Shown: positions 1-64,000 of the stretch, piece after piece
How the letters are laid out: each line of letters opens with the position of its first letter
Position numbering within the stretch: position 1 is the stretch's first letter
Origin: Verrucomicrobiia bacterium
Lineage (GTDB): Bacteria; Desulfobacterota; Binatia; UBA9968
NCBI GenBank assembly: GCA_035495775.1
Contig: DATJFG010000133.1
Location: 10,178-74,177 of the forward strand
Reading direction: 5' to 3'
Length of the DNA stretch: 64,000 nt
Notes under the pieces: generated by a model
What the model was told of the DNA's origin: nothing
The model's input: the letters and a program-made list of their open reading frames with translations, nothing else
Databases searched by the model: none
Program-made: the position numbers and the translations under genes

Positions 1-672
1 GCCGGCCCACTGCGCGCTGCGGACTTCCTCGAATTCGAGCTTCGTGATCGGGCGCGAATAGTAGGCGCCGCCCGGAAGCCCTTTCAATTCTGCGATATGC
101 GCGTGCAGCCACCGTGTATGGACCGGGTCAACGGAATTTTCCTGAGCATTGAGCCAATTGCAGTTCAAGACGGGATGCACGACGATTTTCCGCCGGCCGT
201 CTTGTCGCACCAGCACGTTCCACCGAGGAAGCAGCGGCGCGGGCGAAGGGCCCATGTAGGCGAAGAGGAGCCCGGCCAGCTTTTCGACGCGATACGCCTT
301 GTGCTTGGCGATCCTTCTCGCCTTGCTGTCGGGCAGTTCGTCGGGCTGTTCGAGGCAGCGGCCGCCGCTGTCGAAGAGGTAACCGTGGTAGGGGCAGCGG
401 ATGCCGCCGTCCTCGACAAAGCCGTAAGAAAGCGACGCGCCGCGATGCGGGCAGCGGTCGCCCAGAAGCCCGTAGTGTCCCTGGTCGTCGCGAAAAAGAA
501 TCAGGTCTTCGTCCAAAATTTTCAGCCGCTTCGATTTAGGTAGGCCGTATCGTCCAAGACCGTGAAGCTCGGCCGCGGGCGCAACCGGCTGCCAGTAGCG
601 ACGCAACAACTCGCCGACAGGCGTGCCCGCGCCGACGGAGGTCAACAGGATGTTTTCCTCGCGCGTCAGCAT
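1..672 (-). CDS. Rieske [2Fe-2S] non-heme iron oxygenase alpha subunit (phthalate/KshA-like class), 3' end runs off window start
   Basis: Reverse-strand translation from ATG at 672 gives MLTREENILLTSVGAGTPVGELLRRYWQPV...CPHRGASLSYGFVEDGGIRCPYHGY (CxH-X17-CxxH Rieske motif). It is absent from the ORF track because there is no stop inside the window; the frame stays open to position 1. Confidence 0.8.
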   Translation of the reverse strand, partial: MLTREENILLTSVGAGTPVGELLRRYWQPVAPAAELHGLGRYGLPKSKRLKILDEDLILFRDDQGHYGLLGDRCPHRGASLSYGFVEDGGIRCPYHGYLFDSGGRCLEQPDELPDSKARRIAKHKAYRVEKLAGLLFAYMGPSPAPLLPRWNVLVRQDGRRKIVVHPVLNCNWLNAQENSVDPVHTRWLHAHIAELKGLPGGAYYSRPITKLEFEEVRSAQWAG

Positions 673-698
673 GGCCTTGCCTCCGTTGCTCTTTCGCT

Positions 699-887
699 TC
701 AGCTGAGCCAGTCGGATACTTGTCCGGCGAGAATAACCGCGAGGATATGATCGCAATCTTCCAGCGCTCTGTCCGCTTCTTTCGCATCGTTCAGACGCGT
801 TATTCCATGGTTCACGGTCAAATGTAGCGCCTGGACGACCTGGAGTAGATACGTATCCAGCTCCTCGCCTCTCTTGAATTCGGACAT
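699..887 (-). CDS. hypothetical small protein (62 aa) between diiron and Rieske genes
   Basis: ORF with RBS-like GGAGAA upstream of ATG; position inside operon; no recognisable motif. Confidence 0.3.
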   Translation of the reverse strand: MSEFKRGEELDTYLLQVVQALHLTVNHGITRLNDAKEADRALEDCDHILAVILAGQVSDWLS

Positions 888-900
888 CGGTTCTCCGTGT

Positions 901-1617
901 TTAAAGATAATGACGCCCTTGGAGCGGATCGGGGACGCGAAGCCCCATCGACTCGATCAAGGGGTTCACCTCTTTGATATAGGCTTCGCGCGCCTGCTTG
1001 TTGGAGCGCCGTTTGAGGCCCCAGTAGACGTAGCGCTCCGAGTTCCTTGAATCGGAGTGGCCGAACATGTCGAGCGCCTTGATGTACCAGCGGTTGATCG
1101 CCTGCTGGACTTTTTCTTTCGATTCGCCGCCTCTCGCGGCGAGCTCGCGCGTCTGCGTCTCGCCGTAGTCGATATGGCCCAGCTCTTCCTGGATGATATC
1201 AGCCAACAGCGGCTCGATCGGCCGATAGCTGCAGCCGATAAACTCCTCCAGTTGGTAGCGGCCGATCCGGTCGATCAGGCAGCCGAAGACTGCGAAGTCT
1301 TCCCACGTTTGGATCGCGCCCCGGAACGTTTCCACATAGCGCTTTTGATTCGGCATGCTGAGCAGGAAGGAAACATCGAGGCCGATGTCGCCGGCGATGC
1401 GCGCGAACTTCCGGAAATGATCGATCTCTTCGGTCGCCGTGCGTGCGACGATCAACTGGTCGAGCCGCGTCGGCGCCGTCGGCAGCATCGATTCGACGTA
1501 GAGATGCGGCCCGCCGATCTCGCAGTCCGATTGGATCGTGAGCACTTTGCGCACGAGATCCTGATACTCCGGATCCATCTTCTCGAAATCCTTGGCTTCG
1601 ACTTTGTCTTTGAACAT
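901..1617 (-). CDS. ferritin-like diiron protein, PaaA/PaaC (phenylacetyl-CoA epoxidase) family-like
   Basis: Two E..ExxH diiron motifs (TATEEIDH, IQEELGHIDYG); ~240 aa. An ATG at 1617 with AAGGA RBS is preferred over the TTG at 1626. Confidence 0.6.
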   Translation of the reverse strand: MFKDKVEAKDFEKMDPEYQDLVRKVLTIQSDCEIGGPHLYVESMLPTAPTRLDQLIVARTATEEIDHFRKFARIAGDIGLDVSFLLSMPNQKRYVETFRGAIQTWEDFAVFGCLIDRIGRYQLEEFIGCSYRPIEPLLADIIQEELGHIDYGETQTRELAARGGESKEKVQQAINRWYIKALDMFGHSDSRNSERYVYWGLKRRSNKQAREAYIKEVNPLIESMGLRVPDPLQGRHYL

Positions 1618-1648
1618 CGTCGTCAATCCTTTTTACCCGCGGCGTTGT

Positions 1649-2440
1649 TTAATTGCCGGTGAAATTGGCCTTGCGCTTTTCCAAGAAGGCCGAGGTGCCT
1701 TCGCGGAGATCGTGGCTCGTCGCCAGATTCCCGAAGCAGCGCGCCTCGAGCTCGAGCCCCGCGGCCAGATCGACTTCCGGGCCCCGGTTCATGAGCATCT
1801 TCGAAGCCTCCAGCGCCAAACGCGGCAGCGCCGCGAGCTTGGCCGCGAAGTTATTCGCTTCTTCGAGCAGTTTACCTTTGGGCACGACTTTCATGACGAG
1901 CCCGGCGGCGAGCGCCTGCTCGGCGACAATCGGCTCTCCGGTTAGAATCATTTCCTTCGCTTTTGCGCTGCCGATAAGCCGCGGCAGCCGCTGCGTGCCG
2001 CCGCCGCCTGGAAACGCGCCGATCTTGATTTCCGGCAGGCCGAACTTGGTCCCCTCCGACGCGATGCGGAAATCGCAGGCGAGTGCCAGCTCGCATCCGC
2101 CGCCGAGCGCATAGCCGGCCACGGCGCCGATAACCGGCTGCGGCAGCGCCTCGATCTTGTCGAACAGAAGCTGAAACTCGCGGGCGTGGCGGTAGGTCGC
2201 CTCCGCCGTCGAAGCTTCCAGAATCTCGCCGATGTCGGCGCCGGCGCAGAAAAACTCCTCGCCGCCGGTGACGATCACCACGCGCTGCGAAGGATCGCCG
2301 GCAATCTCCTTGAGCGCGGCTTCCAATTCTTCGCGCAACCGGCCGTTGAAGGAATTTTTCTTTTCCGGCCGGTTGAGCCGAAGCGTCGTGATGCCGCCTT
2401 GTTTATCGACGAGCAGATGCTGAAACATAAACTCCTCCAA
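1649..2440 (-). CDS. enoyl-CoA hydratase/isomerase (crotonase family)
   Basis: Crotonase core motifs: FCAGADI, AVAGYALGGGCELALACDFRIA, GLPEIKIGAFPGGGGTQRLPRLIG; 263 aa. Confidence 0.85.
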   Translation of the reverse strand: MEEFMFQHLLVDKQGGITTLRLNRPEKKNSFNGRLREELEAALKEIAGDPSQRVVIVTGGEEFFCAGADIGEILEASTAEATYRHAREFQLLFDKIEALPQPVIGAVAGYALGGGCELALACDFRIASEGTKFGLPEIKIGAFPGGGGTQRLPRLIGSAKAKEMILTGEPIVAEQALAAGLVMKVVPKGKLLEEANNFAAKLAALPRLALEASKMLMNRGPEVDLAAGLELEARCFGNLATSHDLREGTSAFLEKRKANFTGN

Positions 2441-2449
2441 AAAAACAGA

Positions 2450-3301
2450 TCAAAGGCCGAAGAGCTGGACGGTATTGTCGTGCAAGACTTTTCGCTTCAC
2501 CTCGTCTTTGAGCCCGATCTGATCCATTTGATCGAGGCTCGCCTTCCAGGCAAGCCCGTTAGTGCCCCAGACGCATCGGTCCATGCCCATGCGGCTGTTC
2601 ATGAAGTGAAGGATTTCCGGTCCGAGATATTTCGGCAGCCAGCCGTCGATGCCGAAATAGATATTGTCCCATTTGTAGCAAGCGGAGATGAGCTCCGCCG
2701 CCCACGGCCAGCCCGTGTGCGCGCCGATCATTTTCAATTCCGGAAAGTCGCTCGCGATCTTGTCCAGGTAAATCGGCCGGCCGTGCTCGCTCGGCATCGC
2801 CTCGAGCACATGTCCCACCTGCATCGAAACCGGGATGTCGAGCTCGACGCACTTGGCGTAGAGCGGGTACATCTTGGCATCCGAGAGCGGGATGTCGAAG
2901 CCGTAAATATGGACATAGACGCCTTTAAAGCCGTACTGCTTGACGCCGATCTCGATCTCTTGCAGCGATTCTTTGATGCGGAAGGGGTTATAGCCGGCAA
3001 GTCCGACGAAGCGCTCCGGATAGCGCTTTGTGTACTGCGCGACCTCGTCGAGCGTCGTGTCCATGTACATCCAGTGATTGCGGTAGGACCACATCTTGGT
3101 CTGCGTGATGAAGACCTTCTCCACGCCGGCCTCGTCCATCTTGCCGATCATCGCCTCGATCGAATCGAACTGCGGCAGCCCGCCTATGGCGCGCTCCATG
3201 CGGCAGATGAGCTCGTTTTTTTTCGCGTCGTTCCACTTGGCGATAAACTCCGGTGTCGCCACGTAGTACATCATATCGATCGCTTTGAGGCCGTTCTGCA
3301 T
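2450..3301 (-). CDS. amidohydrolase-2 family (ACMSD/LigW-like metal-dependent hydrolase or decarboxylase)
   Basis: TIM-barrel amidohydrolase_2 signature regions (GFKGVYVH, MQVGH, AHTGWPW, DRCVWGTN); RBS AGGAGA. Confidence 0.75.
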   Translation of the reverse strand: MQNGLKAIDMMYYVATPEFIAKWNDAKKNELICRMERAIGGLPQFDSIEAMIGKMDEAGVEKVFITQTKMWSYRNHWMYMDTTLDEVAQYTKRYPERFVGLAGYNPFRIKESLQEIEIGVKQYGFKGVYVHIYGFDIPLSDAKMYPLYAKCVELDIPVSMQVGHVLEAMPSEHGRPIYLDKIASDFPELKMIGAHTGWPWAAELISACYKWDNIYFGIDGWLPKYLGPEILHFMNSRMGMDRCVWGTNGLAWKASLDQMDQIGLKDEVKRKVLHDNTVQLFGL

Positions 3302-3310
3302 GTTTTTCTC

Positions 3311-4075
3311 CTACGACATCGTGAGGCCGCCGCTGACGCTGATCGTCTGGCCGGTGACGAAATCGGAATCGCTGGAGGCCAGGAACACGACCATCGCGGC
3401 GATCTCCTCGGGCTTCGCGGCGCGGCGGAAAGGCGTCGCTTTGATCACGGCATCGACGATCTTGGCGGTTTTTTCCGATTGGTCCTTAATCGCCTGCATG
3501 AGCGGCGTGTCGGTCATGCCCGGGCAGATGACGTTCACATTGATATTGTATCGGGCGCTCTCCCGCGCGAGCGTCTTGGAAAACGCGATCACCGCGCCTT
3601 TTGCGCCCGAGTAAACCGCCTCCCAGCTCGAGCCCACGCGGCCGGCGTCCGAGGCGATGTTGATGATCTTGCCCGAGCCGTGCTGGATCATGTTCGGCAG
3701 CACGGCTTTCGCCGTCTGCAGGACCGATTTGAAATTGATCGACAAGACCTTGTCCCACGTCTCTTCCGTGCTCTCGAGAAACGGCTCCAGTCTGTCCCAG
3801 CCCGCGCAGTTGACCAGAATATCGATCTGGCCGAACTGGCCGAGAACCGTCTTAACCATCTGTTCGACGTCGGCGCGTTTGGTCAGATCGGTGCGGCAGG
3901 CGACGGCGGAGCCGAAACCCGAGTCTTTGATCTGGCTGCAGACCTTCTCGGCCTGCTCGACGGCGATATCGGCGATCGCGACATTGGCGCCTTCGAGTCC
4001 CAAGGCGATCGCTGTCGCGCGGCCGATGCCGCTTGCGCCTCCCGTGACGATGGCAGTCTTTCGTTTAAGCTTCAT
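3311..4075 (-). CDS. SDR family oxidoreductase (BadH-like 2-hydroxyacyl-CoA dehydrogenase candidate)
   Basis: TGGASGIGRA Rossmann motif, NCAG, YSGAKGA catalytic YxxxK; 254 aa; RBS GGAGGTG. Confidence 0.9.
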   Translation of the reverse strand: MKLKRKTAIVTGGASGIGRATAIALGLEGANVAIADIAVEQAEKVCSQIKDSGFGSAVACRTDLTKRADVEQMVKTVLGQFGQIDILVNCAGWDRLEPFLESTEETWDKVLSINFKSVLQTAKAVLPNMIQHGSGKIINIASDAGRVGSSWEAVYSGAKGAVIAFSKTLARESARYNINVNVICPGMTDTPLMQAIKDQSEKTAKIVDAVIKATPFRRAAKPEEIAAMVVFLASSDSDFVTGQTISVSGGLTMS

Positions 4076-4102
4076 GAAATCACCTCCACAGTGTTTGTTG
4101 AC

Positions 4103-4930
4103 TTAAGCTACTTGGGCTGCCGAGGCCGGCTCTTTCCCGCCTTCGCGGATCTTCTCCAGCCGCTTCAGCGCGAGCAGCGCGGCGCCGATCGCGCCGACCA
4201 TCTCCGGCTCGTCGCTCACGTTGACCTTCTTCTTGACCGTTTCCGATAGCGCTTTGACCATACCGTTTTGTCGTGCGACCCCCCCGACGAACGTCAGTTC
4301 TTCCTCGAGGCCGGCGCGCTTCAGAAGCGCGAGGGCGCGCGAGGCGAGCGAATTGTGCACGCCGCGGAGAATGTCTTCGACCGTTTCGCCTGAAGAGACG
4401 TGGTTGATGATCTCCGACTCCGCGAGCACGGCGCATACGCTGCTGATGGTCTGCGGCTTTTTCGCGTTAAGCGAGAGATCGCCGACCTGCTCGATGGCGA
4501 CCTCGAGGTACTTGGCGGCGCGCTCGATGAAGCCGCCGGCGCCCGCGGCGCACTTGTCATTGGTCCGAAACTCGAGCACCTTGCCCGCTTCGTTCACGCG
4601 CAGCGCGCGCGTGCTCTGCGCGCCGATGTCGAGGACGCACCGGGTCTTGGGGAAGAGAAACACCGATCCTCGCGCGACGCACGTAATGTCTGTGATCTGA
4701 ACATCGCGGAACGGCACGTTGTAACGGCCGAAGCCCGTTGTCGCGATATAGCCTAAATCGCTTTGCGCGATCCCCGCCTGCTTGAGCGCGATATCCAGGG
4801 CATCTTGGGCGATCACCGGGAAATCCGGCTTCGTCCGAATCGAGCTTTTTCCGCGGATGCGCCGCTCGCCGTCGAGCACGATAGCCTTGGTGAGCTTGGC
4901 GCCCATATCGATGCCGGCTACAAAAATCAT
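4103..4930 (-). CDS. BadF/BadG/BcrA/BcrD-type ATPase (CoA-enzyme activase, ASKHA fold), short form
   Basis: GIDMGAK...DIGAQSTRA...DKCAAGAGGF...FVGGVARQ motifs typical of HgdC/BcrD; RBS GAGGAGG. Confidence 0.85.
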   Translation of the reverse strand: MIFVAGIDMGAKLTKAIVLDGERRIRGKSSIRTKPDFPVIAQDALDIALKQAGIAQSDLGYIATTGFGRYNVPFRDVQITDITCVARGSVFLFPKTRCVLDIGAQSTRALRVNEAGKVLEFRTNDKCAAGAGGFIERAAKYLEVAIEQVGDLSLNAKKPQTISSVCAVLAESEIINHVSSGETVEDILRGVHNSLASRALALLKRAGLEEELTFVGGVARQNGMVKALSETVKKKVNVSDEPEMVGAIGAALLALKRLEKIREGGKEPASAAQVA

Positions 4931-4960
4931 GAGGCCTCCTCTTAGGCGACGGGCGAACGG

Positions 4961-5773
4961 CTAGGCCGTCGCCTGAGCCAATTCGCCCTTCGCCTTGACG
5001 GCGCGTTCGAGGGCGAAGATCGCCGCTCCGAGGGCGCCGACATAGTGTGAATCTGGGCTGACGTTTATCTTCATGCCGAGTTTTTCCTCCAGCGCGCTCA
5101 CCATGCCGATATTGCGCGAGACGCCGCCGGTGAATGTCACCTCCGGCTCGATGCCGACCCGGCGTATGAGAGAGACCGTGCGCGCGGCGATGGCGCTGTG
5201 GACGCCGCCGAGGATGTCCTCGACCTTTTTATTTTGCGCTAGATAGGACATGATGTCCGATTCGACGAAAACCGTGCACACGGTGGTGAGGCGCACGGGA
5301 TTCTTCGCCTTCAGCGCAATCGGTCCGATGTCGTCGAGATTCAAAAGCAGCGCCTCGGCCGCGCTGCCGAGGAATCGTCCCGTGCCCGCCGCGCATTTAT
5401 CGTTCATAACGAAGTCTTTGACATCGCCGTCCGGGCCGACGCGTATGCCTTTGGCGTCCTGTCCCCCCATGTCGATGACCGTCTTGGTGTTCGGGAATAG
5501 ATAACACGCGCCGCGCGCGTGGCAGCTGATCTCGGTGATCTGCGCGTCGCCGAAGGTTACTTTGTAGCGGCCGTAGCCGGTGCCGACGATGTAGGCGACG
5601 TCTTCGCGCGGCACGTTGGAGACTTTGAGCAATTCTTTGAAGCAGTTGTCGCCCGCGCGCGTCACGTTGGCGCCCGTCATGATGAGAGCACGCGCGACGA
5701 TGTTGCGGTTCTCGTCGAGGATAATGCCTTTGGTTTGCGTCGAGCCGACGTCGATTCCCGCGCTGTACATCAT
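4961..5773 (-). CDS. BadF/BadG/BcrA/BcrD-type ATPase, second distinct subunit
   Basis: [11 protein letters not shown]...[10 protein letters not shown]...[11 protein letters not shown]...FTGGVSRN. The true start is at the MMYSAG doublet (AGGAGGTG RBS); the track ORF has an Arg-rich spurious extension. ATGA overlap with the upstream gene. Confidence 0.85.
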
Positions 5774-7065
5774 GCGGCACCTCCTGCGGCGGCTTTCGCC
5801 TCGCGAACGATTTTCTTGTGCTCCAACGACTCGAAAAATGCGTCGATGCGGTTTTTGATCTGCGCTTCCGAAAAGTAGCGCGGGTCTTCGATGTCGGACT
5901 CGATGAGCAGCGTCGGCACATTGAGGTCTTTCGTGAAGTACTCGCGCATGTCGCCCTGCCCTGCGGAGAAAAGCCGGCAGCTCTTCACGGAATGGATGAC
6001 GAGCGCGTCGGCGTTCCATTCTTCAATGTAGCGGCGGATTTGCGCATAGCGCTGGAGGAAGTTTCGATTCGTGACGTTCCATTCGAGCATGTGCTCGGCG
6101 ATCGATTCGAGCGGCCGGTTCGGGTCGTGCTTGAAGCCGAACTCCCAGAGGCCGCCGACGGTCGAATAGGTAGAGGCGACGGCCACCGCGCCCCACTTCG
6201 AGAAGAGATCGCGGAAGGTCCGCAAAAAGGGCCACGGCGGAGGACCTTCGATGACGAAGCGGAAACGCTCCTCGGGCAGCGGCCCCTGACCCATTTCCAC
6301 TTTTTCTTCCATCTCTTTGAGAGCGGTCTGGAAAAATTTAAGCCCGTCTTCGGTGCCGCGAAGACAATAGAGCGGCGCCATCATCGTCACGGAGTCGAAG
6401 TAGGCGTCGAACGGCGTCGGCCTATGTTTGGTGAGCGACTTCACCTTCGACCACAGCTCGCCGGTCTCGGCCGAGAACTCGACGATTCTCTTGAGCTTGG
6501 CCCAGTCGAGATCTTTGCCGGTGATCCGCTCCATGGCGACTATCACCTCTTCGAGCTGCTTGACGACGTATTCGATATCCGCCTTCGAAGGTTTGCCGGA
6601 CGGGTCGCGCAGAAACGGGATGTCGAGATTATAAATCTCGCCGTCGCAGTATTCCGCCAGATGCTCGAACCACTGGAGATAGACATTGCAGCCGACGTAG
6701 TTACAGAGAATTAAAGACGGCAGCGGGATCGTCGCAAAAGGGGTCTTGCGGTCGCCGAGAAAAAGACCGACGTCGGCCTTCACATAGGCGCAGTTGTCCA
6801 TGGAATAGCCGATCTCCTCGGCCTTCTGAATGAACGGCAGCGCGGCTTTTTTGACCGCGAGCTGCAGCGCGTTGATCTCGGGATACACCGGCACCATGTC
6901 GAAGGCCTGAACGAGCTCGACGGGATTGCCGCTGATCAGCATGTAAACGGCTTTGCCGTCGCCTTGCTCGGCGGCCCGCGTGACGCGGGCGAAGTAGCGC
7001 CCCATCATATCCTTCTGGAGCAGGTGCATCTGGCCCTGGTAAATGCTCTTTGCCGATTCAGCCAT
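5770..7065 (-). CDS. 2-hydroxyacyl-CoA dehydratase/benzoyl-CoA reductase BcrB/BadE/HgdA-like subunit
   Basis: 431 aa; HgdAB/BcrBC-family fold inferred from size, conserved Cys pattern and operon context with two activase ATPases; RBS AGGAGG. Confidence 0.75.
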
Positions 7066-7073
7066 TGTTCCTC

Positions 7074-8228
7074 CTAATCGAACAGCATGGATTCCACGAA
7101 CGTTTCGACCTCGGTTCTCGACTTGTCAAAAATCCACATCTTTTCTTCGAATTCGAGGTAAAGATGAGGAATCCCTGCTTTCTCCAGAGCCTGACGATAG
7201 AGGGCATAGTCAAACAAGGCGGGCTCGCAAAACTTCGCCGCGAGGATCACGACGGCTGCCGCGCCGGTTTCTTTGACTTTGTCGATGAGGTGTTTCGATT
7301 TCCGCTCGCGAGTGTCGTGCTTCACGCCCGAGTAGACGCTCCGTCTCAGATAGCTTTCGGCGAGGTTCCGCACAGGATCGCCGTCGGTCGGAATATCTTC
7401 GGTGAAGAAGCGCCAGCCGGTCAGGAAATCGTCGTCCAGGATGTAACAGCCGGCGGCTTCGAGCCCTTCGATCAATTCGAGCGGCGGCTGCTCGCAGAAG
7501 GAGCCTTCGAGCACGACTTTGATGCGGTCCTTTGGCCTCTCGTCCCGCAGTCGAATGGCAGCCAGGGCTTCCTTGAGAATGGAGATATGCTCTTCGGGGG
7601 GCATCAGTGTCGCGATTCGCGTAAGCACGTAAGTCTCGACCGTGGAGAGGTTCTGCGGCTGTGTCGCGCGGAGCGCGTAAAGGTCGCGCAGCAGCTTTCG
7701 CTGTTCGTTGTAGATTCGCGTGCTGCGTCTGAGAGCCTCGTCGTCGGGTTTGATGCCGGAAAGCTCCGTATAGCTCTCCAGTAGCCGATGATACTCCGCC
7801 GTGAGATAATCGACGGTGGCCGGCGAAGTCATATTCTGCGGAAAGTGGATATATTCGACCATGAGTTTCGGAAAGTTCCGTTTGTAAACGCTGGCCAGGT
7901 TTCGCGCGGGGTCGCAGATCGAATGGAAGACGATGCCGTCGAGGAATCCGATGCGGTCGGTCATCGCGAGTTCGAGTGTGCTTTTGACGATCGAGCAGAC
8001 GAACGATTGAAAGCGCGAATCGGCATGGGCGATCTCCAGTCGGTTGCCGCCGCCGAGGATACCCACCGGCAACATCCCGGCTGCATGAATCAGTTCGACG
8101 GGCGAATAGACGGGATAGCAGCCGACGGCTTTTGTCGTGGGATGGCTCGCCTTCCAGCGCGCGACCCGCTCAAGCGGCGCCTCTTCCAAGGCCTCTCTAT
8201 ACTCGGCGATTACGTTGTCTATGTTCAT
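7074..8228 (-). CDS. 2-hydroxyacyl-CoA dehydratase/benzoyl-CoA reductase BcrC/BadD/HgdB-like subunit
   Basis: 384 aa, first gene of operon, same family as downstream gene; size matches BcrC/BzdN/BadD. Confidence 0.75.
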   Translation of the reverse strand: MNIDNVIAEYREALEEAPLERVARWKASHPTTKAVGCYPVYSPVELIHAAGMLPVGILGGGNRLEIAHADSRFQSFVCSIVKSTLELAMTDRIGFLDGIVFHSICDPARNLASVYKRNFPKLMVEYIHFPQNMTSPATVDYLTAEYHRLLESYTELSGIKPDDEALRRSTRIYNEQRKLLRDLYALRATQPQNLSTVETYVLTRIATLMPPEEHISILKEALAAIRLRDERPKDRIKVVLEGSFCEQPPLELIEGLEAAGCYILDDDFLTGWRFFTEDIPTDGDPVRNLAESYLRRSVYSGVKHDTRERKSKHLIDKVKETGAAAVVILAAKFCEPALFDYALYRQALEKAGIPHLYLEFEEKMWIFDKSRTEVETFVESMLFD

Positions 8229-8280
8229 CGGTGCCTCATATCTGAACGGTCATTCGTTCTGTTCTCCTAATGCTGAAGCG

Positions 8281-8296
8281 AGCAATCCATATGCCA
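8281..8296 (-). promoter_or_regulatory. sigma54 (-24/-12) promoter, TGGCAT-atgga-TTGCT, for the reductase operon
   Basis: Plus strand reads AGCAATCCATATGCCA; reverse complement is TGGCATATGGATTGCT with exact GG/GC spacing; 53 nt upstream of start at 8228. Confidence 0.65.
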
Positions 8297-8520
8297 GCGA
8301 ATTTCTGCCAGTGATTCAGTTAATTGCAAGTATTTGTGTCGTTCGGTTTTCTCAAAATAAAGAAGAAACGAAGGGATATTCTCAATCGTGCGACTGCTGG
8401 ATTGCGACACATCACTCGTCGGTTTTCCGTCGCTTTAGCGCTGGGTTCTACCGATATGCCGGTTTTATTTGAAAATGGAGCGCCGACGGATTATAAATGC
8501 GCGAAAGGGGTTACTTATCC

Positions 8521-9018
8521 ATGGAGTCCGATTTCGAACCACTCGAGGCCTTTTCTGAGGTCGAACGGTTAGTCGGAAAGGTGTATTTCCGATTTTCCCA
8601 TCTTTTCATGGGCCGGCCGGATCTCAGAGATTTCTGGTGGGAAATGGCGCGCCAGGAAGAGCAGCACGGACTCATTCTACTTGCATGCAAACTCATCATT
8701 CAGAATTATGAAGATGAGGAGGTCGATCCGAGTCTCGGCCGCGAGAACGCACGGCGATTGAAAGAGCACGTGCAAAGTTATTTAAGCGAAGGAACGCCGG
8801 CGATCAGCGTCAACGAAGCGTTCAAAATCGCGCTTGACATCGAGACCTCCGAGATCGACGCGATTTACGGCAAGCTGTTACAGTTGGGAGGCCCCAAGGT
8901 CGCTCAGACACTAGAGAACCTAGGCGTGCCGGCGAGCGTGCAGCGACAAAAACTCAAAGGCGCGATTCGTCAGTTTTGCAACGATCCCAACCTAATCGCC
9001 GCGGCGGAGCAGCTATAA
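8521..9018 (+). CDS. hypothetical ferritin-like 4-helix protein (ExxH motifs), possible partner of the adjacent sigma54 activator
   Basis: EMARQEEQHG and LDIETSEIDAIYG motifs; paralog of 18782-19276 product (IILHDEERHHGLL / LILDSEKHERLLG). Start uncertain (8497 or 8521). Confidence 0.5.
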   Translation: MESDFEPLEAFSEVERLVGKVYFRFSHLFMGRPDLRDFWWEMARQEEQHGLILLACKLIIQNYEDEEVDPSLGRENARRLKEHVQSYLSEGTPAISVNEAFKIALDIETSEIDAIYGKLLQLGGPKVAQTLENLGVPASVQRQKLKGAIRQFCNDPNLIAAAEQL

Positions 9019-9023
9019 GACGA

Positions 9024-9974
9024 ATGGATTCCATGCAGAGCGGCTTCGAACATATCATCGGTAAGAGCAGAGTTCTGCTCAACTTGCTGGACATGGTGAC
9101 CAAGGTCGCGCCGACTGCGGCGACGGTCTTGATCTCCGGAGAAAGCGGCACCGGCAAGGAGCTTATCGCGCGCTCCATTCATTCGCTGAGCGACCGGCGC
9201 GACAAGCTCTTTTTACCGGTGAACTGCGGCGCATTGCCGGAGACATTGTTGGAGAGCCTTCTCTTCGGTCACATGAAGGGTTCTTTCACCGGCGCGTTCG
9301 CCAACCAAGAGGGGCTTTTTGAGAAAGCCCGCGGCGGCACGATTTTCTTAGATGAGATCGGCGAAATCCCGCAGCACCTCCAGGTGAAGCTGCTGCGCGC
9401 CCTCGAAGCGAAGGAGATCCTGCCGATCGGCAGCACGAGCCCGCGGCGCACCGATGTGCGAGTGGTCGCAGCGACGAACCGGGATTTGAAAAAGGAGACC
9501 GTCGAGGGACGGTTTCGCGACGATCTATACTACCGACTTAACATCATGGAGCTTCATATCCCGCCGCTGCGCGAACGGCCCGAGGATATTCCGCTTCTCA
9601 TCGAGCATCTGGTTCGCAGGCACAATCCCGAACTGAAAAAAAACTTCAGGGGCGCCGAGCCGGAGGTGATCCGCATGCTCGCCACTCTCGAATGGAAGGG
9701 CAATGTGCGCGAGCTCGACAATGTGATCGAGCACACGATGATCCTCGCCGATGGCGAATGGATCAAAATGGAACATGTGCCGGCGAGCCTCAAGAATCAG
9801 GAAACGGTCACCCCCTTTATTTTGAACCTCAAAGAAGCGACGAGACAATTCGAAAAACAGCACATCGTCCATGTCCTCGAGCAGGCGGGACAAGACCGCA
9901 AAGAGGCCGCGCGCTTGCTCGATATCAGTCTCTCTTCGCTGTATCGTAAGCTCGAAGAGCTGGGAATCGATTGA
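9024..9974 (+). CDS. sigma54-dependent transcriptional activator (bEBP) lacking N-terminal regulatory domain (PspF/HrpS-like architecture)
   Basis: Starts directly in AAA+ domain: Walker A GESGTGKE, GSFTGA (GAFTGA) motif, Walker B/R-finger, C-terminal Fis-type HTH; ~317 aa. Confidence 0.85.
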   Translation: MDSMQSGFEHIIGKSRVLLNLLDMVTKVAPTAATVLISGESGTGKELIARSIHSLSDRRDKLFLPVNCGALPETLLESLLFGHMKGSFTGAFANQEGLFEKARGGTIFLDEIGEIPQHLQVKLLRALEAKEILPIGSTSPRRTDVRVVAATNRDLKKETVEGRFRDDLYYRLNIMELHIPPLRERPEDIPLLIEHLVRRHNPELKKNFRGAEPEVIRMLATLEWKGNVRELDNVIEHTMILADGEWIKMEHVPASLKNQETVTPFILNLKEATRQFEKQHIVHVLEQAGQDRKEAARLLDISLSSLYRKLEELGID

Positions 9975-10073
9975 TTCCGGTTCTGAAGACATTTACCCGC
10001 GTCTTTTCCCGAAGTTGAGAAACGAGCTGCGATTTTCTTCAGCGTAAACAGCGTTCTTCGCGCGCTAAATCCC

Positions 10074-10089
10074 TGGCATCCTTATTGCT
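10074..10089 (+). promoter_or_regulatory. sigma54 promoter TGGCAT-cctta-TTGCT
   Basis: Exact -24 GG / -12 GC spacing; just upstream of the kinase-fusion gene. Confidence 0.6.
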
Positions 10090-10111
10090 CGGCGTATGCT
10101 GTGGAGCAGTC

Positions 10112-11749
10112 ATGGAACCCGAGTCGCTCATGTTGCCGTCGCCGCGTGCTGATCAGGAATCATTGGTGCAGGCGATGCTCGACCCGGCCTTTTACCCGCG
10201 TCGGCCATCGACGGTAAACTATCGCGAAACTCACATCTCGCACCTATTCTTCGCGGGAGACCTCGTCTACAAGGTCAAAAAAGACGTACGGTATTCGTTT
10301 GTCGATTACTCGAACTTAGAGCGGCGGCTGTTTTTCCTCCAGGAGGAACTCCGGCTCAATCGCCGTCTCGCGCCATCGGTGTATCTCGGCATCCTGCCGA
10401 TCTCTCACGACGACTACGGCTGGCAGCTGGGCAGTGATGCCCAACTAGCGGAATACGCCCTGGTTATGCGACGACTACCCGAACGGCGCATGCTCGATCA
10501 TCTCCTCGACACCGGCCAGGCGACGCCGTCGATGATGGACGCAGTGGCGGAAACACTCGCGCCGTTTCACGCAGCGGCGCCGAACGGCCGCAAGGTGCGG
10601 CCCTTCGGCGATCCAGCGAGGATCCGCTCGGTATGGACGGAGAACCTCTCCGATCTCGATCCTTTCATCGGACGCACCGTTGACGCCGGAACGCTCGCGG
10701 CGATTCGAGCATTCGGCGACAGTTTCCTGGCCGAGCATTCAGAACTGATGCAGCGCCGCGCGCTCGCCGGCTACACGCGCGAGGTTCACGGCGATCTTCA
10801 TTGCGAACATATCTGTTTCGCCCCCGAAGGCATCCAGATTTACGACTGCGTCGAGTTCAGCCGCCGCTTTAGATTCATCGACGTCGCGTCCGAGGTCGCC
10901 TTTCTCTCGATGGACCTCCAGGCGCGCGGGGCTCGCGAACACGCTCAGCGCTTTATCAATCGGTATGTCGAGCTGACGAACGACGCCGACCTGGCGAAGC
11001 TTCTGCCGTTTTATGAATGTTATCGGGCGCTCGTCAGGGCGAAGGTATTCACGCTCATCTTTCGCGACCGCGCCGAGGCGGCGTCGCGCTATTTCGATCA
11101 GGCGTACAGTTATACCTGGCAGGCGCTGAAGCCTTTCGTGGTGATGATCGCCGGCTTGACCGGCAGCGGGAAATCCACTCTAGCGCGCGCGCTCGCGCGA
11201 CGGCTCGGCGCGACTGTGATCAACTCCGATGTCACGCGTAAACGCCTTGCGGGCGCCTCCGATCGGCACGATCAGCTTAAGTACGGCGAAGGGCTCTATA
11301 GCCCGGCGATGACGGCGCGCGCCTATCGCAAGATGATGGAAGAAGCGGATAATTGTCTCGCCGCCGGCCGCAGCGTGATTCTCGACGCCACGTTTCATAA
11401 AGCGGCGCAGCGCGATCCGTCTTTGGAGATCGCCGAGCGCCGCGGTGCGTCCATAGCGCTCATCGAATGCCATGCGCGTGACGATCTCATCCGTGAGCGG
11501 CTCGCCGCCCGCGCCGAGGCCAGACGCGATCCTTCTGACGGAAATTGGCAAATTTACTTGAAACAAAAAGAGCTCTTCGAACCGTTTACGCTAAACCCTA
11601 ATCGCCTGCGGCTCGATACGGAGCTGTCGCTTGCGCAGCTCACGAACAAGTCCGAAGAGTTTCTCAGGGCCGCGCTGGCAAAGCCGGCGAATAAGACGGC
11701 CTATCCCATTCGAATTGCCGCCTCGAATCTGCTATCAGAAACCCGATGA
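10112..11749 (+). CDS. bifunctional phosphotransferase (APH/choline-kinase-like) + P-loop AAA_33-type kinase fusion
   Basis: N-terminal half has HGDLHCEHI catalytic loop and DxxE region of phosphotransferase family; C-terminal half has Walker A GLTGSGKST. ATG at 10112 (GGAG RBS) preferred over the TTG at 10085, which lies inside the promoter. Confidence 0.7.
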   Translation: MEPESLMLPSPRADQESLVQAMLDPAFYPRRPSTVNYRETHISHLFFAGDLVYKVKKDVRYSFVDYSNLERRLFFLQEELRLNRRLAPSVYLGILPISHDDYGWQLGSDAQLAEYALVMRRLPERRMLDHLLDTGQATPSMMDAVAETLAPFHAAAPNGRKVRPFGDPARIRSVWTENLSDLDPFIGRTVDAGTLAAIRAFGDSFLAEHSELMQRRALAGYTREVHGDLHCEHICFAPEGIQIYDCVEFSRRFRFIDVASEVAFLSMDLQARGAREHAQRFINRYVELTNDADLAKLLPFYECYRALVRAKVFTLIFRDRAEAASRYFDQAYSYTWQALKPFVVMIAGLTGSGKSTLARALARRLGATVINSDVTRKRLAGASDRHDQLKYGEGLYSPAMTARAYRKMMEEADNCLAAGRSVILDATFHKAAQRDPSLEIAERRGASIALIECHARDDLIRERLAARAEARRDPSDGNWQIYLKQKELFEPFTLNPNRLRLDTELSLAQLTNKSEEFLRAALAKPANKTAYPIRIAASNLLSETR

Positions 11750-12921
11750 GGGAAGTCGTTATCTTGAGCGCCGTGCGGACGCCGATCGGCGGCCTCAACG
11801 GATCGCTGTCTGCATTGCCGGCGCCGGCGCTCGGCAGCGTCGCGATCCGCGAGGCGCTCGCTCAGGCTCGGATCGGCGCCGAGCGCGTCGACGCCGTCAT
11901 CATGGGCAATGTCATCTCCGCGGGCGTCGGACAGGCACCGGCGCGCCAGGCGGCGCTCAAAGCCGGCCTTCCAAATACGGTCAGTTGCACGACGATCAAC
12001 AAGGTCTGCGGTTCGGGTCTCAATGCGGCGATGATCGCCGCGCAAGCGATCCGCACCGGAGACGCGGAAGTCATCGTGGCGGGCGGTATGGAGAGCATGA
12101 GCAACGCGCCCTATCTCCTCGACCGCGCACGCGCCGGCTATCGCATGGGCCACGCGACAGTTCTCGACAGTCTGATCAGAGACGGTCTGTGGGATGCCGT
12201 CGGCGATTTTCATATGGGCGTGGCGGCGGAGAAGTGCGCCGAGCGCTTCGGCATCTCGCGCGCCGATCAGGATGAATTCGCGGCGACAAGTTATCGCCGC
12301 GCGCACGCGGCGCAGATTAGCGGCGCGTTCAAGCACGAAATCGTTCCCGTGCTGACCGTTCAAAAGAACGGCTCCACGCCTGTAGCCGAAGATGAATCGG
12401 TGAAACGCTTCGATGCCGAGAAGATGCGCGCGCTAAAGCCGGCCTTTAAGTCCGACGGAACGGTTACGGCGGGGAACTCCTCTTCGATCAGCGACGGCGC
12501 CGCAGCCGTCGTCTTGATGACGCGCGAGAAGGCCGATGCGTTGGGCCTCAAACCCATCGCGCGGGTGATCGGCTCGGCGTCCGCGGCGCGCGCGCCTGAA
12601 TGGTTCACGATCGCGCCGGCCGACGTTATACCGAGGCTACTCGATCGCTGCGGCTACTCATTGAGCGACATTCACCTCTTCGAGATCAATGAGGCCTTTG
12701 CGGCCGCATCGATCGCCGTCAACCGCCTGCTCCATCTCGATCCGGAAAAGGTCAACGTGCGCGGCGGCGCCGTCGCCCTGGGCCATCCGATCGGCGCCAG
12801 CGGCGCGCGCATCTTGACGACGTTGACGCATGCGCTGGTCGACCTCGATAAAGAGCGCGGCGTGGCCGCGCTTTGCATCGGCGGGGGTGAAGCGGTGGCG
12901 ATGATGGTCGAGCGGCTTTAA
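11746..12921 (+). CDS. acetyl-CoA C-acyltransferase (thiolase II family)
   Basis: N-terminal VIVSAVRTPIGG-like block, active-site NKVCGSG, C-terminal GGGEAVAM; 391 aa; ATGA overlap with upstream gene. Confidence 0.9.
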   Translation: MREVVILSAVRTPIGGLNGSLSALPAPALGSVAIREALAQARIGAERVDAVIMGNVISAGVGQAPARQAALKAGLPNTVSCTTINKVCGSGLNAAMIAAQAIRTGDAEVIVAGGMESMSNAPYLLDRARAGYRMGHATVLDSLIRDGLWDAVGDFHMGVAAEKCAERFGISRADQDEFAATSYRRAHAAQISGAFKHEIVPVLTVQKNGSTPVAEDESVKRFDAEKMRALKPAFKSDGTVTAGNSSSISDGAAAVVLMTREKADALGLKPIARVIGSASAARAPEWFTIAPADVIPRLLDRCGYSLSDIHLFEINEAFAAASIAVNRLLHLDPEKVNVRGGAVALGHPIGASGARILTTLTHALVDLDKERGVAALCIGGGEAVAMMVERL

Positions 12922-12934
12922 TCCACTTTACGCT

Positions 12935-14386
12935 TCAGCGATCGATCTGATCCGCCGTGGCGCTATAGGTCTCGAATTTCGCGCGCACGTAAGGCGAGCT
13001 GTAGCCGTTTCGAATGCGCTCGATGCGCTCGGGCCGGCTGAAGAACTCCCGGTTGATCTCCGCCGACAGCGCTCCGAGCTCCTGCCGTGAGAGATGGCGC
13101 GTCGGCATGACGGTGTGAATCGCATCCCAATTTTTCAGATCGATGTTCTCGACGCGCTCACCCGTGAGCGCTTGGCGCCAGACCGGCGATCCGGGCATCG
13201 GCGTCAGGAGCATGAGAACGCCGATATCCGGGTCGATGTCGTCGACGGCGCGAAAACGCTGCCGAATCTTCGTCGCATCGTCCTCCCAGAAACCGCTCAT
13301 GTAGGTGCCGACTGTCGAGATGTCGTTTCGCCTGAGGAGTCGCACGAGCTCTCTTAAATCTCCGATCGTATAGCGATCTTTGCTTTTATGCAGGTTGACC
13401 AGCTCCTCGTCGCTGCCGACTTCGATGCCGAATAAGACCTGATAGCAGCCGGCGCGCCGCATGCGCGGAATCAAGTCGGCGTCGCGAAGCAGGTTGCGCG
13501 CTCGTCCCATGAAGAACCATTGCATATCGATGCGGCGCTTCTCGATCTCATCCAAGAGATCGACGATTTTTTGCCGGTCGGAGTTGAAATCGTCGTCCAT
13601 GAAGTTGAGCGCCTTCACGCCGTAGGTCTTGCTCAGCAACTCCATTTCATCGGCGACGAGCTTTCCGCTGCGCGTGCGGTGAACGAAAAAATCCTGCCGT
13701 CGGCGAAAATCTACCAGGCCCCACTCGTAGCAGAAGCTGCAGGCTCCTTCGCAGCCGCGGCTCGTCACCGCCTCGTTATATCCTGCGATCCGGGAAAAGC
13801 CGATGTATTTATCCATCGGGAAGAGATCATACGCCGGCATGGGCAACTCGTTCAGATCGATGATGAGCGGCCGCGGCGCGGTGAAGCGGATTTCGGATTG
13901 TTCCCGATAGGCGAGGCCGAGAACATCTTTGAGATTTGGTTGCGCCGATTTGAGCTGCTCCAAAAGCTCGGCGAGCGTCCGGTCGGCCTCTCCGATCACG
14001 ATGTAATCCAGCTGCGGAGCGAGACCGAGAATGTCTTTCGGCATGGACGAAAGCGCAAGGCCGCCGGAGATCGTGACGATACTGGGAAACGCTTGCTTGA
14101 CGGTCTCGAGGGCTTCCAAATAGCGCATCACCGAACCTGCGCCGCCTTCGGTCACGACCCGGGTGCCGACGAAGATCGCGTCGGGCGCGCTCTTTCTGAT
14201 GCTCTCGATCATCGCCTCTTCATCGAGGCCGAGAGCGCGGCAGTCGAGGACTTCGACCTGCGCAACCTTTTGCGTGCGAACGTACGCCGCCAAGTGTGCG
14301 TAGAGGGCATTACAGGCGACGTGGCGCGCGCCCCAGCGCTTCCAATTAGCCATCGGCGGCGTAAGGAAAAGTAGCTTCATATTCAC
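12935..14386 (-). CDS. B12-binding domain radical SAM protein (class B radical SAM)
   Basis: N-terminal cobalamin-binding Rossmann-like domain followed by CEGACSFC (CxxxCxxC) radical SAM cluster motif; 483 aa. Confidence 0.85.
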   Translation of the reverse strand: MNMKLLFLTPPMANWKRWGARHVACNALYAHLAAYVRTQKVAQVEVLDCRALGLDEEAMIESIRKSAPDAIFVGTRVVTEGGAGSVMRYLEALETVKQAFPSIVTISGGLALSSMPKDILGLAPQLDYIVIGEADRTLAELLEQLKSAQPNLKDVLGLAYREQSEIRFTAPRPLIIDLNELPMPAYDLFPMDKYIGFSRIAGYNEAVTSRGCEGACSFCYEWGLVDFRRRQDFFVHRTRSGKLVADEMELLSKTYGVKALNFMDDDFNSDRQKIVDLLDEIEKRRIDMQWFFMGRARNLLRDADLIPRMRRAGCYQVLFGIEVGSDEELVNLHKSKDRYTIGDLRELVRLLRRNDISTVGTYMSGFWEDDATKIRQRFRAVDDIDPDIGVLMLLTPMPGSPVWRQALTGERVENIDLKNWDAIHTVMPTRHLSRQELGALSAEINREFFSRPERIERIRNGYSSPYVRAKFETYSATADQIDR

Positions 14387-14427
14387 CCCGGGACTGTTTG
14401 GGACATGAAATGTTTAGGTGTCAACTA

Positions 14428-14443
14428 AGCAACTGCTATGCCA
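14428..14443 (-). promoter_or_regulatory. sigma54 promoter TGGCAT-agcag-TTGCT for B12-radical SAM gene
   Basis: Plus strand AGCAACTGCTATGCCA; reverse complement has exact consensus spacing; 42 nt upstream of start at 14386. Confidence 0.6.
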
Positions 14444-14590
14444 CCGTAAACAGCCGATACGGGGCATATTAAAGGGAAATTACGTAACAAATTTCTGTCG
14501 ATAAGAAACAGATAGGAAACTTTTCCCAAATTAAGGAAGTGGGTAAATCATCCGTCTAAGACTTAGCACGATGGCGGGGTAGCGCTCTTG

Positions 14591-14643
14591 AAGAAAACCA
14601 AGTGCGTCGTTGCGGCCGCTTTCGTGGCGACCGCAACGACGGC
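14591..14643 (-). terminator. Rho-independent terminator after the NMT1-like SBP gene
   Basis: GC-rich inverted repeat GCGTCGTTGCGGCCGC / GCGACCGCAACGACGGC; followed on the minus strand by TTGGTTTTCTTC. Confidence 0.55.
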
Positions 14644-14650
14644 TGAGTTC

Positions 14651-15670
14651 TTACAGGACGCCTTTTTTATATAGTCCGTCGATGAAGCCGCTCTGATCGA
14701 GTTTGCGGAGAATGCCTTCATCGACGAAATCATCGACGTTCAGCTTGCCGACGGACGGACTGATGTTTTTGACCTCATCGATAATCGCTTGGATGCCTTT
14801 ACGGTTCGGGTAGGGTCTCGCTTTGACCCACAGCGAGGTTACCTGCTCGTACGCCGCAGTGCCATCGCCCATCTTGGGGCCGAGATTTTTCACGAGCGTT
14901 TTCTTGACGGCTTCTTTGTTCGCCGGGTTGAGAATGAAGGCGTTCGCTTCCAGCAACCCTTTTAGAACCGCTTCGACCGATCGCGGACTTTCCTTCAAAT
15001 ACTTTCCGGTCGAAAGCAGCACGTCGTGCTCCCAAGGTATATTCAAGGCGCCGAGATCCGCCAAGATGGGAAACCCCTCTTTCTCGATCATGGGCTGGTA
15101 AAGGCGGTCGAAAACGGTCGCCTGGATGCCGTTCTGACCCAATGCGATCTGCCGCTCGACCTCGTTGCCGGCCGAGATAAGCGTGATGCGGTCTCTTTTC
15201 GGATCGAGGCCGAGATGCTTGAGCCCCAGGATCACACCGATATACGACGCCGATAAGCCGGTGCCGCTCACCCCGAAGATTTTTCCTTTGAGCCCTTCGG
15301 CGGATTTGATCTCTTTGCGCGTGACGACGAGGTAAGGCATCGTCGGCGCGACGGTGGCGAATTCGACGAGATCGGCGCCGCCGGCGCGCGCCGCCACCGC
15401 GGAGTGCGGCCCGGCCATTAAGATTGGAATCGAGCCGGTGAGGAGCGCCTGCGTGCCGATCGGATTGCCGCGAAACTGGATGATCTTCACGTCGACGCCG
15501 TATTTTTTGAAATAGCCGCGCTCGAGGCCGACCCAGAAGCCGACGGGAACGGCGTTTACGAAGGTCTGGCCGACGAGCAGCTCCGTCGCGCGTTGATCGG
15601 CGCGCGCCGGGGCGAGCCACACGAAAATGGCAAACAATGCAGCTGCTACGAGCGTTACTTTCCTGTTCAT
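14651..15670 (-). CDS. NMT1/THI5-like (SsuA/TauA-type) periplasmic substrate-binding protein
   Basis: Signal peptide; SBP type-2 fold signature blocks; 339 aa; no cognate permease or ATPase nearby. Confidence 0.7.
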   Translation of the reverse strand: MNRKVTLVAAALFAIFVWLAPARADQRATELLVGQTFVNAVPVGFWVGLERGYFKKYGVDVKIIQFRGNPIGTQALLTGSIPILMAGPHSAVAARAGGADLVEFATVAPTMPYLVVTRKEIKSAEGLKGKIFGVSGTGLSASYIGVILGLKHLGLDPKRDRITLISAGNEVERQIALGQNGIQATVFDRLYQPMIEKEGFPILADLGALNIPWEHDVLLSTGKYLKESPRSVEAVLKGLLEANAFILNPANKEAVKKTLVKNLGPKMGDGTAAYEQVTSLWVKARPYPNRKGIQAIIDEVKNISPSVGKLNVDDFVDEGILRKLDQSGFIDGLYKKGVL

Positions 15671-15696
15671 TCGATCCTCCTCCTGATGACTTATTG

Positions 15697-16698
15697 TTAA
15701 TGCGGACGCCGCGCCTTTCGGACAAAAGAAAAGTCCACGACATCGGAGACCGCGATCTTCCGATCGATTTTCTGGAGCTTTTTCACCTGCTCGATGAGAT
15801 CCAAGACGAGCGCCTCGGGCGCCTCGCCGTCGGAGCTGAACGTTTTGATCATGAGATCATAGCTGTTTTCCGCCACCCGCCGGCTCAAGTGCCACTGCTT
15901 CGCGATGAAATCGAGAGCCTCGCCGCGCCGCGCCCGCGCGAGCTCCACGCTTCGCACCAACACGCGGGCCATCCGCTCGACCTGCGCGGGATTTTCGTTG
16001 ATTTTCTTCACCGAGCAGGCGAGTCCCGATTGCAGCCCTTCGATGATGTCGCCGGCGAAGACGAGCTTCTTGAACCCCTGCTCCTCGGCGATGGAATCAT
16101 CGGGGACCGTGAGAATGGCCGCGTCCACCGCTTTGCCCTGGAGCGCGGCGATCTTGTTGGCCTCGCTGCCGAGCGGCATCGTAACGATGTCTTTATCGGG
16201 GTTGAGCCCGTAATGGCGTACGATGTCGCGCGCAACGAAGTCGGTCGTCGTGCGCAGGGACGAGACCGCGATTTTGCCGCCCTTCAGCGCTGCGACGCTC
16301 TGGATGCCAGGCTGGACCACCAAAACGAGTGACGATCGTATACCGGTAAACCCGATCGCTTTAAGCGGCATGCCCGAGACCGCGGCGCGGATCGTGGTCT
16401 CGGCGGAAGTTGTGAAGTCGAGGTCGGCGCTGATCAGCGCGGGCAGCGCGAGCGCCGTGCGGATCTGGATGATCTCCGGCTGGAAGCCTTCGGCGTCGAA
16501 GAGTTTTTTATCTTTCGCGAGCAGGATCGGCAGCTGGCTCAGCGCCATCACTGGAATGCCGATACGAATCTTCTCCGCCTTCGCCGTCGAACTGAAGCCC
16601 GGGACAAAGCCGCAGAGGATAACGATCGCGGCGATGTATGACGCTGTGACTCCGGTTGCTCGGCTCACGATCGATCCTTCAAATCTTTTTCCGCTCAT
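15697..16698 (-). CDS. NMT1/THI5-like substrate-binding protein, second paralog
   Basis: Signal anchor VTASYIAAIVILCGF then SBP fold. An alternative GTG start at ~16668 would remove the 20-nt overlap with the UbiD-like gene. Confidence 0.65.
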   Translation of the reverse strand: MSGKRFEGSIVSRATGVTASYIAAIVILCGFVPGFSSTAKAEKIRIGIPVMALSQLPILLAKDKKLFDAEGFQPEIIQIRTALALPALISADLDFTTSAETTIRAAVSGMPLKAIGFTGIRSSLVLVVQPGIQSVAALKGGKIAVSSLRTTTDFVARDIVRHYGLNPDKDIVTMPLGSEANKIAALQGKAVDAAILTVPDDSIAEEQGFKKLVFAGDIIEGLQSGLACSVKKINENPAQVERMARVLVRSVELARARRGEALDFIAKQWHLSRRVAENSYDLMIKTFSSDGEAPEALVLDLIEQVKKLQKIDRKIAVSDVVDFSFVRKARRPH

Positions 16699-18331
16699 TC
16701 AGATATTCTTCGGCTATTTTTTCGAACTCGCCGCGCACCGCCATCTCGGCGCGGCGCGCGTGTACTTCTGGCCACTCTCCCCACGAAACGCCGTGCCACG
16801 GCTCCATCGGTTTGAGCTTGGGCAAGCCGAGTTCCTCCCAAAGAACGCGGCCGCGCTCCATGAACTCTTTCTTCGGCAGCGATGTCGGCGTGTACGCCCA
16901 TTTTCGCGTCGCATCGATCAAGATGGATGAGTTTCCCGAGAGACCGGTCCGCGACATGGGAAATTCCTGCTCATCGAGAGGCAAACTCCTTGGCCCGCCC
17001 GAAGGGTCCGCGGTCGAGCCGCGTCCGGCGATGATCTGCGTATCCCGATGCGGCTGATACCGGAACGACACGCCCCAAAAGACCGATTCCAAATCCCATG
17101 GATCGATATCCGAATCGACGGCGATGACGATCTTGGGCCATTCGGCGGAGACCGCCAGGGATGAATGAAGCGCATGCCAGACGGTGCGGTCGGAAGTCGG
17201 CGAAGAGCCGACCTGCTGCATGCGGATGACGCAGAACCTGCGCGAGCCGCCGCAGTGATGAAACGCGACGTCTTTCACTTGCGGTATGCCGCACGAGTCG
17301 CGCAGGAAGGTGATCATGCGCGCCTCGCGCGTGAGGTTTCCCATGACGCTCGATTCGCTCGGCGGAAACTGGTCGATCAGGTCGTGCCAGATCGGTTTTT
17401 TGCGGTGCGTGATGCAGCGGACGTGAAAGCCGAAGACCATCCGCCCGATGAAAGTGTAGCCGGTATGCTCGCCGCTCGGCGGATCGGGGAGAAGGTAATC
17501 GGTCGGGATTTCCCCTTCGATGACGATTTCCGCGCCAGCCGGCACCTCGATATCGGAGGTCTCGCAGCGGACGACTTCGATCGGTTCGCCGACCAGAGCG
17601 CCGGCCGCTTCGAGCTCGTTCATGCCGTAAGGAATCTCTGTAATGCTGACGGCAACCACCGCCGGGACCGGGCCCACGACGGCAGCGGCCTGAAGTGGAA
17701 TTCCACGCGCCTTGCATTTTTCCCAGTGAACGCGCAGATCGCCGCGCGGCGAGACGCGCAGGCAAAATTTATCGGGACCGAGCAGCGCGCCGTTGTACGT
17801 GCCGACGTTGACGGCGCCGCTGTCGGGATCGCGCGTGACGACGCAGAGCGACGTCATCCGCGGCAGGGCCTCCCAGCCGTTCGTCGTCATCGGGATCGGG
17901 AACTCGCGCAGGCCGCCGTGCGCCAAGAGGTCGCCGCCCTTGTGAACTTCTTCTTTGACGGCTCCGGTCTTTACCAATCGCGTCGGAATCGGATGGCGGT
18001 ACGCTTCGCTCCAGCGCTCGTAAATCGCTTCGCGGGTCGGTTCGCATTTGAGCGCCAGCGCATAGGCCTCCAGCGATGGAGCGATCACGGCGGCGGCAAC
18101 TCTGCCGTCATAGCGCTTGCCATCGATTCCTTTGAGGTTTTCGAAAAGCAATCCGAAGCGCTCCGCTTCCGGCAGGCCGCGAAAAATCCAGCGCACCACC
18201 GGATGAAGTTCCGTGTCTTTGTCGATTTCTTTCTGGATCCGGCGCAGCTTGCCGAACTTTTCCAGCGCCTCAAGGTATTCGCGCAGATCTTTATAGTAGG
18301 CTCGGGAAGCTTCCGTTCTTTCCGCTTTCAT
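16679..18331 (-). CDS. UbiD-family (prFMN-dependent) reversible decarboxylase/carboxylase
   Basis: 550 aa; UbiD family blocks, including the conserved acidic metal/prFMN-binding region; ATGA overlap with the RidA gene. Confidence 0.8.
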   Translation of the reverse strand: MKAERTEASRAYYKDLREYLEALEKFGKLRRIQKEIDKDTELHPVVRWIFRGLPEAERFGLLFENLKGIDGKRYDGRVAAAVIAPSLEAYALALKCEPTREAIYERWSEAYRHPIPTRLVKTGAVKEEVHKGGDLLAHGGLREFPIPMTTNGWEALPRMTSLCVVTRDPDSGAVNVGTYNGALLGPDKFCLRVSPRGDLRVHWEKCKARGIPLQAAAVVGPVPAVVAVSITEIPYGMNELEAAGALVGEPIEVVRCETSDIEVPAGAEIVIEGEIPTDYLLPDPPSGEHTGYTFIGRMVFGFHVRCITHRKKPIWHDLIDQFPPSESSVMGNLTREARMITFLRDSCGIPQVKDVAFHHCGGSRRFCVIRMQQVGSSPTSDRTVWHALHSSLAVSAEWPKIVIAVDSDIDPWDLESVFWGVSFRYQPHRDTQIIAGRGSTADPSGGPRSLPLDEQEFPMSRTGLSGNSSILIDATRKWAYTPTSLPKKEFMERGRVLWEELGLPKLKPMEPWHGVSWGEWPEVHARRAEMAVRGEFEKIAEEYLNERKKI

Positions 18332-18729
18332 ACGACCGCCATCCCTTCGAGCTCGACCATCGCTCCGGCCTCATAGAGGCTTTTCACTTCGACCAAAGTC
18401 ATGGCGGGAAAATGCTTGCCCATGTGCCTCCGGTAAATCTGGCCCAGCTCTTTGCCCGCGGCGAGATAGCGTTCTTTGTCGGTAACGTAGAGATTCAGTT
18501 TGACGATGTTCTCCGCCTGGCCGCCGGCTTCCGTCACCACCGCCAGAAGATTGGCCATCGCCTGATCGAACTGCGCAACGATATCTTCGCCGCCGACAAG
18601 CCTGCCTTCTTTGTCCCAGGCGACCTGGCCGCCGAGAAAGACAAGCGAGGATGCACCGGAGACTTTGAAGCCGTGATTGTAACCTCGCGGGGGCGCGAGT
18701 GTTTGCGGGTTGACGATCGCGATCTGCAC
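18328..18729 (-). CDS. RidA/YjgF/TdcF reactive-intermediate deaminase family protein
   Basis: 133 aa; typical RidA length and conserved C-terminal signature region. Confidence 0.8.
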   Translation of the reverse strand: MQIAIVNPQTLAPPRGYNHGFKVSGASSLVFLGGQVAWDKEGRLVGGEDIVAQFDQAMANLLAVVTEAGGQAENIVKLNLYVTDKERYLAAGKELGQIYRRHMGKHFPAMTLVEVKSLYEAGAMVELEGMAVV

Positions 18730-18781
18730 GATTTCTGCTCGTTTACTCGGCGGCTTGGTTCGGTGTCCCTGGAGCGGGGCT

Positions 18782-19276
18782 TCAGGTCATCTGGATTATT
18801 TTTTCGATCGCGCCGAGGAGTCGCTCATGCTTTTCGCTGTCGAGAATGAGCGCGTCGAGCAGGGCGCCGAAAAATTCGCTCTCTTCGGGCGGAGTCCGGC
18901 TCTTCAGCTCGCGGCACGCCGTGATCGTTTCACGCTCGTGTTCCTGGAGTTTGCGCATGTGGCGGGCGAGCTCGTAGGGATCGACCACCCACGGCAGGGC
19001 GTTCTTCCGCCGATTTTTCATGCGCAGGTACTTGGCCATCATGCGTAGTAGCCCATGATGCCGCTCTTCGTCGTGCAAGATGATATCGATGAGAAAACGC
19101 GCCGGGCCGCTCTCGATGGGGCCGGCAAGCTTGCGGTATTCCTCCATGATGCCTGTCTCGGTCTCGACGTGCTGATCGAGACAAGCCGCGCAAAGCTCGC
19201 GGCTATTATCAAGCGGAACGGCTGGTCGGCTCGGTTCGGCTAGCGTGGACTTACCACGCGGTTCGGAAGTTTTCAT
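18782..19276 (-). CDS. hypothetical ferritin-like protein, paralog of the 8521-9018 product
   Basis: ExxH motifs HDEERHHGLL and DSEKHERLLG; RBS GGAGGTG. Confidence 0.45.
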   Translation of the reverse strand: MKTSEPRGKSTLAEPSRPAVPLDNSRELCAACLDQHVETETGIMEEYRKLAGPIESGPARFLIDIILHDEERHHGLLRMMAKYLRMKNRRKNALPWVVDPYELARHMRKLQEHERETITACRELKSRTPPEESEFFGALLDALILDSEKHERLLGAIEKIIQMT

Positions 19277-19292
19277 GAAACACCTCCGGAAA

Positions 19293-19559
19293 TTACTCTT
19301 CGCTGATGCAATTGGCGGGACAGCCTTTCCGCTCCGGCCAGCGGGTGCATGCGTTTACGCGCAGAGCCGGAGCGCCGACGAGCGCGGATCGCGCGGCATA
19401 CGAGGCGTCGATGCGTATCTCGGCCAGCCCATGGGTCTCGGGACAAGTGACGACGCGCCGTCTGCCATAACGCCGGTAGGTATCGGCGGCGACGGGGAGA
19501 AGCACGTAGAGCAGTCCAACGGCGGCAATCGCCGTGATCGTCAGAAGCGGTGTCTCCAT
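19293..19559 (-). CDS. small membrane-anchored Cys-containing protein (possible zinc-ribbon/anti-sigma-like)
   Basis: N-terminal TM helix LLTITAIAAVGLLYVLLPV; CPETHG...NAC...KGCPANC cysteines; AGGAGG RBS 6 nt before the second ATG. Confidence 0.35.
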   Translation of the reverse strand: METPLLTITAIAAVGLLYVLLPVAADTYRRYGRRRVVTCPETHGLAEIRIDASYAARSALVGAPALRVNACTRWPERKGCPANCISEE

Positions 19560-19765
19560 GAGCATCCTCCTGTGCTTTGCGCGATCTCCTTAAATGGGCG
19601 AGCAAAACAAAGGCCAAGACATTCGGCATCGCTTTGCTGCGGGGGCGATGCCTTTCGTCTGTGAGCATTCTCAAGACTGCAAAGAAGGAGAAATTTTTTA
19701 TTGGATTTGAGAACGAAAAGTTCGAAAAATACTGCCGCGATGCAGCCGTTGCGGGCGTTTTTTGA

Positions 19766-19781
19766 TGGCATATGCCTTGCT
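19766..19781 (+). promoter_or_regulatory. sigma54 promoter TGGCAT-atgcc-TTGCT
   Basis: Exact consensus spacing; 54 nt upstream of the LTxxQ protein gene. Confidence 0.6.
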
Positions 19782-19834
19782 GAATTTACTTTGTGTATTC
19801 TGCGATTGAACTCGATAAGCGAAGGGGAAAGGTT

Positions 19835-20095
19835 ATGAGAAAATTACATTGGCCGATACCTGTTGTTGGAGTCTTTGTCGCGGCGCTGGCGACAGCCCAG
19901 GAGCCCACTTCAAAACCGCCGGAAAATCAAGGAACGCCGCAGGGCATGATGCGCGACGGCGGGCCGATGCGCGACATGAGCGCGATGATGGAGATGATGC
20001 GGACGATGACTCCCGAGCAGCGGGCGAAGATGGTTGAACACTGCCGCGAGATGATGGAAGCCGCGGCGGCAACGACATCACAGGCGGAGAAATAG
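19835..20095 (+). CDS. small periplasmic Met-rich LTxxQ-motif protein (Spy/CpxP/ZraP/CnrX-like)
   Basis: Signal peptide MRKLHWPIPVVGVFVAALATAQE; MTPEQRAKM LTxxQ-like motif; Met-rich segment; good RBS. Confidence 0.45.
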   Translation: MRKLHWPIPVVGVFVAALATAQEPTSKPPENQGTPQGMMRDGGPMRDMSAMMEMMRTMTPEQRAKMVEHCREMMEAAAATTSQAEK

Positions 20096-20101
20096 TCCGA
20101 C

Positions 20102-21205
20102 ATGCATTTTGAAACGAGCGAAGTGTCCGACACCGAACGCGCCGCGAGTCGATTCGTCCATTCGCGCGCGCCGCTTTTAATCTATTGGGAACTTACGCGG
20201 GCGTGCGATCTCGCATGCCGGCATTGCCGCGCAGAGGCGATCGCGCAGCGCGACGCTCGCGAGCTCGATACTTTCGAAGCGATGGCGCTGCTCGAGAAAA
20301 TCCGCTCGTTCAGCGAGCACGGAGTCCACGTGGTGCTGACAGGCGGCGATCCGCTCAAACGTCCGGATCTCTGCACGCTCATCGAGCATGGCGCCAAGAT
20401 AGGGTTAGCGGTGTCGATCGCGCCAAGCAGCACGAATCTGCTCACGCGCGAAGTCTTCCAGCGCTTCAAGGACTCGGGCGTGGAAAGTTTGAGCCTGAGC
20501 CTCGACGGCTCGACGGCCGAAAAGCACGAAGAGATACGCGGCGTCCCCGGCTGCTTCGGCAGAACGCTCGACGCCGCGTGGGACGCTCTCCGCGCCGGTC
20601 TCCGCCTTCAGGTCAATACTTTGGTGACGGCCGAAACGCTGGAGGACCTCGACGAGACTTATGGACTGCTAAAGCATCTTCCGCTGATGCGGTGGAAACT
20701 CTTCACGTTGATCGGCGTTGGAAGGGGACGCACGCTGAAGGAGCCGTCGCCGGAACAATGCGAGGCGCTGCACCACTGGCTTTGCGATGTTTCGAAAGAT
20801 TCCCCGTTTCCTGTTGCGACCACCGAAGCGCCGCATTTTCGCCGCGTCGCCCTGACTCGGATGCGTGAGCGCGGCATGCCGATGGCGAAGATTGAAAAAA
20901 CGCCGGTCGGAAGAGGGTTCGGCATCCGGGACGGCAATGGAATTCTTTTCATCTCGCACAGCGGCCATGTTTATCCATCCGGGTTTCTGCCGCTTGCCGC
21001 GGGCAACGTGCGCAACTCAGACGTGACCGACCTTTATCGCTTTTCGAAATTGTTCCGCAACTTGCGCTCCACGCGGTTGTACAAAGGGAAATGCGGCCGC
21101 TGCGAGTTCAGAGAAATCTGCGGCGGCTCCCGCGCGCGCGCTTATGCGCGCCATGGCGATCCGCTTGAAAGCGATCCGCTCTGCGCGTACGAGCCCGTTC
21201 ACTAA
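20102..21205 (+). CDS. radical SAM enzyme with C-terminal SPASM domain
   Basis: CDLACRHC CxxxCxxC near N-terminus; C-terminal Cys cluster CGRCEFREICGG...C typical of SPASM auxiliary clusters; 367 aa. Confidence 0.8.
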   Translation: MHFETSEVSDTERAASRFVHSRAPLLIYWELTRACDLACRHCRAEAIAQRDARELDTFEAMALLEKIRSFSEHGVHVVLTGGDPLKRPDLCTLIEHGAKIGLAVSIAPSSTNLLTREVFQRFKDSGVESLSLSLDGSTAEKHEEIRGVPGCFGRTLDAAWDALRAGLRLQVNTLVTAETLEDLDETYGLLKHLPLMRWKLFTLIGVGRGRTLKEPSPEQCEALHHWLCDVSKDSPFPVATTEAPHFRRVALTRMRERGMPMAKIEKTPVGRGFGIRDGNGILFISHSGHVYPSGFLPLAAGNVRNSDVTDLYRFSKLFRNLRSTRLYKGKCGRCEFREICGGSRARAYARHGDPLESDPLCAYEPVH

Positions 21206-21364
21206 ACGGCTGCGATAAGTCCGCAGTTCCGTTCTTCTAAGCCTGTTCCAGAAACTAGGACAGCGCCTTACATGCTTTCTCATTTTTGCGAAATTGGAAA
21301 CTGGCCTACGCCTATAAGCCCGTGTTTTTATACGCAATCTTGACAATTTTTGGATCCTCTTCGC

Positions 21365-21380
21365 TGGCATGAAAGGTGCT
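21365..21380 (+). promoter_or_regulatory. possible sigma54 promoter variant TGGCAT-gaaag-GTGCT upstream of split PFOR
   Basis: GG and GC dinucleotides at correct spacing, but -12 is GTGC not TTGC; overlaps the first ATG of the track ORF. Confidence 0.35.
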
Positions 21381-21401
21381 TTGAAAAGTCATGAGAAAAT
21401 T

Positions 21402-23390
21402 ATGAAGACAAGTCTTAAAACGCTAATCGCCTCTAATCATCCTATGCTTCGTTTTCCCGGCATCGCCACGACCGCCGATGGATCCGAAGCCGTCGTCTGG
21501 GTTGAGACGCAAATCAGCCAGGGAGCGTGCGCTTATCCCATCACACCCTCGACGTTGATGGGCGGCGCTTATCAGGTTGCCGTCGCCAATGGTCAAAGGA
21601 ATTTATGGGGTGAGCCGCTGAGCTTTCTCGAGCTCGAATCCGAGCACAGTTCCGCGAGCACCTGCGAAGGGTTCGCGCTCGCAGGCGGCCGCGTGACGAA
21701 CTTCACTTCGGGGCAGGGCTTAATTTTGATGAAGGAAGTCCTGTATGTCATTTCCGGCAAGCGGTTGCCGGTTGTCTTTCACATCGGCGCGCGCGCTTTG
21801 ACTTCGCAGTCGCTGAACATTCACGCGGGTCACGACGACGTCATGGGCGTGTCGGACTGCGGTTGGGGCATGCTGTTTGGCCGCAATGCGCAGGAAGCGG
21901 CGGACCTCGCGTTAATCGCGCGCCGCGCGGCGGAGGAATCTGCGACGCCTTTCTTCAACGTGCAGGATGGATTTTTAACCACGCACACAATCGAGAGTCT
22001 TTTGCTCCCTGAACCGGATCTCATGAAGGAATTTATCGGCGAGCCGAGGAACCTCTGGAATCTGATGGACCCGAGCCGGCCGGTGATGAGCGGCGTCGTA
22101 CAAAACCAAGACAGCTACATGAAGGGAAAGATTGCGCAGCGGACATTCTACGATCGTCTGCCGGAAATTATCGATCGCGTGATGGCGGGCTTCACCGAGC
22201 TTACCGGCCGTCGCTATGGACTTATCGACGGGCACCGCCTCGATGACGCCGACTACGCGCTGGTCGGTATGGGAAGCATGCTGGAGACTGCCGCGGCAAC
22301 GGCGGATTTTCTCCGGGAGCGCGATGGAATCAAGCTCGGCACGCTGCACGTCAGCTGCTTCCGGCCGTTTCCCGGGCCGCAGATCGTAGCGGCGCTCAAA
22401 CATCTGAAGGCGATCGCCGTCATCGAGCGGCTCGATAATCCGACGGCGCAATCGAATCCGCTGGCGGCGGAGATCAAAGCTGCGTTCGCCGACGCGCTCT
22501 CAGGCGCGCCGGGTTATCCGAAGATCGACCGCGCCCCGGCGGTTTACTCCGGCTCTGCCGGTCTCGGCGGCCGCGATGTCAGACCGGCCGACTTTATCGC
22601 CGTCGCAAGACACATCGCGAGCGGCGCGAAGCGGCGCTTCTTTGTCCTCGGCATCAAGCATGACCTGGCTCTGCTTCCTGAAGGCGAAGCGGATGTCCGG
22701 CCCGATGGCGCCTTCTCGATGCGCGGTCACTCGATCGGCGGCTACGGCTCGGTTACGACCAACCGCATCATCGCCGCGGTCGTCGGCAATCTCTCGGGTT
22801 TACGCGTCCAGGCCTATCCGCTTTACGGATCGGAAAAAAAAGGGCTGCCGACGACCTATTATCTGACCGTCGCGGACCAACCGATTCTCGTTCACGCGGA
22901 GATGAGCGCGGCGGATTTTGTTCCGTTGAACAACACCGATGCGTTTCGCATCGGCGATCCCGTCGCCGGCGTCCGGTCCGGCGGCGCGATTTTCCTGCAG
23001 CACGCGAGCCGCGACCCGAGACAGGTGTGGGCGGCTATCCCCAAGGAGGCTCAGGAAACGATCCGGCGAAAGGAGATACGCGTCCTTGCGCTCGACGCAG
23101 TCAAGATCGCGCAAGAGGTCGCGACCAAGCCCGAGCTGGCGCAGCGCATGCAAGGCATCGTCCTGCTCGGAGTATTTCTCCGCGTCGCGCCGTTCCTCGC
23201 GCGCTTGAAGCTGAGTGAGGCCGAGACTTCCGCCGCCGTCGAAAAGGCGCTGAGGAAATTCTTCGCCAAGCAGAGCGAAGCGGTCATTCAAGACAACCTG
23301 AAAGCGGTCCGCCGCGGCGGCGAAGAGGTTTTCGAAATCCCGCGGGAAATTATCGAGACGGAGAGTAACAGCAATGGCAATTCGAATTGA
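21402..23390 (+). CDS. 2-oxoacid:ferredoxin oxidoreductase, alpha+gamma domain protein (PFOR domains I, II, III)
   Basis: YPITPST motif, domain II, C-terminal gamma domain GGYGSVTTN. Start uncertain (21369, 21402 or 21444). Confidence 0.8.
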   Translation: MKTSLKTLIASNHPMLRFPGIATTADGSEAVVWVETQISQGACAYPITPSTLMGGAYQVAVANGQRNLWGEPLSFLELESEHSSASTCEGFALAGGRVTNFTSGQGLILMKEVLYVISGKRLPVVFHIGARALTSQSLNIHAGHDDVMGVSDCGWGMLFGRNAQEAADLALIARRAAEESATPFFNVQDGFLTTHTIESLLLPEPDLMKEFIGEPRNLWNLMDPSRPVMSGVVQNQDSYMKGKIAQRTFYDRLPEIIDRVMAGFTELTGRRYGLIDGHRLDDADYALVGMGSMLETAAATADFLRERDGIKLGTLHVSCFRPFPGPQIVAALKHLKAIAVIERLDNPTAQSNPLAAEIKAAFADALSGAPGYPKIDRAPAVYSGSAGLGGRDVRPADFIAVARHIASGAKRRFFVLGIKHDLALLPEGEADVRPDGAFSMRGHSIGGYGSVTTNRIIAAVVGNLSGLRVQAYPLYGSEKKGLPTTYYLTVADQPILVHAEMSAADFVPLNNTDAFRIGDPVAGVRSGGAIFLQHASRDPRQVWAAIPKEAQETIRRKEIRVLALDAVKIAQEVATKPELAQRMQGIVLLGVFLRVAPFLARLKLSEAETSAAVEKALRKFFAKQSEAVIQDNLKAVRRGGEEVFEIPREIIETESNSNGNSN

Positions 23391-25002
23391 CGGTGTTTCA
23401 GGCGAACCGTTTACGGTCGATGATTCGACCGTCGCGTCGCCTTTTGGTGATCTCGATAGCTTCGCCGAGGATTTTAGCCGCGATATCGTCGGCGCCTATC
23501 AGCGCGGGCAAGCCTCGGCGGCGCTTCCCGCGGACGCAGCCCTCGCCCGCAGCTTGATCCCGCCGGGGACGGCCGCGCTGCGCGATTTCAGCTACATCGC
23601 GCCTGACATTCCCGTATTCAATTCAGATCGCTGCGTCGGCTGCATGGCGTGCGTGACGGAATGTCCCGACACGGCCATCCTGGCCAAGGCCATCCCCGCG
23701 ACTCGCGTCGCCGACGGGTTAAGCGCGATCCGCGACAAGGAAGAGCGCTTCCGTGTCGCCGCGCACTGGACCGTGACGCGGAAGTATCACGAGCTGCCGC
23801 TGAAGCAGGGTCGCGAGAGCGCGCTGTTCGGCTTGTTTATCGATCCGACCAAATGCAAGGGCTGCGGCGAATGCGTCGCGGTTTGCGATGCGCTCGATTT
23901 TCACGCGCTTGAGATGGTCAAAAAAGACGATGCCACGCTGCCGCGTTATCAAAAGGCCTTCGATTTTTTTACCAATATCGGACCCACGCCCAAAGAATAC
24001 ATCAACGAGCGGGCGCTCGCCGATTTCATGCTCGACGAAACGGCGGCGCGGCTTTACACCGGCGGCTCGGGCTCCTGCATGGGCTGCGGCGAAGGCACGG
24101 CGATCCGCATGATGCTGGCTGCCGGCGGGTTCGTTTACGGCGCGGAAAAGCTCGCCATCGTGGCGGCGACCGGATGCAACACCGTCTGCGCCTCGACTTA
24201 TCCGTACAATCCGTATCGTGTGCCATGGACGAACTCGCTGTTCGAAAACGCGCCCGCGGTGGCGATGGGCGTGCGCGCGCGGTGGGATCAACTGGGCTGG
24301 GCGGACAAACGGCTGTGGGTCATCGGCGGCGACGGCGCGATGTACGACATCGGCTTTCAGAGCCTCAGCCGCCTGTTGGCGAGCGGCATGGACATCAAGG
24401 TCCTCGTCCTCGATACGCAAGTCTACTCGAATACCGGCGGGCAAGCCTCGACGAGCACGTTTTTGGGTCAGGAAGCGAAGATGGCGAGCTTCGGTAAGTC
24501 GCTTCAGGGTAAGCGCGAGCACCGAAAGGAATTCGCCCAAATCTGCATGATGCATCCCGACGTTTACGTCGCCCAGACGACGCCGGCGCATATCAATCAC
24601 TTTTACAAAGCCGTGCTCGAGGCGAATGAATTTCCCGGTCCGGCGGTTATCAATGTCTACGCCACGTGCCAGCCTGAGCACGGCGTTGCCGATGATCTAG
24701 GGGCGAGCCATGCGAAGCTCGCCGTGGAATCGCGCGCCTTTCCGCTTTTTATCTACGATCCGCGCAAGGGCGAAAAGATCAGCGAGCGCCTTAGCCTCGT
24801 CGGCAATCCTGCTCAGAAAGAGGATTGGTGGACGCCTCCGAACGCCGGCCAGCCGCTCACGTTCGTCGATTTCGCCCAACGCCAGGGACGCTTCGCGAAA
24901 CATTTTGACGCCGACGGGCGGCCGTCGGAAATGGTGAAGCGCGCGCAGGCCGATCGCGTGGAGAACTGGCGCCGCTTGCAGGAGCTCGCGGGTATCCGAT
25001 GA
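23374..25002 (+). CDS. 2-oxoacid:ferredoxin oxidoreductase, delta (2x[4Fe-4S]) + beta (TPP-binding) domain protein
   Basis: CVGCMACVTECP and CKGCGECVAVCD ferredoxin motifs, then TPP-binding GDG...N region (VIGGDGAMYDIGFQSL). Confidence 0.85.
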   Translation: MAIRIDGVSGEPFTVDDSTVASPFGDLDSFAEDFSRDIVGAYQRGQASAALPADAALARSLIPPGTAALRDFSYIAPDIPVFNSDRCVGCMACVTECPDTAILAKAIPATRVADGLSAIRDKEERFRVAAHWTVTRKYHELPLKQGRESALFGLFIDPTKCKGCGECVAVCDALDFHALEMVKKDDATLPRYQKAFDFFTNIGPTPKEYINERALADFMLDETAARLYTGGSGSCMGCGEGTAIRMMLAAGGFVYGAEKLAIVAATGCNTVCASTYPYNPYRVPWTNSLFENAPAVAMGVRARWDQLGWADKRLWVIGGDGAMYDIGFQSLSRLLASGMDIKVLVLDTQVYSNTGGQASTSTFLGQEAKMASFGKSLQGKREHRKEFAQICMMHPDVYVAQTTPAHINHFYKAVLEANEFPGPAVINVYATCQPEHGVADDLGASHAKLAVESRAFPLFIYDPRKGEKISERLSLVGNPAQKEDWWTPPNAGQPLTFVDFAQRQGRFAKHFDADGRPSEMVKRAQADRVENWRRLQELAGIR

Positions 25003-25012
25003 GGAAATACCG

Positions 25013-25822
25013 ATGACCGCCGCCGAATTCATCAACCGCTTTGTTCTTGCCCGCTCGGCCTATCGGCGCCGCGATACCGAGGCGGCCGAAGCGGCGCATG
25101 CGCATCACCATCTCGAACTATCGCTCTATGAGACCGGGCGGCACGGCCAGCATTTGGCCGACGCGGTGCTCGGGGCGACCGACGGCGTCGTCACAACCTT
25201 CGCAGTCGTCGCCGGCGCAGCGGGCGCGCACCTCTCCTCGGGTGTCGTCCTCATCATGGGCTTTGCCAATCTTTTAGCCGACGGCCTGTCCATGGCGATC
25301 GGCAATTATCTCGGCGCTCGTTCGCAGCGCGATTTCTGGCGCGAGGAACGCGAACGGGAAATCTGGGAGATCGAGCAAATTCCCGAGGCGGAGCGTGAAG
25401 AGATCCGCCGGCACTACCGCCGCAAAGGCTTCGAAGGGGATTTTCTCGAACACGCGGTCGGCCTCATCACGTCCGATAAAGAGCGCTGGCTCGATGAAAT
25501 GATGCGCGAAGAGCTCGGCATCCGCGAAGAAAAGACCGCGCCGGGCATGAGCGGTATCGTCACGTTCGCGGCATTTTCGCTGGTCGGCCTTCTGCCTCTG
25601 ATCTCTTACACGATTGCGTTCTTCTATGCCGATTTTCTGAGGAGCGCGTTTACAGTGTCGATTGCTCTTACGGCCGGCGCGTTGTTCGCCGTCGGCGCGG
25701 CGCGCTGCTTCATTACGCGCCGTACCTGGTGGCGGAGCGGCTTCGAAATCCTCGCATTGGGCGGCGCCGCCGCTCTGTGCGCGTACGCCGTCGGCTATTT
25801 TTTGCAGGCTTTGGTTGGCTGA
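25013..25822 (+). CDS. VIT1/CCC1 (vacuolar iron transporter) family membrane protein
   Basis: Conserved GATDGVVTTFAVVAG and second half LVGLLPLI TM blocks; 269 aa. Confidence 0.7.
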   Translation: MTAAEFINRFVLARSAYRRRDTEAAEAAHAHHHLELSLYETGRHGQHLADAVLGATDGVVTTFAVVAGAAGAHLSSGVVLIMGFANLLADGLSMAIGNYLGARSQRDFWREEREREIWEIEQIPEAEREEIRRHYRRKGFEGDFLEHAVGLITSDKERWLDEMMREELGIREEKTAPGMSGIVTFAAFSLVGLLPLISYTIAFFYADFLRSAFTVSIALTAGALFAVGAARCFITRRTWWRSGFEILALGGAAALCAYAVGYFLQALVG

Positions 25823-25835
25823 AAAGGAGAGCTCT

Positions 25836-26171
25836 ATGACCGTCGAAACGACTGCGGCAACGCCGCTCAGCTTAAGAGAGCATCTTTGGATGGCGCTCGT
25901 CGTCGGGTTTTTGCTGCTCGTCTCGATCGCCTGGACACGGCTGGCGGTGAATGCGTCCGAAGGGCCGCAAAAGAGCGACGGTTATGTCCGGCGCGAGAAA
26001 AAGCCGGTGCTCTCGCCCGCGCTTTTCGTCGGCCAGACGGCGAAGGCCTACCGCATCGCGCAGGAGATTCCCGATGTTCTCGACCAGCTCTACTGTTATT
26101 GCGAATGCGACAGGCACCTCGGGCATAAGAGCCTGCTCTCGTGTTTCACCGATGATCACGGCGCCGGCTGA
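25836..26171 (+). CDS. PCYCGC-motif membrane-anchored protein. The ORF ends at an in-frame TGA and may continue to 26279 as a selenoprotein.
   Basis: TM helix then YCYCECDRHLGHKSLLSCFTDDHGAG; TGA at 26169. The downstream in-frame peptide VNICQGEALDASQMLKQGYSIKQIRAEIDKKYARR runs to TAA at 26277. Confidence 0.55.
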   Translation: MTVETTAATPLSLREHLWMALVVGFLLLVSIAWTRLAVNASEGPQKSDGYVRREKKPVLSPALFVGQTAKAYRIAQEIPDVLDQLYCYCECDRHLGHKSLLSCFTDDHGAG

Positions 26172-26286
26172 GTGAACATCTGCCAAGGAGAGGCGCTGGA
26201 TGCGTCTCAAATGTTGAAGCAGGGCTACAGCATCAAGCAGATTCGCGCCGAGATCGATAAGAAATACGCCCGGCGCTAAAATAAAC

Positions 26287-28284
26287 GTGAAGAATTTTCT
26301 TTTCATTCTTCTTTTTCTTCTTGTCCCCGGGCACGCTTTCGCCCACGGTGAGCACGGCAATGCCGCGCCGCCCACGGGAACGTCGCCGGTAACCGTCGAC
26401 GGCTATCAAATTGAACTGTTGACGGTTCCTTCGCCGCTCGTCGCCGGCAAAGCGAGCCAAATCGTCGCGAAGGTGCTGCGCAGCGGCACGATGGAGCCCG
26501 TGAGCGGCGGCACGGTTTCCATCGGCATCGCCCCGATGGAAGCGGCGGCGGCGATGGATGCGCATAGTGAGCACGCCGGTCATGCCGCAATGAATCACGG
26601 TTCGTCTTTGACGCCGGTGCCCGAGGTCACATGGGCGGGCAGCTATACGCTCGAGCAGACGCCGGTGCAGCCGGGCTCCCATATGGTCCGCGTTGCGCTG
26701 GCGGAGCTCAACGGCAGAGCTTTCGCATCGCCGATCGTTATCGATTTTCATATCGACGTCGGCTCCGCCAACGCAATTTCGCCCGCGCTTCTCATAGCCG
26801 CGCTATCGGCATTGGTCGTCGCTTTCGTCGGCGTCGGGCGCGCCGCGGCGCGCGCGCGCGCGCCGATCGAGGCCGAGGGTTCGCTCGATTTGCTGCGCCT
26901 TCAATGGCTCGATCGCTTCGTCCGCTGGAGAGGATTCCAGCCGGTTTTTCAACTCCCCGTTTTAGCGCTGACGATTCTGCTCGCGTATCTGGGCTTCGCC
27001 GACATCCAGGACGGCGCGAAAAATCTCGCGACGAGACTCACCTGGATCGTCTGGTGGCCGAGCATCATCTTTACTTTTATTCTCGTCGGCCGCTTCTGGT
27101 GCGTGATGTGTCCGTTCGGCGCACTCAACGAATGGGCGGCGAAATTGGGCAAGCCCGGGCGCATGTTTCCCAAACCGCTGCGCAATCTTTGGGTTGCGAC
27201 TTTTCTCTTTGTCCTTCTCACTTGGTTCGACGAGCAGCTCGGCATCATCCGCTCGCCGTATATGACGGCTTCTCTCATCGTCCTGCTCTCGTCGGCCGCG
27301 ATCGTCACCGGACTTTTTTATCAGCGCCGGACTTTTTGCCGATATCTATGCCCGATCACCGGCTTGCAGGGCCTTTACTCGATGATCTCCCCCGTCGAGC
27401 TGCGCTCAAAAAATCGCAGCGCGTGCCAGACCGAGTGCCATCAGGAATGCTATCGCGGCAACGACCGCGGCGACGGCTGCCCGATGTTCGAGTTCCCGAT
27501 GATGATGGAGCAGAATACGTTCTGTAACTTCTGCTTCGAATGCGTGAAAAGCTGTCCGCCGGGAAATCTAGCGCTTAAAACGCGCGCGTTTGGACGCGAG
27601 CTGTGGAGCGCGGGCGTCCGCAAGCTCGACGAAGCGTATCTCGCCGTCGCGCTGGTCGGCATCACCAGCATCGTCAGCGCGCAGATGCTCGGGCCGTGGA
27701 ACGACTGGATATCGCGCCTGGCGCGTTATCTGCCGATCGACATCCGTGTTTTGATGCGGCCCGTGACATATCTCGCGATGACCGAATCGGCCGTGTTCTT
27801 CCTGCTATCGCTCGCCTTTGCCCCCTTGCTGGTACTTTTCGCCGCCTGGTTGGCGGTCAAGTCGTCAGGTGAAACGGCGCGAAGCGTCAAGGAGACGTTT
27901 GTCATGTTGGCGGGCATGTTTATTCCCGTCGGCCTCGCGATGCATCTCGCGCACAACGCGTCCCATCTTCTGGCCGAGGGAGCCGGGGTTATTCCGGCCT
28001 TGCAGCGCGTCTTGAACCGCTACACTCCGTTCGATTTCGGCACGCCCAATTGGCAGAGCAGCCCGCTGGCGTCCGCCGAAGCGATCCACTGGCTGCAGAT
28101 GCTGCTCATCGTTGCCGGGCTCGGTCTCTCGTTGGCCGCCTACGAGCATCTTTCGATCGCATGGCAGGGAAAGCGGCCGCAAGGGGCGCGGGCGCTCATT
28201 CCGTTCGCGGCAGTGGCCCTCATCTTCACGATCATCAATTTGCTCCTCCTCAATCAGCCGATGGCCATGCGCCACGGCATGTAA
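26287..28284 (+). CDS. membrane polyferredoxin of NapH/CcoG(FixG)/NosR type with N-terminal periplasmic His/Met-rich domain
   Basis: Signal peptide; HGEHGN and MDAHSEHAGHAAMNHG; CxxCP motifs FWCVMCPFG and CRYLCPITG; two ferredoxin motifs CQTECHQEC...CP and CNFCFECVKSCPPG; extra C-terminal TM helices; GTG start. Confidence 0.7.
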   Translation: MKNFLFILLFLLVPGHAFAHGEHGNAAPPTGTSPVTVDGYQIELLTVPSPLVAGKASQIVAKVLRSGTMEPVSGGTVSIGIAPMEAAAAMDAHSEHAGHAAMNHGSSLTPVPEVTWAGSYTLEQTPVQPGSHMVRVALAELNGRAFASPIVIDFHIDVGSANAISPALLIAALSALVVAFVGVGRAAARARAPIEAEGSLDLLRLQWLDRFVRWRGFQPVFQLPVLALTILLAYLGFADIQDGAKNLATRLTWIVWWPSIIFTFILVGRFWCVMCPFGALNEWAAKLGKPGRMFPKPLRNLWVATFLFVLLTWFDEQLGIIRSPYMTASLIVLLSSAAIVTGLFYQRRTFCRYLCPITGLQGLYSMISPVELRSKNRSACQTECHQECYRGNDRGDGCPMFEFPMMMEQNTFCNFCFECVKSCPPGNLALKTRAFGRELWSAGVRKLDEAYLAVALVGITSIVSAQMLGPWNDWISRLARYLPIDIRVLMRPVTYLAMTESAVFFLLSLAFAPLLVLFAAWLAVKSSGETARSVKETFVMLAGMFIPVGLAMHLAHNASHLLAEGAGVIPALQRVLNRYTPFDFGTPNWQSSPLASAEAIHWLQMLLIVAGLGLSLAAYEHLSIAWQGKRPQGARALIPFAAVALIFTIINLLLLNQPMAMRHGM

Positions 28285-28313
28285 AACTCCCGCGCACTAC
28301 GGAGGTTGTTTCG

Positions 28314-30680
28314 ATGTCCCGAGCAAATTTAAGCAGGCGCGACTTTCTCCGCCAGACCGCCGCTCTCGCCGCGGCATCGGGCGTATCGCCGAGTGTTTTT
28401 TTCGCCAAGGAGGCCGACGCCGAAGAAGCGGTCGTCGATGCCTGGCAAAAAGCGCCGTGCCGCTTCTGCGGCACGGGCTGCGGCGTTCTAGCCGGAATAC
28501 GCAAAGGCAAGATCGTCGCCGTGCGAGGCGATCCCGAGGCGCCGGTCAACCGCGGGCTTCTCTGTATCAAAGGTTACAGTCTGCCGAAGATCCTCTACGG
28601 CTCCGACCGCTATACGACGCCGCTGCTGCGCCAAGGCGATGAGTTTGTCCCGATCACCTGGGAAAGCGCGCTCGATCTCATGGCCGCCAAGTTCAAGCAG
28701 GCGATCGAAAAATCCGGACCGGAATCGGTCGGCGCTTACTTCTCGGGGCAATCGACGATTTTCGAGGGCTACGCGATCAATAAGCTGATGAAGGGCGGCA
28801 TCGGTTCGAACAACATCGAGGGCAATCCGCGGCTCTGCATGGCTTCGGCCGTCACCGGATTCTACTCGACGTTCAATATGGACGAGCCGATGGGCTGCTA
28901 CGACGATTTCGAGCTCACCGACACCTTTTTTCTCTGGGGCTCGAACATGGCGGAAATGCATCCTATGCTTTACTCGCGCATTGTCGAGCGCAAGCGGCAA
29001 GACCCCGCCGTCAAGATCGTGAGCCTCCAGACCTTTACGAACCGCAGTGCGGAAGCTCCGGCCGATATCGTTATGGTCTTCAAGCCGCAGTCCGATCTCG
29101 CCATCGCCAACGCCATGGCCCACGTGGTCGTCAAAGAGGGGCTCATCGACGAGAACTTCATCCGCAAGCACGTGAATTTTAAACGCGGTCTCACCAACAT
29201 CGGCTACGGCGTCGAAGACCGCTTCGAATACGGCGGCGCGGAGCCGAGCTGGAAAACCTTTCGACCCTTCGCCGACAAAGGCGAGCCGGTAAGCTACGAC
29301 GATTACAAAAAATTTCTCCAGACCTACACGCCGGAATACGCCGAAAAGATCTCGGGCGTGCCGGCGCAGATAATCCGAGAGGCGGCGCTGCTATTCGGCG
29401 ATCCCAAGCGCAAGGCGGTTTCCCTTTGGACGATGGGGTTCAACCAGCACACCCGCGGCACTTGGATCAATAATTTGCTCTACAACCTGCACCTGCTGAC
29501 GGGAAAAATCGCCGCGCCGGGAAACAACCCGCTATCGCTCACGGGGCAGCCGTCCGCCTGCGGCACGACGCGCGAGACCGGCGCGCTCGCGCATCTTCTT
29601 CCCGGCGGTCATTTCGTCGCCAACGAAGAGCACCGAAAGGAGGCGGCGGAAATCTGGGGTGTCGCGCCGGAGAAGATCTCTCCCAAGCCGGGTTATCATA
29701 CGATGGAGCTGTTCCGCGCCTTGGACCGCGGCGACGTTAAAGTGCTGTGGATCAACACGACGAATCCATTTCAGACGCTGCCGCGCGCCGGCCGCTACCG
29801 ACAGGGCGCGCGTAAAGGCGGGGAGCGCTTTTTGATCGTGTCGGAGGTCTACCCGAGCGAGACGTCGCGTTACGCCGATCTCATCCTGCCGTCTGCGATG
29901 TGGATCGAGAAGGAAGGCATGTTCGGGAATACCGAGCGCCGCACGCAGCATTGGGCGAAGATGGTCGAGCCGCCCGGCCAGGCGAAAGGCGATCTATGGC
30001 AAATCGTCGAGCTGGCGAAGCGCTTGGGTCTGGGGAAACTTTTCGACTACGGCGCGGAGCCGCTGGAGAAATCCTTATTCGAAGAATATCGCAAGTTCGG
30101 CTCGGGAAGAGGAAAGGATCTCGCTCCGTACGATGTCTACGCAAAGGTTCGCGGCGGACTTAGGTGGCCGGTGGTCGACGGCAAAGAAACTCGCTGGCGC
30201 TATCGCGAAGGTCACGATCCCTACGTCAAGGCCGGCGAGGAGGTGCGCTTTTACGGCCAGCCGGACGGCCGCGCGGTTATTTGGCTGCGGCCCTACGAGG
30301 CGCCGGCGGAAGCGCCGGACGGCGATTATCCCTTCTGGCTCAGTACCGGCCGCGTCCTTGAGCATTGGCACACCGGAACGATTACGCGGCGCGTTCCCGA
30401 ACTCCACGCGGCTTTTCCCTTCGCCCCGGTTTGGATCAATCCCGATGACGCCAAGGCCATGGACGTCAAGACCGGCGACCGCATGCGCATCCAATCCCGC
30501 CGCGGCGAGATTGTCGCGCGCGCCGAGCTGGGCGGCAGGAACACGGTGCCGAAAGGCTTCGTTTACGTGCCGTTTTTCGATGAGAGCGTGCTGATCAATT
30601 TGGTGACGCTGGACGCTTTCGATCCCATTTCCAAACAGCCGGACTTCAAGAAATGCGCCGTCCGATTAGAGAAAATATAG
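28314..30680 (+). CDS. napA: periplasmic nitrate reductase catalytic subunit NapA (molybdopterin oxidoreductase)
   Basis: Tat signal SRRDFLRQTAALAAA; N-terminal [4Fe-4S] motif CRFCGTGCGV typical of NapA; ~788 aa. The track ORF starts upstream, but the ATG at 28314 with GGAGG RBS fits. Confidence 0.85.
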   Translation: MSRANLSRRDFLRQTAALAAASGVSPSVFFAKEADAEEAVVDAWQKAPCRFCGTGCGVLAGIRKGKIVAVRGDPEAPVNRGLLCIKGYSLPKILYGSDRYTTPLLRQGDEFVPITWESALDLMAAKFKQAIEKSGPESVGAYFSGQSTIFEGYAINKLMKGGIGSNNIEGNPRLCMASAVTGFYSTFNMDEPMGCYDDFELTDTFFLWGSNMAEMHPMLYSRIVERKRQDPAVKIVSLQTFTNRSAEAPADIVMVFKPQSDLAIANAMAHVVVKEGLIDENFIRKHVNFKRGLTNIGYGVEDRFEYGGAEPSWKTFRPFADKGEPVSYDDYKKFLQTYTPEYAEKISGVPAQIIREAALLFGDPKRKAVSLWTMGFNQHTRGTWINNLLYNLHLLTGKIAAPGNNPLSLTGQPSACGTTRETGALAHLLPGGHFVANEEHRKEAAEIWGVAPEKISPKPGYHTMELFRALDRGDVKVLWINTTNPFQTLPRAGRYRQGARKGGERFLIVSEVYPSETSRYADLILPSAMWIEKEGMFGNTERRTQHWAKMVEPPGQAKGDLWQIVELAKRLGLGKLFDYGAEPLEKSLFEEYRKFGSGRGKDLAPYDVYAKVRGGLRWPVVDGKETRWRYREGHDPYVKAGEEVRFYGQPDGRAVIWLRPYEAPAEAPDGDYPFWLSTGRVLEHWHTGTITRRVPELHAAFPFAPVWINPDDAKAMDVKTGDRMRIQSRRGEIVARAELGGRNTVPKGFVYVPFFDESVLINLVTLDAFDPISKQPDFKKCAVRLEKI

Positions 30681-30688
30681 GTGGGCTC

Positions 30689-30985
30689 ATGACGAAAATC
30701 ATTTTCCCGATTCTTTTCGTGGCATTTCTCGCCTTATCGACCGCGCAGGACTCTCCCGCAGAAGAGAGTCAGCGGTTGCCGCGCTCTTATCCTGGAGCGC
30801 CGCCTCTGATTCCGCACGATGTGGAGGCGCGAAAGGGACTTTGTCTCACCTGTCATGAAACCGGAGTGGCTGAGGCGCCGATCGTTCCGCATCCGACGCG
30901 TGATCCGGTATGCCTGGAGTGCCATGTCGGCCAAGACCGTACGGCGAAAGAGTTCCGTAGCTCCACTCAGCCGGCTAAGCAGTAA
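30689..30985 (+). CDS. napB: diheme cytochrome c NapB, small subunit of periplasmic nitrate reductase
   Basis: Signal peptide, two CxxCH (CLTCH, CLECH), LIPHD region; ~98 aa; immediately downstream of napA. Confidence 0.75.
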   Translation: MTKIIFPILFVAFLALSTAQDSPAEESQRLPRSYPGAPPLIPHDVEARKGLCLTCHETGVAEAPIVPHPTRDPVCLECHVGQDRTAKEFRSSTQPAKQ

Positions 30986-31066
30986 AGAGGAGCACGTCGT
31001 CTGACTACCGCGACGGGCTATTCAACACGGAGAGCAGCGTTGGCTTACGCAGGGTGCTTCAGTTAA

Positions 31067-31543
31067 TCAAGCCGCTGCAACAGCCGGCTTCAGCTGCGGC
31101 TGTGGTCGGATAGACAGAACGGGGCAGGATGATTTCCGCACGACGTTTTCCGTGACGCTTCCCGTGAGCATGTGCGATAGCCCTGTCCTGCCATGCGTTG
31201 AGATGACAATGAGATCGACATTCTCCTGGGCGACCTTCTCTACGATATTTTCGTCTGGATTGCCTACTTCAACGATAGCTTCCAACCCTTCCACCGGCAG
31301 CAAATCGCTACAGTGCGCTTCGATGAAGCTCGCGAGCAGCTGACGATGCTTCTTCAACAGCTTTTCAAGCAGAATCGGCTTGACGTGCAAGAGCTGGAAG
31401 CGGACAAATTCGTCAAGGCAAAGCACGTGATAGACGATGACCTTGCAGCCGGACTCTTTGGCCATCTCAAGCGCCGTACGCAAGCCGACAAGCGAAAGCT
31501 CCGATAAATCCGTCGGCGCCAGAATCTTTCCAATTTTTTTCAT
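31067..31543 (-). CDS. universal stress protein (UspA family)
   Basis: 158 aa; USP fold blocks (ILAPTDLSE..., VIVISTHGRTGL..MLTGSVTENVVRKSSCPVL). Confidence 0.85.
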   Translation of the reverse strand: MKKIGKILAPTDLSELSLVGLRTALEMAKESGCKVIVYHVLCLDEFVRFQLLHVKPILLEKLLKKHRQLLASFIEAHCSDLLPVEGLEAIVEVGNPDENIVEKVAQENVDLIVISTHGRTGLSHMLTGSVTENVVRKSSCPVLSIRPQPQLKPAVAAA

Positions 31544-31588
31544 CGTCCGATCCTCTCGGTTAGTGGGAGTTTTCTATTTTTTGCTTCA

Positions 31589-31603
31589 GCACAAAGCATG
31601 CCA
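31589..31603 (-). promoter_or_regulatory. possible sigma54 promoter variant TGGCAT-gcttt-GTGCT upstream of usp
   Basis: Plus strand GCACAAAGCATGCCA; GG/GC spacing correct, -12 is GTGC. Confidence 0.3.
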
Positions 31604-31769
31604 CCCATAACGAGTAAATCTCCAGGAAAAAGCCTGTCTCTACATGGCTTTTTCCACTTTTTAAGAGAATGGCGCTTAAAATTCGCATTGAAGCGAAAAA
31701 TTCCCTCGCCCTCTTCAGTAAGTTGTGCTATTTTTCCACGGCATAAAGCTTGCTGTGTGGTTTCGGCGC

Positions 31770-32510
31770 ATGAGGAATCGGCTCATAATTACGTCCGCTT
31801 TTTCCTTCCTCATCACCTCCTTTATTTTTTCAGCGGCTCTGTCTTTCGCCTACGATGAGATCGCAGTTGCCAACGGCGGTGCGATCAAAGGCACGGTCCG
31901 GTTTACCGGCGGTCTGCCGAAGCTCGCCCCCCCCGTCGTGACGAAGTTCAAAGAGGTCTGCCAGGGCGTTCCGAATGAAAGCCTGGTCAGCGGTCCGGGA
32001 CAGGGAATCCGCTATGCCGTCGTCACGCTTGAAGGCGTCGCCAAAGGACGTCCCATCGAGCGCGAAGTCGTCCATGAAATCGACAACGTAAAATGTCGCT
32101 TCGCGCCCCATGTGATCGTCGCGGAGGTGGGGCAGTTTATCGTCTTCAAGAACAGCGATCCGATACTCCATACGGCGCACGCTTTATTCCAGGGCGATCA
32201 GCCGCAATTCAACGTCGGCCTCTATCCTGGACGCGTCAGCCGCAAGCCGCTGACGATGCCGGGAATCGTAAAGATCATTTGCGAAGTCCATTCATGGATG
32301 AGCGCCTACGTCGGGGTCACCGATCACCCGTATCACGCCGTCACGGACGCCTACGGTGAATATTTAATCCAAGATGTGCCGCCGGGCGTCTACCGGCTGA
32401 AACTATGGCATGAGACTTTGGGCGTCCAGGAGAAAGATATCGAAGTGAAAGCGGCTACGACTGCGCAGGTCGACTTCAGCATGTCGCAAAAATCGGGAGA
32501 AAAGAAATGA
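31770..32510 (+). CDS. secreted cupredoxin-like (type-1 copper, C-x2-H-x2-M) domain fused to carboxypeptidase-regulatory-like beta-sandwich domain
   Basis: Signal peptide; ligand candidates H (PILHTAHALF) and CEVHSWM (amicyanin-like C-x2-H-x2-M); C-terminal YGEYLIQDVPPGVYRLKLWH CarbopepD_reg-like. Confidence 0.5.
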   Translation: MRNRLIITSAFSFLITSFIFSAALSFAYDEIAVANGGAIKGTVRFTGGLPKLAPPVVTKFKEVCQGVPNESLVSGPGQGIRYAVVTLEGVAKGRPIEREVVHEIDNVKCRFAPHVIVAEVGQFIVFKNSDPILHTAHALFQGDQPQFNVGLYPGRVSRKPLTMPGIVKIICEVHSWMSAYVGVTDHPYHAVTDAYGEYLIQDVPPGVYRLKLWHETLGVQEKDIEVKAATTAQVDFSMSQKSGEKK

Positions 32511-33124
32511 TCCGGCCGTGGCTGATCATATCGGTTTTGCTCGCTCTGGATTTTTCATCTGCGCTGGCGGCAGAGCCGGCAAACGGCGTCATTAAGGGAT
32601 CCATCACCATCGGCGGCCGGCCGACCGCCGATGCCGTCGTTTCCTTGGAGGGGTTCTCGCCGAAGGCTGTAAAGCCGCAATCAGCCGCCAGCAAAACGAA
32701 AGCCGTCATCGATCAAAAAGATCTCAAATTTAATCCGCGCGTGCTGGCCGTGATGGTGGGCAAGACCGTGGATTTTCCGAATCACGACAAGACTTTCCAC
32801 AACGTCTTTTCGACCTCAGAGGCGAAAAAATTCGATCTCGGTCTCTATCCGTCGGGCCAAAGCCGCAGCGTCAATTTCGACAAGCCGGGCGTCGTCAAAA
32901 TCTTGTGTAATGTCCATCCAAACATGGAGGCCTACGTTGTCGTCAAGGCGCACCCGTACTTCAGCGTTCCCGACGACCGCGGCAATTATTCCATCAAGGG
33001 TGCGCCGATGGGTAAATATCGCGTCGAGGTGTGGCATCCACAATTCGGCGTCAAAAGCGTTCCCGTGGAGCTGGTGCGAGACGGCGAAGTCCTCGCGATC
33101 AATTTGGATTTAAAGGACAAATAG
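32507..33124 (+). CDS. paralog of preceding gene: cupredoxin-like + carboxypeptidase-regulatory-like domain protein
   Basis: FHNVFS ... CNVHPNM (C-x2-H-x2-M) ... GNYSIKGAPMGKYRVEVWH; ATGA overlap. Confidence 0.5.
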   Translation: MIRPWLIISVLLALDFSSALAAEPANGVIKGSITIGGRPTADAVVSLEGFSPKAVKPQSAASKTKAVIDQKDLKFNPRVLAVMVGKTVDFPNHDKTFHNVFSTSEAKKFDLGLYPSGQSRSVNFDKPGVVKILCNVHPNMEAYVVVKAHPYFSVPDDRGNYSIKGAPMGKYRVEVWHPQFGVKSVPVELVRDGEVLAINLDLKDK

Positions 33125-33250
33125 CTCATTCGAGTCTTGTTTTTGAAAATTACCGGTATTATACCTGAGCGCGAATTTTCAGTCGTCGGTTTGCGGTAAT
33201 TCCGAGGCCGCGGCGATGCGGCCGGTTAGAGAAAGCGAACGGGGGGTTAC

Positions 33251-34213
33251 ATGATCCAACGACCTCTGAAGGATTTCGTTTTCCGCTGTCTTGTAAAATT
33301 TTCCGCAGCGGCTGTTTTCTTCATTCTAACCGCAGCCGCCTGGTCTGCGGACGCACCTCCACCCGAGCCTACCTACGTCGGCAGCGACGTCTGCAAGGCC
33401 TGTCACGCGCCTCAATTCGAGCAGTTCTCGCAGACGCAGATGGGCAAAATATTTTTATTCAACGCCCGCACGCTGCGCGAGAAACAAGCCTGCGAATCTT
33501 GCCACGGACCCGGCAGCAATCACGTCGCCGCCGGCGGCGGCCGGGGCGTCGGCGGGCTGATCTCGTTTCGTAAAGACGCCGAGCCGGGAAAAGTGCAAAA
33601 CGGCGCCTGTCTCCAATGCCATGAGAAGGGCATGCATACGTATTGGGAGGCGAGCCCGCATGCGAGCCGCGGGCTCACCTGCACGAACTGCCACACCGTC
33701 ATGCACAAGACGACCGACCGCTACCAGCTCGCGAAGGTCGACGACAAGACCCCGTTTTTCTGGAAGCGCGCCGATATCGAGGTCTGCGGGCAATGCCATC
33801 TGCAGAGAAAAGCGCAGCTCATGCGCTCCTCACACATGCCGATGCGCGAAGGAAAGATCGGCTGCAGCGACTGCCACAATCCCCATGGAACGCCGAATCC
33901 GTCCCAGCTGAAACAGGCAAGTGTCAATGAGAACTGTTACACGTGCCACACCGAGCGGCGCGGGCCCTTCCTATGGGAGCATCCGCCGGTCATCGAGAAC
34001 TGCACGAATTGCCATGAGCCGCATGGTTCGGTCAACGACCGGCTGCTAAAGGTCACAGACCCGCGTCTCTGCACGCAGTGCCACCAGACGGCATTTCACC
34101 CCTCGACGCCGCGCGGGAAGAATTCGGCCTTTTTCTTCAACCGCAGCTGTACGAATTGTCATAGTCAGGTCCACGGCTCGAATCATCCAGCTGGGATATT
34201 CTTCCAGAGATAA
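33251..34213 (+). CDS. periplasmic decaheme c-type cytochrome, MtrA/MtoA/PioA family
   Basis: Signal peptide and 10 CxxCH motifs in 320 aa (CKACH, CESCH, CLQCH, CTNCH, CGQCH, CSDCH, CYTCH, CTNCH, CTQCH, CTNCH). Confidence 0.85.
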   Translation: MIQRPLKDFVFRCLVKFSAAAVFFILTAAAWSADAPPPEPTYVGSDVCKACHAPQFEQFSQTQMGKIFLFNARTLREKQACESCHGPGSNHVAAGGGRGVGGLISFRKDAEPGKVQNGACLQCHEKGMHTYWEASPHASRGLTCTNCHTVMHKTTDRYQLAKVDDKTPFFWKRADIEVCGQCHLQRKAQLMRSSHMPMREGKIGCSDCHNPHGTPNPSQLKQASVNENCYTCHTERRGPFLWEHPPVIENCTNCHEPHGSVNDRLLKVTDPRLCTQCHQTAFHPSTPRGKNSAFFFNRSCTNCHSQVHGSNHPAGIFFQR

Positions 34214-34225
34214 GGAGGTCGGAAC

Positions 34226-36535
34226 ATGAAAACCATCAAGCGGTCCCGCGCGATTATTACCGGCTTGGCGACGTCGGTGGTTCTGGCCTTCAGCGGTCTC
34301 GCCGCGGCGGAGGTCGAATTCGCCGATCTGGTCGCCAGCGGCAGCGCAGAGATCGGTGGCGTCCCCGGCACGAGAACCGGCGGCAATGAGGGGAAATCGA
34401 AGTTCGAGGAATATCGTGAGACCGGCCTCGGCGGCTGGATCGTTCCCGAGCTGCAGTTGTTCCTCGGCGGCAAGAAAAACGACTTCTTCGTCAGCTTCGA
34501 TTCCACCAAGCCGGGTTTCAGGGATCAAAATTATCGCCTCCGCTTCGGCCTCTACGGCCTCCTCGACATCGAGGCGGAATGGGATCAGATCCCGCATCTC
34601 TTCGACGAGGGGATCTCCCGCACGCCCTTCCGCCGCGACGGCGGCACGTTCCATCTGGACGGCAAACCGACCACCAACATTTCAACTTCGGCTCACTGTG
34701 ATGCGCAGCCGGCGACGAATTTTTGCCATTTTCTCGATAAGGGAAATACGCACCCCGTCGATTTGGGGCTGCTCTACGGCATCGGCCGTTTTAAAATCAA
34801 ATACACGCCCCTTCCGGGCTGGACATTAAACGCCGGTTACTGGTCGCAGCACGTCGGCGGCGACCGCGCGTTCGGAACGATATTCGGCACGCCCGGGAAC
34901 TTTTCCGTGGTCGAGCTCCCCGAGCCGATCGACTATCAGATGCACAACGTCGAGCTCGGCGGGGAATACGCGGCAGACTGGTGGTCGGTGGGGCTTAGGT
35001 ATCAGGGCTCGTTCTTCCACAACAACATCAGCACGCTGATTTGGGACAATCCGCTGAACCTCACCGGCGTCGGCGGCGGCTGCTCCGACTCGGCGACCTT
35101 CAGCAATGCCACCAACGGAGTGGACGCCAACCGCGGCCCGTGCCGTGGGCGGCTCGACCTCTATCCCAGCAACCAGGCGCATACGTTCACGCTCACGGGC
35201 GCGGCGACTTTACCCTGGAAGACGCGTTTCATGGGAACCGCCTCCTACGGCTGGCGGCTCCAGGACGACAAGTTTCTTCCCTTCACGATCAATAGCGCGA
35301 TCACCCAGCCGGCCATGTCCGCGCACAGCCTCGACGGGGACGTCCGGCCGACGATGATCAACGCCACGGTCGTCAACAACGCGATCGATCATCTGAACCT
35401 TAAGGCCTACTATCGCTATTTCGATCTGGACAATCAGAGCCGCAGGGTCTCTTTCCCCGACGGCATCGTCATCAACGATCAGGCGGGCACCGCGGTAAGC
35501 CCCAATTGCCCGCCCGCCGGCGCGAGCTGCGGGGACGCCGAGAGAACCAACCGCTACGCCTATTCCAAGCAGAACATCGGCTTCGACGCCGGATATGACT
35601 TGACCCGCTGGCTGACGGTTAAACTCGGAACAGGCTGGGAGAAGATGCATCGGGAATTCCGCGAGGTCAGAAACAGCGATGAATACGGCGTCGGCCCGAC
35701 GGTCGACGTCAAGCCGTTATCGTCGCTTCTGCTCCGCGCGAGCTACCGCCATTCGTGGCGCAACCCCTCTCATTATAATCTCGACGAGGAGAACATCGCC
35801 AAGAAGTTCGACGAGGCGCGACGGAACCGCGACCGCGCGAGTCTCTTCGCGCAATATACACCGTGGGAGATTTTAAACCTCTACGCCGGATTCGAGTTTA
35901 CCAAGGACGATTATCCCGACAGCCGCCTGGGCACTCAATTCGATTTCAATTATTCGCCCTCGGCGGGCTTTGCGCTAATGCCGTACAAATGGCTCAAGTT
36001 TTTCGGCGATTACAATTGGGACCGCTACGACTGGCAGCTCGATGCGATACAACGAAGCGCGGCTTTGGAGACTCCCGACGCCGTGAATTGTCCGAAGAGC
36101 GGACCGACCCGCTGCTGGACGAGCCGCGGCCTGGACCGAGTCCACACGTTGTCGTTCGGCAGCGACGTGACTCTGATTGAAAACGTCCTCGGCTTCCGCA
36201 TCCAGTACGGCTATTCGTTCGGCACCAGCCGAGTGAACGCCTCGGGCGCCACCTGCGGCGGCTGCACCCGGGCGACGAACTATCCGACGATTAACAATAG
36301 CTGGCAAGAGCTGCTCGCCCGTTTTGAATATCAGGTCATGAAGAACGTCGGTTTAAGGGTGGGCTACTACTTCAACCGTGCCCGCGACAACGACCACGGC
36401 GTCGATATCATGAAACCGTGGATGGGCGATGTCGACCCCAGCGCGAGTGTGCAGCATTCTGTGTTTCTCGGCGACCGCATCAAAGGTCCGTTCACGGCGC
36501 ACGTCGGCTTCGTCGCTTTGAAATTCAGTTTCTAG
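34226..36535 (+). CDS. outer-membrane beta-barrel porin of MtrB/MtoB/PioB family
   Basis: Signal peptide, 769 aa, alternating amphipathic beta-strand pattern, C-terminal ...ALKFSF aromatic terminus; AAGGAGG RBS; gene order matches mtrAB/mtoAB/pioAB. Confidence 0.7.
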   Translation: MKTIKRSRAIITGLATSVVLAFSGLAAAEVEFADLVASGSAEIGGVPGTRTGGNEGKSKFEEYRETGLGGWIVPELQLFLGGKKNDFFVSFDSTKPGFRDQNYRLRFGLYGLLDIEAEWDQIPHLFDEGISRTPFRRDGGTFHLDGKPTTNISTSAHCDAQPATNFCHFLDKGNTHPVDLGLLYGIGRFKIKYTPLPGWTLNAGYWSQHVGGDRAFGTIFGTPGNFSVVELPEPIDYQMHNVELGGEYAADWWSVGLRYQGSFFHNNISTLIWDNPLNLTGVGGGCSDSATFSNATNGVDANRGPCRGRLDLYPSNQAHTFTLTGAATLPWKTRFMGTASYGWRLQDDKFLPFTINSAITQPAMSAHSLDGDVRPTMINATVVNNAIDHLNLKAYYRYFDLDNQSRRVSFPDGIVINDQAGTAVSPNCPPAGASCGDAERTNRYAYSKQNIGFDAGYDLTRWLTVKLGTGWEKMHREFREVRNSDEYGVGPTVDVKPLSSLLLRASYRHSWRNPSHYNLDEENIAKKFDEARRNRDRASLFAQYTPWEILNLYAGFEFTKDDYPDSRLGTQFDFNYSPSAGFALMPYKWLKFFGDYNWDRYDWQLDAIQRSAALETPDAVNCPKSGPTRCWTSRGLDRVHTLSFGSDVTLIENVLGFRIQYGYSFGTSRVNASGATCGGCTRATNYPTINNSWQELLARFEYQVMKNVGLRVGYYFNRARDNDHGVDIMKPWMGDVDPSASVQHSVFLGDRIKGPFTAHVGFVALKFSF

Positions 36536-36556
36536 TCAAGAGAGGAAGATAAAATC

Positions 36557-36940
36557 ATGCAATGGATCATCTTGATTGGTGCGTTAGTGATTTTCTCATT
36601 TTCCTCTCCGGCCAGCACATGGGCGCAGTCAAAAGGGGATGCCAACGCTGGAAAAGCAAAATACGAATCTCTATGCGCGGGCTGTCACGGGAAAACAGGT
36701 AAGGGCGACGGCCCGGCGGCGGCGAGCTTGAACCCCAAGCCGCAGGATCATACCGATGGCAAAGTCATGAATGCTCTCAGCGATCAATACCTGACGGACA
36801 TTGTCAAGAACGGCGGCGCATCGGTTAAAAAATCGCCGCTGATGCCCGCGTGGGGCAAGACGTTGAAGGACCAAGAAGTAGCGGATGTAATCGCCTATAT
36901 AAGAAGCTTGGCCAATCCTCCCTACAAGTCGGGGAAATAA
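36557..36940 (+). CDS. monoheme class I cytochrome c (MtoD-like candidate)
   Basis: Signal peptide, single CAGCHG, distal Met region; 127 aa. Confidence 0.8.
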   Translation: MQWIILIGALVIFSFSSPASTWAQSKGDANAGKAKYESLCAGCHGKTGKGDGPAAASLNPKPQDHTDGKVMNALSDQYLTDIVKNGGASVKKSPLMPAWGKTLKDQEVADVIAYIRSLANPPYKSGK

Positions 36941-37065
36941 GGACGCTCTATTCCCTGTCGGCCTGGAACGTTTTCATTCGGCGGCGAATCGACATCGGCG
37001 GCAGCCGCTTGTAATCATCGATCGGCATATTAAAATTACATAGCAGATTCACAGGAGGAATCATC

Positions 37066-37389
37066 ATGAAAATCTTCGTAGCCATGCTTGGTTTTTTCCT
37101 CGCTGCAGCGCTGTCCGGCGTTGGCTGGGCCGCCGATGCCGGCAAGGCTGTGTATGACAAACAGTGCGCCTCGTGCCATGGACCCGACGGCAAGGGGAAT
37201 CCATCGATGGCGAAGGTTTTTGGCGAGAAGCAACTCAACATCGCCACAAAGGAAGTCGCGGATAAGAAAGACGACGAGCTCGTCAAGGTGATTACCGAAG
37301 GTAAAGGCAAAATGCCGGCCGCGGGCAAGTCGCTGAACGCCGCAGATCAAAAAGCCGTCGTAAGCCACGTAAAGTCTCTCGGGAAGTAG
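37066..37389 (+). CDS. monoheme class I cytochrome c
   Basis: Signal peptide, CASCHG; 107 aa; paralog of 46495-46845 product. Confidence 0.8.
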   Translation: MKIFVAMLGFFLAAALSGVGWAADAGKAVYDKQCASCHGPDGKGNPSMAKVFGEKQLNIATKEVADKKDDELVKVITEGKGKMPAAGKSLNAADQKAVVSHVKSLGK

Positions 37390-37417
37390 GCGGCAGCAGG
37401 GGAACAACACGGCCTTG

Positions 37418-38599
37418 ATGATAAAAATCATCGCTGCCGCTGCTGTTCTCCTCTGCTTGGCCAGCGCGGCGTTCGCTCAATCGCTCTTCACTTCGGAGCA
37501 GGATCCGACCGCCGGCGCTCGCGTCTTCGGTGCTAAGGGATGCTCGAATTGCCATAGCATCGAAGGGCTCGGCGGCAAAATCGGCCCCGATCTCGCGCGC
37601 ACCCAGCAAGGCCGCTCGTTTTACGATCTCGCCGCCGCCATGTGGAACCATCTTCCAGGCATGGCGGACAAGATGCGGGAGTTGAAGATCCAGCGGCCGC
37701 TTCTCAGCGCCGAAGATGCGGCCAACCTGATCGCGTTCCTTTTTACGCTCCAGTATTTTGACCGTCCTGGAAATGTCGATGCAGGCAAACGTCTCTTCGC
37801 GGAAAAAAAATGCGTTGTTTGCCATCAACTGAACGGCACCGGCGGCGTCGTCGGCCCGAATCTCGACGGGCTTAAAGATTATGGCTCGCCGCTCTTCATC
37901 GCCGCTGCTATGTGGAATCACGGACCATCGATGGCCGCGGTTATGCGTGAAAAGAGGATTGCACGGCCGTCGTTCAGGGGTTCGGAACTGACCGATCTCA
38001 TCACATATATAAAATCGGCGGCGACGGCGAAAAGCGAGTCGCCGGTGACTGTTTTGACCGGCTCTCCCGAACGCGGCCGGCGACTTTTCGCCGATAAGCA
38101 CTGTCTCGAGTGCCATAGTGTCGCGAGTCAGGGAGGAAAAATCGGGCCGGATCTGGCGGATAAAGCGCTCCACCGAAGCATTCTCGATTTCGCAGCGGCG
38201 ATGTGGAACAAAGCGCCGGCGATGCTCGCGGCGATGAAGACCCGCAAAGTCGCTGCTCCGAGACTAGAACCCGAAGAGATGGCCGACATCGTCGCCTATC
38301 TTTACTCCGTCCAGTACTTTGCGCGCCCGGGCAACGCGAAAAGGGGGCGCGAGATTGCCTCCCAAAAAGGATGCTTTAGCTGCCATGGCGTAGCTGGCGT
38401 CGGGGATAAGTCCGCGCCGAGTTTTTCGCAGATCAAGGACATCGACTCGCCGGCGACCGTGATCGCGGCGATGTGGAATCATTCGTTTCTCACGGATCGA
38501 CCGTTGCAGGGTCAAAAAACGCTTTGGCCGCAGTTTCGTGCCGACGAGATGGCGGATTTGGCGGCCTATTTGCAAACGAGTGGCCGGGGGCCGACATGA
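37418..38599 (+). CDS. tetraheme cytochrome c built from four tandem class-I cytochrome c domains
   Basis: Four ~95-aa repeats, each with CxxCH (CSNCH, CVVCH, CLECH, CFSCH), a GPDL/GPNL turn and an AAAMWNH motif. Confidence 0.8.
   Translation: MIKIIAAAAVLLCLASAAFAQSLFTSEQDPTAGARVFGAKGCSNCHSIEGLGGKIGPDLARTQQGRSFYDLAAAMWNHLPGMADKMRELKIQRPLLSAEDAANLIAFLFTLQYFDRPGNVDAGKRLFAEKKCVVCHQLNGTGGVVGPNLDGLKDYGSPLFIAAAMWNHGPSMAAVMREKRIARPSFRGSELTDLITYIKSAATAKSESPVTVLTGSPERGRRLFADKHCLECHSVASQGGKIGPDLADKALHRSILDFAAAMWNKAPAMLAAMKTRKVAAPRLEPEEMADIVAYLYSVQYFARPGNAKRGREIASQKGCFSCHGVAGVGDKSAPSFSQIKDIDSPATVIAAMWNHSFLTDRPLQGQKTLWPQFRADEMADLAAYLQTSGRGPT
37480..38590 (+). repeat. 4x intragenic tandem repeat (~285 nt units) encoding cytochrome c domains
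   Basis: Repeated protein blocks G(A/E)(R/K)..F..K.C..CH......G.(I/V)GP(D/N)L....FAAAMWN. Paralogous at protein level, nucleotide divergence substantial. Confidence 0.6.
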
Positions 38600-39849
38600 G
38601 CGCTTTGCGCGCATACGGAGTGTTTTTGTGTTTCGTTTTCCTGGGGCTCGCTGCCTTGTCGTCGGCGGCCGAACCGGAGAGTTGCGTCGCCTGCCATCAA
38701 GCGATCGGCGTACCCAAGCTCACCCAGCCGGTCAAAGATTTTCCCCAGGACATCCACGCAGTCAAGGGGTTTGGCTGTGTCGCCTGTCACGGCGGCGACG
38801 CCAAAGACCCCGGCATGACGGCCATGGACAAGACCAAAGGCTTCATCGGCGCGCCGACGCGAAAAGATCTTCCACAGGTGTGCGGACATTGTCATTCCGA
38901 TGCGCGTTTCATGCGGCAATACAATCCATCCCTGCGCGTCGATCAGGTTGCGGAGTATTACACCTCGGTCCACGGCCAGCGGCTCGCGCGCAACGGCGAC
39001 GAAAAGGTCGCGGTTTGCACGAGCTGTCACCCGGCGCACTCGATCCGTCCGCCGTCGGACCCGCGCTCCTCGGTCCATCCGCTGAAGGTCGCCGACACGT
39101 GCGGCCGGTGTCACGCCGATGCGAAGTACATGGAGAGCTACAAGATCCCGACCGACCAGCTGCCCAAATATAAAAAGAGCGTGCACTGGCGGATGATGTC
39201 GGCCGGCGGCGATCTCTCCGCGCCCACGTGCAACGATTGCCACGGCAATCACGGCGCCGCGCCGCCGGGAGTCTCTTGGGTCGGGAATGTCTGCGGCCAG
39301 TGCCACGCGCAAAACGAAGAGCTGTTCAGCAAAAGCGTTCACTCCAAAGCATTCGTCAAAATGGGCATTCCCGGCTGCGCCACCTGTCATTCAAACCACG
39401 AGATCGTCCCGCCGAGCGACGCGATGCTCGCGGTCGGCGAGGGCGGCGCCTGCGCGGGTTGTCACACCGCCGAAGACAACGGCGGCAAGACCGCTCTGGA
39501 GATGCATCGGCAGATCGATGCGCTGAGAAACGCCTACGACAAGGCGCATGCCGCTCTGGCGAAGGCTGAGTCTGCCGGCATGGAAGTCAGCCAGCCGCAG
39601 TTTGAACTGAACGGCGCCAAGACCGCGCTCGTCAAGTCGCGCGCGGCAGTGCATGCGTTCAACATCGACGCAGTCAAAAAAGAAGCCGCGCCCGGCATCG
39701 ATATCAGCGGAAAAGTCTATGCCAGGGGCGTCAAAGCGCTCGATGAATTGCAATTCCGCCGCAAGGGGCTCGCGGTCTCCGCGCTGATCATCGCCGGGTT
39801 GATCGTCGGCCTGGTCTTGAAAATACGAGAGATGGAGAAGCCGAAGTGA
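38596..39849 (+). CDS. nonaheme c-type cytochrome with C-terminal membrane anchor
   Basis: Signal peptide; 9 CxxCH; C-terminal TM helix GLAVSALIIAGLIVGLVL; ATGA overlap with upstream gene. Confidence 0.8.
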   Translation: MSALRAYGVFLCFVFLGLAALSSAAEPESCVACHQAIGVPKLTQPVKDFPQDIHAVKGFGCVACHGGDAKDPGMTAMDKTKGFIGAPTRKDLPQVCGHCHSDARFMRQYNPSLRVDQVAEYYTSVHGQRLARNGDEKVAVCTSCHPAHSIRPPSDPRSSVHPLKVADTCGRCHADAKYMESYKIPTDQLPKYKKSVHWRMMSAGGDLSAPTCNDCHGNHGAAPPGVSWVGNVCGQCHAQNEELFSKSVHSKAFVKMGIPGCATCHSNHEIVPPSDAMLAVGEGGACAGCHTAEDNGGKTALEMHRQIDALRNAYDKAHAALAKAESAGMEVSQPQFELNGAKTALVKSRAAVHAFNIDAVKKEAAPGIDISGKVYARGVKALDELQFRRKGLAVSALIIAGLIVGLVLKIREMEKPK

Positions 39850-39875
39850 GAGATTCCAACGCCTCAGGAGATAAC

Positions 39876-40331
39876 ATGTCCGACGGAACACTCGATCCGC
39901 GAATCGACCGGAGAAACTTCTTAAACTGGTTTCTAGGTACGACGGCAGGCGCTTTTCTCGTCGCGGTTCTGTACCCGCTGAGCCGCTACCTTATCCCTCC
40001 AAAGGTCGAGGAGTCGACCGCCAAGAATGTTACACTTTCGATCAAACCCGGCGACGTCAAAGTCAACAGCGGCGAGATTTTCCGCTTCGGCAACCAGCCG
40101 GCGATTTTGGTTCGGACCCCCGCCAACGAGCTCAAAGCGTTCTCGGCGGTCTGCACGCATCTGTCCTGTATCGTTCAATACCGATCGGACCTGAGCCATA
40201 TCTGGTGCGCGTGCCACAACGGCCACTATGATCTCAACGGTAAAAATATCATCGGCCCGCCGCCCAAGCCGCTCGAAGCATACACCGTCAACGTCAAGGG
40301 CGACCAGATCGTTGTGAGCAAGACGGCGTGA
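39876..40331 (+). CDS. Rieske [2Fe-2S] iron-sulfur subunit of a cytochrome bc-type complex
   Basis: Tat motif RRNFLNW, TM helix, CTHLSC...CACHNGHY Rieske boxes; ATG at 39876 with AGGAGA RBS preferred over GTG at 39846. Confidence 0.85.
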
Positions 40332-40336
40332 CGCTT

Positions 40337-41434
40337 ATGGAACCGACGACGGAAAAGCACGGCAAGCTCTGGAACTGGTTCGACGCGCGCGTCGGACTGA
40401 AAGATTTGGACAAGCTTGCCAAAAAAAAGCAGGTACCGCTGCACAGGCACAGTTCGTGGTACTACTTCGGCGGCATGACGCTGTTTCTCTTCACGGTTCA
40501 GGTGATCACGGGCATCTTGCTGCTACTGTACTATCGGCCGAGCTCAGGCGAGGCCTACGAATCGGTGCAATTTCTCATGACGGAAGTCGAGTTCGGCTGG
40601 CTCGTCCGGTCGATTCACGCGTGGTCCGCCAATCTGATGATCTTTACGCTGTTCGTCCATCTGTTCAGCACGCTGATGCTCAAGGCGTACCGCCAACCGC
40701 GGGAGCTGACCTGGCTTTCCGGCATGGGCTTGATGGCTCTGACATTGACGTTCGGTTTTACCGGTTACCTGCTCCCGTGGAACAAGCTCGCGTTCTTCGC
40801 CACCAGCGTCGGGACGGAAATCCCCGGGGTTCTGCCGGTCGTGGGCGCGTTTCTCCGCAGACTGCTTCGCGGCGGCGATGAGGTAACGGGCGCCACGCTG
40901 ACGCGGTTTTACGGCATCCACGTCGCCGTCCTTCCTGCGCTCGTTTCCTCGCTGATCGGCGTCCATCTCTTTTTGGTGCAAAAGCATGGCATGAGCGTTC
41001 CTCCGAGCGTCGCCGGGCAGGCGAGCCCGCCGCGAACGATGCCGTTCTTTCCCAACTTTTTCCTGCGTGACGCGGTCGGCTGGCTCTGCGCGCTGGCGGT
41101 GCTTGCGACGCTGGCGGCGTTCTATCCGGCGGAGCTCGGCGAGAAGGCCGACCCGTTTCAGCCGGCGCCGATCGGTATCAAGCCTGAATGGTATTTCATG
41201 TTCATGTTCCAGACGTTGAAGCTGCTGCCGAGCTACATCCTCGGCATCGAAGGCGAGCTCGTGGGTATTCTCGCATTCGGCGCAGGGGGGCTGTTTCTCG
41301 CGCTGATTCCGTTCCTCGATCGTGCATCGGCACGCGGCGAGCGCAGCCAGCTTTTTGTCTGGATCGGCAGCGCGATCATTCTTTACATGCTGGTTTTAAC
41401 TTATCTGGGATACACGATGAGCGCGACAAAGTAG
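40337..41434 (+). CDS. cytochrome b (b6/subunit IV fused type) of bc complex
   Basis: [11 protein letters not shown]-terminus like b6 YDWFEERL; heme-ligand His in TM helices ([22 protein letters not shown]); PEW-like loop LLPWN; 366 aa. Confidence 0.85.
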
Positions 41435-41463
41435 CTTGTACGTATCGTTGAACGCAGGACAAG

Positions 41464-42570
41464 ATGAAAACGGCCGAGTCCATTTCAATCATCGTCGTCT
41501 TCTTCGGTGCGGTTTTTCTCATCTCCTCGATTTCTTTCGCTCAGACTATCGCGTTTCCGAAAGATTGTGTCAGTTGCCACGGTTCCGAAGCGAAATATCC
41601 GGTACGCGGCGTGCGCAGCCAGTATCTGACTTCCGGCCATCGAACCATCGGCAACGCCTCGTACGCCAACGCCGACGATTGTCAGGGTTGTCATACGAAC
41701 GAAGGATTTATCGACAGGGCGAAGACCGGGAAGGTCGATACCAAGAAATACGTACGCTATCCATCGGAAATCGGCTGCTTCACCTGCCACGCTCCGCACG
41801 ACAGAGGCGACTTCTCGTTGCGTAAGACGACGGCTGTCACGCTCGCCAACGGCACCACCTACGACCGAGGCAAAAGCAATTTATGCGCGAGTTGCCATCA
41901 AGCCCGGCGCACAGCCAAAGAAGAAGTGAAGGCGCGAGTCATCCCGAGCGACAGCTGGGGCGCTCACCATGGGCCGCAAGCGGATATGCTTCTCGGCACG
42001 AATGCGTATGAGTACTCGGGAAAGAAATATTCCAAATCACCACACGCGGTTTTATCCAACGCCGACTGTATCACCTGCCACATGGCCCTCCCGAACGGAC
42101 GCTATTCGCTCGCCCCTTCGATCGGCGGGCACAGCTTTAATGTCGCAGGCGAGGTGCACGAACGGCCGACGGTCAACGCGGCGGGATGCCTGTCGTCAGG
42201 CTGCCATACGGAGATGAAACAGATCGAAGGAAAACCCTTCTTCGATCGCAAGGCAGCGGCGGATTACGATGGCAACGGCAAAATCGAAAGCATCCAAGAA
42301 GAAGTGCAAGGGCTCCTTAACAAGCTCATCAACGAGCAAGGCACCGGCCTTTTGCAGACGATGAAAAATCCTCCCTACGACGCAAAAGGAAAATTTATCG
42401 AGAATAAGGTTTCGTATCCCGTCGAGGTCACGGCGGCTCTTTACAATTACAAATTCGTCAAAGAAGACGGCAGCCGAGGGATCCACAATACTACATACGC
42501 CGTCGAGCTCTTGATCGATTCCATCCACGCGTTGAACAAAGATTTCGACGATTCCAAACGGCCGCAATAA
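41464..42570 (+). CDS. hexaheme c-type cytochrome subunit of the bc complex
   Basis: Signal peptide; CVSCH, CQGCH, CFTCH, CASCH, CITCH plus non-canonical CLSSGCH (CX4CH). Confidence 0.75.
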   Translation: MKTAESISIIVVFFGAVFLISSISFAQTIAFPKDCVSCHGSEAKYPVRGVRSQYLTSGHRTIGNASYANADDCQGCHTNEGFIDRAKTGKVDTKKYVRYPSEIGCFTCHAPHDRGDFSLRKTTAVTLANGTTYDRGKSNLCASCHQARRTAKEEVKARVIPSDSWGAHHGPQADMLLGTNAYEYSGKKYSKSPHAVLSNADCITCHMALPNGRYSLAPSIGGHSFNVAGEVHERPTVNAAGCLSSGCHTEMKQIEGKPFFDRKAAADYDGNGKIESIQEEVQGLLNKLINEQGTGLLQTMKNPPYDAKGKFIENKVSYPVEVTAALYNYKFVKEDGSRGIHNTTYAVELLIDSIHALNKDFDDSKRPQ

Positions 42571-42600
42571 AAGGCCGGCCGAGAAGTCGGCGGATCGTCA

Positions 42601-44565
42601 ATGAGGGTTTGTGTGAGTAGGCATTGGTTTGCTGTGATCCTCGCAGTTTGTTTCTTCGCGTCGCTTTTTTCGCTGTCAGTCGTGCATGCAGCGGAACCTT
42701 TAGCGAAGGAAGTCTGTCTTTCGTGCCATGGCGCGCCGGGATTGGAAAAAACGCGCGACGGCAAGACCGTCTCCTTGCAGGTCGACGGGGACGCTTTTGA
42801 GCACTCCGTGCACGCTCCTTTCGGGTGCGTGACGTGTCACAGCGACATCAGCGCCATCCCGCATTCACCGCAATTAAAGCCGGTGGATTGTAGCGCCTGC
42901 CACGCCGAAGCCATCAAAGTTTTCTCGCAGAGCGTTCACGGTAAGGCGCGGGCCAACGGAGCAGCCGAAGCGCCGACGTGCAAGAGCTGTCACGGCGACC
43001 TCCACCGCGTCAAACGAAGTTCCGAGCCGGACGCGCGAACTTATCGCACGAACATTCCGAACGTGTGCGCGTCGTGCCACGCCGATGAGAAGATTGCGCA
43101 GAAATTCCGCATCCCGATCGTCCGTCCGGTCGAGGCGTATCTAAAAAGCGTGCATGCGCGTGCCGTTGCCGCCGGCAGAAACGGCGCCGTCTGCACCGAC
43201 TGCCACGGCTCGCACGGCATTGAGCCCGGATGGGACCCGACTTCTTCCGTATGGCGGATCAGCATTCCGGCGACCTGCGGCAAATGCCATGAGCAGATCC
43301 AGACGGCATACCGCGAGAGCGTTCACGGGGTGGCGCTCGCTCGCGGAGTGCGCGAAGCTCCGGCTTGCACCGACTGTCACGGAGAACATCGCATTCTGGC
43401 GCCGAGCGAACCGCAGTCGCCCGTATTCGCCGCCAACATTCCCGGTGAAACCTGCGGCCGCTGCCACGGCGACGCGCGCCTGAGCGAGAAATACGGGATT
43501 CCCATCGACAAGGTTCGAGCCTATCAGGACAGCTATCACGGACTCGCCTTGCGCGGCGGCAAGGTCACCGTTGCCAATTGTTCGAGCTGTCACGGCGTGC
43601 ACGATATCAGAGCGTCTTCGGATCCGCGCTCGCATGTTAACGCGAAAAACCTGCCGCAGACTTGCGGCAAGTGCCACCCGGGGGCCGGTCTCGTTTTGGC
43701 GCTCACACGCGTGCACGTCCTGCCGACCGAGTCGGACCCGGTGCTTTATTGGATTCGCTTCATTTATCTCTGGATCATCGGCCTCGTCATCGGGGGCATG
43801 CTGATTCACAACTTGATCGACCTTGTGAAAAAAGCGCGCAGCGAAATTCCGCATCATGCCGAGATCGTCCCGACGTCCGAACGGATGCCGCGCCAGCTCC
43901 GCTGGCAGCACGGTCTCGTCATGGTGAGTTTTCCTTTGCTGGTCTATACCGGCTTCGCTCTCACGTATCCGGAAACCTGGTGGGCCACGCCGCTGGTCCG
44001 CTGGGAGGCTCAAGTGGGAATCCGCGGCCTTCTGCACCGCATTGTCGCGTGCATCCTTGTCGCGTCTCTTTTGTGGCACGGGATATCTATTGCCCGCAGT
44101 CCAAGACTGCGCGAATGCCTGCTGCGCTCAATCATGTTCCGGTTCCAGGATATACGGGATATGATCCGGCTCCAGCGTTACAATCTCGGATTTGATTCCG
44201 AACGGCCGCGGTTCGGTAAGTTCAGTTACATCGAAAAAGCCGAGTACTGGGCATTCATGTGGGGCATGATATTGATGACCGTCACCGGAGTGCTTCTGTG
44301 GTTCAACAATACGACCCTGCGCTACCTGTCGAATTGGATCACCGACATCGCGACTGCTCTTCACTTCTACGAAGCCGTTCTGGCGACCCTCGCAATCCTG
44401 GTCTGGCACTTCTATTGGACGATGTTCGATCCTGAGGTTTATCCGATGGACGCAAGCTGGTGGCACGGCCGCGCGCCGGCCGCCCGCGAGGCGGAACGCC
44501 ATGAGCCGATATCGCCTCCGGTTGAGGGGAAAGAAACGCCGAATCCGCCACTCGATAGAAAATAA
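42601..44565 (+). CDS. CbcL-like fusion: periplasmic multiheme (11 CxxCH) cytochrome c domain + C-terminal diheme cytochrome b (HydC/FdnI-type) membrane domain
   Basis: 11 CxxCH in the N-terminal 370 aa. This is followed by 4-5 TM helices with conserved His (HNLIDL, WWHG...) typical of Ni/Fe-hydrogenase or Fdh gamma b-type cytochromes. Confidence 0.75.
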   Translation: MRVCVSRHWFAVILAVCFFASLFSLSVVHAAEPLAKEVCLSCHGAPGLEKTRDGKTVSLQVDGDAFEHSVHAPFGCVTCHSDISAIPHSPQLKPVDCSACHAEAIKVFSQSVHGKARANGAAEAPTCKSCHGDLHRVKRSSEPDARTYRTNIPNVCASCHADEKIAQKFRIPIVRPVEAYLKSVHARAVAAGRNGAVCTDCHGSHGIEPGWDPTSSVWRISIPATCGKCHEQIQTAYRESVHGVALARGVREAPACTDCHGEHRILAPSEPQSPVFAANIPGETCGRCHGDARLSEKYGIPIDKVRAYQDSYHGLALRGGKVTVANCSSCHGVHDIRASSDPRSHVNAKNLPQTCGKCHPGAGLVLALTRVHVLPTESDPVLYWIRFIYLWIIGLVIGGMLIHNLIDLVKKARSEIPHHAEIVPTSERMPRQLRWQHGLVMVSFPLLVYTGFALTYPETWWATPLVRWEAQVGIRGLLHRIVACILVASLLWHGISIARSPRLRECLLRSIMFRFQDIRDMIRLQRYNLGFDSERPRFGKFSYIEKAEYWAFMWGMILMTVTGVLLWFNNTTLRYLSNWITDIATALHFYEAVLATLAILVWHFYWTMFDPEVYPMDASWWHGRAPAAREAERHEPISPPVEGKETPNPPLDRK

Positions 44566-44603
44566 GCGGACGAGGGATCGACAAAAAGGAAGGATAAGTC
44601 TTA

Positions 44604-46412
44604 GTGAATCAATATCTAAGAAGACTGATTAGCCATCCGGTGAGCCTCGCCGGCGCGATCCTCGTCATTTTCAGCTTTCTGTCGATCGTCTCGATGCTGA
44701 TGATCGAGGCGGTCATAGGAAGACCGAATCCCTACGCCGGGCTCTTCGTTTACATGGTTTATCCCGGCCTGCTGATCTTGGGACTCGTTCTCATGCCGGT
44801 CGGCTTCTTCCTCGAACGCAAGCGCCGGGTGGTCGTCGGCGAAGCGCCGCCGTTCCCGCGTATCGATCTGAACGACGCGCGAACCCGCGCCACCTTCGTC
44901 ATTCTGGCAGGAGCGGCGTTTGTCGTCGTGGTTCTCATCTCGACGATCAGCTATCAGGCGTACCATTTTACCGAGTCGGTCTCCTTCTGCGGCGAGCTCT
45001 GTCATTCGGTCATGAATCCCGAATACACGGCGTACCAAGCCTCGCCGCACTCGCGCGTCGCCTGCGCGGATTGCCATGTCGGCCCAGGGGCGACCTGGTG
45101 GGTACGCTCGAAGCTCGCCGGCATGTACCAGATCTATTCGGTCGTGTTCAAACAATATCCGAAGCCGATCGCGACGCCGGTGCACAGCCTGCGTCCCGCG
45201 CGCGAAACCTGCGAGCAATGTCACTGGCCGGAGAAATTCTTCGGCGCTCAGATGAAGGTCATCAATCGCTTCGGCTACGACGACCGCAACACTGCGCGCC
45301 AGATTCAAATGCTCATCCGCACCGGCGGCGGCAGTCCGACGACCGGTATTACCGCCGGCATTCACTGGCACATGAACATAGCGAACGTGGTGTACTATGG
45401 CGCCGCCGACGCGCACCGGCAAAAGATTCCTTGGGTTTGGATCAAAGATCCTCAGGGCAGGGTGACGGAATATTTCGACACCAGCGCATCGCTCAAGCCT
45501 GATGAATGGAAACAGCTCGAGATCCGACGCATGGACTGCGTCGACTGCCACAATCGTCCCTCGCACATCTTCCGCGATCCGGACGCGGCGGTCGACAATG
45601 CGCTTTTCGTCGGGCTCATCGACCGGGGGCTGCCGTTTATCAAGCGCGAGGCCGTCAGGGTCTTGAGCCAGAGCTATCCCAGCCGTGAAAAGGCCCTCGA
45701 GGGAATCGCCACCATGCTCGATGCGTACTATGTCAAAGAGTTTCCGAAATTATATAAGGAGAAAAACGAGGCCGTTAAAAAAGCGATCAGCGAGACGCAA
45801 AAGATCTACGAGGTCAACTTCTTCCCCGAAATGAAAGTCGACTGGCGCACGCACCCCGACAATATCGGCCATACGCTCTATCCGGGTTGCATGCGGTGCC
45901 ACGACGGCAAGCACGTGAGCCGCGAAGGCAAGGTGATCCGCAATGAGTGCCAGCTCTGTCATACGATCATCGGTCAGGAAACTCAGGTGCGCAATCCGAC
46001 CGAAGTCCAGGCGGCGGAAAAGTTCAAGCATCCGTGGCCGCTCATGGGCAAGCACGCGCAGCTCACCTGCAACAGCTGCCATTTGCGCGGGCGCGGCTTA
46101 ACGCCCGAGTGCTCGACCTGTCATGTCCGTCCCGCCGATGCGCCAATGGCGTCGTTCCCGTGCGGACAATGTCATTTAAAGGAGCAAAGCGTTCAGCCGA
46201 CGCAGAACTGCGCGACATGCCATCCATCGCGAGCCGGACTCCATGTGAAGGCAACCCATTCGGCGGCTCCGTGCGTGACCTGTCACATCCCGCACGAATG
46301 GAAAGTGGCGAAGCGAGAGCCCTGTCTCGCCTGCCATACCGATAAAGCGGAGCATAATGCTCCTGTGGCATGCCGTGACTGTCACAGCTTCCGGCCGGCC
46401 GCCAAGACATGA
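44604..46412 (+). CDS. inner-membrane multiheme cytochrome c (13 CxxCH), NapC/NirT/ImcH-like N-terminus
   Basis: Three N-terminal TM helices, then CGELCH...CADCH and 11 more CxxCH; GTG start with AAGGAAGGA RBS. Confidence 0.75.
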   Translation: MNQYLRRLISHPVSLAGAILVIFSFLSIVSMLMIEAVIGRPNPYAGLFVYMVYPGLLILGLVLMPVGFFLERKRRVVVGEAPPFPRIDLNDARTRATFVILAGAAFVVVVLISTISYQAYHFTESVSFCGELCHSVMNPEYTAYQASPHSRVACADCHVGPGATWWVRSKLAGMYQIYSVVFKQYPKPIATPVHSLRPARETCEQCHWPEKFFGAQMKVINRFGYDDRNTARQIQMLIRTGGGSPTTGITAGIHWHMNIANVVYYGAADAHRQKIPWVWIKDPQGRVTEYFDTSASLKPDEWKQLEIRRMDCVDCHNRPSHIFRDPDAAVDNALFVGLIDRGLPFIKREAVRVLSQSYPSREKALEGIATMLDAYYVKEFPKLYKEKNEAVKKAISETQKIYEVNFFPEMKVDWRTHPDNIGHTLYPGCMRCHDGKHVSREGKVIRNECQLCHTIIGQETQVRNPTEVQAAEKFKHPWPLMGKHAQLTCNSCHLRGRGLTPECSTCHVRPADAPMASFPCGQCHLKEQSVQPTQNCATCHPSRAGLHVKATHSAAPCVTCHIPHEWKVAKREPCLACHTDKAEHNAPVACRDCHSFRPAAKT

Positions 46413-46443
46413 AAGGGGGGCGAAAAAATGTAAAATTGAAGTG

Positions 46444-46481
46444 TTGACACCGGTTGTGCGTCTAATTATTGGGTTTATAAA
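46444..46481 (+). promoter_or_regulatory. possible sigma70-type promoter (TTGACA / TTGTGC ... TATAAA) upstream of monoheme cytochrome gene
   Basis: TTGACA at 46444 and TATAAA at 46476; spacing ambiguous. Confidence 0.25.
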
Positions 46482-46494
46482 CGGAGGTGAAACC

Positions 46495-46845
46495 ATGCAT
46501 ATTTTTAGTGCGAAAGCGGCGGCGGCCACTTTGGCCCTGGCATTTGCGGTTTCTTTGACGTGGGTTTCGACGGCGGGCGCCGGCGAAGCCAAAGCTGGGA
46601 AAGCCCAGTACGATAAGCTCTGTACTTCATGTCACGGCGCCGACGGCAAGGGAAACCCGGCGATGGCGAAGTCGATGGGAGAAAAGGGGTTGAACCTTAC
46701 GACCAAAGAAGTCAAAGACGCCAAAGACGAAGAACTCATAAAAGTCATTACCGAAGGCAAGGGCAAAATGCCGGCATCGGGCAAGAGCCTGAGCAAGTCG
46801 GAGCAGAAGGAAGTTGTCGAGTACGTACGGTCGTTGGGAAAGTAA
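46495..46845 (+). CDS. monoheme class I cytochrome c (paralog of 37066-37389)
   Basis: Signal peptide, CTSCHG, KVITEGKGKMPA block shared with the 37066 gene; RBS GGAGGTG. Confidence 0.8.
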   Translation: MHIFSAKAAAATLALAFAVSLTWVSTAGAGEAKAGKAQYDKLCTSCHGADGKGNPAMAKSMGEKGLNLTTKEVKDAKDEELIKVITEGKGKMPASGKSLSKSEQKEVVEYVRSLGK

Positions 46846-46882
46846 AAACGGCAGTTCGTCCGTATTCGTGCGTGATTTCCGG

Positions 46883-46918
46883 GGCAAGCACCGCTGCAGT
46901 TTGATTGCGGTGCCTGCC
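46883..46918 (+). terminator. stem-loop after cytochrome operon (11/12-bp GC-rich stem, 12-nt loop), no clear U-tract
   Basis: GGCAAGCACCGC tgcagtttgatt GCGGTGCCTGCC. Confidence 0.3.
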
Positions 46919-47049
46919 CCAATCCCACTCAGCCGAATCCTCAGCTCAAAAACGCGTCTCTAGATTCCGATCAAGTTGTTGACAACCCCCGCGCCTTAGC
47001 TTTAGGCTCACTTTCGTTCGTGATCGTTTTCCTTGCGGCTGAGACAACA

Positions 47050-48393
47050 ATGTCGCGCAAAATTCTCATTGTCGACGACGAGCCCTTCAATTTGGACGTT
47101 CTCGAGCAGGAGCTCGGCGACCGCGGTTATTCGATCGAAAGGGCGGCCGATGGCGCCGCCGCGCTCGCTCAAACGGAATCGCTTCGTCCCGACCTCATTC
47201 TTCTCGATTATCAGATGCCAGACATGAACGGCATCGAAGTCATGAAAGAGCTTAGGAGTCGCGGCAACGAAGCGCCGGTAATCATGCTCACCGCGTATGG
47301 AACGATCGAGCGGGCGGTTCTGGCGATGAAGGGAGGCGCCTACGATTTCGTCACCAAGCCGTTTGATCCCGATCATTTGCTCCTCGTCGTCGAAAAGGCC
47401 CTGGAGCGGGAGACACTGAGGACGGAGATCGGAATTCTTTCCGACGAAGTCGGCGAGCGGCACCACCTCGTCGTCGGTAAGAGCAAGAAAATGACGGAGA
47501 TCGCGGACGCTGCGAAACAGGCCGCGTCAAGCAAAGCCACGATCCTGCTCCTCGGCGAGAGCGGCACCGGAAAGGAGATCTTCGCGCGGGCCATCCATCA
47601 TTGGAGCGAGCGAAAAGATAAATCTTTCGTGGCGATTAATTGTGTCGGCCTCTCCAAGGAACTGCTGGAAAGCGAGCTGTTCGGTCACGAGAAGGGGGCT
47701 TTTACGGGCGCGCATCAGCTGAAGAAGGGAAAAATGGAGCTGGCCGACGGCGGCACCGTTTTTCTCGACGAGGTCGGCGACATTACCCCCGAGCTTCAGA
47801 CCAAACTCCTCCGCTTTCTTCAGGAGCGGGAGTTCGAGCGTGTCGGAGGCGGCCGCTCGATATCCGTCGACGTGCGGATCATCGCGGCCACCAACCGGAA
47901 CCTCGAAGAGGATGTGAGGCAGGGCCGCTTCCGCGAAGATCTCTATCATCGTCTCAACGTCGTGCCGCTCGTCTTGCCGCCGCTCCGTGAACGAAAGGAA
48001 GACATTCCGGAGCTCGCCAACTATTTTCTTCACCGCTTTGCCAGAGAGACCAAGAAAAAGTTCGACGCCGTCACTGACGAAGCGTTGGCGTGTCTCTGCG
48101 CGTATTCGTGGTCGGGCAATGTCCGCGAACTTGCGAACGTGATCGAGCGGGGCGTCGTCCTCGGTCGGGGCTCTCGGTTAGATGTTGCCGATCTCCCCGC
48201 GCGGATCACTGGCGCCTTGTCGCCCCCGCCGCAATCCAGCGCCTCTTACCATGAAGCGATCGACGCCGCGCGGCGCGAGCTGGTCCAAAGGGCGCTCGTC
48301 CGAGCCCAAGGCAACCGCACCGAGGCGGCGAAGCTACTTGGTATGCATAAGACCCACCTATTCCGATTAATAAAAGCGCTCGGCATCGAGTGA
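47050..48393 (+). CDS. NtrC-family sigma54-dependent response regulator (REC + AAA+ + HTH)
   Basis: REC domain with DD...D...K residues, GESGTGKE Walker A, GAFTGA motif, C-terminal Fis-like HTH; 447 aa. Confidence 0.9.
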   Translation: MSRKILIVDDEPFNLDVLEQELGDRGYSIERAADGAAALAQTESLRPDLILLDYQMPDMNGIEVMKELRSRGNEAPVIMLTAYGTIERAVLAMKGGAYDFVTKPFDPDHLLLVVEKALERETLRTEIGILSDEVGERHHLVVGKSKKMTEIADAAKQAASSKATILLLGESGTGKEIFARAIHHWSERKDKSFVAINCVGLSKELLESELFGHEKGAFTGAHQLKKGKMELADGGTVFLDEVGDITPELQTKLLRFLQEREFERVGGGRSISVDVRIIAATNRNLEEDVRQGRFREDLYHRLNVVPLVLPPLRERKEDIPELANYFLHRFARETKKKFDAVTDEALACLCAYSWSGNVRELANVIERGVVLGRGSRLDVADLPARITGALSPPPQSSASYHEAIDAARRELVQRALVRAQGNRTEAAKLLGMHKTHLFRLIKALGIE

Positions 48394-48523
48394 AGCATTT
48401 CCGCTACGCCCAGTAGCTAAGCCGCTACCACGGCACGAGCACTGGCCTCGGCCGGCATCGACACCCTTCAAGAATCCGCCGTTATTTTCATGACTTGACT
48501 TAGGTCAACCGCTCGCGTCATTG

Positions 48524-48539
48524 TGGCACGGCCATTGCG
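48524..48539 (+). promoter_or_regulatory. sigma54 promoter TGGCAC-ggcca-TTGCG
   Basis: Perfect -24/-12 consensus; 100 nt upstream of the SBP/sensor-kinase cluster; palindrome TTGACTTAGGTCAA 18 nt upstream. Confidence 0.6.
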
Positions 48540-48641
48540 CCAGATTGGGGTAGAGAAAACGTATCTTTGCAGTAACCTTGATGATCATGGGGATAAATCT
48601 GCTCCGCCTACATGGTCTGAGGACGGTGAGGATGAGGGAAG

Positions 48642-49623
48642 ATGAATAGAAAAATTATCTTTGCCGTGCTCGCGGTTTTTCTCGTAGCGCATTGTGCTCC
48701 GGCGCAGGCGCAGCCGGCGGGGAAAATCCCACGCATCGGATTTCAGCTCGATGCTCCTGACTCCGTAACTTCTGGCCGCATCGATGGATTCCGGCAAGGT
48801 CTCCGCGAGCTTGGCTATGTCGAGGGCAAGAACATCTTCATCGAGTGGCGCTCCGCCGAAGGCAATTCCGAGCGCCGCGGCGACATCGCCGCCGAGCTGG
48901 CACGCCTGAAGCTTGACGTCATCGTCTCCGCCGGGCCGATCGTGACTCGTGCTCTCAAAGAAGCGACTTCCTCGGTGCCGATCGTCATGGGTCAGGATAC
49001 CGATCCCGTCGGCAGCGGCTTCGTCGCCAGTTTGGCGAAACCCGGCGGAAACATCACGGGATTATCGGCGCTGGCGCCGGAGATGAGCGGCAAACAGCTC
49101 GCGCTGATGAAAGAAATCGTTCCCAGGCTCTCGGACATAGCGATCATCGGCAATTCGACCATCCCCGGCGACGCGGAAACGCTGAGAGAGACCGTGCTCG
49201 CCGCGGGATCGTTCGAGGTCTACTTGCGCTATCTCGACGTTCTCGACCCCAAGGAGGTCGGGGCCGCGTTCCAAGCCGCGGCGAAAGGGCGCGCCGACGC
49301 GCTGCTCGTGTTAGGGAACCCGATCCTCAACTCCCAGCGCAAGCAGGTCGTCGAGCTCGCGGCAAAGCATCGCCTGCCGGCGTCGTACGGCCGGCCGGAA
49401 TACGTCGAGGCTGGCGGGCTATGTATTACGGCACGAACTACAACGACTTGTTCCGCCGCGCCGCTTACTACGTCGATAAGATTCTCAAAGGCGCCAAGCC
49501 TGGCGACCTTCCCGTCGAGCAGCCGACCAAGTTCGAGCTCGTGATCAATTTGAAAGCGGCCAAGCAGATCGGCTTACGATTCCGCCGCGGGTGCTGGCGA
49601 CGGCGGACAAGGTGATCAAATGA
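48642..49623 (+). pseudogene. PF04392 (ABC_sub_bind) family substrate-binding protein gene disrupted by two single-base deletions
   Basis: Frame 1 loses homology after ...EAGGL near 49420. The conserved C-terminus [50 protein letters not shown] continues in frame +1 (49421-49570). The final [16 protein letters not shown] requires a second 1-nt shift at ~49575 (ttacg vs ttaacg). Confidence 0.55.
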
Positions 49624-50621
49624 TCATAGATAAAGCCGGGTTCACAACTCGGCATGTAAAATGGATGGGTTTTCTGGTTGTCATCTTGCTAGGCTCGGCG
49701 GGGCCGGCCGCGGCGCAGCAAGCCAAGCCAGCTCGGATCGGAGTCTTGCTCCAGGGCGGTGCCTGGTACGACGCGATCGATGGGCTGCGCCAGGGACTTA
49801 GAGAGCTAGGGTATGAAGAAGGCAAGCAATTCGCGCTCGACATTCGTGACGCGAAAGGCGACCTTAACGCGGTCGAGAAAGAAGCGGCAGCCCTCGAACG
49901 CGAGAAAGTCAAGCTCCTATACGCCGTCGCCTCCTCGGTGGTGACCGCAGCGAAGGAAGCGACGAAGGAAGTCCCGATCGTCTTCAACGTCGGCAGCGAT
50001 CCCGTCGCGGGCAAGCTTGTGGAGAGCTTCGTCAAGCCAGGAGGTAGGCTCACGGGAGTACATTTTCTCGTGAAAGATCTGACCGGCAAGCGTTTGGAGA
50101 TTTTGAAGGAGTTTTTGCCCAAGCTCCGCAGCGTGCTGGTTATCTACAATCCGGCGAATCCGGTCGCCAAAGAGTCGGCGCAGCTGGCTCAGGCCGAAGC
50201 GAAGCGTCTCGGCCTTAAAATCGCCGAGCGGCACGTGGCTTCGGTCGAGGAGATCCGTGCCGCGCTGCGCGACATGAAGGCGGGTGAAGCCGATGCTTTC
50301 TTCTACCTGCCCGACGCCATGGTCGGGAGCCAGTCCCAGGCGATCATCGATAGCGCGAAAGCCAAAAAGCTCCCGACGATGTTCCAGGAGCGCGGCCTCG
50401 TCGTGAAGGGCGGCTTCGCGAGCTATGGCCAGAACTATTACGGACTGGGCCGGCTATCGGCAAAGTACGTCCAGAAAATTCTCAACGGCGCATCGCCCAG
50501 GGAGCTCAGGATCGAGACCGCCGATGATGTCGAGCTCGCGGTCAACCTTAAAACCGCCAAGGCTATCGGCGTGACGATTCCTCCTAACGTGCTGGCAAGG
50601 GCGGATAAGGTGATCAAGTGA
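49620..50621 (+). CDS. PF04392 (ABC_sub_bind) family periplasmic substrate-binding protein, intact paralog
   Basis: Signal peptide; conserved C-terminal SYGQNYYGLGRLSAKYVQKILNGASPRELRIE...NLKTAKAIGVTIPPNVLARADKVIK. Confidence 0.8.
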   Translation: MIIDKAGFTTRHVKWMGFLVVILLGSAGPAAAQQAKPARIGVLLQGGAWYDAIDGLRQGLRELGYEEGKQFALDIRDAKGDLNAVEKEAAALEREKVKLLYAVASSVVTAAKEATKEVPIVFNVGSDPVAGKLVESFVKPGGRLTGVHFLVKDLTGKRLEILKEFLPKLRSVLVIYNPANPVAKESAQLAQAEAKRLGLKIAERHVASVEEIRAALRDMKAGEADAFFYLPDAMVGSQSQAIIDSAKAKKLPTMFQERGLVVKGGFASYGQNYYGLGRLSAKYVQKILNGASPRELRIETADDVELAVNLKTAKAIGVTIPPNVLARADKVIK

Positions 50622-50693
50622 CTTCATCATTCAAGTGCGGAGTCCCTGCGTAGAATGCGCCGGGTGAAATGTTGATTTCGGTAGAGTAAGATC

Positions 50694-53129
50694 ATGACCC
50701 TCATGCAAAGGCTCGCTGGCTTCTCTCCGTTTCGGCTTTTCCGCACGCGGCCACGAGGACGCCTGGCACGGGACTACTTTCTGATCTCCGTCGTGCTCGT
50801 CGGCGGCGGCTTGATTTCAAGCGGTCTCGTCGAAATTTACTTCCGTTACCAAGAGAGCCGCGAGCAGCTGGCGATTTATCAGCGCGAAGTCGCGACGAGC
50901 GCGGCGTTTAAGATCGAGCGTTTCGTTCAGGAAATTCACAACACGCTGAAGGGCGCGACCCGGAGCAGAGAGATCGCGCCGAAGGGTCTGACGGCGGATT
51001 TCCGCTTCGAGCTGGAAAAGCTCCTTTTAATCGCTCCAGCCGTCACCGAGGCGGTCGCCTTGGATGAAAAAGGCGTCATTCGGGTTCAGGCCTCGCGTCT
51101 TCGAACAGTCTTGCCTGAGGCGAAGAAGGACCTCTCGGACACTCCATCGTTCCAGCGCGCCAGAGAGGGCAAATCGTATTTCGGTCCGGTTCATTTCGTG
51201 CGCGGCTCCGAACCTTATATGACGATCGCCGTGCCCATCGAGCGCTTCGCCGGCGATGTGATCGGAGTCCTCGCGGCGGAGGTCAACCTTAAATACATCG
51301 GCGACGTCGTCTCGAACATCACCGTGGGTAAAGCCGGTTATGCGTACGCCGTCACCCGCGCCGGCGAGTTGATCGCTCATCCCGATATCAGCCTCGTCCT
51401 GCAACGGCGGAATGTGGCGGCGCTCGATCAGGTCAAGGCGGCGTTCAGAAGCGACGCGCTTAACAAGCCGAACGCGATCGTCACAAGCAATCTAAAAGGG
51501 GAAAAAGTCTTCAGCTCGTTCGCTCTTATCCCGACGCTCGACTGGGCCGTTATCCTCGAGCGGCCGATCAAAGAGGCTTACGAGTCGATCTACGCTTCGA
51601 TGATGCGAACTTCCACGCTGCTCTTGATCGGCCTCGGGATGGCGCTGCTCGCGAGCTATTTCGTCTCGCGGCGCGTCATCCAGCCGATCGGCACGCTGCG
51701 CGAGGGCGTCGAGCGGATCGGCAGCGGCGACTTGAGTCATCGCCTCGAAGTCAAGACCGGTGATGAGATTGAAGCCCTCGCCGAAGAGTTCAACAAGATG
51801 ACCCAGCGGCTCCAGGAATCGTACGCGGGCTTGGAGCAAAAGGTCGAGGAGCGTACCAGGGAGCTCACCGAATCTCTTGCGCAGCAGACCGCGACCGGCA
51901 AAGTGCTGAGCGTCATAGCGAGCTCGCCCACGGACCTACAGCCCGTCTTGGAAACCGTCATTGAAAACGCGGTCCGTCTCGCCGGCGCGAACCAAGGGCA
52001 TATCCGGCAATTTGACGGCGAGCGGCTTCAGATGGTCGCGAGCTATGGTGAAACACCGGAGGAAATCGACATCCTGAAAGCCGCCGCGATCAGGCCGGAT
52101 GAGGCGGAGCCTGGTTCATTGCGTGCCATCGCCTTCCTCGAGAAAAAAATCGTCCATATTACTGACGTTCTCGCGCAGTCTTACCGCTCGCCGCAGGCGA
52201 TTTTGACCGGCGCCAGGACGCTGCTCGGTGTGCCGCTGCTGCGCGAAGGGACGCCCATCGGAGTCATCACAATCTGGCGTACCTTCGTCGAGCCGTTCAC
52301 TGAACGGCAGATCGAGTTGGTCAAAACCTTCGCCGACCAGGCGGTGATCGCGATCGAGAACGTGCGGCTGTTCCGGGAGATCCAGGAGAAGAATCAGCAG
52401 CTCGAAACCGCCAGCCGCCACAAGTCACAGTTCCTCGCCAACATGAGCCACGAACTGCGCACGCCGCTGAACGCGATCATCGGCTTTACGCGGCTCGTGC
52501 TGAGGAAGACCGAAGGACATATTGCGCCGCTCCAGAAAGAAAACCTGCAAAAGGTGCTCGTGAGCTCCGAGCACCTGCTCAACCTCATCAACGGTGTGCT
52601 CGATCTCTCCAAGGTTGAGGCGGGGCGGATGGAAGTGTTCGCCGAGACCTTCAAGCTCGACGAGGTGGTGCGCATCGCGGTGTCGACGGTCGAGCCGATG
52701 CTGAAAGACGGCCGAGTGCGGCTGGTGACGGAGATCGCGCCGGAGATGCCGCAGCTCCACACCGACAGAGACAAGCTCAAACAGTCGCTGCTTAATCTTC
52801 TCAGCAATGCGGCCAAGTTTACCGAAAAGGGTCAGATCAAAGTGTCGGCGTGGCCGGAAAACGGCTCACTCAAGCTCGTGGTCTCCGACACCGGCATCGG
52901 CATGACGCCCGAAGCGCTCAAAGTTATTTTCGACGAGTTCCGCCAGGCCGACATGTCGACGACGCGCAAATACGGCGGCACGGGCCTCGGCCTCGCGCTC
53001 GTCAAAAAATTCGTCGAGCTCATGGGCGGCGCGATCGCCGCGGAGAGCGAGGCCGGCAAAGGCTCGAAATTCACCGTGACGCTGCCGATCGACTATAGGC
53101 CGCAGCCCGGAGGGACGAATGGAGCGTAA
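50694..53129 (+). CDS. sensor histidine kinase: periplasmic Cache-like domain, HAMP, GAF, HisKA, HATPase_c
   Basis: Two TM helices flanking ~240-aa periplasmic domain; HAMP; GAF region; H-box SHELRTPLNAI; N/G1/G2 boxes (NLLSNAAKF, DTGIGM, GGTGLGL). Confidence 0.85.
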   Translation: MTLMQRLAGFSPFRLFRTRPRGRLARDYFLISVVLVGGGLISSGLVEIYFRYQESREQLAIYQREVATSAAFKIERFVQEIHNTLKGATRSREIAPKGLTADFRFELEKLLLIAPAVTEAVALDEKGVIRVQASRLRTVLPEAKKDLSDTPSFQRAREGKSYFGPVHFVRGSEPYMTIAVPIERFAGDVIGVLAAEVNLKYIGDVVSNITVGKAGYAYAVTRAGELIAHPDISLVLQRRNVAALDQVKAAFRSDALNKPNAIVTSNLKGEKVFSSFALIPTLDWAVILERPIKEAYESIYASMMRTSTLLLIGLGMALLASYFVSRRVIQPIGTLREGVERIGSGDLSHRLEVKTGDEIEALAEEFNKMTQRLQESYAGLEQKVEERTRELTESLAQQTATGKVLSVIASSPTDLQPVLETVIENAVRLAGANQGHIRQFDGERLQMVASYGETPEEIDILKAAAIRPDEAEPGSLRAIAFLEKKIVHITDVLAQSYRSPQAILTGARTLLGVPLLREGTPIGVITIWRTFVEPFTERQIELVKTFADQAVIAIENVRLFREIQEKNQQLETASRHKSQFLANMSHELRTPLNAIIGFTRLVLRKTEGHIAPLQKENLQKVLVSSEHLLNLINGVLDLSKVEAGRMEVFAETFKLDEVVRIAVSTVEPMLKDGRVRLVTEIAPEMPQLHTDRDKLKQSLLNLLSNAAKFTEKGQIKVSAWPENGSLKLVVSDTGIGMTPEALKVIFDEFRQADMSTTRKYGGTGLGLALVKKFVELMGGAIAAESEAGKGSKFTVTLPIDYRPQPGGTNGA

Positions 53130-53484
53130 AAAGATTCTCATCGTCGATGACACCGACTGGAACCGCGATCTCCTCGTCCAGCTCCTGGAAGACGATTATG
53201 ACATCGTGCAGGCGGTTGACGGAGCGGAAGCCGTAAGGCGAGCGGGAGATGAACGCCCCGACTTAATCTTGATGGACCTCGGCATGCCCGTGATGGACGG
53301 CTGGGAGGCGACGCGGAAGATTAAGGCGAAGGCGGAACTGAAGGACATCCCCGTGATCGCCGTCACCTCGCACGCGATGGTGGGCGACGAGATCACTGCA
53401 CGCGAGGCTGGCTGTGACGATTATATCGCTAAGCCGGTGGATGAGACCGTGCTTCTGGAAAAAATTAAAAGACTGCTTTCGTGA
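53119..53484 (+). CDS. single-domain response regulator (CheY-like receiver)
   Basis: DD, phospho-acceptor D in LILMDLGMP, T and K residues; 121 aa. Confidence 0.85.
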   Translation: MERKKILIVDDTDWNRDLLVQLLEDDYDIVQAVDGAEAVRRAGDERPDLILMDLGMPVMDGWEATRKIKAKAELKDIPVIAVTSHAMVGDEITAREAGCDDYIAKPVDETVLLEKIKRLLS

Positions 53485-53501
53485 AACCAAGGAAAGCAAA
53501 C

Positions 53502-54506
53502 ATGACGAAGGCCGTCAAAGCCTTGGTTATCATTGGCGCCGTTTTCGCGCCGTGGCTTGCGGCTTTTCTGACCACCGCTCCCATGCTGAGTCTTCGCGCG
53601 CACGCGGCGCAGGGCGATTTTCTAAAGCTCACCGTCGGCTACACGCCGATCGCCGGGGCGTCGCTGCCGTTTTTCATCGCCGTCGAGGAGAAGAGCTTTC
53701 AAAAATACGGACTCGAGGTCTCACCGATATTCATGGGCGGCTCGCCGCTGATCAACTCGGCGATTCTTTCCGGCGAGTTCCCCATCGGCTACACGGGAGG
53801 CGGCGCGCTCATGTCGAGCCGCCTCGCGGGCAGCGATCTGATCGCGATCGCCTCGCCGCTGCCGGTCTTGACCATCGACGGCTGGGCACGGCCTGAGATC
53901 AAGTCAGTCGCAGATCTCAAGGGAAAGAGAATCGGCGTTACACGGTTCGGCGCATCGAGTTATTTCGCGGGACTCTCCATGCTGGAGTCGGCCGGGGTCA
54001 AACCCAGCGAGGTCGTTTTTATCCAGAACGGCGGTGTCGGAGAGTCGCTCGCGGCGCTGCTCGGCGGCCGCGTCGACGTCTGCATGATTGGCTATCCCTT
54101 CGGTTTGAGAGCCAAAAAGGAGGGTTTCCACCTGCTTTTCCGGCCCTCGGACACCGAATACGGTTTTTTTCCGACTGCCGTCATCGCGGCGCGAGAGTCG
54201 TGGCTTAAAGAGGCCAAGAGCCGCAACCTCGCGATCAACTTTTTGCGCGCGCTCAACGAAGGGCAGCAGCTCGCCAGAGAAAACGCGGAGGCGAGCAAGA
54301 AGGCGCTCAGAAAATATACCCGCGTCGACAATGACGCGGAGTTGCAGGGCAGCTTCGAATACTACAGGTCCGCATTCTCCAGCACACTCCGCACCGCAGA
54401 TAAATCCATGGCGAACGCACTCAAATTTATCGATCATCCCAAGGCCAAAGGGGCCGATGTGAAACAGTTTTACGACAACAGTCTGGTCGACGAGGCGATG
54501 AAATGA
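53502..54506 (+). CDS. NMT1/SsuA-like periplasmic substrate-binding protein
   Basis: Signal peptide; SBP type-2 fold; RBS AAGGAAAG before ATG at 53502. Confidence 0.65.
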   Translation: MTKAVKALVIIGAVFAPWLAAFLTTAPMLSLRAHAAQGDFLKLTVGYTPIAGASLPFFIAVEEKSFQKYGLEVSPIFMGGSPLINSAILSGEFPIGYTGGGALMSSRLAGSDLIAIASPLPVLTIDGWARPEIKSVADLKGKRIGVTRFGASSYFAGLSMLESAGVKPSEVVFIQNGGVGESLAALLGGRVDVCMIGYPFGLRAKKEGFHLLFRPSDTEYGFFPTAVIAARESWLKEAKSRNLAINFLRALNEGQQLARENAEASKKALRKYTRVDNDAELQGSFEYYRSAFSSTLRTADKSMANALKFIDHPKAKGADVKQFYDNSLVDEAMK

Positions 54507-54545
54507 TTTTACATTGTCGATGCTCTAGCATGGATGAAATAAACT

Positions 54546-55631
54546 ATGCCGAATAAAATTCTCATCGTCGACGACGAGCCGTTCAATCTCGATCTCCTGG
54601 AGCAGGAACTCGCCGATCACGATTATCTGATCGAGCGGGCGAGCGACGGCGTCGAGGCGCTTGCGAAGGTCGAAAGCTTCGCGCCGGACGTCGTCCTGCT
54701 CGATTACATGATGCCGAACATGAACGGCATCGAGACCGTCAAGCGACTGAGGGAGGACGAACGCTTCCGCTCGCTGCCCGTGATTCTTGTTACGGCCAAG
54801 GGTTCGCAGGACGACAAGGTGCGTGGCCTCGACGCCGGAGCGGACGATTATGTGGTGAAACCGTTCGACTCCTTCGAGCTCCTGGCGCGGGTTCGCTCGA
54901 TGATGCGCATCAAGCGGCTGCATGATTCTCTCGAAGAGTTGAACCGTTCTCTCGCGGACAAAGTCTCCGATCAGGTGCGGGAGATCGAAAGGATGGGGCG
55001 GCTCAAACGATATCTCTCACCGCAAGTTGCCGACACGGTTCTGGAGAAGGACGAGGAGAGCCTGTTTAAGACCCACCGGCGTGAGATCACGGTCGTGTTC
55101 CTCGATCTCCGCGGATTCACCGCCTTCGCGGACAGCGCCGAGCCCGAAGAGATCATGGAGCTTCTGCGCAGCTATCACTGTGAGATGGGAAAATTGATCT
55201 TCAAATACCAAGGCACGCTGGAGCGCTTCGCCGGCGACGGTATCATGATTTTCTTCAACGACCCCATCCCGTGCGAAGACCACACACTGTGCGCGGTGCG
55301 CATGGCGGTCGAGATGCGCTCCCGCGCCGCGGAGCTCAGAGCCGGCTGGCGGAAGCGCGGATACGATCTCGATCTCGGCATCGGGCTAGCTTGCAGCTAC
55401 GCAACGCTCGGAAATATCGGCTTCGAAGGACGCATGGATTACGGCGCGATCGGCAATGTCACCAATCTCGCCTCGCGCCTCTGCGACGAGGCCAAAGGCG
55501 GGCAGATTCTCACGAATCAAAAGACGCTCAGCAAGATCGATCATCTGGTCGAAGTCGAGCCGCTTGAGGAGCTTCAACTGAAAGGCTTCGCGCGGCCGGT
55601 GAAGGCCCTCAATATCGTCGCGCTGAAATAG
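54546..55631 (+). CDS. response regulator receiver fused to class III adenylate/guanylate cyclase domain
   Basis: REC domain nearly identical at N-terminus to the NtrC-like REC; cyclase motifs FLDLRGFT, ERFAGDGIMIFFNDP, GIGLACSYATLGNIG. Confidence 0.85.
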   Translation: MPNKILIVDDEPFNLDLLEQELADHDYLIERASDGVEALAKVESFAPDVVLLDYMMPNMNGIETVKRLREDERFRSLPVILVTAKGSQDDKVRGLDAGADDYVVKPFDSFELLARVRSMMRIKRLHDSLEELNRSLADKVSDQVREIERMGRLKRYLSPQVADTVLEKDEESLFKTHRREITVVFLDLRGFTAFADSAEPEEIMELLRSYHCEMGKLIFKYQGTLERFAGDGIMIFFNDPIPCEDHTLCAVRMAVEMRSRAAELRAGWRKRGYDLDLGIGLACSYATLGNIGFEGRMDYGAIGNVTNLASRLCDEAKGGQILTNQKTLSKIDHLVEVEPLEELQLKGFARPVKALNIVALK

Positions 55632-55680
55632 TCGGAAGCGCGATAGGGCTGTTCCCCCGCTTCTGCTCTTCCCGCCCCGA

Positions 55681-57486
55681 TTACCTTCGACTCTCAACCA
55701 CAGTGGATTCCGTGACGTGCGCAAGATCAGGCGCCGCGCTCACGCGCGCGCGTACACCGATGCGGCCGCCGAGGGCTCTGACGACGATAGCTCCCGTCAC
55801 GGTGAGGACGATGATGAAGATGCTGATGATGCTCGCCGCCTCGCGGTTGCTGATGGCGATCGACGAGAGCTCCAGCGCCATCAGTGACAGCGTCATGGTG
55901 TCGCGCGAGGCGAGCAGGATGATGCTGCCCGTTGCGCTGGCGGCGCTGACGAAATTCATTACGGCTATCAGCATCAGCGCCGGCATCAAGAGCGGCAGCC
56001 AAATGCGGAAGTAGGTTCTCAGCCAACCCGCTCCGGAGACGCGGGCCGCCTCCTCCATATCCGCGCCGATCTGTACGAAGAGCCCCTTCATCACGTTCAC
56101 TCCGGTGGTTTTTCCCTGGAGGATCACCACGATGATCAGCGCCCAGATCGTCCCAAATAAGAAACTCAGCCCCGGTGTGCCGAGAAACAGCCACAAGAGG
56201 CCGAGACCGGCGAGGATTCCCGGGACCGCCCCCGAACACCAGACCATAAGGTCCAACGCGCCGCGGCCCGGCAGATGGGTTCGCACCAGGATGTAAGCAA
56301 TGATCGAGAATAGGAGCGGGCTGATGACGGCCGCGGTGGTGCCGAGAATTAGCGTCGTGTCGAGCGCTTTGATGAAAACGGGATCATTCAGGACGAGCTT
56401 CCAATGCTCGAGCGTGAAGCCGAGCATGAAGTAGCCTATGCGGGTCATGAAACTTCCGAGCACGAGTATGCACAGCGGCCCCACCGTCAGCAGCATCAGA
56501 AGCAATGCGATCGCGCCGAAGGCGACGTAGTTCCACCGGCCCATATCGATGAGCCCCGGGCGAAAGCTGCCCGTGACGGTCGTGTAGCGGCGCCGCTCGA
56601 GGATCCAGCGCTGCACGGGAATGATCAGCGCGATCAAGAGCAGCGTCATGCTCGCCAGCACCGTCGCCTCGCCGTAGTTGGGAACCGGATCACGTATCAG
56701 CGCGAAGATCTTGGTCGAATAGACGTAGAAACCAAACGGCATCCCCAGCAAGTATTCGGTCTCGAAAGACTGAAAAATTCTCAAGAGCTGAAGCGCGAGG
56801 ACCAGCATCATCGGCGGCAGCATGAGCGGCAGCGTCACTCTGAAAAGAGTCCGCAGGTTGCCGGCGCCGCCGACGCGCGCGGCCTCCTCCAAAGCGGAGT
56901 CCATGTTGCGGAACGCCGGCGTCAACAGCATGACCTTGATGGCGATGCCGTGGCCCATCAGGTTCGCCCAGACGATTCCCGGCACGCTGAAGATGTTGAA
57001 AGGGCCCTGCGCGAAAAGCCCGAGCTTCGTCAGCCCGACATTGATGAGTCCGAGATCCGGGTCGAGCAGGCTGATCCAGGCGATGGTCGTGGGGAGGGTC
57101 GGCACCATGTACGCAATCCAGAACATGAATTCCAAAGAATGGCTGTAGGGAGTGCGCGTGCGCGCGAGGAGCCAGGCGATGGCGACTCCGATGGGAAAGC
57201 TGAAAGTAACCGTCAGCGACCAGATCAGCAGGGAGTTGCCGAGGGATTTGAGCAGCCCCGGCCTGAGAAAGGCATTTTGCCAGTGCCGCAATCCCCAGAC
57301 ACGCGGCTCGACGAACCAATCGCCCGCCGCGTTGAAGCTGTTGATCAGCAGCAGCAGGACCGGCCAGACGAGAAAGTAGCCCAGCACGAGCAGCACCGCC
57401 GCCATGACGACATGACCCGCGGTGAGGTGCATCGCGGAGGCATTTCTCGCGAGGGGTAATTCGTCTATCGTCGGCGCTCGCTCCAT
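55681..57486 (-). CDS. ABC transporter permease with duplicated BPD_transp_1 domains (FbpB/ThiP-type)
   Basis: 601 aa, ~12 TM helices, two EAA-like loops. Confidence 0.8.
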   Translation of the reverse strand: MERAPTIDELPLARNASAMHLTAGHVVMAAVLLVLGYFLVWPVLLLLINSFNAAGDWFVEPRVWGLRHWQNAFLRPGLLKSLGNSLLIWSLTVTFSFPIGVAIAWLLARTRTPYSHSLEFMFWIAYMVPTLPTTIAWISLLDPDLGLINVGLTKLGLFAQGPFNIFSVPGIVWANLMGHGIAIKVMLLTPAFRNMDSALEEAARVGGAGNLRTLFRVTLPLMLPPMMLVLALQLLRIFQSFETEYLLGMPFGFYVYSTKIFALIRDPVPNYGEATVLASMTLLLIALIIPVQRWILERRRYTTVTGSFRPGLIDMGRWNYVAFGAIALLLMLLTVGPLCILVLGSFMTRIGYFMLGFTLEHWKLVLNDPVFIKALDTTLILGTTAAVISPLLFSIIAYILVRTHLPGRGALDLMVWCSGAVPGILAGLGLLWLFLGTPGLSFLFGTIWALIIVVILQGKTTGVNVMKGLFVQIGADMEEAARVSGAGWLRTYFRIWLPLLMPALMLIAVMNFVSAASATGSIILLASRDTMTLSLMALELSSIAISNREAASIISIFIIVLTVTGAIVVRALGGRIGVRARVSAAPDLAHVTESTVVESRR

Positions 57487-57522
57487 AACTTACTTCGCGC
57501 AGCTTATGAAATCACGCGCGGA

Positions 57523-58692
57523 TCATTTCTGGCGCGACTCCCAGAGCTTGTAGATCCATTTCTGGGCTTCTTCCTGGCGCGCGCCGAATTTTGGGTCCGC
57601 GTCGGGAAAGCCATACTCGGCCCCTGGCGCGCGCCGCTGGTCCGGCGGCACTTCGCCGAAGGGCACGTCGTTGCGCAAAGACGAGCGATCGAGATTCGGC
57701 ACCAAAGTGTGCGTCAGCGACTGCGCCTCTTTGGTGAGAAACCAGTTTGCGAACAGTTTCGCCGCGCTCGGATGGGGGGCGTTGGCGAACGCGGAAATGC
57801 AGCAGCCGGAGCCGCCGGCGCGTATCAGCGCGACCTGCTTGGGAAGAAAGGCCTGTTTGATCGGCAGTCCTTTTTTCGCCAGGCCGATGAGGTCTTCGCT
57901 CCCGGTGACGACGGGCTGAAGTGGAAACCGTCCGCCCACGAGCCAGGTCTCAAGAATCCTGCGATCGTCCGAGAATGTTAATCCCGCATCGAGAAGATAA
58001 GTCCGCACCCAGTCCGGCCCGCGGTCGGGCTCGAAATAGCTGTCGATCATCTGCCGGATCCCGGACGGGTCGCCCATGCCCTGGCCGATCATCTTTCCCT
58101 TCCAGCGCGGATCGAAGAAGTCCGTCTGCTTTTTCAGCGTCGCGATCTCCGGCTCTTTGATCTTGTCGGTGTTGTACCAATATTCGTACTTGTCCTCTTT
58201 CGTCACGTGATAGATAAAGATCGTGTTCGACGATTTGTCGCCGTACCAGTGGCGGCCGAGATACCAGGCGGACTTGTCCAGGACATCGGGATGAATGAGC
58301 AAGGGCGGGAACGGCACCAGCGACCCGGACGGAAGCAGTCTCTGCTGCGCCTCGCGGATGCTGATCAGGGCGATGTCCATGGTGTATTTCCCCGCCTTGC
58401 GCTCGGCGAGCACACGGTTGACCGTATCGGTCGCGCTGCCGGTGGACACCTCGACGGTGACGCCGAACTTTTTTTGGAAGACATCGACCACGGGTCGGTA
58501 CTGGCGCGAAGGCGCGCCACCGGAGGCGATCGCCACGGTCCCCTCGCGTCTTGCCGCAGCGACAAGCTTGGACCATTCCTCTTCGAAGTTCGATTTGGCC
58601 GGCGCGATGGGCTTTTCTGCGGCGGCGGCAACAGCGATAGTTGAATAGTTGAACGCCGCGGCGAAGAAAACCAGTAAAATCATCATGAGCAT
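57523..58692 (-). CDS. extracellular solute-binding protein family 1 (iron(III)/thiamine/polyamine-type)
   Basis: Signal peptide, 389 aa, type-2 SBP fold; adjacent to permease and ATPase. Confidence 0.7.
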   Translation of the reverse strand: MLMMILLVFFAAAFNYSTIAVAAAAEKPIAPAKSNFEEEWSKLVAAARREGTVAIASGGAPSRQYRPVVDVFQKKFGVTVEVSTGSATDTVNRVLAERKAGKYTMDIALISIREAQQRLLPSGSLVPFPPLLIHPDVLDKSAWYLGRHWYGDKSSNTIFIYHVTKEDKYEYWYNTDKIKEPEIATLKKQTDFFDPRWKGKMIGQGMGDPSGIRQMIDSYFEPDRGPDWVRTYLLDAGLTFSDDRRILETWLVGGRFPLQPVVTGSEDLIGLAKKGLPIKQAFLPKQVALIRAGGSGCCISAFANAPHPSAAKLFANWFLTKEAQSLTHTLVPNLDRSSLRNDVPFGEVPPDQRRAPGAEYGFPDADPKFGARQEEAQKWIYKLWESRQK

Positions 58693-58707
58693 GACGAATT
58701 CCTCCTG

Positions 58708-59919
58708 CTAGACGGCGTCATCGCGGAGCCAGTCGGACGCCCAAGCGCTATGCCCGTCGGGCCTGAGCTTGAGCCAGACCTTGCTGCCTTCTTCCACCGG
58801 ATTATGACGCTCGCCGTAAATGATGATCTCCCCTTGTCCATGGATCTCGACCTGATATTCGATACGCTCGCCGACGAACAGCGCCGCCTGAGCCGTGCCG
58901 CCGATCATCCCGGCCGGCACGCGCGTTCCCAGCGCGGGAAGGATCTCCACGTCTTCCGGCCGCACGGCGATATAGACCGCCGCGCCGCTTTTAACGCCGC
59001 CGGGGTTATAGCTGCGGCCGAAGACGACGCAGTCCGGCGCACCGTCGACGGCGATGGCGATCTGCCCAGACGGGTTGCTGGTCTCGACTCTCCCTTTGAA
59101 CAACAACGTCCGGCCGACGAAGTCGCGCACGAATTCGTTAGCCGGCTGTTCGTAAAGCAGCCGCGGACCGCCCTGCTGCTGCACGACGCCGAAGTTCATG
59201 AGCGCGATGCGATTCGACAGGCTCAGGGCCTCGATCTGATCGTGGGTGACGAACAGGACGGCGATATTCAGCCGCTTTTGTAAAAGCTTGACCTCGATTC
59301 GCATATGCTCGCGCAGCTTCGCATCGAGATTGCTGAACGGCTCATCGAGCAGCAACACCTGGGGCTCGGTCACGAGCGCGCGCGCCAAGGCGACGCGCTG
59401 CTGCTGTCCGCCGCTTAAAAACGGCCCAGGGCGCTCCTCGTATCCGGCCATGCCGACCAACTCCAACGCCCTGCGAACGCGATCTTTGATTTCTGTCCTC
59501 GGAAATCTCCGCGACTTGAGAGGAAAGGCTACGTTCTCCGCCACCGTCATGTGCGGCCAGATCGCGTAGGACTGAAAGACCATGCCGACGTTGCGCTTCT
59601 CGGGCGGCACGAATAATCGTCGTGAGCTTATGACGACGGCGCGGTCGTGGAAAAAAATATCGCCTGCGTCAGGGACCTCCAAGCCGGCCACCATGCGGAG
59701 CGTCGTCGTTTTGCCGCAGCCGCTCGGACCAAGCAAGGTCACGATTTCCCCTTCGCACACATCCAGGGAGAGGTCCTTGACCGCGGGATGTGGATTTCCG
59801 GGATAGCTCTTCCACAGGCCTTGAAGTCGCACAGCGGCTTTGGCCTGGGCGGCCGGCGCGCGCGGCGCGTCGATGCTCGACCGCAGCGCATCACCAGTCT
59901 TCTGATTTAGATTCTGCAC
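58708..59919 (-). CDS. ABC transporter ATP-binding protein with C-terminal TOBE domain (FbpC/PotA-like)
   Basis: Walker A GPSGCGKTT, signature LSGGQQQRVALARAL, Walker B LLLDEP, H-loop; C-terminal TOBE. Confidence 0.9.
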   Translation of the reverse strand: MQNLNQKTGDALRSSIDAPRAPAAQAKAAVRLQGLWKSYPGNPHPAVKDLSLDVCEGEIVTLLGPSGCGKTTTLRMVAGLEVPDAGDIFFHDRAVVISSRRLFVPPEKRNVGMVFQSYAIWPHMTVAENVAFPLKSRRFPRTEIKDRVRRALELVGMAGYEERPGPFLSGGQQQRVALARALVTEPQVLLLDEPFSNLDAKLREHMRIEVKLLQKRLNIAVLFVTHDQIEALSLSNRIALMNFGVVQQQGGPRLLYEQPANEFVRDFVGRTLLFKGRVETSNPSGQIAIAVDGAPDCVVFGRSYNPGGVKSGAAVYIAVRPEDVEILPALGTRVPAGMIGGTAQAALFVGERIEYQVEIHGQGEIIIYGERHNPVEEGSKVWLKLRPDGHSAWASDWLRDDAV

Positions 59920-59933
59920 GAGAAAGTCTGGAG

Positions 59934-60884
59934 CTACTGCCCCGGAAGCGCGGCGGCCTCGGCATGAAAAAAGGTACGGTAATCGATGCGGTTCGGCGAC
60001 AGTCCCTGTTCATGCGCGAACTGCGTCATCGCTTCGAGCGTGCGGCGGTTGTTTTCGATGTTGTACGACCAGTAATTGTCGCCCATGAGCGCGCGCTGGT
60101 CGCCGACCGCGGCGGCGGCCCACGAATAGATGATGATGCTAGGGTCGGGCCCCTCGAGGCGGTTGAAGGCTTCGTCGCGCGCGCGGCGGAACGCCTTCAG
60201 CAGCGCGACCGGCGCGCCTGGATGACGGTCGACGAACTCTTGCTTCAGCGTCACGATGTGACTGGTCGGGAAAATGCCGGTCTCTTTGAAATAGGTCTGC
60301 TCCTCGCTCCGGTAATCGCGGAAAAGCCGGCGCGCGCGCGGGTCGCGATTCGTGATCGAGGGCAGCACGTTCGGTCCGATGACCGCGTCGAGTTTTCCCT
60401 CCACTAATAAACCGTCCAACATCGCGTCCGCGTCGCCGCGGCCCTCGAGCTGCTCGATGCGAATGCCTGCGGCGACGCCGTCTTTTTTAACCCGCGGCGC
60501 GAACCATTTGATGCGCGTAAGATCGACGCCGTAATAATGCTGCAGCGCGCCGCGTGCCCACACCCCCGCCGTGTTATCCCATTGCATGATGCCGACGCGC
60601 TTGCCATCCAAATCCTTCGGCGACTCGACGCCCGCTTTGCTGTTGACGAAAATATAGGCAAGGCGAAACTTGCGGTTCGGGAACGCAGGTATGGAGATGT
60701 GCGGGAGACCCTGAGCGTATGCCCGCACGCGCGCGGCGAAGCCGCAGTCCCAGGCGTCGGCCTCGTCTTCCGTAGGCACGAACTCGAAATCGAAGCCGTC
60801 GATCTTGACCGTGCCGTCGGTGATCGCGGTGTTGGTGTCGATCGTGGGCTCGCGGAAATAAAAACGGAGCTTGGGGTTGGCCAT
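59934..60884 (-). CDS. 4,5-dihydroxyphthalate decarboxylase (PhtD)-like / NMT1-fold protein
   Basis: DLDGKRVGIMQWDNTAGVWARGALQHYYGVDL and ALMGDNYWSYNIENNRRTLEAMTQFAHEQGLS blocks resemble the PhtD family. True start MANPKL with AAGGAG RBS; the track ORF has an Arg-rich artefactual extension. Confidence 0.55.
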   Translation of the reverse strand: MANPKLRFYFREPTIDTNTAITDGTVKIDGFDFEFVPTEDEADAWDCGFAARVRAYAQGLPHISIPAFPNRKFRLAYIFVNSKAGVESPKDLDGKRVGIMQWDNTAGVWARGALQHYYGVDLTRIKWFAPRVKKDGVAAGIRIEQLEGRGDADAMLDGLLVEGKLDAVIGPNVLPSITNRDPRARRLFRDYRSEEQTYFKETGIFPTSHIVTLKQEFVDRHPGAPVALLKAFRRARDEAFNRLEGPDPSIIIYSWAAAAVGDQRALMGDNYWSYNIENNRRTLEAMTQFAHEQGLSPNRIDYRTFFHAEAAALPGQ

Positions 60885-60931
60885 CGTTGAACTCCTTGTA
60901 ACCAGCGAGCGCGGAAGGCGGCGCGGCAGCG

Positions 60932-61954
60932 CTAGAATCCTCGCGCTTCTTCTTTCAGGTAGAAGCCGAGCTTTTTCATCGCCGGCCAATCGTCGATCGA
61001 GAAGAGGACCGCGTCGCCGCCGCCCGTGTTCTCGTGATGATGCCACTTCCAGGCGGGGACGGCGAAGATGTCGCCTTGCTGCCATGCGAGGCGCTCGCCC
61101 TCGATGGCGACCGCGCCTTCGCCTTCGAAGCCGAAGTAAAAGGTCGTGCTGTTGTGCCGGTGCGGAAAAGTTCTCTGCTTTCGCTCCAGCAACTGTGCCT
61201 GCCAGGCGATCGTCGGCAGAGTCGGCCCGCCGTCGACGGGACTTGCGAGCATCGTGAGAAATCCATCGTAGGGATCGCTCGCTCCGGCCTGCCGCAGCGC
61301 CGTTAGCGCCGCTTGCGTCGCGGCCCACGGATAGCGCATCGGCGGAATAGGGAAAACCGTCTCACCCGGCGCGGAGCGCGCGCCTTCCACGGCGATCGGC
61401 CCGTCGCCGGCCTCTTTTTTGATCTCCTGATAGGGCGCGTCGTCCGGCAGCCGCTCGTTTATGTTCACGTTCGGGTTGTAGCCGTTGTCGTAGCCGTCGA
61501 TCCAGATCGCCGGCGTCGCGCCTTTGTTCCAATGGTCGTGGAAGGTCCACGCCGGGTTCGTGACCACGTCCCCGCGCTCCATCGGGTAGGTCGCATGCTC
61601 GCAGACGAAGACCGCTTCCTCGGGCGCCTGGCAGACGAGCCGCGTCTCGCTCCGCAAGTTTCGATGCGCCTGGGTCCGCTCACCGGGCATGAGGATCTGG
61701 GCGTTCATCCAGATGGGAAAGCGGCGCGCTTCGATGCCGACGACCGACCGCATTCCGGTCATGCCGCTGGGCCCCACGGTCACGATCTTTCCCGACTGCA
61801 TCAGCCCCTTGTAGATTCCTTCCCAGGACCAGTGGGCGGCGGTGTTGCCTTCGCGCGGCGCGGTGCGCCCTTCACGCCTGAGCCCGGCGCCGACGAGGTG
61901 ATGCTCGGCGAGAAACCGCTCGAGGTCTTCGTGCGTGGTCCCTACGTCAAGCAT
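60932..61954 (-). CDS. gentisate 1,2-dioxygenase-like bicupin
   Basis: Two cupin motifs (HRHNSTTFYFGFEGEGAV..., metal-binding His); ~340 aa from MLDVGTTHEDLERF. Confidence 0.7.
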   Translation of the reverse strand: MLDVGTTHEDLERFLAEHHLVGAGLRREGRTAPREGNTAAHWSWEGIYKGLMQSGKIVTVGPSGMTGMRSVVGIEARRFPIWMNAQILMPGERTQAHRNLRSETRLVCQAPEEAVFVCEHATYPMERGDVVTNPAWTFHDHWNKGATPAIWIDGYDNGYNPNVNINERLPDDAPYQEIKKEAGDGPIAVEGARSAPGETVFPIPPMRYPWAATQAALTALRQAGASDPYDGFLTMLASPVDGGPTLPTIAWQAQLLERKQRTFPHRHNSTTFYFGFEGEGAVAIEGERLAWQQGDIFAVPAWKWHHHENTGGGDAVLFSIDDWPAMKKLGFYLKEEARGF

Positions 61955-61985
61955 GGATGGTTTCTGCGAGCTTGCGTCCGGCGTT

Positions 61986-63137
61986 TCAATCGAGATGGAA
62001 ATATCTGACGGTGTTGCCGACGAGCATTGCATGCCGGTCTTTTTGCGGCACGCCGGAAAAGTCTTCTTCCATGACCGGGATCGAGTTCGGCCACTCGCTC
62101 GCCGCATGGGCGAAATCGGTTCCCCAGATCAATTTGTCCGCGCCGATGCAATCGCGCTTGCGGACGCCGACCGGATCGTGCAGAAAGCCCCAGTAATTTC
62201 GGTCCTTGAGGTATGCGCTCGGCGGCCGTTCGAGATATTTGAGCCCCCAGTTCTCGTGGATCATCGGCATGTAGCGCTGGTAGTGATCGTCGAGCTGCCA
62301 GAGGCCGTATTCGAGCCAGCCGATCATGGTCTCGGCCCAGTACATCTCGAGCGTGGGGAAGCGGTCCCAGACTCCGGCGAACGCCATCTGAACCGCGCCC
62401 GTCATGGCGTCGTTGGTGAAGCGAAAGAAATAGTTCAGGGGCTCCCGCTGATGCACATCGGGTCCCGGCTCCTTGTCGTAGAGGAGACTGGGCTCGCCGC
62501 GACCTGAGCCGAATCGGCCGGTATTGTGATTGGTCAGCGGCATGCCGATCTCGAGCGCCGCCTTCCAGAATAGATCGTCTTCAGGCGTCGGATATCCTTT
62601 GCCGCTGGGGAACTTGTCGAGCTTCACGCCTTTCAATCCGAGCTTGGCGCAGTGCTCGAGCTCCCGCACCGCGTCGTTGACTCCGGATGTCGGGATCACC
62701 CCCATCGGAAAAAGGCGGTCCGGCGCCGCGGCCATGTATTCCTCGGCGAGAAACTCGTTGTAGGCGCGAATCAACTCCAGATAGAAAGCGTCGTCTTTGG
62801 CCTGCCGCAGCACGAATGAGATCTGGCTGAACAAGATCTCCGCGTCGATGCCGTCTTTGTCTTGCTCGCGCACGCGCTGTTCGGGCGAGCCGGTGCCGGC
62901 GCTGTTTTCGAACGTGGGGACCTGCTTGGCGAGATCGCTGTGCGCCACGCGCACGCTGCGGGTGATGCCGATCGTGTTGGGCTCGCCGCCGTCGATGACC
63001 ACGGCGTCCGAGCCGTTCGGCATTTTAACGCGCTTGGGGGCGCGGTCGCGCCATTTGGCCGCGACGCGGCCCCGCCAAACGTCGGGGTTGAGATCGATGT
63101 GGCCGTCTCCGGAGATGACTTTATACTCGCGCGCCAT
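61986..63137 (-). CDS. amidohydrolase-2 family (ACMSD/LigW/gamma-resorcylate decarboxylase-like)
   Basis: ISGDGHIDL N-terminal metal ligands HxH-like, GVKLDKF, WGTDFAH C-terminal block; start MAREYKVIS with GAAGGA RBS. Confidence 0.75.
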   Translation of the reverse strand: MAREYKVISGDGHIDLNPDVWRGRVAAKWRDRAPKRVKMPNGSDAVVIDGGEPNTIGITRSVRVAHSDLAKQVPTFENSAGTGSPEQRVREQDKDGIDAEILFSQISFVLRQAKDDAFYLELIRAYNEFLAEEYMAAAPDRLFPMGVIPTSGVNDAVRELEHCAKLGLKGVKLDKFPSGKGYPTPEDDLFWKAALEIGMPLTNHNTGRFGSGRGEPSLLYDKEPGPDVHQREPLNYFFRFTNDAMTGAVQMAFAGVWDRFPTLEMYWAETMIGWLEYGLWQLDDHYQRYMPMIHENWGLKYLERPPSAYLKDRNYWGFLHDPVGVRKRDCIGADKLIWGTDFAHAASEWPNSIPVMEEDFSGVPQKDRHAMLVGNTVRYFHLD

Positions 63138-63165
63138 GATGGAATCCTTCTCGTTGCGCCGGCGA

Positions 63166-63212
63166 ATTGAAAAACTGTACCCATGCCCTCCCCGGCAAGG
63201 AGAGGGCATGGG
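63166..63212 (-). terminator. Rho-independent terminator/attenuator between DapA-like and amidohydrolase genes
   Basis: 13-bp stem CCCATGCCCTCC / GGAGAGGGCATGGG; followed on the minus strand by GTTTTTC. Confidence 0.5.
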
Positions 63213-63223
63213 TCGTAGCTGAA

Positions 63224-64000
63224 TTACACCGCTTTCCTTTTCTGACCGGCGGCGGGCATCAGCGCGCTCAGCTCGTCGAGCAGCCGCTTCATGTTCTCCT
63301 CGTACAATTTTATGTGTTCGGCGCTCATCGGCTTCGTCGGCCATCTGGGATATTCTTTCACCTGGAGCCCCCTGATCCGCAGCCCTTGCAGCGTGGTGCC
63401 TCTGCCGTACTGTTTCATCGGCGCCATGCGCTCGCCGTGCTCGAGCAGGAGCACCTGGATTTTCTGCGCGCGCTCGAAATCCTTCGCCCAGATCGCCTCG
63501 ATCAGCGCAACGCCGCTTTCCGGAACCGTCACCGGCGTTCCCGCGGCGATGCTGCCGCAGACGCCGACCTGCATGCCGGGGATCATCTGCGTGATCGGAA
63601 TAAAGATATTAAACTCCCGCGACATCACGCGCAGATAGTTTACCGCCTGATCGACGCTCCCCATCGCAAGCTTCGCGGCGAAGACGTTCGGCACCGCTTC
63701 GCGGATTTTCGCCATCATCGGCGCCGGGATCGGATAACCGGAGTACTCCGGGTTATTGTAGAGCAGCATCGGCATTCCGACCGCCTTGTCCACCATCTTG
63801 TAGTGCTCGAGCAGCTCCCACTCGTTGCGGTCGCTGTAATAATAGGGGCCGACGACGCCGATCGCGTCCGCACCGATCTCTTTCGCGTGATTTCCGAGCT
63901 CGATGCTCGTGTACGGTTCCACCGCCCCGACCTGGACGACGCACGGCACGCGCCGGTTGACGCGGCGCACCACTGTCTCGGCGACCGCTTTCCGCTGATC
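63224..64000 (-). CDS. DapA/NAL (dihydrodipicolinate synthase/N-acetylneuraminate lyase) family class I aldolase or hydratase, N-terminus outside window
   Basis: ERKAVAETVVRRVNRRVPCVVQVG and downstream DapA-family blocks; the frame remains open to 64000. Confidence 0.7.
   Translation of the reverse strand, partial: DQRKAVAETVVRRVNRRVPCVVQVGAVEPYTSIELGNHAKEIGADAIGVVGPYYYSDRNEWELLEHYKMVDKAVGMPMLLYNNPEYSGYPIPAPMMAKIREAVPNVFAAKLAMGSVDQAVNYLRVMSREFNIFIPITQMIPGMQVGVCGSIAAGTPVTVPESGVALIEAIWAKDFERAQKIQVLLLEHGERMAPMKQYGRGTTLQGLRIRGLQVKEYPRWPTKPMSAEHIKLYEENMKRLLDELSALMPAAGQKRKAV

Follow-up and report, generated by a model that had tools for sequence, protein, structure and literature searches.

The gene analysed here lies on the plus strand of a 64-kb stretch of DNA, which is called the window as a whole. 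It starts with an ATG (25836-25838). The open reading frame ends with LLSCFTDDHGAG (SCFTDDHGAG) and is followed by an in-frame TGA. Past this TGA, the same frame reads VNICQGEALDASQMLKQGYSIKQIRAEIDKKYARR, i.e. 35 codons, up to a TAA at 26277-26279. The first-pass annotation, which was made from the sequence alone, had read both ends in the same way. Translation up to the TGA yields 111 residues, translation across it 146 residues. The 111-codon segment comprises a hydrophobic signal-anchor helix and a CYCEC...GH...C...H motif, and its translation is identical to the database protein P0001. Table 1 lists the features of the locus and of its downstream neighbourhood.

Table 1. Features of the CYCXC locus and of the genes downstream (window coordinates)
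Feature	Position	Strand	Basis or detail
Shine-Dalgarno-like AAGGAG	25823-25828	+	7 nt 5' of the ATG; read directly from the sequence
N-terminal 111 codons of the CYCXC (seleno)protein	25836-26168	+	ORF list; matches to PF13798 and NF041379
Predicted single transmembrane/signal-anchor helix, ~aa 17-33, LWMALVVGFLLLVSIAW	25884-25934	+	Hydrophobicity; helix at the equivalent place in a homologue model
YCYCEC, the CYCxC signature of the family	26091-26108	+	Invariant Y86 C87 Y88 C89 C91 in alignments A1 and A3
In-frame TGA, residue 112, predicted to be read as selenocysteine	26169-26171	+	Aligned to an invariant Cys of full-length homologues
C-terminal 35 codons and TAA (VNIC...EALDAS...KQGYS..IR..ID.KY)	26172-26279	+	Raises the NCBIfam and Pfam scores
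Putative SECIS hairpin	26190-26208	+	Stem 26190-26196/26202-26208; apical loop UGGAU 26197-26201
665-aa Fer4_5/NapH-like polyferredoxin membrane protein with N-terminal signal peptide	26287-28284	+	Pfam PF12801; synteny
Cupredoxin	32507-33124
DmsE/MtrA-type decahaem cytochrome	33251-34213
MtrB/PioB outer-membrane porin	34226-36535
Several more multihaem cytochromes and cytochrome b	38473-46412

Directly downstream of the polyferredoxin gene, a large respiratory/electron-transfer cluster extends from 28311 to 46412. It includes NapA (1073 bits) with NapB, and its gene content resembles an extracellular electron conduit of the porin-cytochrome type beside a periplasmic nitrate reductase. Elsewhere in the window, genes typical of anaerobic aromatic or acyl-CoA metabolism are located at 1649-8228 (minus strand) and 16679-18331: they encode two BcrAD/BadFG-type ATPases, an HGD-D family subunit, an enoyl-CoA hydratase, a short-chain dehydrogenase and an amidohydrolase. 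A UbiD-family decarboxylase is encoded further along. At 59934-61328 (minus strand), a 464-aa ORF adjoins ABC-transporter genes; it has no Pfam match and a weak NCBIfam match to SsuA-family substrate-binding proteins.

Family membership and the selenocysteine/cysteine column

The product was assigned to its family with two profile models. NF041379 (OS_HP4_CYCXC) is the NCBIfam equivalog model "CYCXC family (seleno)protein" with a cutoff of 90 bits. The read-through product, in which U was written as C, scores 133.6 bits and the truncated ORF 89.2 bits. This means, only the read-through form (+44 bits) reaches the cutoff. The match spans residues 56-144 on model positions 2-89 of 90. PF13798 (PCYCGC) matches the read-through product with 41.4 bits over residues 68-145 and the truncated ORF with 25.6 bits (+16 bits for the former), the latter just above the gathering threshold of 25 bits. 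The first-pass annotation had proposed a PCYCGC-family protein whose C-terminal domain continues past the TGA, and alignment with both models bears this out: the PF13798 match, too, runs across the TGA. The CYCxC signature as well as the downstream G-H, C and D-x-H residues of NF041379 are all present in the window protein. Y86, C87, Y88, C89, C91, H97, C103, D106 and H108 are invariant in alignment A3, and G96 is so, too, in alignment A1. The motifs given for the family in the first-pass annotation, a Cys pair followed by K-G-S-x-x-IR-x-ID, were essentially right.

The family, OS_HP4 (PF13798), is counted among the selenoprotein families in two reviews (PMC13188914, PMC9312934). Both attribute 'hypothetical protein OS_HP4' to Zhang and Gladyshev, 2007 (PMC1976440); the main text of that paper names only OS_HP1-3. 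A homologue from Binatia, P0024, already bears the NCBI name "CYCXC family (seleno)protein" in the protein database. Since reviews and the NCBI model have already catalogued the family as containing selenocysteine (Sec), the finding is not new: 25836-26279 is an ordinary member of a known selenoprotein family. With NF041379/OS_HP4 it shares the CYCxC motif, the conserved His and Cys residues, Sec as the first residue of the C-terminal Cys pair and the C-terminal EALDA...G.S..IR..ID.KY region. It differs from the U-x-x-C motif given in the reviews by U-x-x-x-C, which is found in its clade. Compared to PF13798, its motif is L-YCYCEC instead of P-CYCGC. PF13798 is also broader: it takes in Firmicute lipoproteins (PMC13068155), and Pfam is silent on Sec.

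For a comparison of the codon at the TGA position, 80 related loci were fetched from species-representative genomes and the column was located by pattern. The codon is TGA in 48 loci and TGC or TGT in 17, and the pattern did not locate the column in the remaining 15. In full-length homologues, the counterpart of the TGA at 26169 is an invariant Cys (C119 in alignment A4), and Cys occupies this column in 57 of 57 full-length database homologues. The alignment of the TGA to a Cys had been foreseen from the sequence, as had a look at relatives for TGC or TGT at this codon. The only variant at the column that is neither Cys nor TGA is Arg. The database homologues fall into two length classes: those of 111-116 aa end exactly at ...H[GA]A[GT], and those of ~153 aa go on with C-x-x-C-Q-x-E-A-L-D-A...K-Q-G-Y...I-R...I-D-x-K-Y. 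The case that homologues end before this point, which had been named as an argument against a selenoprotein, does not apply: both the ~153-aa homologues and the 48 TGA loci continue past the column. In all Sec-form loci whose contig reaches far enough, the frame past the TGA stays open and its protein sequence is conserved. The contig of one of them (L072) ends 7 codons past the TGA, and this locus was left out of the 48 Sec-form sequences used below (47 loci and the window). The carriers are metagenome-assembled genomes (MAGs) of Binatia, "Deltaproteobacteria" (RIFCSP and groundwater bins), Methylomirabilota/Rokubacteria, Nitrospinota, Tectomicrobia and others. The nearest relatives among the loci are Binatia-type bins with a best identity of 63-78%.

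The Arg variant belongs to a metagenomic relative from the U-x-x-x-C clade (L081:1299-1757, protein P0058; also P0086), which has CGG at the Sec column. Its hairpin is weakened by TCA in place of TCT, several otherwise conserved residues are altered, and the gene is located between cytochrome b and multihaem cytochrome genes. It looks like a lineage that no longer uses Sec, and it may be a decaying copy.

Within the Sec forms, the spacing of the C-terminal pair varies. The window protein has U-V-N-I-C, and 13 loci have likewise U-[VIE]-[ND]-[IYF]-C (L001-L009, L012, L013, L026, L076); these are Binatia and 'Deltaproteobacteria' MAGs. In the remaining 34 Sec loci, the spacing is U-x-x-C, with the pattern U-[DGNH]-[IV]-C. 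A C-x-x-x-C spacing was seen in no Cys form. U-x-x-x-C is a clade-specific insertion of one residue, a small departure that does not affect membership in the family according to the profile model, and as a spacing it is mildly new. Due to the extra residue between Sec and Cys, the stem of the putative SECIS starts 18 nt from the UGA instead of ~15 nt.

The hairpin downstream of the TGA

The hairpin consists of a 7-bp stem, GAGGCGC/GCGTCTC, and the loop TGGAT. It folds with -10.7 kcal/mol, and its pair probability in a 120-nt context is 0.99. In the first-pass annotation, a stem-loop with a 9-nt arm had been placed ~16 nt after the TGA. The hairpin itself is real and conserved, but the first two bases of that arm are unpaired, so that the stem starts at 18 nt. 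The fold was compared with the bSECISearch consensus model as quoted in PMC13188914. This model has an upper stem of 4-16 bp (7 bp in the window), an apical loop of 3-9 nt (5 nt, UGGAU), a required G in the first two loop positions (G at position 2, followed by another G), a distance of 16-37 nt between UGA and loop (25 nt) and a minimum free energy of -7.5 kcal/mol or lower. The window hairpin lies within the bounds of every published bSECIS criterion, and folding the region past the TGA, which had been proposed as a check, speaks for the candidate. With the bacterial model it has in common that an in-coding stem-loop with a 7-bp upper stem and a 5-nt G-bearing loop follows the UGA; it differs in that no convincing conserved lower stem is present in the window's clade. 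Taken alone, the hairpin is unremarkable: the local fold has a z of -1.2, and ~6% of all TGA triplets in the window precede a hairpin that passes the bacterial SECIS criteria. An Rfam scan of 25700-26400 with E-values up to 10 returned only noise and no SECIS family.

Conservation is more informative. The sequence GAG GCG CTG GAY GCG TCT C, a hairpin of 7-8 bp, is common to all 48 Sec-form sequences. Across these, pairing is found in 97% of cells, with one compensatory change (GAAGCGC/GCGCUUC in L053). The G at loop position 2 is invariant, also where the loop codons encode other residues. Since the same nucleotides encode a conserved peptide, the hairpin sequence shows an unusual degree of invariance between phyla. 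As the stem hardly varies, covariation is minimal and counting it adds little. Instead, synonymous sites were compared between Sec and Cys forms, which is the informative test since the hairpin overlies the codons of the conserved E-A-L-D-A-S. In the Sec forms, the stem uses GAG for Glu (47/48), GCG for Ala in the first arm (47/47), GCG for Ala in the second arm (48/48) and TCT for Ser (43/47). The Leu codon, which lies at the border of stem and loop, is CTG in 47/47, and the Asp codon in the loop is GAT in 22 and GAC in 19 sequences. At other Ala codons of the same genes, third-position entropy amounts to 0.8-1.75 bits, and at the other conserved Ser codon of the Sec forms TCC is preferred (33/46). 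Such a constraint is not observed in the 17 Cys forms, where GCG, GCA, GCC and GCT alternate freely at each of the two Ala codons. Judged from these codon counts, the stem codons are frozen at synonymous sites in the Sec forms only.

These data also bear on the question of whether the TGA arose by a sequencing or assembly error, or whether a Cys codon was recently lost to an inactivating mutation, so that the gene would be a pseudogene. TGA is one base away from TGC and TGT, and Cys forms of the family do exist. A chance event of this kind is nevertheless hardly conceivable: 48 independent assemblies share this TGA, a JGI metagenome and an SRA run independently yield the identical 111-aa product, the hairpin is constrained in Sec forms and not in Cys forms, and the coding signal goes on past the TGA (see below).

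Among the Cys-form loci nearest to the Sec clade, L014 and L025 retain the hairpin sequence GAGGCGCTGGAnGCGTCTC, and L011 retains it with one mismatch. The retained sequence suggests that the three loci are recent Sec-to-Cys conversions with a relic SECIS.

Stop usage, coding signal and decoding of the TGA

A codon-usage log-likelihood model was trained on 39 Pfam-supported genes of the window. Among the window TGAs with at least 25 open codons on either side, TGA 26169 ranks first with scores of 0.42 upstream and 0.44 downstream (genes: 0.24-0.61). The G+C content of the window is 59%, and many of its TGAs are flanked by 25 or more open codons on either side. Neither the open frame nor the hairpin stands out by itself; the evidence against chance comes from homology. 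Two scans of the window for a second TGA-interrupted (selenoprotein) gene found none. The runner-up TGA-split candidate at 2452 (minus strand) proved to be two adjacent genes in the same frame. The 39 genes end with TGA (17), TAA (13) or TAG (9). An alternative genetic code is ruled out by this stop-codon usage.

TGA is also the commonest stop in the window, and it might be a true stop here. The gene would then encode a 111-residue truncated PCYCGC protein, and the 35 downstream codons would be untranslated or constitute a separate small ORF. On a matching contig of 33,429 bp from JGI sample 3300045391, the gene was split in exactly this way, into a 'hypothetical protein' of 111 aa and a second ORF of 35 aa. 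This does not explain why, in 48 loci of several phyla, the downstream 33-35 codons keep the frame, contain no stop and encode a conserved protein sequence, nor why they correspond to the C-terminal domain of the Cys forms with its invariant residues. The truncated product still matches PF13798, but stays below the NCBIfam cutoff, and the GTG at 26172 is without independent support as a start codon of a second ORF. The Sec machinery was not seen in the 64-kb window: a search that included a Pfam scan of 39 further ORFs found no selA, selB or selD. All in all, a true stop at this position is very unlikely.

No tRNA and no tRNA-Sec was detected by ARAGORN in the 64-kb window or in 47 related loci (L001-L076, ~600 kb in total). 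Zero tRNA genes seems low for so much bacterial DNA; chance, the local context or an issue with the tool are possible reasons.

Another explanation would be that the UGA is read through without Sec, either by a near-cognate Trp or Cys tRNA or in a reassigned code, and that the hairpin merely stimulates this read-through. Hairpins 3' of stop codons can stimulate read-through in general, and Sec at the UGA is a prediction from sequence. A reassigned code is excluded by the 17 of 39 window genes that end in TGA. Furthermore, the column is Cys in all non-TGA homologues except for the one Arg, the classic Sec/Cys pattern, the hairpin with its invariant loop G conforms to the SelB-type bacterial SECIS model, and the family is curated as a selenoprotein family. 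Read-through of this type is highly improbable.

Given the family membership, the Sec/Cys column and the conservation of both the downstream frame and the hairpin, TGA 26169-26171 very probably encodes Sec, and 25836-26279 is very probably a single gene for a 146-residue CYCXC selenoprotein. The candidate selenoprotein of the first-pass annotation has been strengthened by the NF041379 cutoff, which is passed only with read-through, by the 48 TGA loci and by the conserved hairpin of the Sec forms. Actual insertion of Sec at the UGA is what we infer from these patterns. In the proposed mechanism, the UGA would be decoded as Sec with the in-coding SECIS hairpin over the EALDAS codons, 18 nt downstream, as the signal. 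As is standard in bacteria, the apical loop (UGGAU with the invariant G at position 2) would be the binding site of SelB loaded with Sec-tRNA(Sec), and Sec would be delivered while the UGA occupies the ribosomal A site. Without selenium, or when recoding fails, the 111-residue truncation would be made.

Topology, partner gene and possible role

The predicted protein would consist of one N-terminal membrane-anchor helix and a small all-helical domain rich in Cys and His. Its invariant residues are C-Y-C-x-C, G-H, C, D-x-H and the U/C...C pair, and Sec would be the first residue of this C-terminal pair, just in front of a helix. The most hydrophobic 19-mer of the window protein comprises aa 20-38 (mean Kyte-Doolittle value 2.17). 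The charges that flank the hydrophobic helix are uninformative for its orientation in the window protein; most homologues have a strongly basic N-terminus ahead of it. In addition, the Firmicute PCYCGC proteins are lipoproteins (PMC13068155). Together with the hydrophobic helix, these two properties suggest that the Cys/His-rich domain faces the outside of the cytoplasm.

The AlphaFold model of P0012, the closest full-length Cys homologue, is all-helical and confident for residues 61-153 (pLDDT 85-98). In this model, the C119-x-x-C122 pair is located at the start of a helix that comprises residues 120-134. Nucleophilic redox Cys or Sec residues are usually located at such helix starts. A PDB sequence search and Foldseek yielded nothing meaningful, and no CcmH chain appeared in the PDB sequence search.

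The downstream gene encodes a polyferredoxin with a match to PF12801 and weak NCBIfam matches to NapH/MauN. Its hydrophobic segments number ~9, a CX2CX2CX3C motif is located at aa 413, and Pfam matches nothing in the periplasmic domain at its N-terminus. A homologue of this polyferredoxin gene adjoins the CYCXC gene on the same strand in 43 of 67 loci. Of the 39 loci with 2.5 kb or more on each flank, 27 have it as a neighbour; by form, these are 24 of the 29 Sec loci and 3 of the 9 Cys loci. The most economical reading would be that CYCXC protein and polyferredoxin form a two-gene redox module, in which the CYCXC domain, through its selenol/thiol or as a metal binder, would receive electrons from the polyferredoxin. 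As for its role, the CYCXC protein may be the partner of the co-transcribed NapH-like polyferredoxin in selenol/thiol redox chemistry or in the handling of a metal.

The C-terminal half of the CYCXC protein is weakly similar to the periplasmic thiol:disulfide oxidoreductases of the CcmH/NrfF type (PF03918; structure 2hl7), an alignment that needs a 13-residue gap. Unlike the CYCXC proteins, CcmH does not have the CYCxC/His-rich N-terminal half. Neither whole proteins nor C-terminal fragments gave an HMM match to PF03918 at E-values up to 10, and the resemblance may perhaps be analogy only. A more far-reaching reading would be that CYCXC is a CcmH-like extracytoplasmic selenol/thiol oxidoreductase in a fixed module with an electron-supplying NapH-like polyferredoxin, and that the U-x-x-x-C spacing of the active site in the window's clade has previously been undescribed. 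This we consider rather doubtful. If it were true, possible substrates would be the CXXCH sites of the many c-type cytochromes encoded nearby, or a metal ion.

For annotation, the analysis means that the present 111-aa and 35-aa records should be merged into a single selenoprotein of 146 residues, with the TGA marked as a translation exception. The near-invariant SECIS over the EALDAS peptide in several phyla is a clean example of a dual coding constraint. For assigning a function to the family, three modest additions result: the U-x-x-x-C sub-clade, the synteny with the polyferredoxin gene and the weak resemblance to CcmH.

Follow-up and report, generated by a model that had tools for sequence, protein, structure and literature searches.

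The NapH/NosR/CcoG/FtrD superfamily consists of proteins that have two Cys-x(2,3)-Cys-Pro motifs within the membrane and, after them, an Fe-S domain rich in Cys. The NapH-type proteins NosR, NirI, MauN and RdhC each serve particular periplasmic redox enzymes. CcoG is a Cu(II)-reducing polyferredoxin that bears an Ig-like domain on its periplasmic side (PMC7558416). FtrD, together with FtrA/P19, belongs to the FtrABCD/FtrAPBCD systems of Fe2+ uptake in Brucella, Bordetella, Burkholderia and Rubrivivax; none of FtrA, FtrB and FtrD has been assigned to a known redox family, and the role of FtrD is a proposal only (PMC11966278). In Parageobacillus, a PCYCGC lipoprotein adjoins an Fe3+ binding protein (PMC13068155). 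The canonical operon for periplasmic nitrate reductase combines napDA with napC and/or napGH. A minimal napAB pair is found in Ca. Methylomirabilis oxyfera (Damo_2410-11) and other NC10 bacteria; NapAB has been seen in the M. oxyfera proteome, and the NC10 genome CSP1-5 is reported to be without NapAB (PMC6094997).

Here we analyse a 64-kb stretch of DNA (the window) in which napAB directly follows the gene for a polyferredoxin, itself preceded by a gene of the CYCXC/PCYCGC family (Table 1). The reading that we favour, and regard as fairly probable, is that two separate units lie side by side: a Nap-independent pair of CYCXC selenoprotein and polyferredoxin, and a minimal NC10-type napAB inserted next to it.

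Table 1. Positions in the window of the genes, domains and motifs discussed in the text
Feature	Position	Strand	Basis
VIT1-family Fe2+/Mn2+ transporter	25013-25822	+	Pfam VIT1, 218 bits
CYCXC/PCYCGC-family selenoprotein, 147 aa	25836-26279	+	NF041379, conserved frame past TGA
In-frame TGA, read as selenocysteine 112	26169-26171		
Polyferredoxin, 665 aa	26287-28284	+	Signal peptide, periplasmic domain, 2x Fer4_5 core, Fe-S domain, C-terminal module
Periplasmic N-terminal beta-sandwich domain, P19/YtkA-like, aa 20-162	26344-26772	+	Conserved HGxHG and variable His/Met loop
His/Met-rich loop, aa 86-106	26542-26604		
Membrane core TM1-5 and cytoplasmic Fe-S domain	26773-27633	+	Pfam Fer4_5 x2, BLASTP, invariant columns
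CVMCP (CxxCP)	27100-27114		Pfam Fer4_5
CRYLCP (CxxxCP)	27337-27354		Pfam Fer4_5
Cytoplasmic Cys-rich Fe-S domain, aa 345-449	27319-27633		
C-terminal five-helix His-rich module	27634-28281	+	Alignment and topology; no Pfam family
napA, NC10-type periplasmic nitrate reductase catalytic subunit	28311-30680	+	NCBIfam NapA equivalog, M. oxyfera identity, motifs
NapA Tat motif SRRDFLR	28332-28352		
NapA cluster motif CRFCGTGCGV	28458-28487		
NapA Mo-ligand context RLCMAS	28830-28847		
napB, short dihaem cytochrome c subunit	30689-30985	+	Two CxxCH motifs, Pfam NapB
Universal stress protein (Usp), convergent with napB	31067-31543	-	Pfam Usp
CarboxypepD_reg-like protein	31725-32510	+	Pfam
Cupredoxin fused to CarboxypepD_reg domain	32507-33124	+	Pfam
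MtoA/DmsE-type decahaem cytochrome	33251-34213	+	TIGR03508, 254 bits, above cut-off; 10 CxxCH
MtrB/PioB-type outer-membrane porin	34226-36535	+	TIGR03509, 246 bits, above cut-off
Cytochrome network: monohaem c, 4-haem c, 9-haem, Rieske, cytochrome b, 5-6-haem, 11-haem::b561-like	36557-44565	+	
NapC/NirT-family membrane-anchored dodecahaem cytochrome	44604-46412	+	PF03264, 35.5 bits (cut-off 24.1)

Both Nap subunits are intact. The true start of napA is an ATG with a GGAGG ribosome-binding site ahead of it, and the product of 789 aa is a member of the NapA family: it scores 1073 bits against the NCBIfam equivalog NF010055 (cut-off 904) and 1036 against TIGR01706 (cut-off 930), and it carries the Tat signal, the [4Fe-4S] Cys motif and the Mo-ligand Cys. 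Aligned end to end with E. coli NapA it shows 51% identity; with NapA of Ca. Methylomirabilis oxyfera the figure is 76%. NapB, 98 aa with two CxxCH motifs, belongs to its family by the Pfam model (PF03892, 33.6 bits, cut-off 25.1). It stays far under the NCBIfam NapB equivalog (23 vs 230 bits), which marks it as a divergent short form, common to NC10; NapB sequences from the NC10-type clade match it at 51-65% identity.

Neither napC, napD, napF, napG nor napH occurs within the window, and nothing there amounts to a canonical nap operon. Searching it by tblastn with the E. coli Nap proteins yielded no NapD, NapC, NapF or NapG homologue (best NapD match, E 0.18), and Pfam/NCBIfam scans of 68 of its large ORFs agree; a few short ORFs, including those at 901-1626 and 63224-63973 (both on the minus strand), were covered by the tblastn scan alone. 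The minimal napAB locus proposed in the preliminary description, with NapA and NapB complete and napC/D/F/G missing, is thus confirmed across the window. Nor is bare napAB a gap at one locus, for it characterises an entire clade that takes in NC10 and several metagenome lineages: all nine loci of the NC10-type NapA clade (proteins 73-79% identical to ours, plus Ca. Methylomirabilis) are without napC/D/F/G/H. We examined 84 NapA loci in all, with these nine among them: 49 have NapD, 57 NapC and 17 NapGH. Our napAB is a minimal napAB of a known kind.

Most loci of the clade adjoin MtoAB, mono- or multihaem cytochromes or Rieske/cytochrome b genes; those of Ca. Methylomirabilis do not. The bordering genes encode MtoAB in one locus (L093), a cytochrome c and a multihaem protein in a second (L096), Rieske/cytochrome b in a third (L095) and a multihaem protein in a fourth (L094). 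Because this NapA clade carries bare napAB, usually by c-type cytochromes and once directly by mtoAB, it is probable that NapAB in the window draws its electrons from a network of c-type cytochromes, as had been suggested at the outset, with no dedicated NapC or NapGH as donor. A candidate for the entry point, and the one qualification to the absence of napC, lies 13.6 kb downstream: the NapC/NirT-family dodecahaem protein, with 12 CxxCH motifs and N-terminal transmembrane helices, is a predicted quinol dehydrogenase for the periplasmic chain. Its homologues adjoin the polyferredoxin in seven loci without nap.

The polyferredoxin had been described as a protein of NapH/CcoG CxxCP motifs, two [4Fe-4S] motifs, extra C-terminal helices and a His/Met-rich periplasmic domain. 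The parts are as described, with two amendments: the Cys-Pro motifs are one CxxCP and one CxxxCP, and the second [4Fe-4S] motif is atypical. The signal peptide ends in AFA, ahead of HGEHG, and an HGxHG motif at the mature N-terminus is nearly invariant in the family. The His/Met-rich loop is an insertion peculiar to one clade: relatives down to ~66% identity have it in a His-rich form, and Rokubacteria/NC10 homologues lack it. Its pLDDT is <50 in an AlphaFold model whose overall confidence is moderate (mean pLDDT 71). Since the loop is not conserved, we reject it as a defining functional feature. Ten transmembrane helices are predicted, the last five being the extra C-terminal ones. The membrane core matches Pfam Fer4_5 in two stretches (52.5 bits, cut-off 22). 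The Fe-S domain holds one canonical CxxCxxCxxxCP and a second motif, C380/C384/C388...C398P, in which C384 is not conserved; C380, C388, C398, C413, C416, C419 and C423 are invariant in the 34 sequences aligned. The C-terminal module has conserved H553, H556, N557, H560 and E564 on the periplasmic face, and the protein ends in a conserved periplasmic tail, NQPMAMRHGM (PMxMRHGM type). The positive-inside rule places the Fe-S domain in the cytoplasm and the conserved His, Glu and Met residues on the periplasmic side.

Neither the N-terminal nor the C-terminal module has a Pfam family. When each was taken in isolation from five homologues, Pfam gave nothing meaningful at E<5, and FixG_C, CopC, YtkA, CopD and FTR1 gave no match at that threshold; a profile search of PDB sequences with the polyferredoxin family alignment found no match. 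A profile of the N-domain run against 1.8 billion representatives returned 69 matches, the domain being almost confined to the polyferredoxin family, with no informative fusions. The C-terminal module is kept in homologues without the N-domain, in Actinobacteria, Deinococcus and Methanoperedens. By hhalign, the upstream partners of such homologues in Deinococcus and Intrasporangium show no significant similarity to the N-domain; only a short HGGH(A/G)...AAP aligns.

With its two membrane Cys-Pro motifs and Cys-rich domain the protein falls within the NapH/NosR/CcoG/FtrD superfamily, and its closest annotated relative there is FtrD. Sinorhizobium FtrD, whose operon context we confirmed (iron transporter, cupredoxin, FTR1 and 4Fe-4S protein), aligns collinearly by BLASTP with 84 bits, E 2e-21 and 33% identity over 183 aa. 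E. coli NapH gives a weaker match (34 bits, E 6e-6), the NapH models score 22.3 bits against 234 (NF007013) and 21 against 213 (TIGR02163), and tblastn with E. coli NapG finds no NapG next to the polyferredoxin. Among the matches listed, FtrD reached E<1e-3 and FixG/NosR on rhizobial plasmids did not. The preliminary description had also raised orthology with CcoG next to ccoNOQP; we reject it because neither CcoG nor FixG_C models match (E<=0.01 for Pfam, E<=0.001 for NCBIfam) and there are no cco genes within the window. The fold of the N-domain, judged from structure alone, appears P19/FtrA/CrdA-like, with CrdA, PmoD and CopC among the matches; an hhalign comparison of its profile with FtrA was not significant. 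The P19-like fold is here fused to the polyferredoxin and not separately encoded, and the window lacks an FTR1 permease. The polyferredoxin is one of a widespread and uncharacterised family whose greatest likeness is to the FtrA and FtrD parts of iron-uptake systems.

In its distribution the family is also unlinked to nap. Full-length homologues (48-100% identity) are conserved in Binatia, Rokubacteria and NC10, and at least 452 species genomes have a relative, among them ones from Desulfobacterales, Nitrospirota, Nitrospinota, Actinobacteria and Methanoperedens. Of the 80 genome loci retrieved, not one shows a true napA beside the polyferredoxin, and the order polyferredoxin-napAB recurs only in one 81%-identical relative. 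A 75%-identical syntenic locus reads rSAM-POR-POR-VIT1-polyferredoxin-CarboxypepD_reg-cupredoxin-MtoA-MtoB-cytochrome c, with the CarboxypepD_reg/cupredoxin genes directly after the polyferredoxin and no napAB; a further locus (L012) likewise has no napAB. The CSP1-5 genome has the polyferredoxin. As judged from this synteny, napAB was most likely inserted between the polyferredoxin and the genes downstream of it only in the lineage of the window and its 81% relative. The intervening Usp gene varies too: it is missing between polyferredoxin and CarboxypepD_reg on one contig (P0005) and present in L012. In the window, napA starts 26 nt past the polyferredoxin stop codon with no terminator predicted between them, which suggests that polyferredoxin and napAB are probably co-transcribed here; the promoter/terminator scan was uninformative on operon boundaries. 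The polyferredoxin may have been secondarily recruited for Nap.

The steadier companion of the polyferredoxin is the gene upstream. The ORF as truncated at its TGA scores 88.1 bits against NF041379 (cut-off 90; model positions 2-56 of 90), and reading through the TGA restores the conserved C-terminal part, so that the protein belongs to the CYCXC family. We call the TGA a selenocysteine codon because the reading frame is conserved after it and TGA (36 of 43 homologous loci) alternates with a Cys codon (seven of 43). A SECIS search gave a 7-bp hairpin 19 nt after the TGA, with a fold energy like that of shuffled sequence (z -0.58). According to alignment and model, the protein is anchored by a transmembrane segment and has a helical periplasmic domain, rich in Cys and His, that bears a [U/C]xx(x)C motif; there is no similarity to the FtrD-like (PF10080) domain of an FTR1 fusion. 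Gene callers routinely cut the protein short at the TGA. In 53 of 83 loci the PCYCGC and polyferredoxin genes are neighbours, and on this genomic evidence the CYCXC selenoprotein is a conserved partner of the polyferredoxin, a pairing of which we found no description in the literature searched. What is thereby defined, across hundreds of species in many phyla, is a conserved pair of CYCXC selenoprotein and Ftr-like polyferredoxin with a fused P19-like domain.

Part of the surroundings of the pair points to metal. In the window, VIT1 comes first in a tightly spaced run with the CYCXC and polyferredoxin genes (gaps of 13 nt and 7 nt), an order also seen in L005, L015, L084-86, L091 and on the P0005 contig. 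An FTR1 permease gene lies directly downstream of the polyferredoxin in four Binatia-type loci (L009, L010, L011 and L014) and occurs also in L082; FeoB or DtxR is found in 6-7 polyferredoxin loci and VIT1 in six. In all, only 13 of 45 long polyferredoxin loci (~29%) hold an iron-transport gene. Other recurrent neighbours lead away from iron: TlpA-like redoxins and CcdA, an EB_dh haem-b protein and a Rieske/cytochrome b block. The earlier hint that the polyferredoxin handles copper or another metal, along with the PCYCGC and VIT genes upstream, is therefore upheld in part: the P19/FtrA/CrdA-like fold, the FtrD-like core and nearby FTR1, Feo and VIT1 speak for it, but the His/Met loop on which it leaned is not conserved, and among the neighbours iron is suggested at least as strongly as copper. 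Grouped with the PCYCGC and VIT genes, the polyferredoxin looks like a candidate metal-handling protein.

How electrons would flow, which metal is bound, what the selenoprotein does and what feeds NapB are what we infer under the two-unit reading. The pair would consist of a membrane-anchored periplasmic CYCXC selenoprotein and a polyferredoxin with a P19/FtrA-like domain, an FtrD-like core and, on the periplasmic face, the His-rich module and Met/His tail. In the Binatia lineage it would belong to an iron/extracellular-electron-transfer supercluster of VIT1, CYCXC, polyferredoxin, CarboxypepD_reg, cupredoxin, MtoAB, cytochromes and Rieske/cytochrome b. The polyferredoxin would bind a metal ion in the periplasm (iron being the most probable, with copper or iron plus copper as possibilities) and move electrons between this site and the cytoplasmic Fe-S clusters, as has been proposed for FtrA and FtrD in FtrABCD; the [U/C]xxC selenoprotein would be its periplasmic redox or metal-handling partner. 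napAB would probably be read through from the polyferredoxin transcript, and NapAB would most likely be fed from the periplasmic c-type cytochrome pool, itself supplied by the Rieske/cytochrome b complex, the NapC/NirT-like dodecahaem protein or MtoAB.

It is unlikely that the pair is instead an accessory, electron-input or maturation subunit of a multihaem-Rieske/cytochrome b respiratory or extracellular-electron-transfer module, with no part in iron uptake. In 16-22 loci of Rokubacteria and NC10 the polyferredoxin stands directly before genes for EB_dh, 4-haem c, 9-haem, Rieske, cytochrome b and multihaem-b561 proteins, the window has this block too, further downstream, and NosR, NirI, MauN and RdhC offer precedents. 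However, the pair also occurs without this block, in Desulfobacterales, Nitrospirota and loci of the L002 type (with Feo) and L009 type (with FTR1), the nearest annotated relative of the polyferredoxin is FtrD, and its N-domain is like metal-binding proteins and not like cytochrome partners. Quite unlikely, too, is a CcoG-like cupric reductase that provides periplasmic cuproproteins (the cupredoxin nearby, for instance) with Cu(I) or serves copper tolerance. The Cu(II)-reducing, Ig-domain-bearing CcoG is a precedent (PMC7558416), copper proteins (CrdA, PmoD and CopC) are among the fold matches, the N-terminal His of HGxHG and the Met/His tail would be typical copper ligands, and cupredoxin genes recur near the polyferredoxin; against it stand the failure of the CcoG/FixG_C models, the window without cco genes, the ranking of FtrD over FixG/NosR among the matches listed, and nearby transporters that are iron transporters. 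A thiol/selenol redox system, with the polyferredoxin passing electrons across the membrane to the selenoprotein as a CcmH-like reductase of apocytochrome c CxxCH or for metal/metalloid detoxification, is decidedly improbable: the CcmH match is weak, the metal-binding-like N-domain and the FTR1/Feo/VIT1 neighbours go unexplained, and there is no evident substrate. Finally, the NapH-type core, the same-strand position 26 nt upstream of napA and the lack of napC and napGH could suggest a NapH-like quinol dehydrogenase that replaces NapGH/NapC and feeds NapAB directly, a role that the first description can be read to imply but that we find very improbable and do not uphold, given NapH models about 22 bits against a 234-bit cut-off, no NapG partner, a periplasmic domain without a haem or Fe-S motif for relay to NapB, and napA adjacency confined to the window and its 81% relative, the 80 genome loci, the 75% relative and the NC10 genomes (CSP1-5 with polyferredoxin but not NapAB; PMC6094997) keeping the two apart.

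The two-unit reading leaves room for a bolder one, which we offer tentatively and ourselves consider doubtful. In these Binatia, NC10-type NapAB, without NapC, NapGH and NapD, could be wired into an MtoAB-cupredoxin-Rieske/cytochrome b locus such that electrons pass from extracellular Fe(II) or another donor to nitrate via periplasmic c-type cytochromes only, the adjoining polyferredoxin (P19-like::FtrD-like) and selenoprotein being an unrecognised, widespread periplasmic iron-redox module. The adjacency of napAB and mtoAB recurs independently in L093, and the repeated cytochrome c, MtoAB and Rieske/cytochrome b neighbours yield a concrete hypothesis on the feeding of bare NapAB, together with a candidate for what underlies nitrate-dependent Fe(II) oxidation genetically outside Proteobacteria. 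If the bolder reading holds, nitrate-dependent iron oxidation would have a compact enzymatic route.

Among the known systems, FtrABCD is close to the locus through FtrD and FtrA/P19, but the P19-like domain here is fused and without significant FtrA sequence similarity, the C-terminal module cannot be aligned to FtrD, FTR1 is missing, the cupredoxin is unrelated in sequence to FtrB (no alignment) and the CYCXC selenoprotein is foreign to Ftr systems. That selenoprotein shares the CYCxC motif and the Sec/Cys position with the NF041379 CYCXC family and Pfam PF13798 PCYCGC. NapH and the polyferredoxin have in common the membrane core of two Cys-x(2,3)-Cys-Pro motifs (Fer4_5) and the cytoplasmic Fe-S domain after it, but NapH has 287 aa against 665, and the polyferredoxin has extra N- and C-terminal modules, no NapG and a distribution unlinked to nap. 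With CcoG/FixG it shares a periplasmic Ig-like domain and a plausible metal-redox role (PMC7558416), but here that domain is N-terminal and of another family, without FixG_C, and the ccoNOQP/ccoHIS context is absent. napAB itself resembles that of Ca. Methylomirabilis oxyfera and other NC10 bacteria in its NapA, its short NapB and the lack of napC/D/F/G/H alongside (PMC6094997), but the Methylomirabilis pair sits inside a nirS/haem d1 cluster, apart from the polyferredoxin, whereas ours has the polyferredoxin on one side and a Usp-cupredoxin-MtoAB cluster on the other.

The three genes of the locus, encoding the polyferredoxin (a 665-aa membrane Fe-S protein), NapA and NapB, were confirmed where the preliminary description had placed them. 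NapA is intact: its motifs include SRRDFLR, CRFCGTGCGV and RLCMAS (the molybdenum-ligand context), it clears the cut-offs of both NCBIfam NapA equivalog models (1073 vs 904 bits), and it aligns over its full length with E. coli NapA at 51% identity. NapB, also described as intact, is a short dihaem protein that passes Pfam NapB; it falls below the NCBIfam NapB equivalog cut-off. The NCBI MAG that contains an identical NapA (P0121) gives its source as 'Verrucomicrobiae bacterium', and the polyferredoxin next door has relatives named Ca. Binatia; this suggests a conflict in binning or labelling.

We searched the whole window for accessory genes by tblastn with E. coli K-12 NapC, NapD, NapF, NapG and NapH, and scanned 68 of its large ORFs with Pfam and NCBIfam, a few short ORFs being covered by tblastn only. 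These searches found no NapD, NapF, NapG or NapH in the 64-kb window, and the sole NapC-related gene, a NapC/NirT-family membrane cytochrome, lies 13.6 kb downstream, so that the nap locus is as minimal as had been described. Homologues of this cytochrome adjoin the polyferredoxin in seven loci without nap.

Features of the window and of fetched loci (L numbers: genome or metagenome loci; positions without a prefix refer to the window)
Feature	Position	Strand	Remarks
BcrAD/BadFG ATPase pair and two HGD-D subunits	4103-8228	-	benzoyl-CoA reductase or 2-hydroxyacyl-CoA dehydratase type; enoyl-CoA hydratase, SDR and amidohydrolase genes close by
UbiD-like decarboxylase	16679-18331		
Radical-SAM and two-subunit 2-oxoacid:ferredoxin oxidoreductase	20102-25002	+	directly 5' of VIT1-CYCXC-polyferredoxin
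VIT1	25013-25822	+	
PCYCGC/CYCXC selenoprotein	25836-26279	+	147 aa; TGA 26169-26171, TAA 26277-26279
Polyferredoxin	26287-28284	+	665 aa
napA	start ATG 28311	+	26 nt past polyferredoxin stop codon; GGAGG site in front
napB	30689-30985		98 aa
MtoA/MtoB porin-cytochrome pair	33251-36535		precedes cytochrome block
Monohaem and 4-haem cytochromes	36557-38599		
Multihaem-Rieske-cytochrome b-multihaem/b561 block	37415-44565		
Rieske/cytochrome b	39846-41434		
NapC/NirT-family cytochrome	44604-46412		602 aa, membrane-anchored, 12 CxxCH (12-haem); last gene of cytochrome cluster
EB_dh gene	L017:3684-4721		directly 3' of polyferredoxin
Intrasporangium homologue with overlapping 5' gene	L083:9303-9926		N-domain-less
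Deinococcus ficus pDFI1 homologue with overlapping 5' gene	L092:6042-6968		N-domain-less
NC10-type napA-napB, MtoA-like decahaem cytochrome, MtoB-like porin	L093:946-7510	same strand	independent metagenome contig; MtoA-MtoB directly 3' of napB
Multihaem cytochrome	L094		upstream of napAB
Rieske/cytochrome b	L095		beside napAB
Monohaem cytochrome c and multihaem cytochrome	L096		beside napAB

The polyferredoxin matches its first description in its Cys-Pro and Fe-S motifs, N-terminal periplasmic domain and extra C-terminal helices. A signal peptide and a periplasmic beta-sandwich domain (aa 20-162) are followed by ten predicted transmembrane helices, with five extra helices at the C-terminus; one CxxCP and one CxxxCP motif account for two Fer4_5 hits, and the Cys-rich Fe-S domain, which is cytoplasmic by the positive-inside rule, holds one canonical and one atypical cluster motif. 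Neither the N-terminal nor the C-terminal module has a Pfam family. The periplasmic domain had been called His/Met-rich, and a loop of this kind is present (aa 86-106); it is a poorly conserved insertion, disordered in the model, whose His-richness is restricted to relatives sharing at least about 66% identity; Rokubacteria and NC10 lack the loop. What is nearly invariant instead is HGxHG at the mature N-terminus. The conserved residues on the periplasmic face are H20, H23, E43, E113 and Y120 in the N-domain, D315, E316 and Q317, H553, H556, N557, H560 and E564, and the C-terminal tail PMxMRHGM. Homologues lacking the N-domain, in Deinococcus ficus and Intrasporangium, have an overlapping 5' gene of unknown family with HGGHAGAAPAAG or HGGHG, resembling the start of the fused N-domain (HGEHGNAAPPTG), a likeness that is not statistically significant. 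Cyanobacterial proteins on plasmids of Aulosira laxa and Pseudanabaena (H2 and H12) match the polyferredoxin core (E 8e-31 and 3e-24); annotated as nitrogen-assimilation regulator or cNMP-binding proteins, they may be sensor domains fused to a polyferredoxin-type core.

The CYCXC gene directly upstream encodes a selenoprotein: past an in-frame TGA the reading frame runs on for 35 conserved codons. Of 43 homologous loci, 36 have TGA at this site and the other 7 a Cys codon, with the peptide beyond also conserved. The TAA that ends it falls 7 nt short of the polyferredoxin start. An ORF ended at the TGA fits only the first 56 of the 90 positions of the NCBIfam model, which bears the name 'CYCXC (seleno)protein'; public gene calls either end the protein after about 116 aa or overlook it entirely. 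The gene adjoins the polyferredoxin in 53 of 83 loci, many of them truncated, and we found no description of the pair in the literature searched.

The best annotated matches of the polyferredoxin core are '4Fe-4S binding protein' genes in true ftrABCD operons, whose order (iron transporter P19, cupredoxin, FTR1, 4Fe-4S protein) we verified on Sinorhizobium and Azospirillum plasmids. BLASTP aligns the FtrD-type protein collinearly through both Cys-Pro motifs (84 bits, E 2e-21, 33% identity over aa 240-419), as against 34 bits and E 6e-6 for E. coli NapH. In L009, L010, L011 and L014 the polyferredoxin is directly followed by an FTR1 permease with a fused PF10080 'FtrD-like' domain, and a permease of this kind occurs also in L082. 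FeoB or DtxR is found in 6-7 loci, VIT1 in 6 and a CDF transporter in 2, and at least one FTR1/FeoB/DtxR/VIT1/CDF-type gene in 13 of 45 long loci; cupredoxin genes are likewise recurrent. These neighbourhoods agree with an iron theme, short of proof. Our leading, still tentative, reading is an Ftr-like periplasmic metal-redox protein with a CYCXC partner. The P19-like domain and the His/Met-rich periplasmic face would bind iron, possibly copper too; electrons would shuttle between this metal site and the cytoplasmic Fe-S clusters, and the Sec-containing CYCXC protein would serve as a periplasmic redox or metal partner. Cu-loaded FtrA oxidises Fe2+ (PMC11966278), and a similar electron transfer has been proposed for FtrA/FtrD, never demonstrated. 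The radical-SAM and oxidoreductase genes upstream keep their order in L084, L043 and the contig of a 75%-identical relative (P0005), which may point to a connection of the polyferredoxin with ferredoxin in the cytoplasm.

Full-length relatives (48-100% identity) occur in Ca. Binatia, Rokubacteria and NC10/Methylomirabilota, and a search limited to a single genome for each species showed relatives in at least 452 genomes, reaching Desulfobacterales, Nitrospirota, Nitrospinota, Actinobacteria and Methanoperedenaceae. In Rokubacteria/NC10 the polyferredoxin is directly followed by EB_dh, 4-haem cytochrome c, 9-haem cytochrome, Rieske and cytochrome b genes, for which 37415-44565 is the window's equivalent; an accessory or maturation subunit of this multihaem-Rieske/cytochrome b module is an unlikely alternative to the Ftr-like reading. 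EB_dh, an ethylbenzene dehydrogenase gamma-like haem b protein encoded directly 3' in 16 of these loci, has no gene in the window. Less likely again is a CcoG-like cupric reductase: Pfam and NCBIfam gave no CcoG or FixG_C match. In Desulfobacterales and Nitrospirota loci the place of iron-related neighbours is taken by TlpA-like redoxins (12 loci), CcdA (5 loci) and genes for Ccm. We also consider it improbable that the protein feeds electrons to a CcmH-like selenol reductase.

The role implied at first, a NapH substitute, is the least probable: in its favour, the 26-nt spacing suggests co-transcription with napA in the window lineage; against it, the polyferredoxin scores 22 bits with the NapH model (cut-off 234) and has no genuine napA beside it in any of 80 genome loci, where matches are only 23-30% to other molybdoenzymes. 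Two testable leads survive. We mapped the window proteins onto these loci and several metagenome contigs, and the order VIT1-PCYCGC-polyferredoxin-napA-napB-Usp recurs only in an 81%-identical metagenome relative. The 75% relative reads rSAM-POR-POR-VIT1-polyferredoxin-CarboxypepD_reg-cupredoxin-MtoA-MtoB-cytochromes, with napAB and Usp absent, and L012 (56%) reads polyferredoxin-Usp-CarboxypepD_reg-cupredoxin, also without napAB. NC10 CSP1-5 (L022) has the polyferredoxin with the EB_dh-cytochrome-Rieske-cytochrome b arrangement, and NapAB was undetected in its genome (PMC6094997). These absences indicate that napAB was inserted recently, on the downstream side of an older module, which is very probably independent of Nap. 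Within the NapH/NosR/CcoG/FtrD superfamily, the polyferredoxin and its selenoprotein partner form an uncharacterised variant.

The window napAB belongs to the already known NC10-type minimal napAB. Its closest named NapA relatives are Ca. Methylomirabilis and NC10 (76% identity), followed by a clade of Geobacter and Desulfuromonadia (60%); Geobacter nap has napD upstream. Methylomirabilis napAB lies within nirS-nirJ-nirF-napA-napB-nirDL; it has no accessory genes, in agreement with PMC6094997, where NapAB is reported from the proteome too. Among 84 NapA loci from a metagenome scan, NapD homologues accompany 49, NapC 57 and NapGH 17, as against none of the nine NC10-type loci. Bare napAB thus characterises the clade as a whole, and it was already known from the published M. 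oxyfera genome.

The cytochrome network had been suggested as the electron source of NapAB, and the recurrence of c-type cytochromes beside NC10-type napAB supports this over a dedicated quinol dehydrogenase. The window's 37415-44565 block is syntenic with Rokubacteria/NC10 loci (63-77% identity for the 9-haem cytochrome, Rieske protein and cytochrome b). Candidate entry points are the Rieske/cytochrome b, the NapC/NirT-like dodecahaem cytochrome and MtoAB, from which electrons may reach NapAB via the monohaem and 4-haem cytochromes. Speculatively, a napAB-mtoAB linkage without quinol dehydrogenases would be an iron-oxidising arrangement, distinct from the nap-dependent iron oxidiser proposed earlier, which has canonical napABCD, napGH and Cyc2 (PMC10993476).

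Follow-up and report, generated by a model that had tools for sequence, protein, structure and literature searches.

A porin–cytochrome module of the MtrAB/MtoAB/PioAB family in a multihaem cytochrome cluster of a Binatia-like bacterium

The conduit and its described relatives

The described systems related to the locus are the iron-oxidising MtoAB and PioAB and the iron-reducing MtrAB. MtoA complements a Shewanella mtrA mutant (PMC3274759), and the sequences of MtoA and PioA do not group into clades by function (PMC8805035). The sequence of an MtrA-family protein hence does not encode direction, and decahaem phylogeny, once proposed for this purpose, is a weak test of it. The preliminary description of this DNA took mtoA-mtoB-mtoD as the Sideroxydans order. 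We read the ES-1 order instead as mtoD-mtoA-mtoB-imoA-pmcA, from locus tags and the statement placing Slit_2494 downstream of cymA/imoA (PMC12016527, PMC13390432), and the monohaem gene following the barrel in our locus occupies the PmcA position. In the locus the barrel is followed by two small cytochromes and then by a c/b561 fusion, an order parallel to that of the mto cluster in the Gallionellaceae of culture KS, which oxidise Fe(II) with nitrate, and to mtoABCD of ES-2 and RCB (PMC5566968).

The window, meaning the whole 64-kb stretch of DNA analysed, comes from an uncultured soil bacterium of a Binatia-like lineage that has so far had no link to extracellular electron transfer; genes are on the plus strand unless stated. 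The decahaem cytochrome, barrel, two monohaem cytochromes, napAB and cupredoxins of the preliminary description were all recovered where it had placed them, and its assignment of an MtrAB/MtoAB/PioAB-family module held, both conduit proteins scoring above curated HMM cutoffs. The periplasmic decahaem cytochrome c of the MtrA/MtoA/PioA/DmsE family (33251..34213, 320 aa) has exactly 10 CXXCH motifs, scores 254.2 bits against TIGR03508 (DmsE-family decaheme, cutoff 192.2) and matches solved MtrA 6r2q_A at E=1.8e-58, 45% of the 260 aligned residues being identical; MtoA is equally distant from Shewanella MtrA. Its N-terminus carries a hydrophobic signal and the first haem motif lies at residue 48, so that the N-terminal extension of PioA is missing here.

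The second component is a 769-aa outer-membrane beta-barrel (34226..36535). The MtrB/PioB signature, whose absence had been named as decisive against the assignment, is present: the barrel scores 295 bits against PF11854 (MtrB_PioB), covering profile positions 8-634 of 635, and 246.5 bits against TIGR03509 (cutoff 240.05), and it matches solved MtrB at the sequence level. Its AlphaFold (AF2) model (pLDDT 75) has about 26 long strands, and the best Foldseek match was MtrB 6r2q_B (E=3.4e-36, TM 0.85), every other match having a TM below 0.45. The C-terminal residue is Phe, and Cys286 and Cys306 are invariant (44-45 of 45 homologues). Scores for the elements of the locus are far beyond chance. 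The region at 33-37 kb is thus predicted to form a two-component trans-outer-membrane electron conduit, in which the decahaem cytochrome would be threaded through a ~26-strand MtrB-type barrel, and by these profile matches it shares a family with both the iron-oxidising MtoAB/PioAB and the iron-reducing MtrAB systems.

Soluble carriers and inner-membrane modules

The conduit genes are part of a cluster in which 15 genes share one orientation (31.8-46.8 kb) and which runs about 9.5 kb past the end given in the preliminary description, to ~46.8 kb. The stretch from 30.6 to 46.8 kb encodes 11 c-type cytochromes, which together hold 56 CXXCH motifs; leaving napB aside, the figures are 10 and 54. 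Two type-1 cupredoxins, three monohaem cytochromes c and one four-domain cytochrome c are the soluble carriers, and four inner-membrane modules follow: a b6-type Rieske/cytochrome b complex with a 9-haem anchor, an NapC/NrfH-like pentahaem cytochrome, a CbcL/MtoC-type c/b fusion and an ImcH-type cytochrome. Judged from its gene content, the cluster has all the components that a link between cell surface and quinone pool requires.

Conservation was assessed in 17 related loci, 16 fetched (L-numbered) and one available as the P0125 gene table. Of the 16 fetched loci, 15 include both the decahaem and the barrel gene, and in all 15, as in the P0125 gene table, the two are neighbours; a class-I monohaem gene follows the barrel in every locus whose sequence continues downstream. 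The tetraC, 9-haem and Rieske genes occur in most loci extending far enough downstream, and the cupredoxin pair in 10, where CupA is syntenic. The conserved core is decahaem, barrel and monohaem c, usually with tetraC, 9-haem and Rieske/cytochrome b, and the Binatia-like clade adds the cupredoxin pair.

The two cupredoxin genes immediately precede the decahaem gene. CupA (31770..32510, ORF opening at 31725; 246 aa) and CupB (32507..33124, 205 aa) each combine a type-1 cupredoxin with a CarboxypepD_reg-like domain, a C-terminal beta-sandwich in CupA. The AF2 model of CupA matches amicyanin, pseudoazurin and plastocyanin, and an identical 246-aa protein is labelled 'plastocyanin' by JGI. CupB scores 32.3 bits against PF00127 (cutoff 21.2), and its ligands are conserved in the alignment with the NirK 9cck cupredoxin domain and kept in 8/8 orthologues; the pattern His...Cys-x2-His-x2-Met was found in CupA, CupB and all orthologues examined.

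Downstream of the barrel, c1 (36557..36940, 127 aa; one CXXCH, LMPAWG) and c2 (37066..37389, 107 aa; CXXCH, GKMPAAG) are soluble class-I monohaem cytochromes (PF13442, PF00034), as had been described; their proposed likeness to MtoD was not borne out. The haem of MtoD has bis-His ligation, whereas c1 and c2 both have the Met-Pro motif that His/Met cytochromes typically carry. No MtoD chain was among their PDB matches, which for c1 were led by Kuenenia cytochrome 6h5l_B, CcoP, ActE and c552, and no similarity to MtoD was detected; we therefore exclude both from the MtoD family. A c1 orthologue lies directly 3' of the barrel in eight related loci, and a c2-type gene in L005, L013, L016 and the P0125 contig. 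The third monohaem cytochrome, c3 (46495..46845, ORF opening at 46357; PF13442, PF00034), is a c2 paralogue by sequence similarity and has a 116-aa orthologue in L013. Periplasmic tetraC (37415..38599, 394 aa) has four class-I domains (four CXXCH, PF00034 x4) and weak matches to ExtS and SoxX; orthologues occur in 10 fetched loci, adjoining the 9-haem gene in 7 of the 10, and in the P0125 gene table.

The gene for the 9-haem cytochrome c (38596..39849, ORF opening at 38473; nine CXXCH) starts in an ATGA overlap with the preceding stop, and its product has a C-terminal membrane anchor (TM-like segment at ORF residues 433-451). In related loci it is always immediately upstream of the Rieske gene, and it is probably the cytochrome subunit of the Rieske/cytochrome b complex. 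The b6f/PetC-type Rieske [2Fe-2S] subunit (39876..40331, ORF opening at 39846; PF00355, PF25471 TM_PetC) has the cluster-binding boxes CTHLSC and CACHNGHY. Cytochrome b (40328..41434, 368 aa) is of the fused b6 plus subunit IV type (PF00033 176 bits, PF00032) with six TM-like segments; its best NCBIfam matches, cytochrome b6 and ExtP, are each below cutoff. Next is a membrane-anchored, weakly NapC/NrfH-like pentahaem cytochrome (41464..42570, 368 aa; five CX2CH and one CX4CH), with an N-terminal TM-like segment and weak matches to PF03264 and NrfH, which is kept in L013, the P0125 contig and L003.

The last two modules carry most haem motifs. The 654-aa protein at 42601..44565 has 11 CXXCH within residues 39-355, fused to an FdnI/HydC-like b-type domain (PF01292 49.6 bits at residues 428-609; FdnI TIGR01583 44.8 bits) with at least four TM-like segments, the same architecture as defines the CbcL/MtrH/MtoC family (PMC6295460). 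The 602-aa ImcH-type cytochrome (44604..46412) has three TM helices (TM-like segments 16-34, 52-70 and 97-115), a CX3CH motif (CGELCH at residue 129) and then 12 CX2CH, with PF03264 at residues 96-185. These features agree with those listed for ImcH, although its 13 motifs exceed the reported range of 5-9 haems (PMC6295460).

Direction of electron flow

Which way electrons flow cannot be told from the sequence. Tentatively, and at a little under an even chance, we regard electron uptake, with electrons running inward through the conduit, as a more likely physiological direction than outward respiration. MtrC, by which FeGenie marks reducers, is absent from iron oxidisers (PMC7005843), and no MtrC/OmcA-type surface cytochrome was found in the window, within 10 kb in the 16 fetched loci or in the P0125 gene table. 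The carriers with the tightest linkage to the conduit, blue-copper proteins and class-I cytochromes, follow the pattern seen in known Fe(II) oxidisers (rusticyanin/Cyc1, PioC, MtoD/PmcA). However, His/Met ligation does not guarantee high potential, PmcA having such ligation at -143 mV (PMC13390432), and the cupredoxins may serve the b6-type complex in a plastocyanin-like manner instead of the conduit. Uptake is also suggested by the Mto-like gene order, by a gene of the VIT1 family of Fe(II)/Mn(II) transporters in the closest clade, and by Qrc/ACIII-like molybdopterin complexes inserted next to the conduit in relatives; these complexes are reminiscent of 'Mob', an ACIII-like complex that has been proposed for Mariprofundus (PMC10654088). 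Against it, the 64 kb show no gene for CO2 fixation or for a terminal oxidase.

Outward respiration, from the quinone pool to the cell surface, is a rather less probable but serious alternative. ImcH, which has so far been reported in Fe(III) reducers only, is taken to oxidise quinol (PMC6295460). Having several quinone-pool modules in parallel fits potential-dependent outward branches, as in Geobacter, more easily than uphill routes. In addition, a benzoyl-CoA-reductase-like cluster and 2-oxoacid:ferredoxin oxidoreductase in the window suggest a facultatively anaerobic heterotroph needing electron acceptors. The earlier proposal of Fe(II)-oxidising uptake is favoured by the missing MtrC, the cupredoxins and the Mto-like order, and weakened by the ImcH-type gene and the catabolic cluster.

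If uptake is the physiological direction, extracellular Fe(II), or some other reduced donor in soluble or mineral form, would lose its electrons at the outer end of the decahaem cytochrome; these would go on to the small cytochromes and the cupredoxins and then split. A downhill branch would lead to a terminal reductase or oxidase (NapAB in this subclade, an oxidase encoded elsewhere in the genome), and an uphill branch, driven by proton-motive force, would reach the quinone pool via the Rieske/cytochrome b or MtoC-type module. NapAB would then be an optional, recently inserted electron sink.

napAB and flanking genes

The neighbouring napAB and cupredoxins proved genuine (NF010055, PF03892, PF00127, copper ligands). 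NapA, the catalytic subunit of periplasmic nitrate reductase (28314..30680), scores 1073 bits against NF010055 (cutoff 904) and has a twin-arginine signal; the NapB-like dihaem subunit (30689..30985, ORF opening at 30653; two CXXCH) scores 32.9 bits against PF03892 (cutoff 25.1) and stays below the NCBIfam NapB cutoff. From the end of napB to the decahaem start is 2.27 kb. Adjacency of napAB as a general trait of the system was not sustained: only 1 of the 17 related loci (L013) has napAB, and an equally close relative (76% barrel identity) lacks it yet keeps all other flanking genes, which indicates a subclade insertion. Hence napAB is a sporadic, accessory and subclade-specific neighbour, neither a fixed partner nor a defining part of the system, and obligate nitrate coupling of the conduit is improbable. 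From established Nap bioenergetics, moreover, carriers feeding NapAB directly would bypass every coupling site, so that Fe(II)-to-Nap transfer alone would conserve no energy; this also counts against uptake.

A 10-TM polyferredoxin (Fer4_5, PF12801; 26287..28284) with a His/Met-rich periplasmic N-domain precedes napA. It reaches only 21-22 bits against NapH, and we reject it as a Nap accessory because its gene is retained directly 5' of cupA in the P0125 contig, which has no napAB; its association with the conduit cluster is uncertain. A universal stress protein gene (31067..31543, minus strand; PF00582 101 bits) diverges from cupA and keeps this position in L002, L003, L004, L012, L013 and L016. 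The VIT1-family gene of the closest clade lies just upstream. The benzoyl-CoA-reductase-like anaerobic (aromatic) catabolic cluster lies 12 kb upstream of the conduit cluster, and the 2-oxoacid:ferredoxin oxidoreductase genes are also in the window. On the other flank, a sigma-54-dependent response regulator (47020..48393; PF00072, PF00158 and HTH_8) possibly regulates the cluster, and a regulator 40-41% identical to it adjoins the cluster in L002 and L016.

The outer-membrane conduit and its soluble carriers

The decahaem cytochrome and the barrel protein are members of the MtrAB/MtoAB/PioAB porin–cytochrome family, and every family feature examined was found in them. The decahaem (33251-34213, + strand) is a protein of 320 aa with exactly ten CXXCH motifs, which span residues 48-300. 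It scored 254.2 bits with TIGR03508, the DmsE-family decahaem model (cutoff 192.2), and 238.7 with the narrower GSU2203 model, under its cutoff of 325. Alignment with the solved MtrA of Shewanella baltica (6r2q_A) gave E=1.8e-58 and 45% identity across 260 aligned residues, with all ten haem motifs lining up. The barrel (34226-36535, + strand, 769 aa) follows after a gap of 12 nt. Its match to PF11854 (MtrB_PioB) covered practically the entire profile at 295.4 bits (cutoff 23), and TIGR03509 was passed by a narrow margin (246.5, cutoff 240.05), so the HMM search that the preliminary description had proposed for its MtrB/PioB assignment came out in favour of it. An AlphaFold (AF2) model of the barrel, made from 45 homologues (pLDDT 75), has about 26 long strands. 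Its best Foldseek match was MtrB (6r2q_B, E=3.4e-36, TM 0.85), and the remaining matches were TonB-dependent receptors with TM below 0.45.

Cys286 of the barrel is kept in 44 of 45 homologues and Cys306 in all 45, which suggests a loop disulfide between them; a CXXC at residues 677-680 is shared by 25 of the 45. The first 150 residues contain no cysteine, and hence the N-terminal CXXC that Wee et al. 2014 reportedly described for MtrB of metal-reducing gammaproteobacteria is absent. The core identification is not new, and automatic annotation pipelines already give both proteins their correct names. All elements named in the preliminary description (decahaem, barrel, two monohaems, napAB and cupredoxins) were found in place. 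A scan of CXXCH-containing ORFs in the window gave no Cyc2-type fused cytochrome–porin; the only other such ORF (14799-15743, − strand) was rejected as Cyc2, being the shadow of an NMT1-family gene. When the conduit protein was searched against plasmids by tblastn, the sole match was a Photobacterium homologue.

Two class-I monohaem cytochromes c, c1 (36557-36940) and c2 (37066-37389), come after the barrel in that order. They had been described as MtoD-like, and this label was not retained: no MtoD entry occurred among all 58 PDB sequence matches of c1 at E<=1 or among the best 60 of the 84 matches of c2, and membership of both in the MtoD family was rejected. Both carry a Met-Pro motif at the usual position of the sixth ligand and appear to be His/Met ligated, whereas MtoD is bis-His (PMC11511738). 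They may nevertheless play a role like that of PmcA or MtoD. Carrier potentials might have been read from His/Met ligation of c1 and c2, but PmcA is His/Met ligated and yet sits at -143 mV (PMC13390432), and the argument was therefore abandoned.

Directly upstream of the decahaem are CupA (31770-32510) and CupB (32507-33124), which by ligands and fold are predicted to be type-1 (blue) copper cupredoxins that bind copper. Both have the ligand pattern His...Cys-x2-His-x2-Met, kept in all orthologues examined. CupB matches PF00127 above cutoff and aligns with the cupredoxin domain of a NirK, and the AF2 model of CupA resembles amicyanin, pseudoazurin and plastocyanin.

Inner-membrane modules and known relatives

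The end of the unit had been set at 37389, which was too early: genes on the same strand run on to 46845, with short or overlapping gaps. The four-domain class-I cytochrome c, tetra-c (37415-38599, +), is followed by a 9-haem cytochrome with a C-terminal anchor (38596-39849, +), a PetC-type Rieske protein (39876-40331, +), a cytochrome b of the fused b6/subunit-IV type (40328-41434, +), a multihaem cytochrome (41464-42570, +; N-terminal anchor, five CX2CH and one CX4CH, weakly NapC/NrfH-like), a CbcL/MtoC-type fusion (42601-44565, +), an ImcH-type cytochrome (44604-46412, +) and the third monohaem cytochrome c3 (46495-46845, +). In all, the stretch from 30.6 to 46.8 kb encodes eleven c-type cytochromes with 56 CXXCH, or ten with 54 when napB is left out. 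A small tetrahaem NapC/NirT protein of the ImoA/CymA type does not occur in the cluster. With these downstream modules added to the pair recognized before, the locus encodes an entire route between quinone pool and cell surface, far more than a porin–cytochrome pair.

The usual second cluster-binding box of bc1/b6f Rieske proteins is CPCHGS-Y, and its Ser raises the potential in high-potential Rieske proteins. In the window Rieske (39876-40331) this box reads CACHNGHY, where Gly stands at what we take to be the position of the Ser. According to this motif comparison, the Rieske protein and cytochrome b might form a lower-potential, menaquinol-type complex. Matches of the cytochrome b to ExtP and of tetra-c to ExtS were second-best, with scores under the family cutoffs.

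The CbcL/MtoC-type protein (654 aa) combines 11 c-haem motifs (CX2CH, residues 39-355) with an FdnI/HydC-like b-type membrane domain (residues 428-609; PF01292 49.6 bits, TIGR01583 44.8 bits), and simple hydropathy gave at least 4 TM-like segments. Members of the CbcL/MtrH/MtoC family have 3-23 N-terminal CX2CH and a C-terminal HydC/FdnI-like b-type domain of about 6 TM helices (PMC6295460), and the window protein can be assigned to this family by architecture alone, not by orthology. The ImcH-type protein (602 aa) has three TM helices, a CX3CH motif (CGELCH) at residue 129, 14 residues past the third helix, a PF03264 match at residues 96-185 and 12 CX2CH. The ImcH family is characterized by three N-terminal TM helices, an adjoining atypical CX3CH, 5-9 CX2CH and a NapC/NirT-like region (PMC6295460); compared with the reported 5-9 motifs in about 500 aa, the window protein is richer in motifs and longer. 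In the survey of Zhong and Shi 2018, no mtrAB/mtoAB adjoined imcH (PMC6295460), and hence an ImcH-type gene beside an mtoAB-type conduit appears to be a new adjacency.

An ORF for a surface cytochrome of the MtrC/OmcA type was found neither in the 64-kb window nor within 10 kb of the barrel in the 16 related loci fetched with DNA, and matches to PF22113 were weak and lay within periplasmic or inner-membrane cytochromes. Genes between 25 and 48 kb, in a scan of ORFs of 80 aa or more, gave no family match to a HiPIP (PioC). A scan of 28-47.5 kb for promoters and terminators yielded terminator-like sites at chance level and promoter-like sites at about twice expectation, none of them placed informatively. 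A sigma-54 motif near cupA (31740-31754) was dismissed as not credible, having 2 mismatches and lying 15 nt from the start codon. Good sigma-54 −24/−12 motifs precede other operons (8282, 14429, 19766 and 48524), and the cluster is followed by a sigma-54 response regulator and then a Cache/HAMP/GAF kinase.

In how it works, the window system is probably closest to the Mto clusters. The cluster of S. lithotrophicus ES-1 has the order mtoD-mtoA-mtoB-imoA-pmcA. Like it, the window has a decahaem of MtrA length without N-terminal extension and, after it, a barrel of the MtrB/PioB family that exceeds Shewanella MtrB in length; both are without MtrC, and both include small class-I monohaems and a NapC/NirT-related inner-membrane cytochrome. 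Two soluble monohaems also fit the two-branch model of ES-1, with PmcA on the low- and MtoD on the high-potential route (PMC13390432). However, the window monohaems are without detectable MtoD similarity and apparently His/Met instead of bis-His, and the host is Binatia-like and probably a heterotroph rather than a gallionellacean lithoautotroph. In place of the small tetrahaem ImoA/CymA the window holds Rieske/cytochrome b, CbcL/MtoC-type and ImcH-type modules, and two cupredoxins are added. A comparable difference separates Pio from Mto, the former having a HiPIP and the latter a cytochrome.

The mto clusters of the Gallionellaceae in culture KS, Gallionella ES-2 and D. aromatica RCB contain mtoAB with Cytc1/Cytc2 and Cytbc, or mtoABCD, and two of these hosts are nitrate-dependent Fe(II) oxidisers. 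They share with the window a barrel followed by two small periplasmic cytochromes c, and an inner-membrane protein with c-haems and a b561/FdnI-like part, MtoC or Cytbc (PMC5566968, PMC6295460). The c/b fusion of the window, compared here by architecture, differs in having 11 c-haem motifs and in lying 6 kb downstream, behind Rieske/cytochrome b, and the cupredoxins and the ImcH-type protein are further differences. PioABC is likewise a two-component system of decahaem and MtrB/PioB barrel without surface cytochrome, with a dedicated non-multihaem soluble carrier encoded alongside: the HiPIP PioC there, cupredoxins or monohaems here. PioA has a haem-free N-terminal extension of about 200-270 aa (PMC3274759, PMC10654088), whereas the first CXXCH of the window decahaem is at residue 48, right after the signal peptide. 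Because this extension is missing and the annotated genes of the window include no HiPIP, the system is not PioABC; the host is also not a phototroph.

It is not MtrCAB either, because MtrC is missing. The likeness to the Shewanella complex (6R2Q) lies in the 45% identity and ten aligned motifs of the decahaem and in the TM of 0.85 between barrel and MtrB; the window is without MtrC/OmcA and without CymA, STC and FccA-type carriers, and its barrel is about 70 aa longer. With Geobacter sulfurreducens the window has both ImcH-type and CbcL-type architectures in common. As in extHIJKL-extMNOPQS of Geobacter, the genes of an outer-membrane conduit stand together with those of a Rieske/cytochrome b6-like complex and ExtP/ExtS matches occur, but the scores of these are all under cutoffs and the window conduit is of the MtrAB type, not Omb/Oma/Omc or Ext.

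Related loci, cupredoxins and the nitrate link

The comparison set consisted of 16 related loci with DNA (L003, L013 and others) and a further contig, the one carrying P0125, as a gene table without DNA. Their labels are Binatia, 'delta proteobacterium', Syntrophobacteraceae, Acidiferrales and Zixibacteria. The decahaem and the barrel adjoin in 15 of the 16 fetched loci, which are all that include both, and in the P0125 gene table. In every locus with downstream sequence the barrel is succeeded by a class-I monohaem, and the block of tetra-c, 9-haem cytochrome and Rieske/cytochrome b follows in most loci that reach far enough. The closest subclade, made up of the window, L013 and the P0125 contig, is alone in having CbcL-type and ImcH-type genes. 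In L002, L004, L006, L009, L010, L015, L016 and L017, a Qrc/Psr/ACIII-like set lies between monohaem and tetra-c, composed of a 5-haem cytochrome, a molybdopterin subunit of 804-807 aa, a 4Fe-4S protein and NrfD (e.g. L010:5497-10500). Its QrcA and QrcB matches were under cutoff, and the set is absent from the window. In L017 the decahaem is also directly preceded by an alternative complex III (ActB-NrfD-ActD).

Homologues of the decahaem at E<=1e-10 comprise >7,000 database proteins, a number that takes in the broader DmsE/MtrA family. The best 120 of these matches are 67-95% identical and come mostly from soil metagenomes, and the closest (95%) carries the NCBI label Candidatus Binatia. An exact copy of the barrel protein is on a JGI soil-metagenome contig. 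A Binatia-like soil bacterium is taken as the host. CupA has about 790 homologues at E<=1e-5.

Upstream of cupA (25013-28284) are genes for a VIT1-family Fe/Mn transporter, a PCYCGC-motif protein (25836-26171) and a 665-aa polyferredoxin of 10 TM with a His/Met-rich periplasmic N-domain. These genes are kept in the closest relatives even without napAB, and may handle metal (Cu or Fe) for the cluster. Two-subunit POR-like genes also adjoin the cupredoxin–conduit cluster in L005, L013 and the P0125 contig.

The cupredoxin pair lies directly upstream of the decahaem in ten loci with barrel identities of 48-76%, among which L003 is counted with a multihaem gene interposed. The cupredoxins might act at the cell surface instead of MtrC. 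Strict synteny of this kind would suit a DmsEF-like, copper-capped conduit, in which decahaem and barrel serve a non-haem extracellular redox partner in place of MtrC; the partner would be CupA and CupB, if secreted to the surface, and the substrate not iron but e.g. Mn or organic radicals. CarboxypepD_reg-type beta-sandwich domains are common among surface proteins, and CupA and CupB each end in a C-terminal domain of this type. In ES-1, predicted-extracellular cupredoxin-domain proteins were induced together with MtoA on magnetite (PMC12016527), and DmsEF is an MtrAB-type conduit able to serve non-haem extracellular enzymes (PMC8805035). However, CupA and CupB have ordinary Sec signals without lipobox, secretion system genes were not found nearby, and outside the clade L014, L015 (Zixibacteria) and L017 keep the conduit without the cupredoxin pair. 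A conventional arrangement, in which a plastocyanin-like carrier serves a b6-type complex, would be enough to account for the cupredoxins, and we consider the copper-capped conduit very improbable.

A broader proposal is a Binatia-specific 'cupredoxin-type' system, in which two dedicated blue-copper proteins, along with class-I cytochromes, hard-wire an MtoAB-like conduit to a b6-type Rieske/cytochrome b complex and, within one subclade, also to NapAB; uptake from Fe(II) minerals or reduced humics would be coupled to nitrate or oxygen reduction. If it were true, uncultured, abundant and supposedly aerobic-methylotrophic soil bacteria would take up electrons, but as a whole we hold it to be unlikely.

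In the model built on the preliminary description, conduit and NapAB make up one unit for nitrate-dependent Fe(II) oxidation, and electrons of extracellular Fe(II) would reach NapB and NapA over the monohaems and cupredoxins. Such a model is a special case of inward flow and does not exclude it. The presence of a real napA beside the conduit stood: NapA scored 1073.1 with NF010055 (cutoff 904) and 1036.5 with TIGR01706 (cutoff 930.55) and has the Tat motif SRRDFLR. The NapB-like protein is short (98 aa, 2 CXXCH) and scored 32.9 with Pfam NapB (cutoff 25.1) and 22.7 with NCBIfam NapB (cutoff 230). napAB lies 2.3 kb upstream on the same strand, and the order napA-napB-usp-cupA-cupB-decahaem-barrel repeats in L013 with proteins 71-94% identical (barrel 76%, NapA 90%); from POR-VIT1-PCYCGC-polyferredoxin-napA-napB-usp-cupA onwards, L013 has exactly the window order. 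Moreover, napC, napG and napH are all missing beside napAB, so that the Nap donor must come from elsewhere, the closest candidates being the NapC/NrfH-like cytochrome and others of the cluster. Such coupling also agrees with the presence of mtoAB in D. aromatica RCB and culture KS, both of which oxidise Fe(II) in a nitrate-dependent way (PMC5566968).

The coupling itself fared less well, since napAB is found in just 1 of the 17 related loci (L013 only; 16 fetched and the P0125 gene table). The P0125 contig has the same barrel identity as L013 (76%) and reads POR-VIT1-polyferredoxin-cupA-cupB-decahaem and on, with other flanking genes kept and napAB missing. Because this contig and the other loci are without a nap orthologue, napAB is a subclade-specific insertion between the polyferredoxin gene and usp, and no conserved component. 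The divergently transcribed universal stress protein gene, usp, separates napAB from the cluster. According to established Nap bioenergetics, transfer from a periplasmic carrier to NapAB would bypass all coupling sites; direct handover of electrons from Fe(II) to periplasmic NapAB would therefore conserve no energy, and high-potential cupredoxins would be unlikely donors to NapB. Published physiology of Binatota is aerobic (PMC8262859). Taken together, these points make the combined nitrate unit unlikely, and because nap linkage is sporadic, the locus alone does not resolve the enzymology of nitrate-dependent Fe(II) oxidation.

Two candidate Nap components were set aside. 'NapA' matches of 23-37% in related loci are the molybdopterin subunit of the Qrc/Psr/ACIII-like set, and were rejected as nap orthologues. 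The 665-aa polyferredoxin scored 21-22 bits as NapH and its gene is kept where napAB is missing; from its sequence and distribution it is judged not to be a Nap accessory.

Direction of electron flow and wider context

The literature is explicit that sequence does not settle the direction of electron flow in MtrAB-family conduits. MtoA, which shares 42-44% identity with MtrA and 39% with PioA, complements a Shewanella mtrA mutant (PMC3274759); MtoA and PioA form no function-specific clades (PMC8805035), and FeGenie classes MtoAB without MtrC as 'possible oxidation / possible reduction' (PMC7005843). For the window, we take uptake as the more likely direction, at somewhat below an even chance. 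MtrC is absent from the window and all 16 fetched loci, and the carriers with the tightest linkage to the conduit are blue-copper proteins and class-I cytochromes. The order of barrel, small cytochromes and c/b fusion recalls mto of culture KS, Gallionella ES-2 and D. aromatica RCB (PMC5566968), Qrc/ACIII-like complexes adjoin the conduit in relatives, and a gene for a VIT1 iron transporter lies upstream.

Outward respiration by a facultatively anaerobic heterotroph is a less probable but serious alternative. (Mena)quinol would be oxidised via the Rieske/cytochrome b, CbcL-type or ImcH-type module, the choice depending on acceptor potential as in Geobacter, and periplasmic carriers would pass electrons through decahaem and barrel to soluble or colloidal Fe(III) chelates, Mn(III/IV) or humic quinones; NapAB would be just another anaerobic terminal branch on the shared carrier pool. 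Outward flow is favoured by the ImcH-type architecture (three TM, CX3CH and multiple CX2CH), whose family is known only from Fe(III) reducers (PMC6295460), by the CbcL-type fusion in the same cluster and by the presence of several parallel quinone-pool modules, which resembles the potential-dependent branching of Geobacter. The under-cutoff, second-best matches of cytochrome b and tetra-c to ExtP/ExtS of the Geobacter ext cluster and the 45% identity of the decahaem to MtrA point the same way, and Magnetospirillum AMB-1, with MtrAB and no MtrC, is credited with Fe(III) reduction (PMC7005843). In addition, Usp, sigma-54 regulator and PAS/GAF kinase genes, which typically accompany operons induced under anaerobic conditions, lie nearby, and the benzoyl-CoA-reductase-like cluster, beta-oxidation-type genes and POR-like two-subunit 2-oxoacid:ferredoxin oxidoreductase of the window suggest a facultatively anaerobic heterotroph as host.

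Against outward flow stands the complete lack of surface multihaem cytochromes in the window and the 16 fetched loci. Type-1 copper proteins normally have potentials well above a range of -400 to +100 mV. This is the range measured for the haems of MtoA (PMC13390432), and the cupredoxins would thus be poor donors to a decahaem. Moreover, the ImcH- and CbcL-type genes are confined to the closest (76%) subclade, and elsewhere the conserved partners are Rieske/cytochrome b and Qrc/ACIII-like complexes. The probability left over by uptake and outward respiration belongs to bidirectional use or to other roles, e.g. the copper-capped conduit.

The preliminary reading is supported in part; the conduit is of an ordinary kind, and the link to nitrate is a weak one. 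In the genomic survey that defined them, Binatia (Binatota) are described as methylotrophs and degraders of alkanes that live aerobically, with no mention of extracellular electron transfer (PMC8262859), and our search of the searchable literature for Binatia/Binatota with MtoA, MtrB, PioA or EET found nothing relevant. Binatia are widespread in soils, and soil metagenomes contain many homologues of the conduit. If the cluster is active, a lineage that nobody credits with it would do part of the iron, manganese or humic redox cycling of soils, and this importance holds whether the cluster oxidises or reduces. One operon-like unit also holds literature markers of opposite directions, an MtrC-less Mto-type conduit with an MtoC-type module and an ImcH-type protein, which makes it a useful natural test case for direction in the MtrAB family. 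Specialists may want to look at three points: that the linkage to cupredoxins is conserved, that an ImcH-type gene adjoins the conduit, and that the cluster is abundant in a soil phylum so far unstudied.

Other genes of the window were also noted. The benzoyl-CoA-reductase-like class-I cluster (4103-8228, within 901-8228, − strand) has two BcrAD/BadFG ATPase and two HGD-D genes, with NCBIfam benz_CoA_red A-D matches all under cutoff, and its neighbours are genes for an enoyl-CoA hydratase, an SDR, an amidohydrolase and a PaaA/C-like protein. Together with the sigma-54-type motif and activator gene beside it, this suggests anaerobic aromatic catabolism in a lineage described as aerobic. At 20102-25002, a radical SAM/SPASM protein (TIGR04053, above cutoff; AhbD/NirJ-like) adjoins the two-subunit POR-like 2-oxoacid:ferredoxin oxidoreductase. 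Three ORFs, 59934-61328 (−, 464 aa), 8497-9018 (+, 173 aa) and 18782-19276 (−, 164 aa), had no Pfam match at E<=1e-4. A −24/−12 motif of sigma-54 type (8282-8296) is just upstream of the aromatic cluster and a sigma-54 activator gene (8976-9974) adjoins it; a perfect sigma-54 consensus, TGGCAC-N5-TTGC (48524-48538), stands ahead of two paralogous ABC_sub_bind genes (48642-50621), after which comes the Cache/HAMP/GAF histidine kinase (50694-53129). With more −24/−12 motifs at 10074, 14429 and 19766, the region looks heavily sigma-54-regulated.
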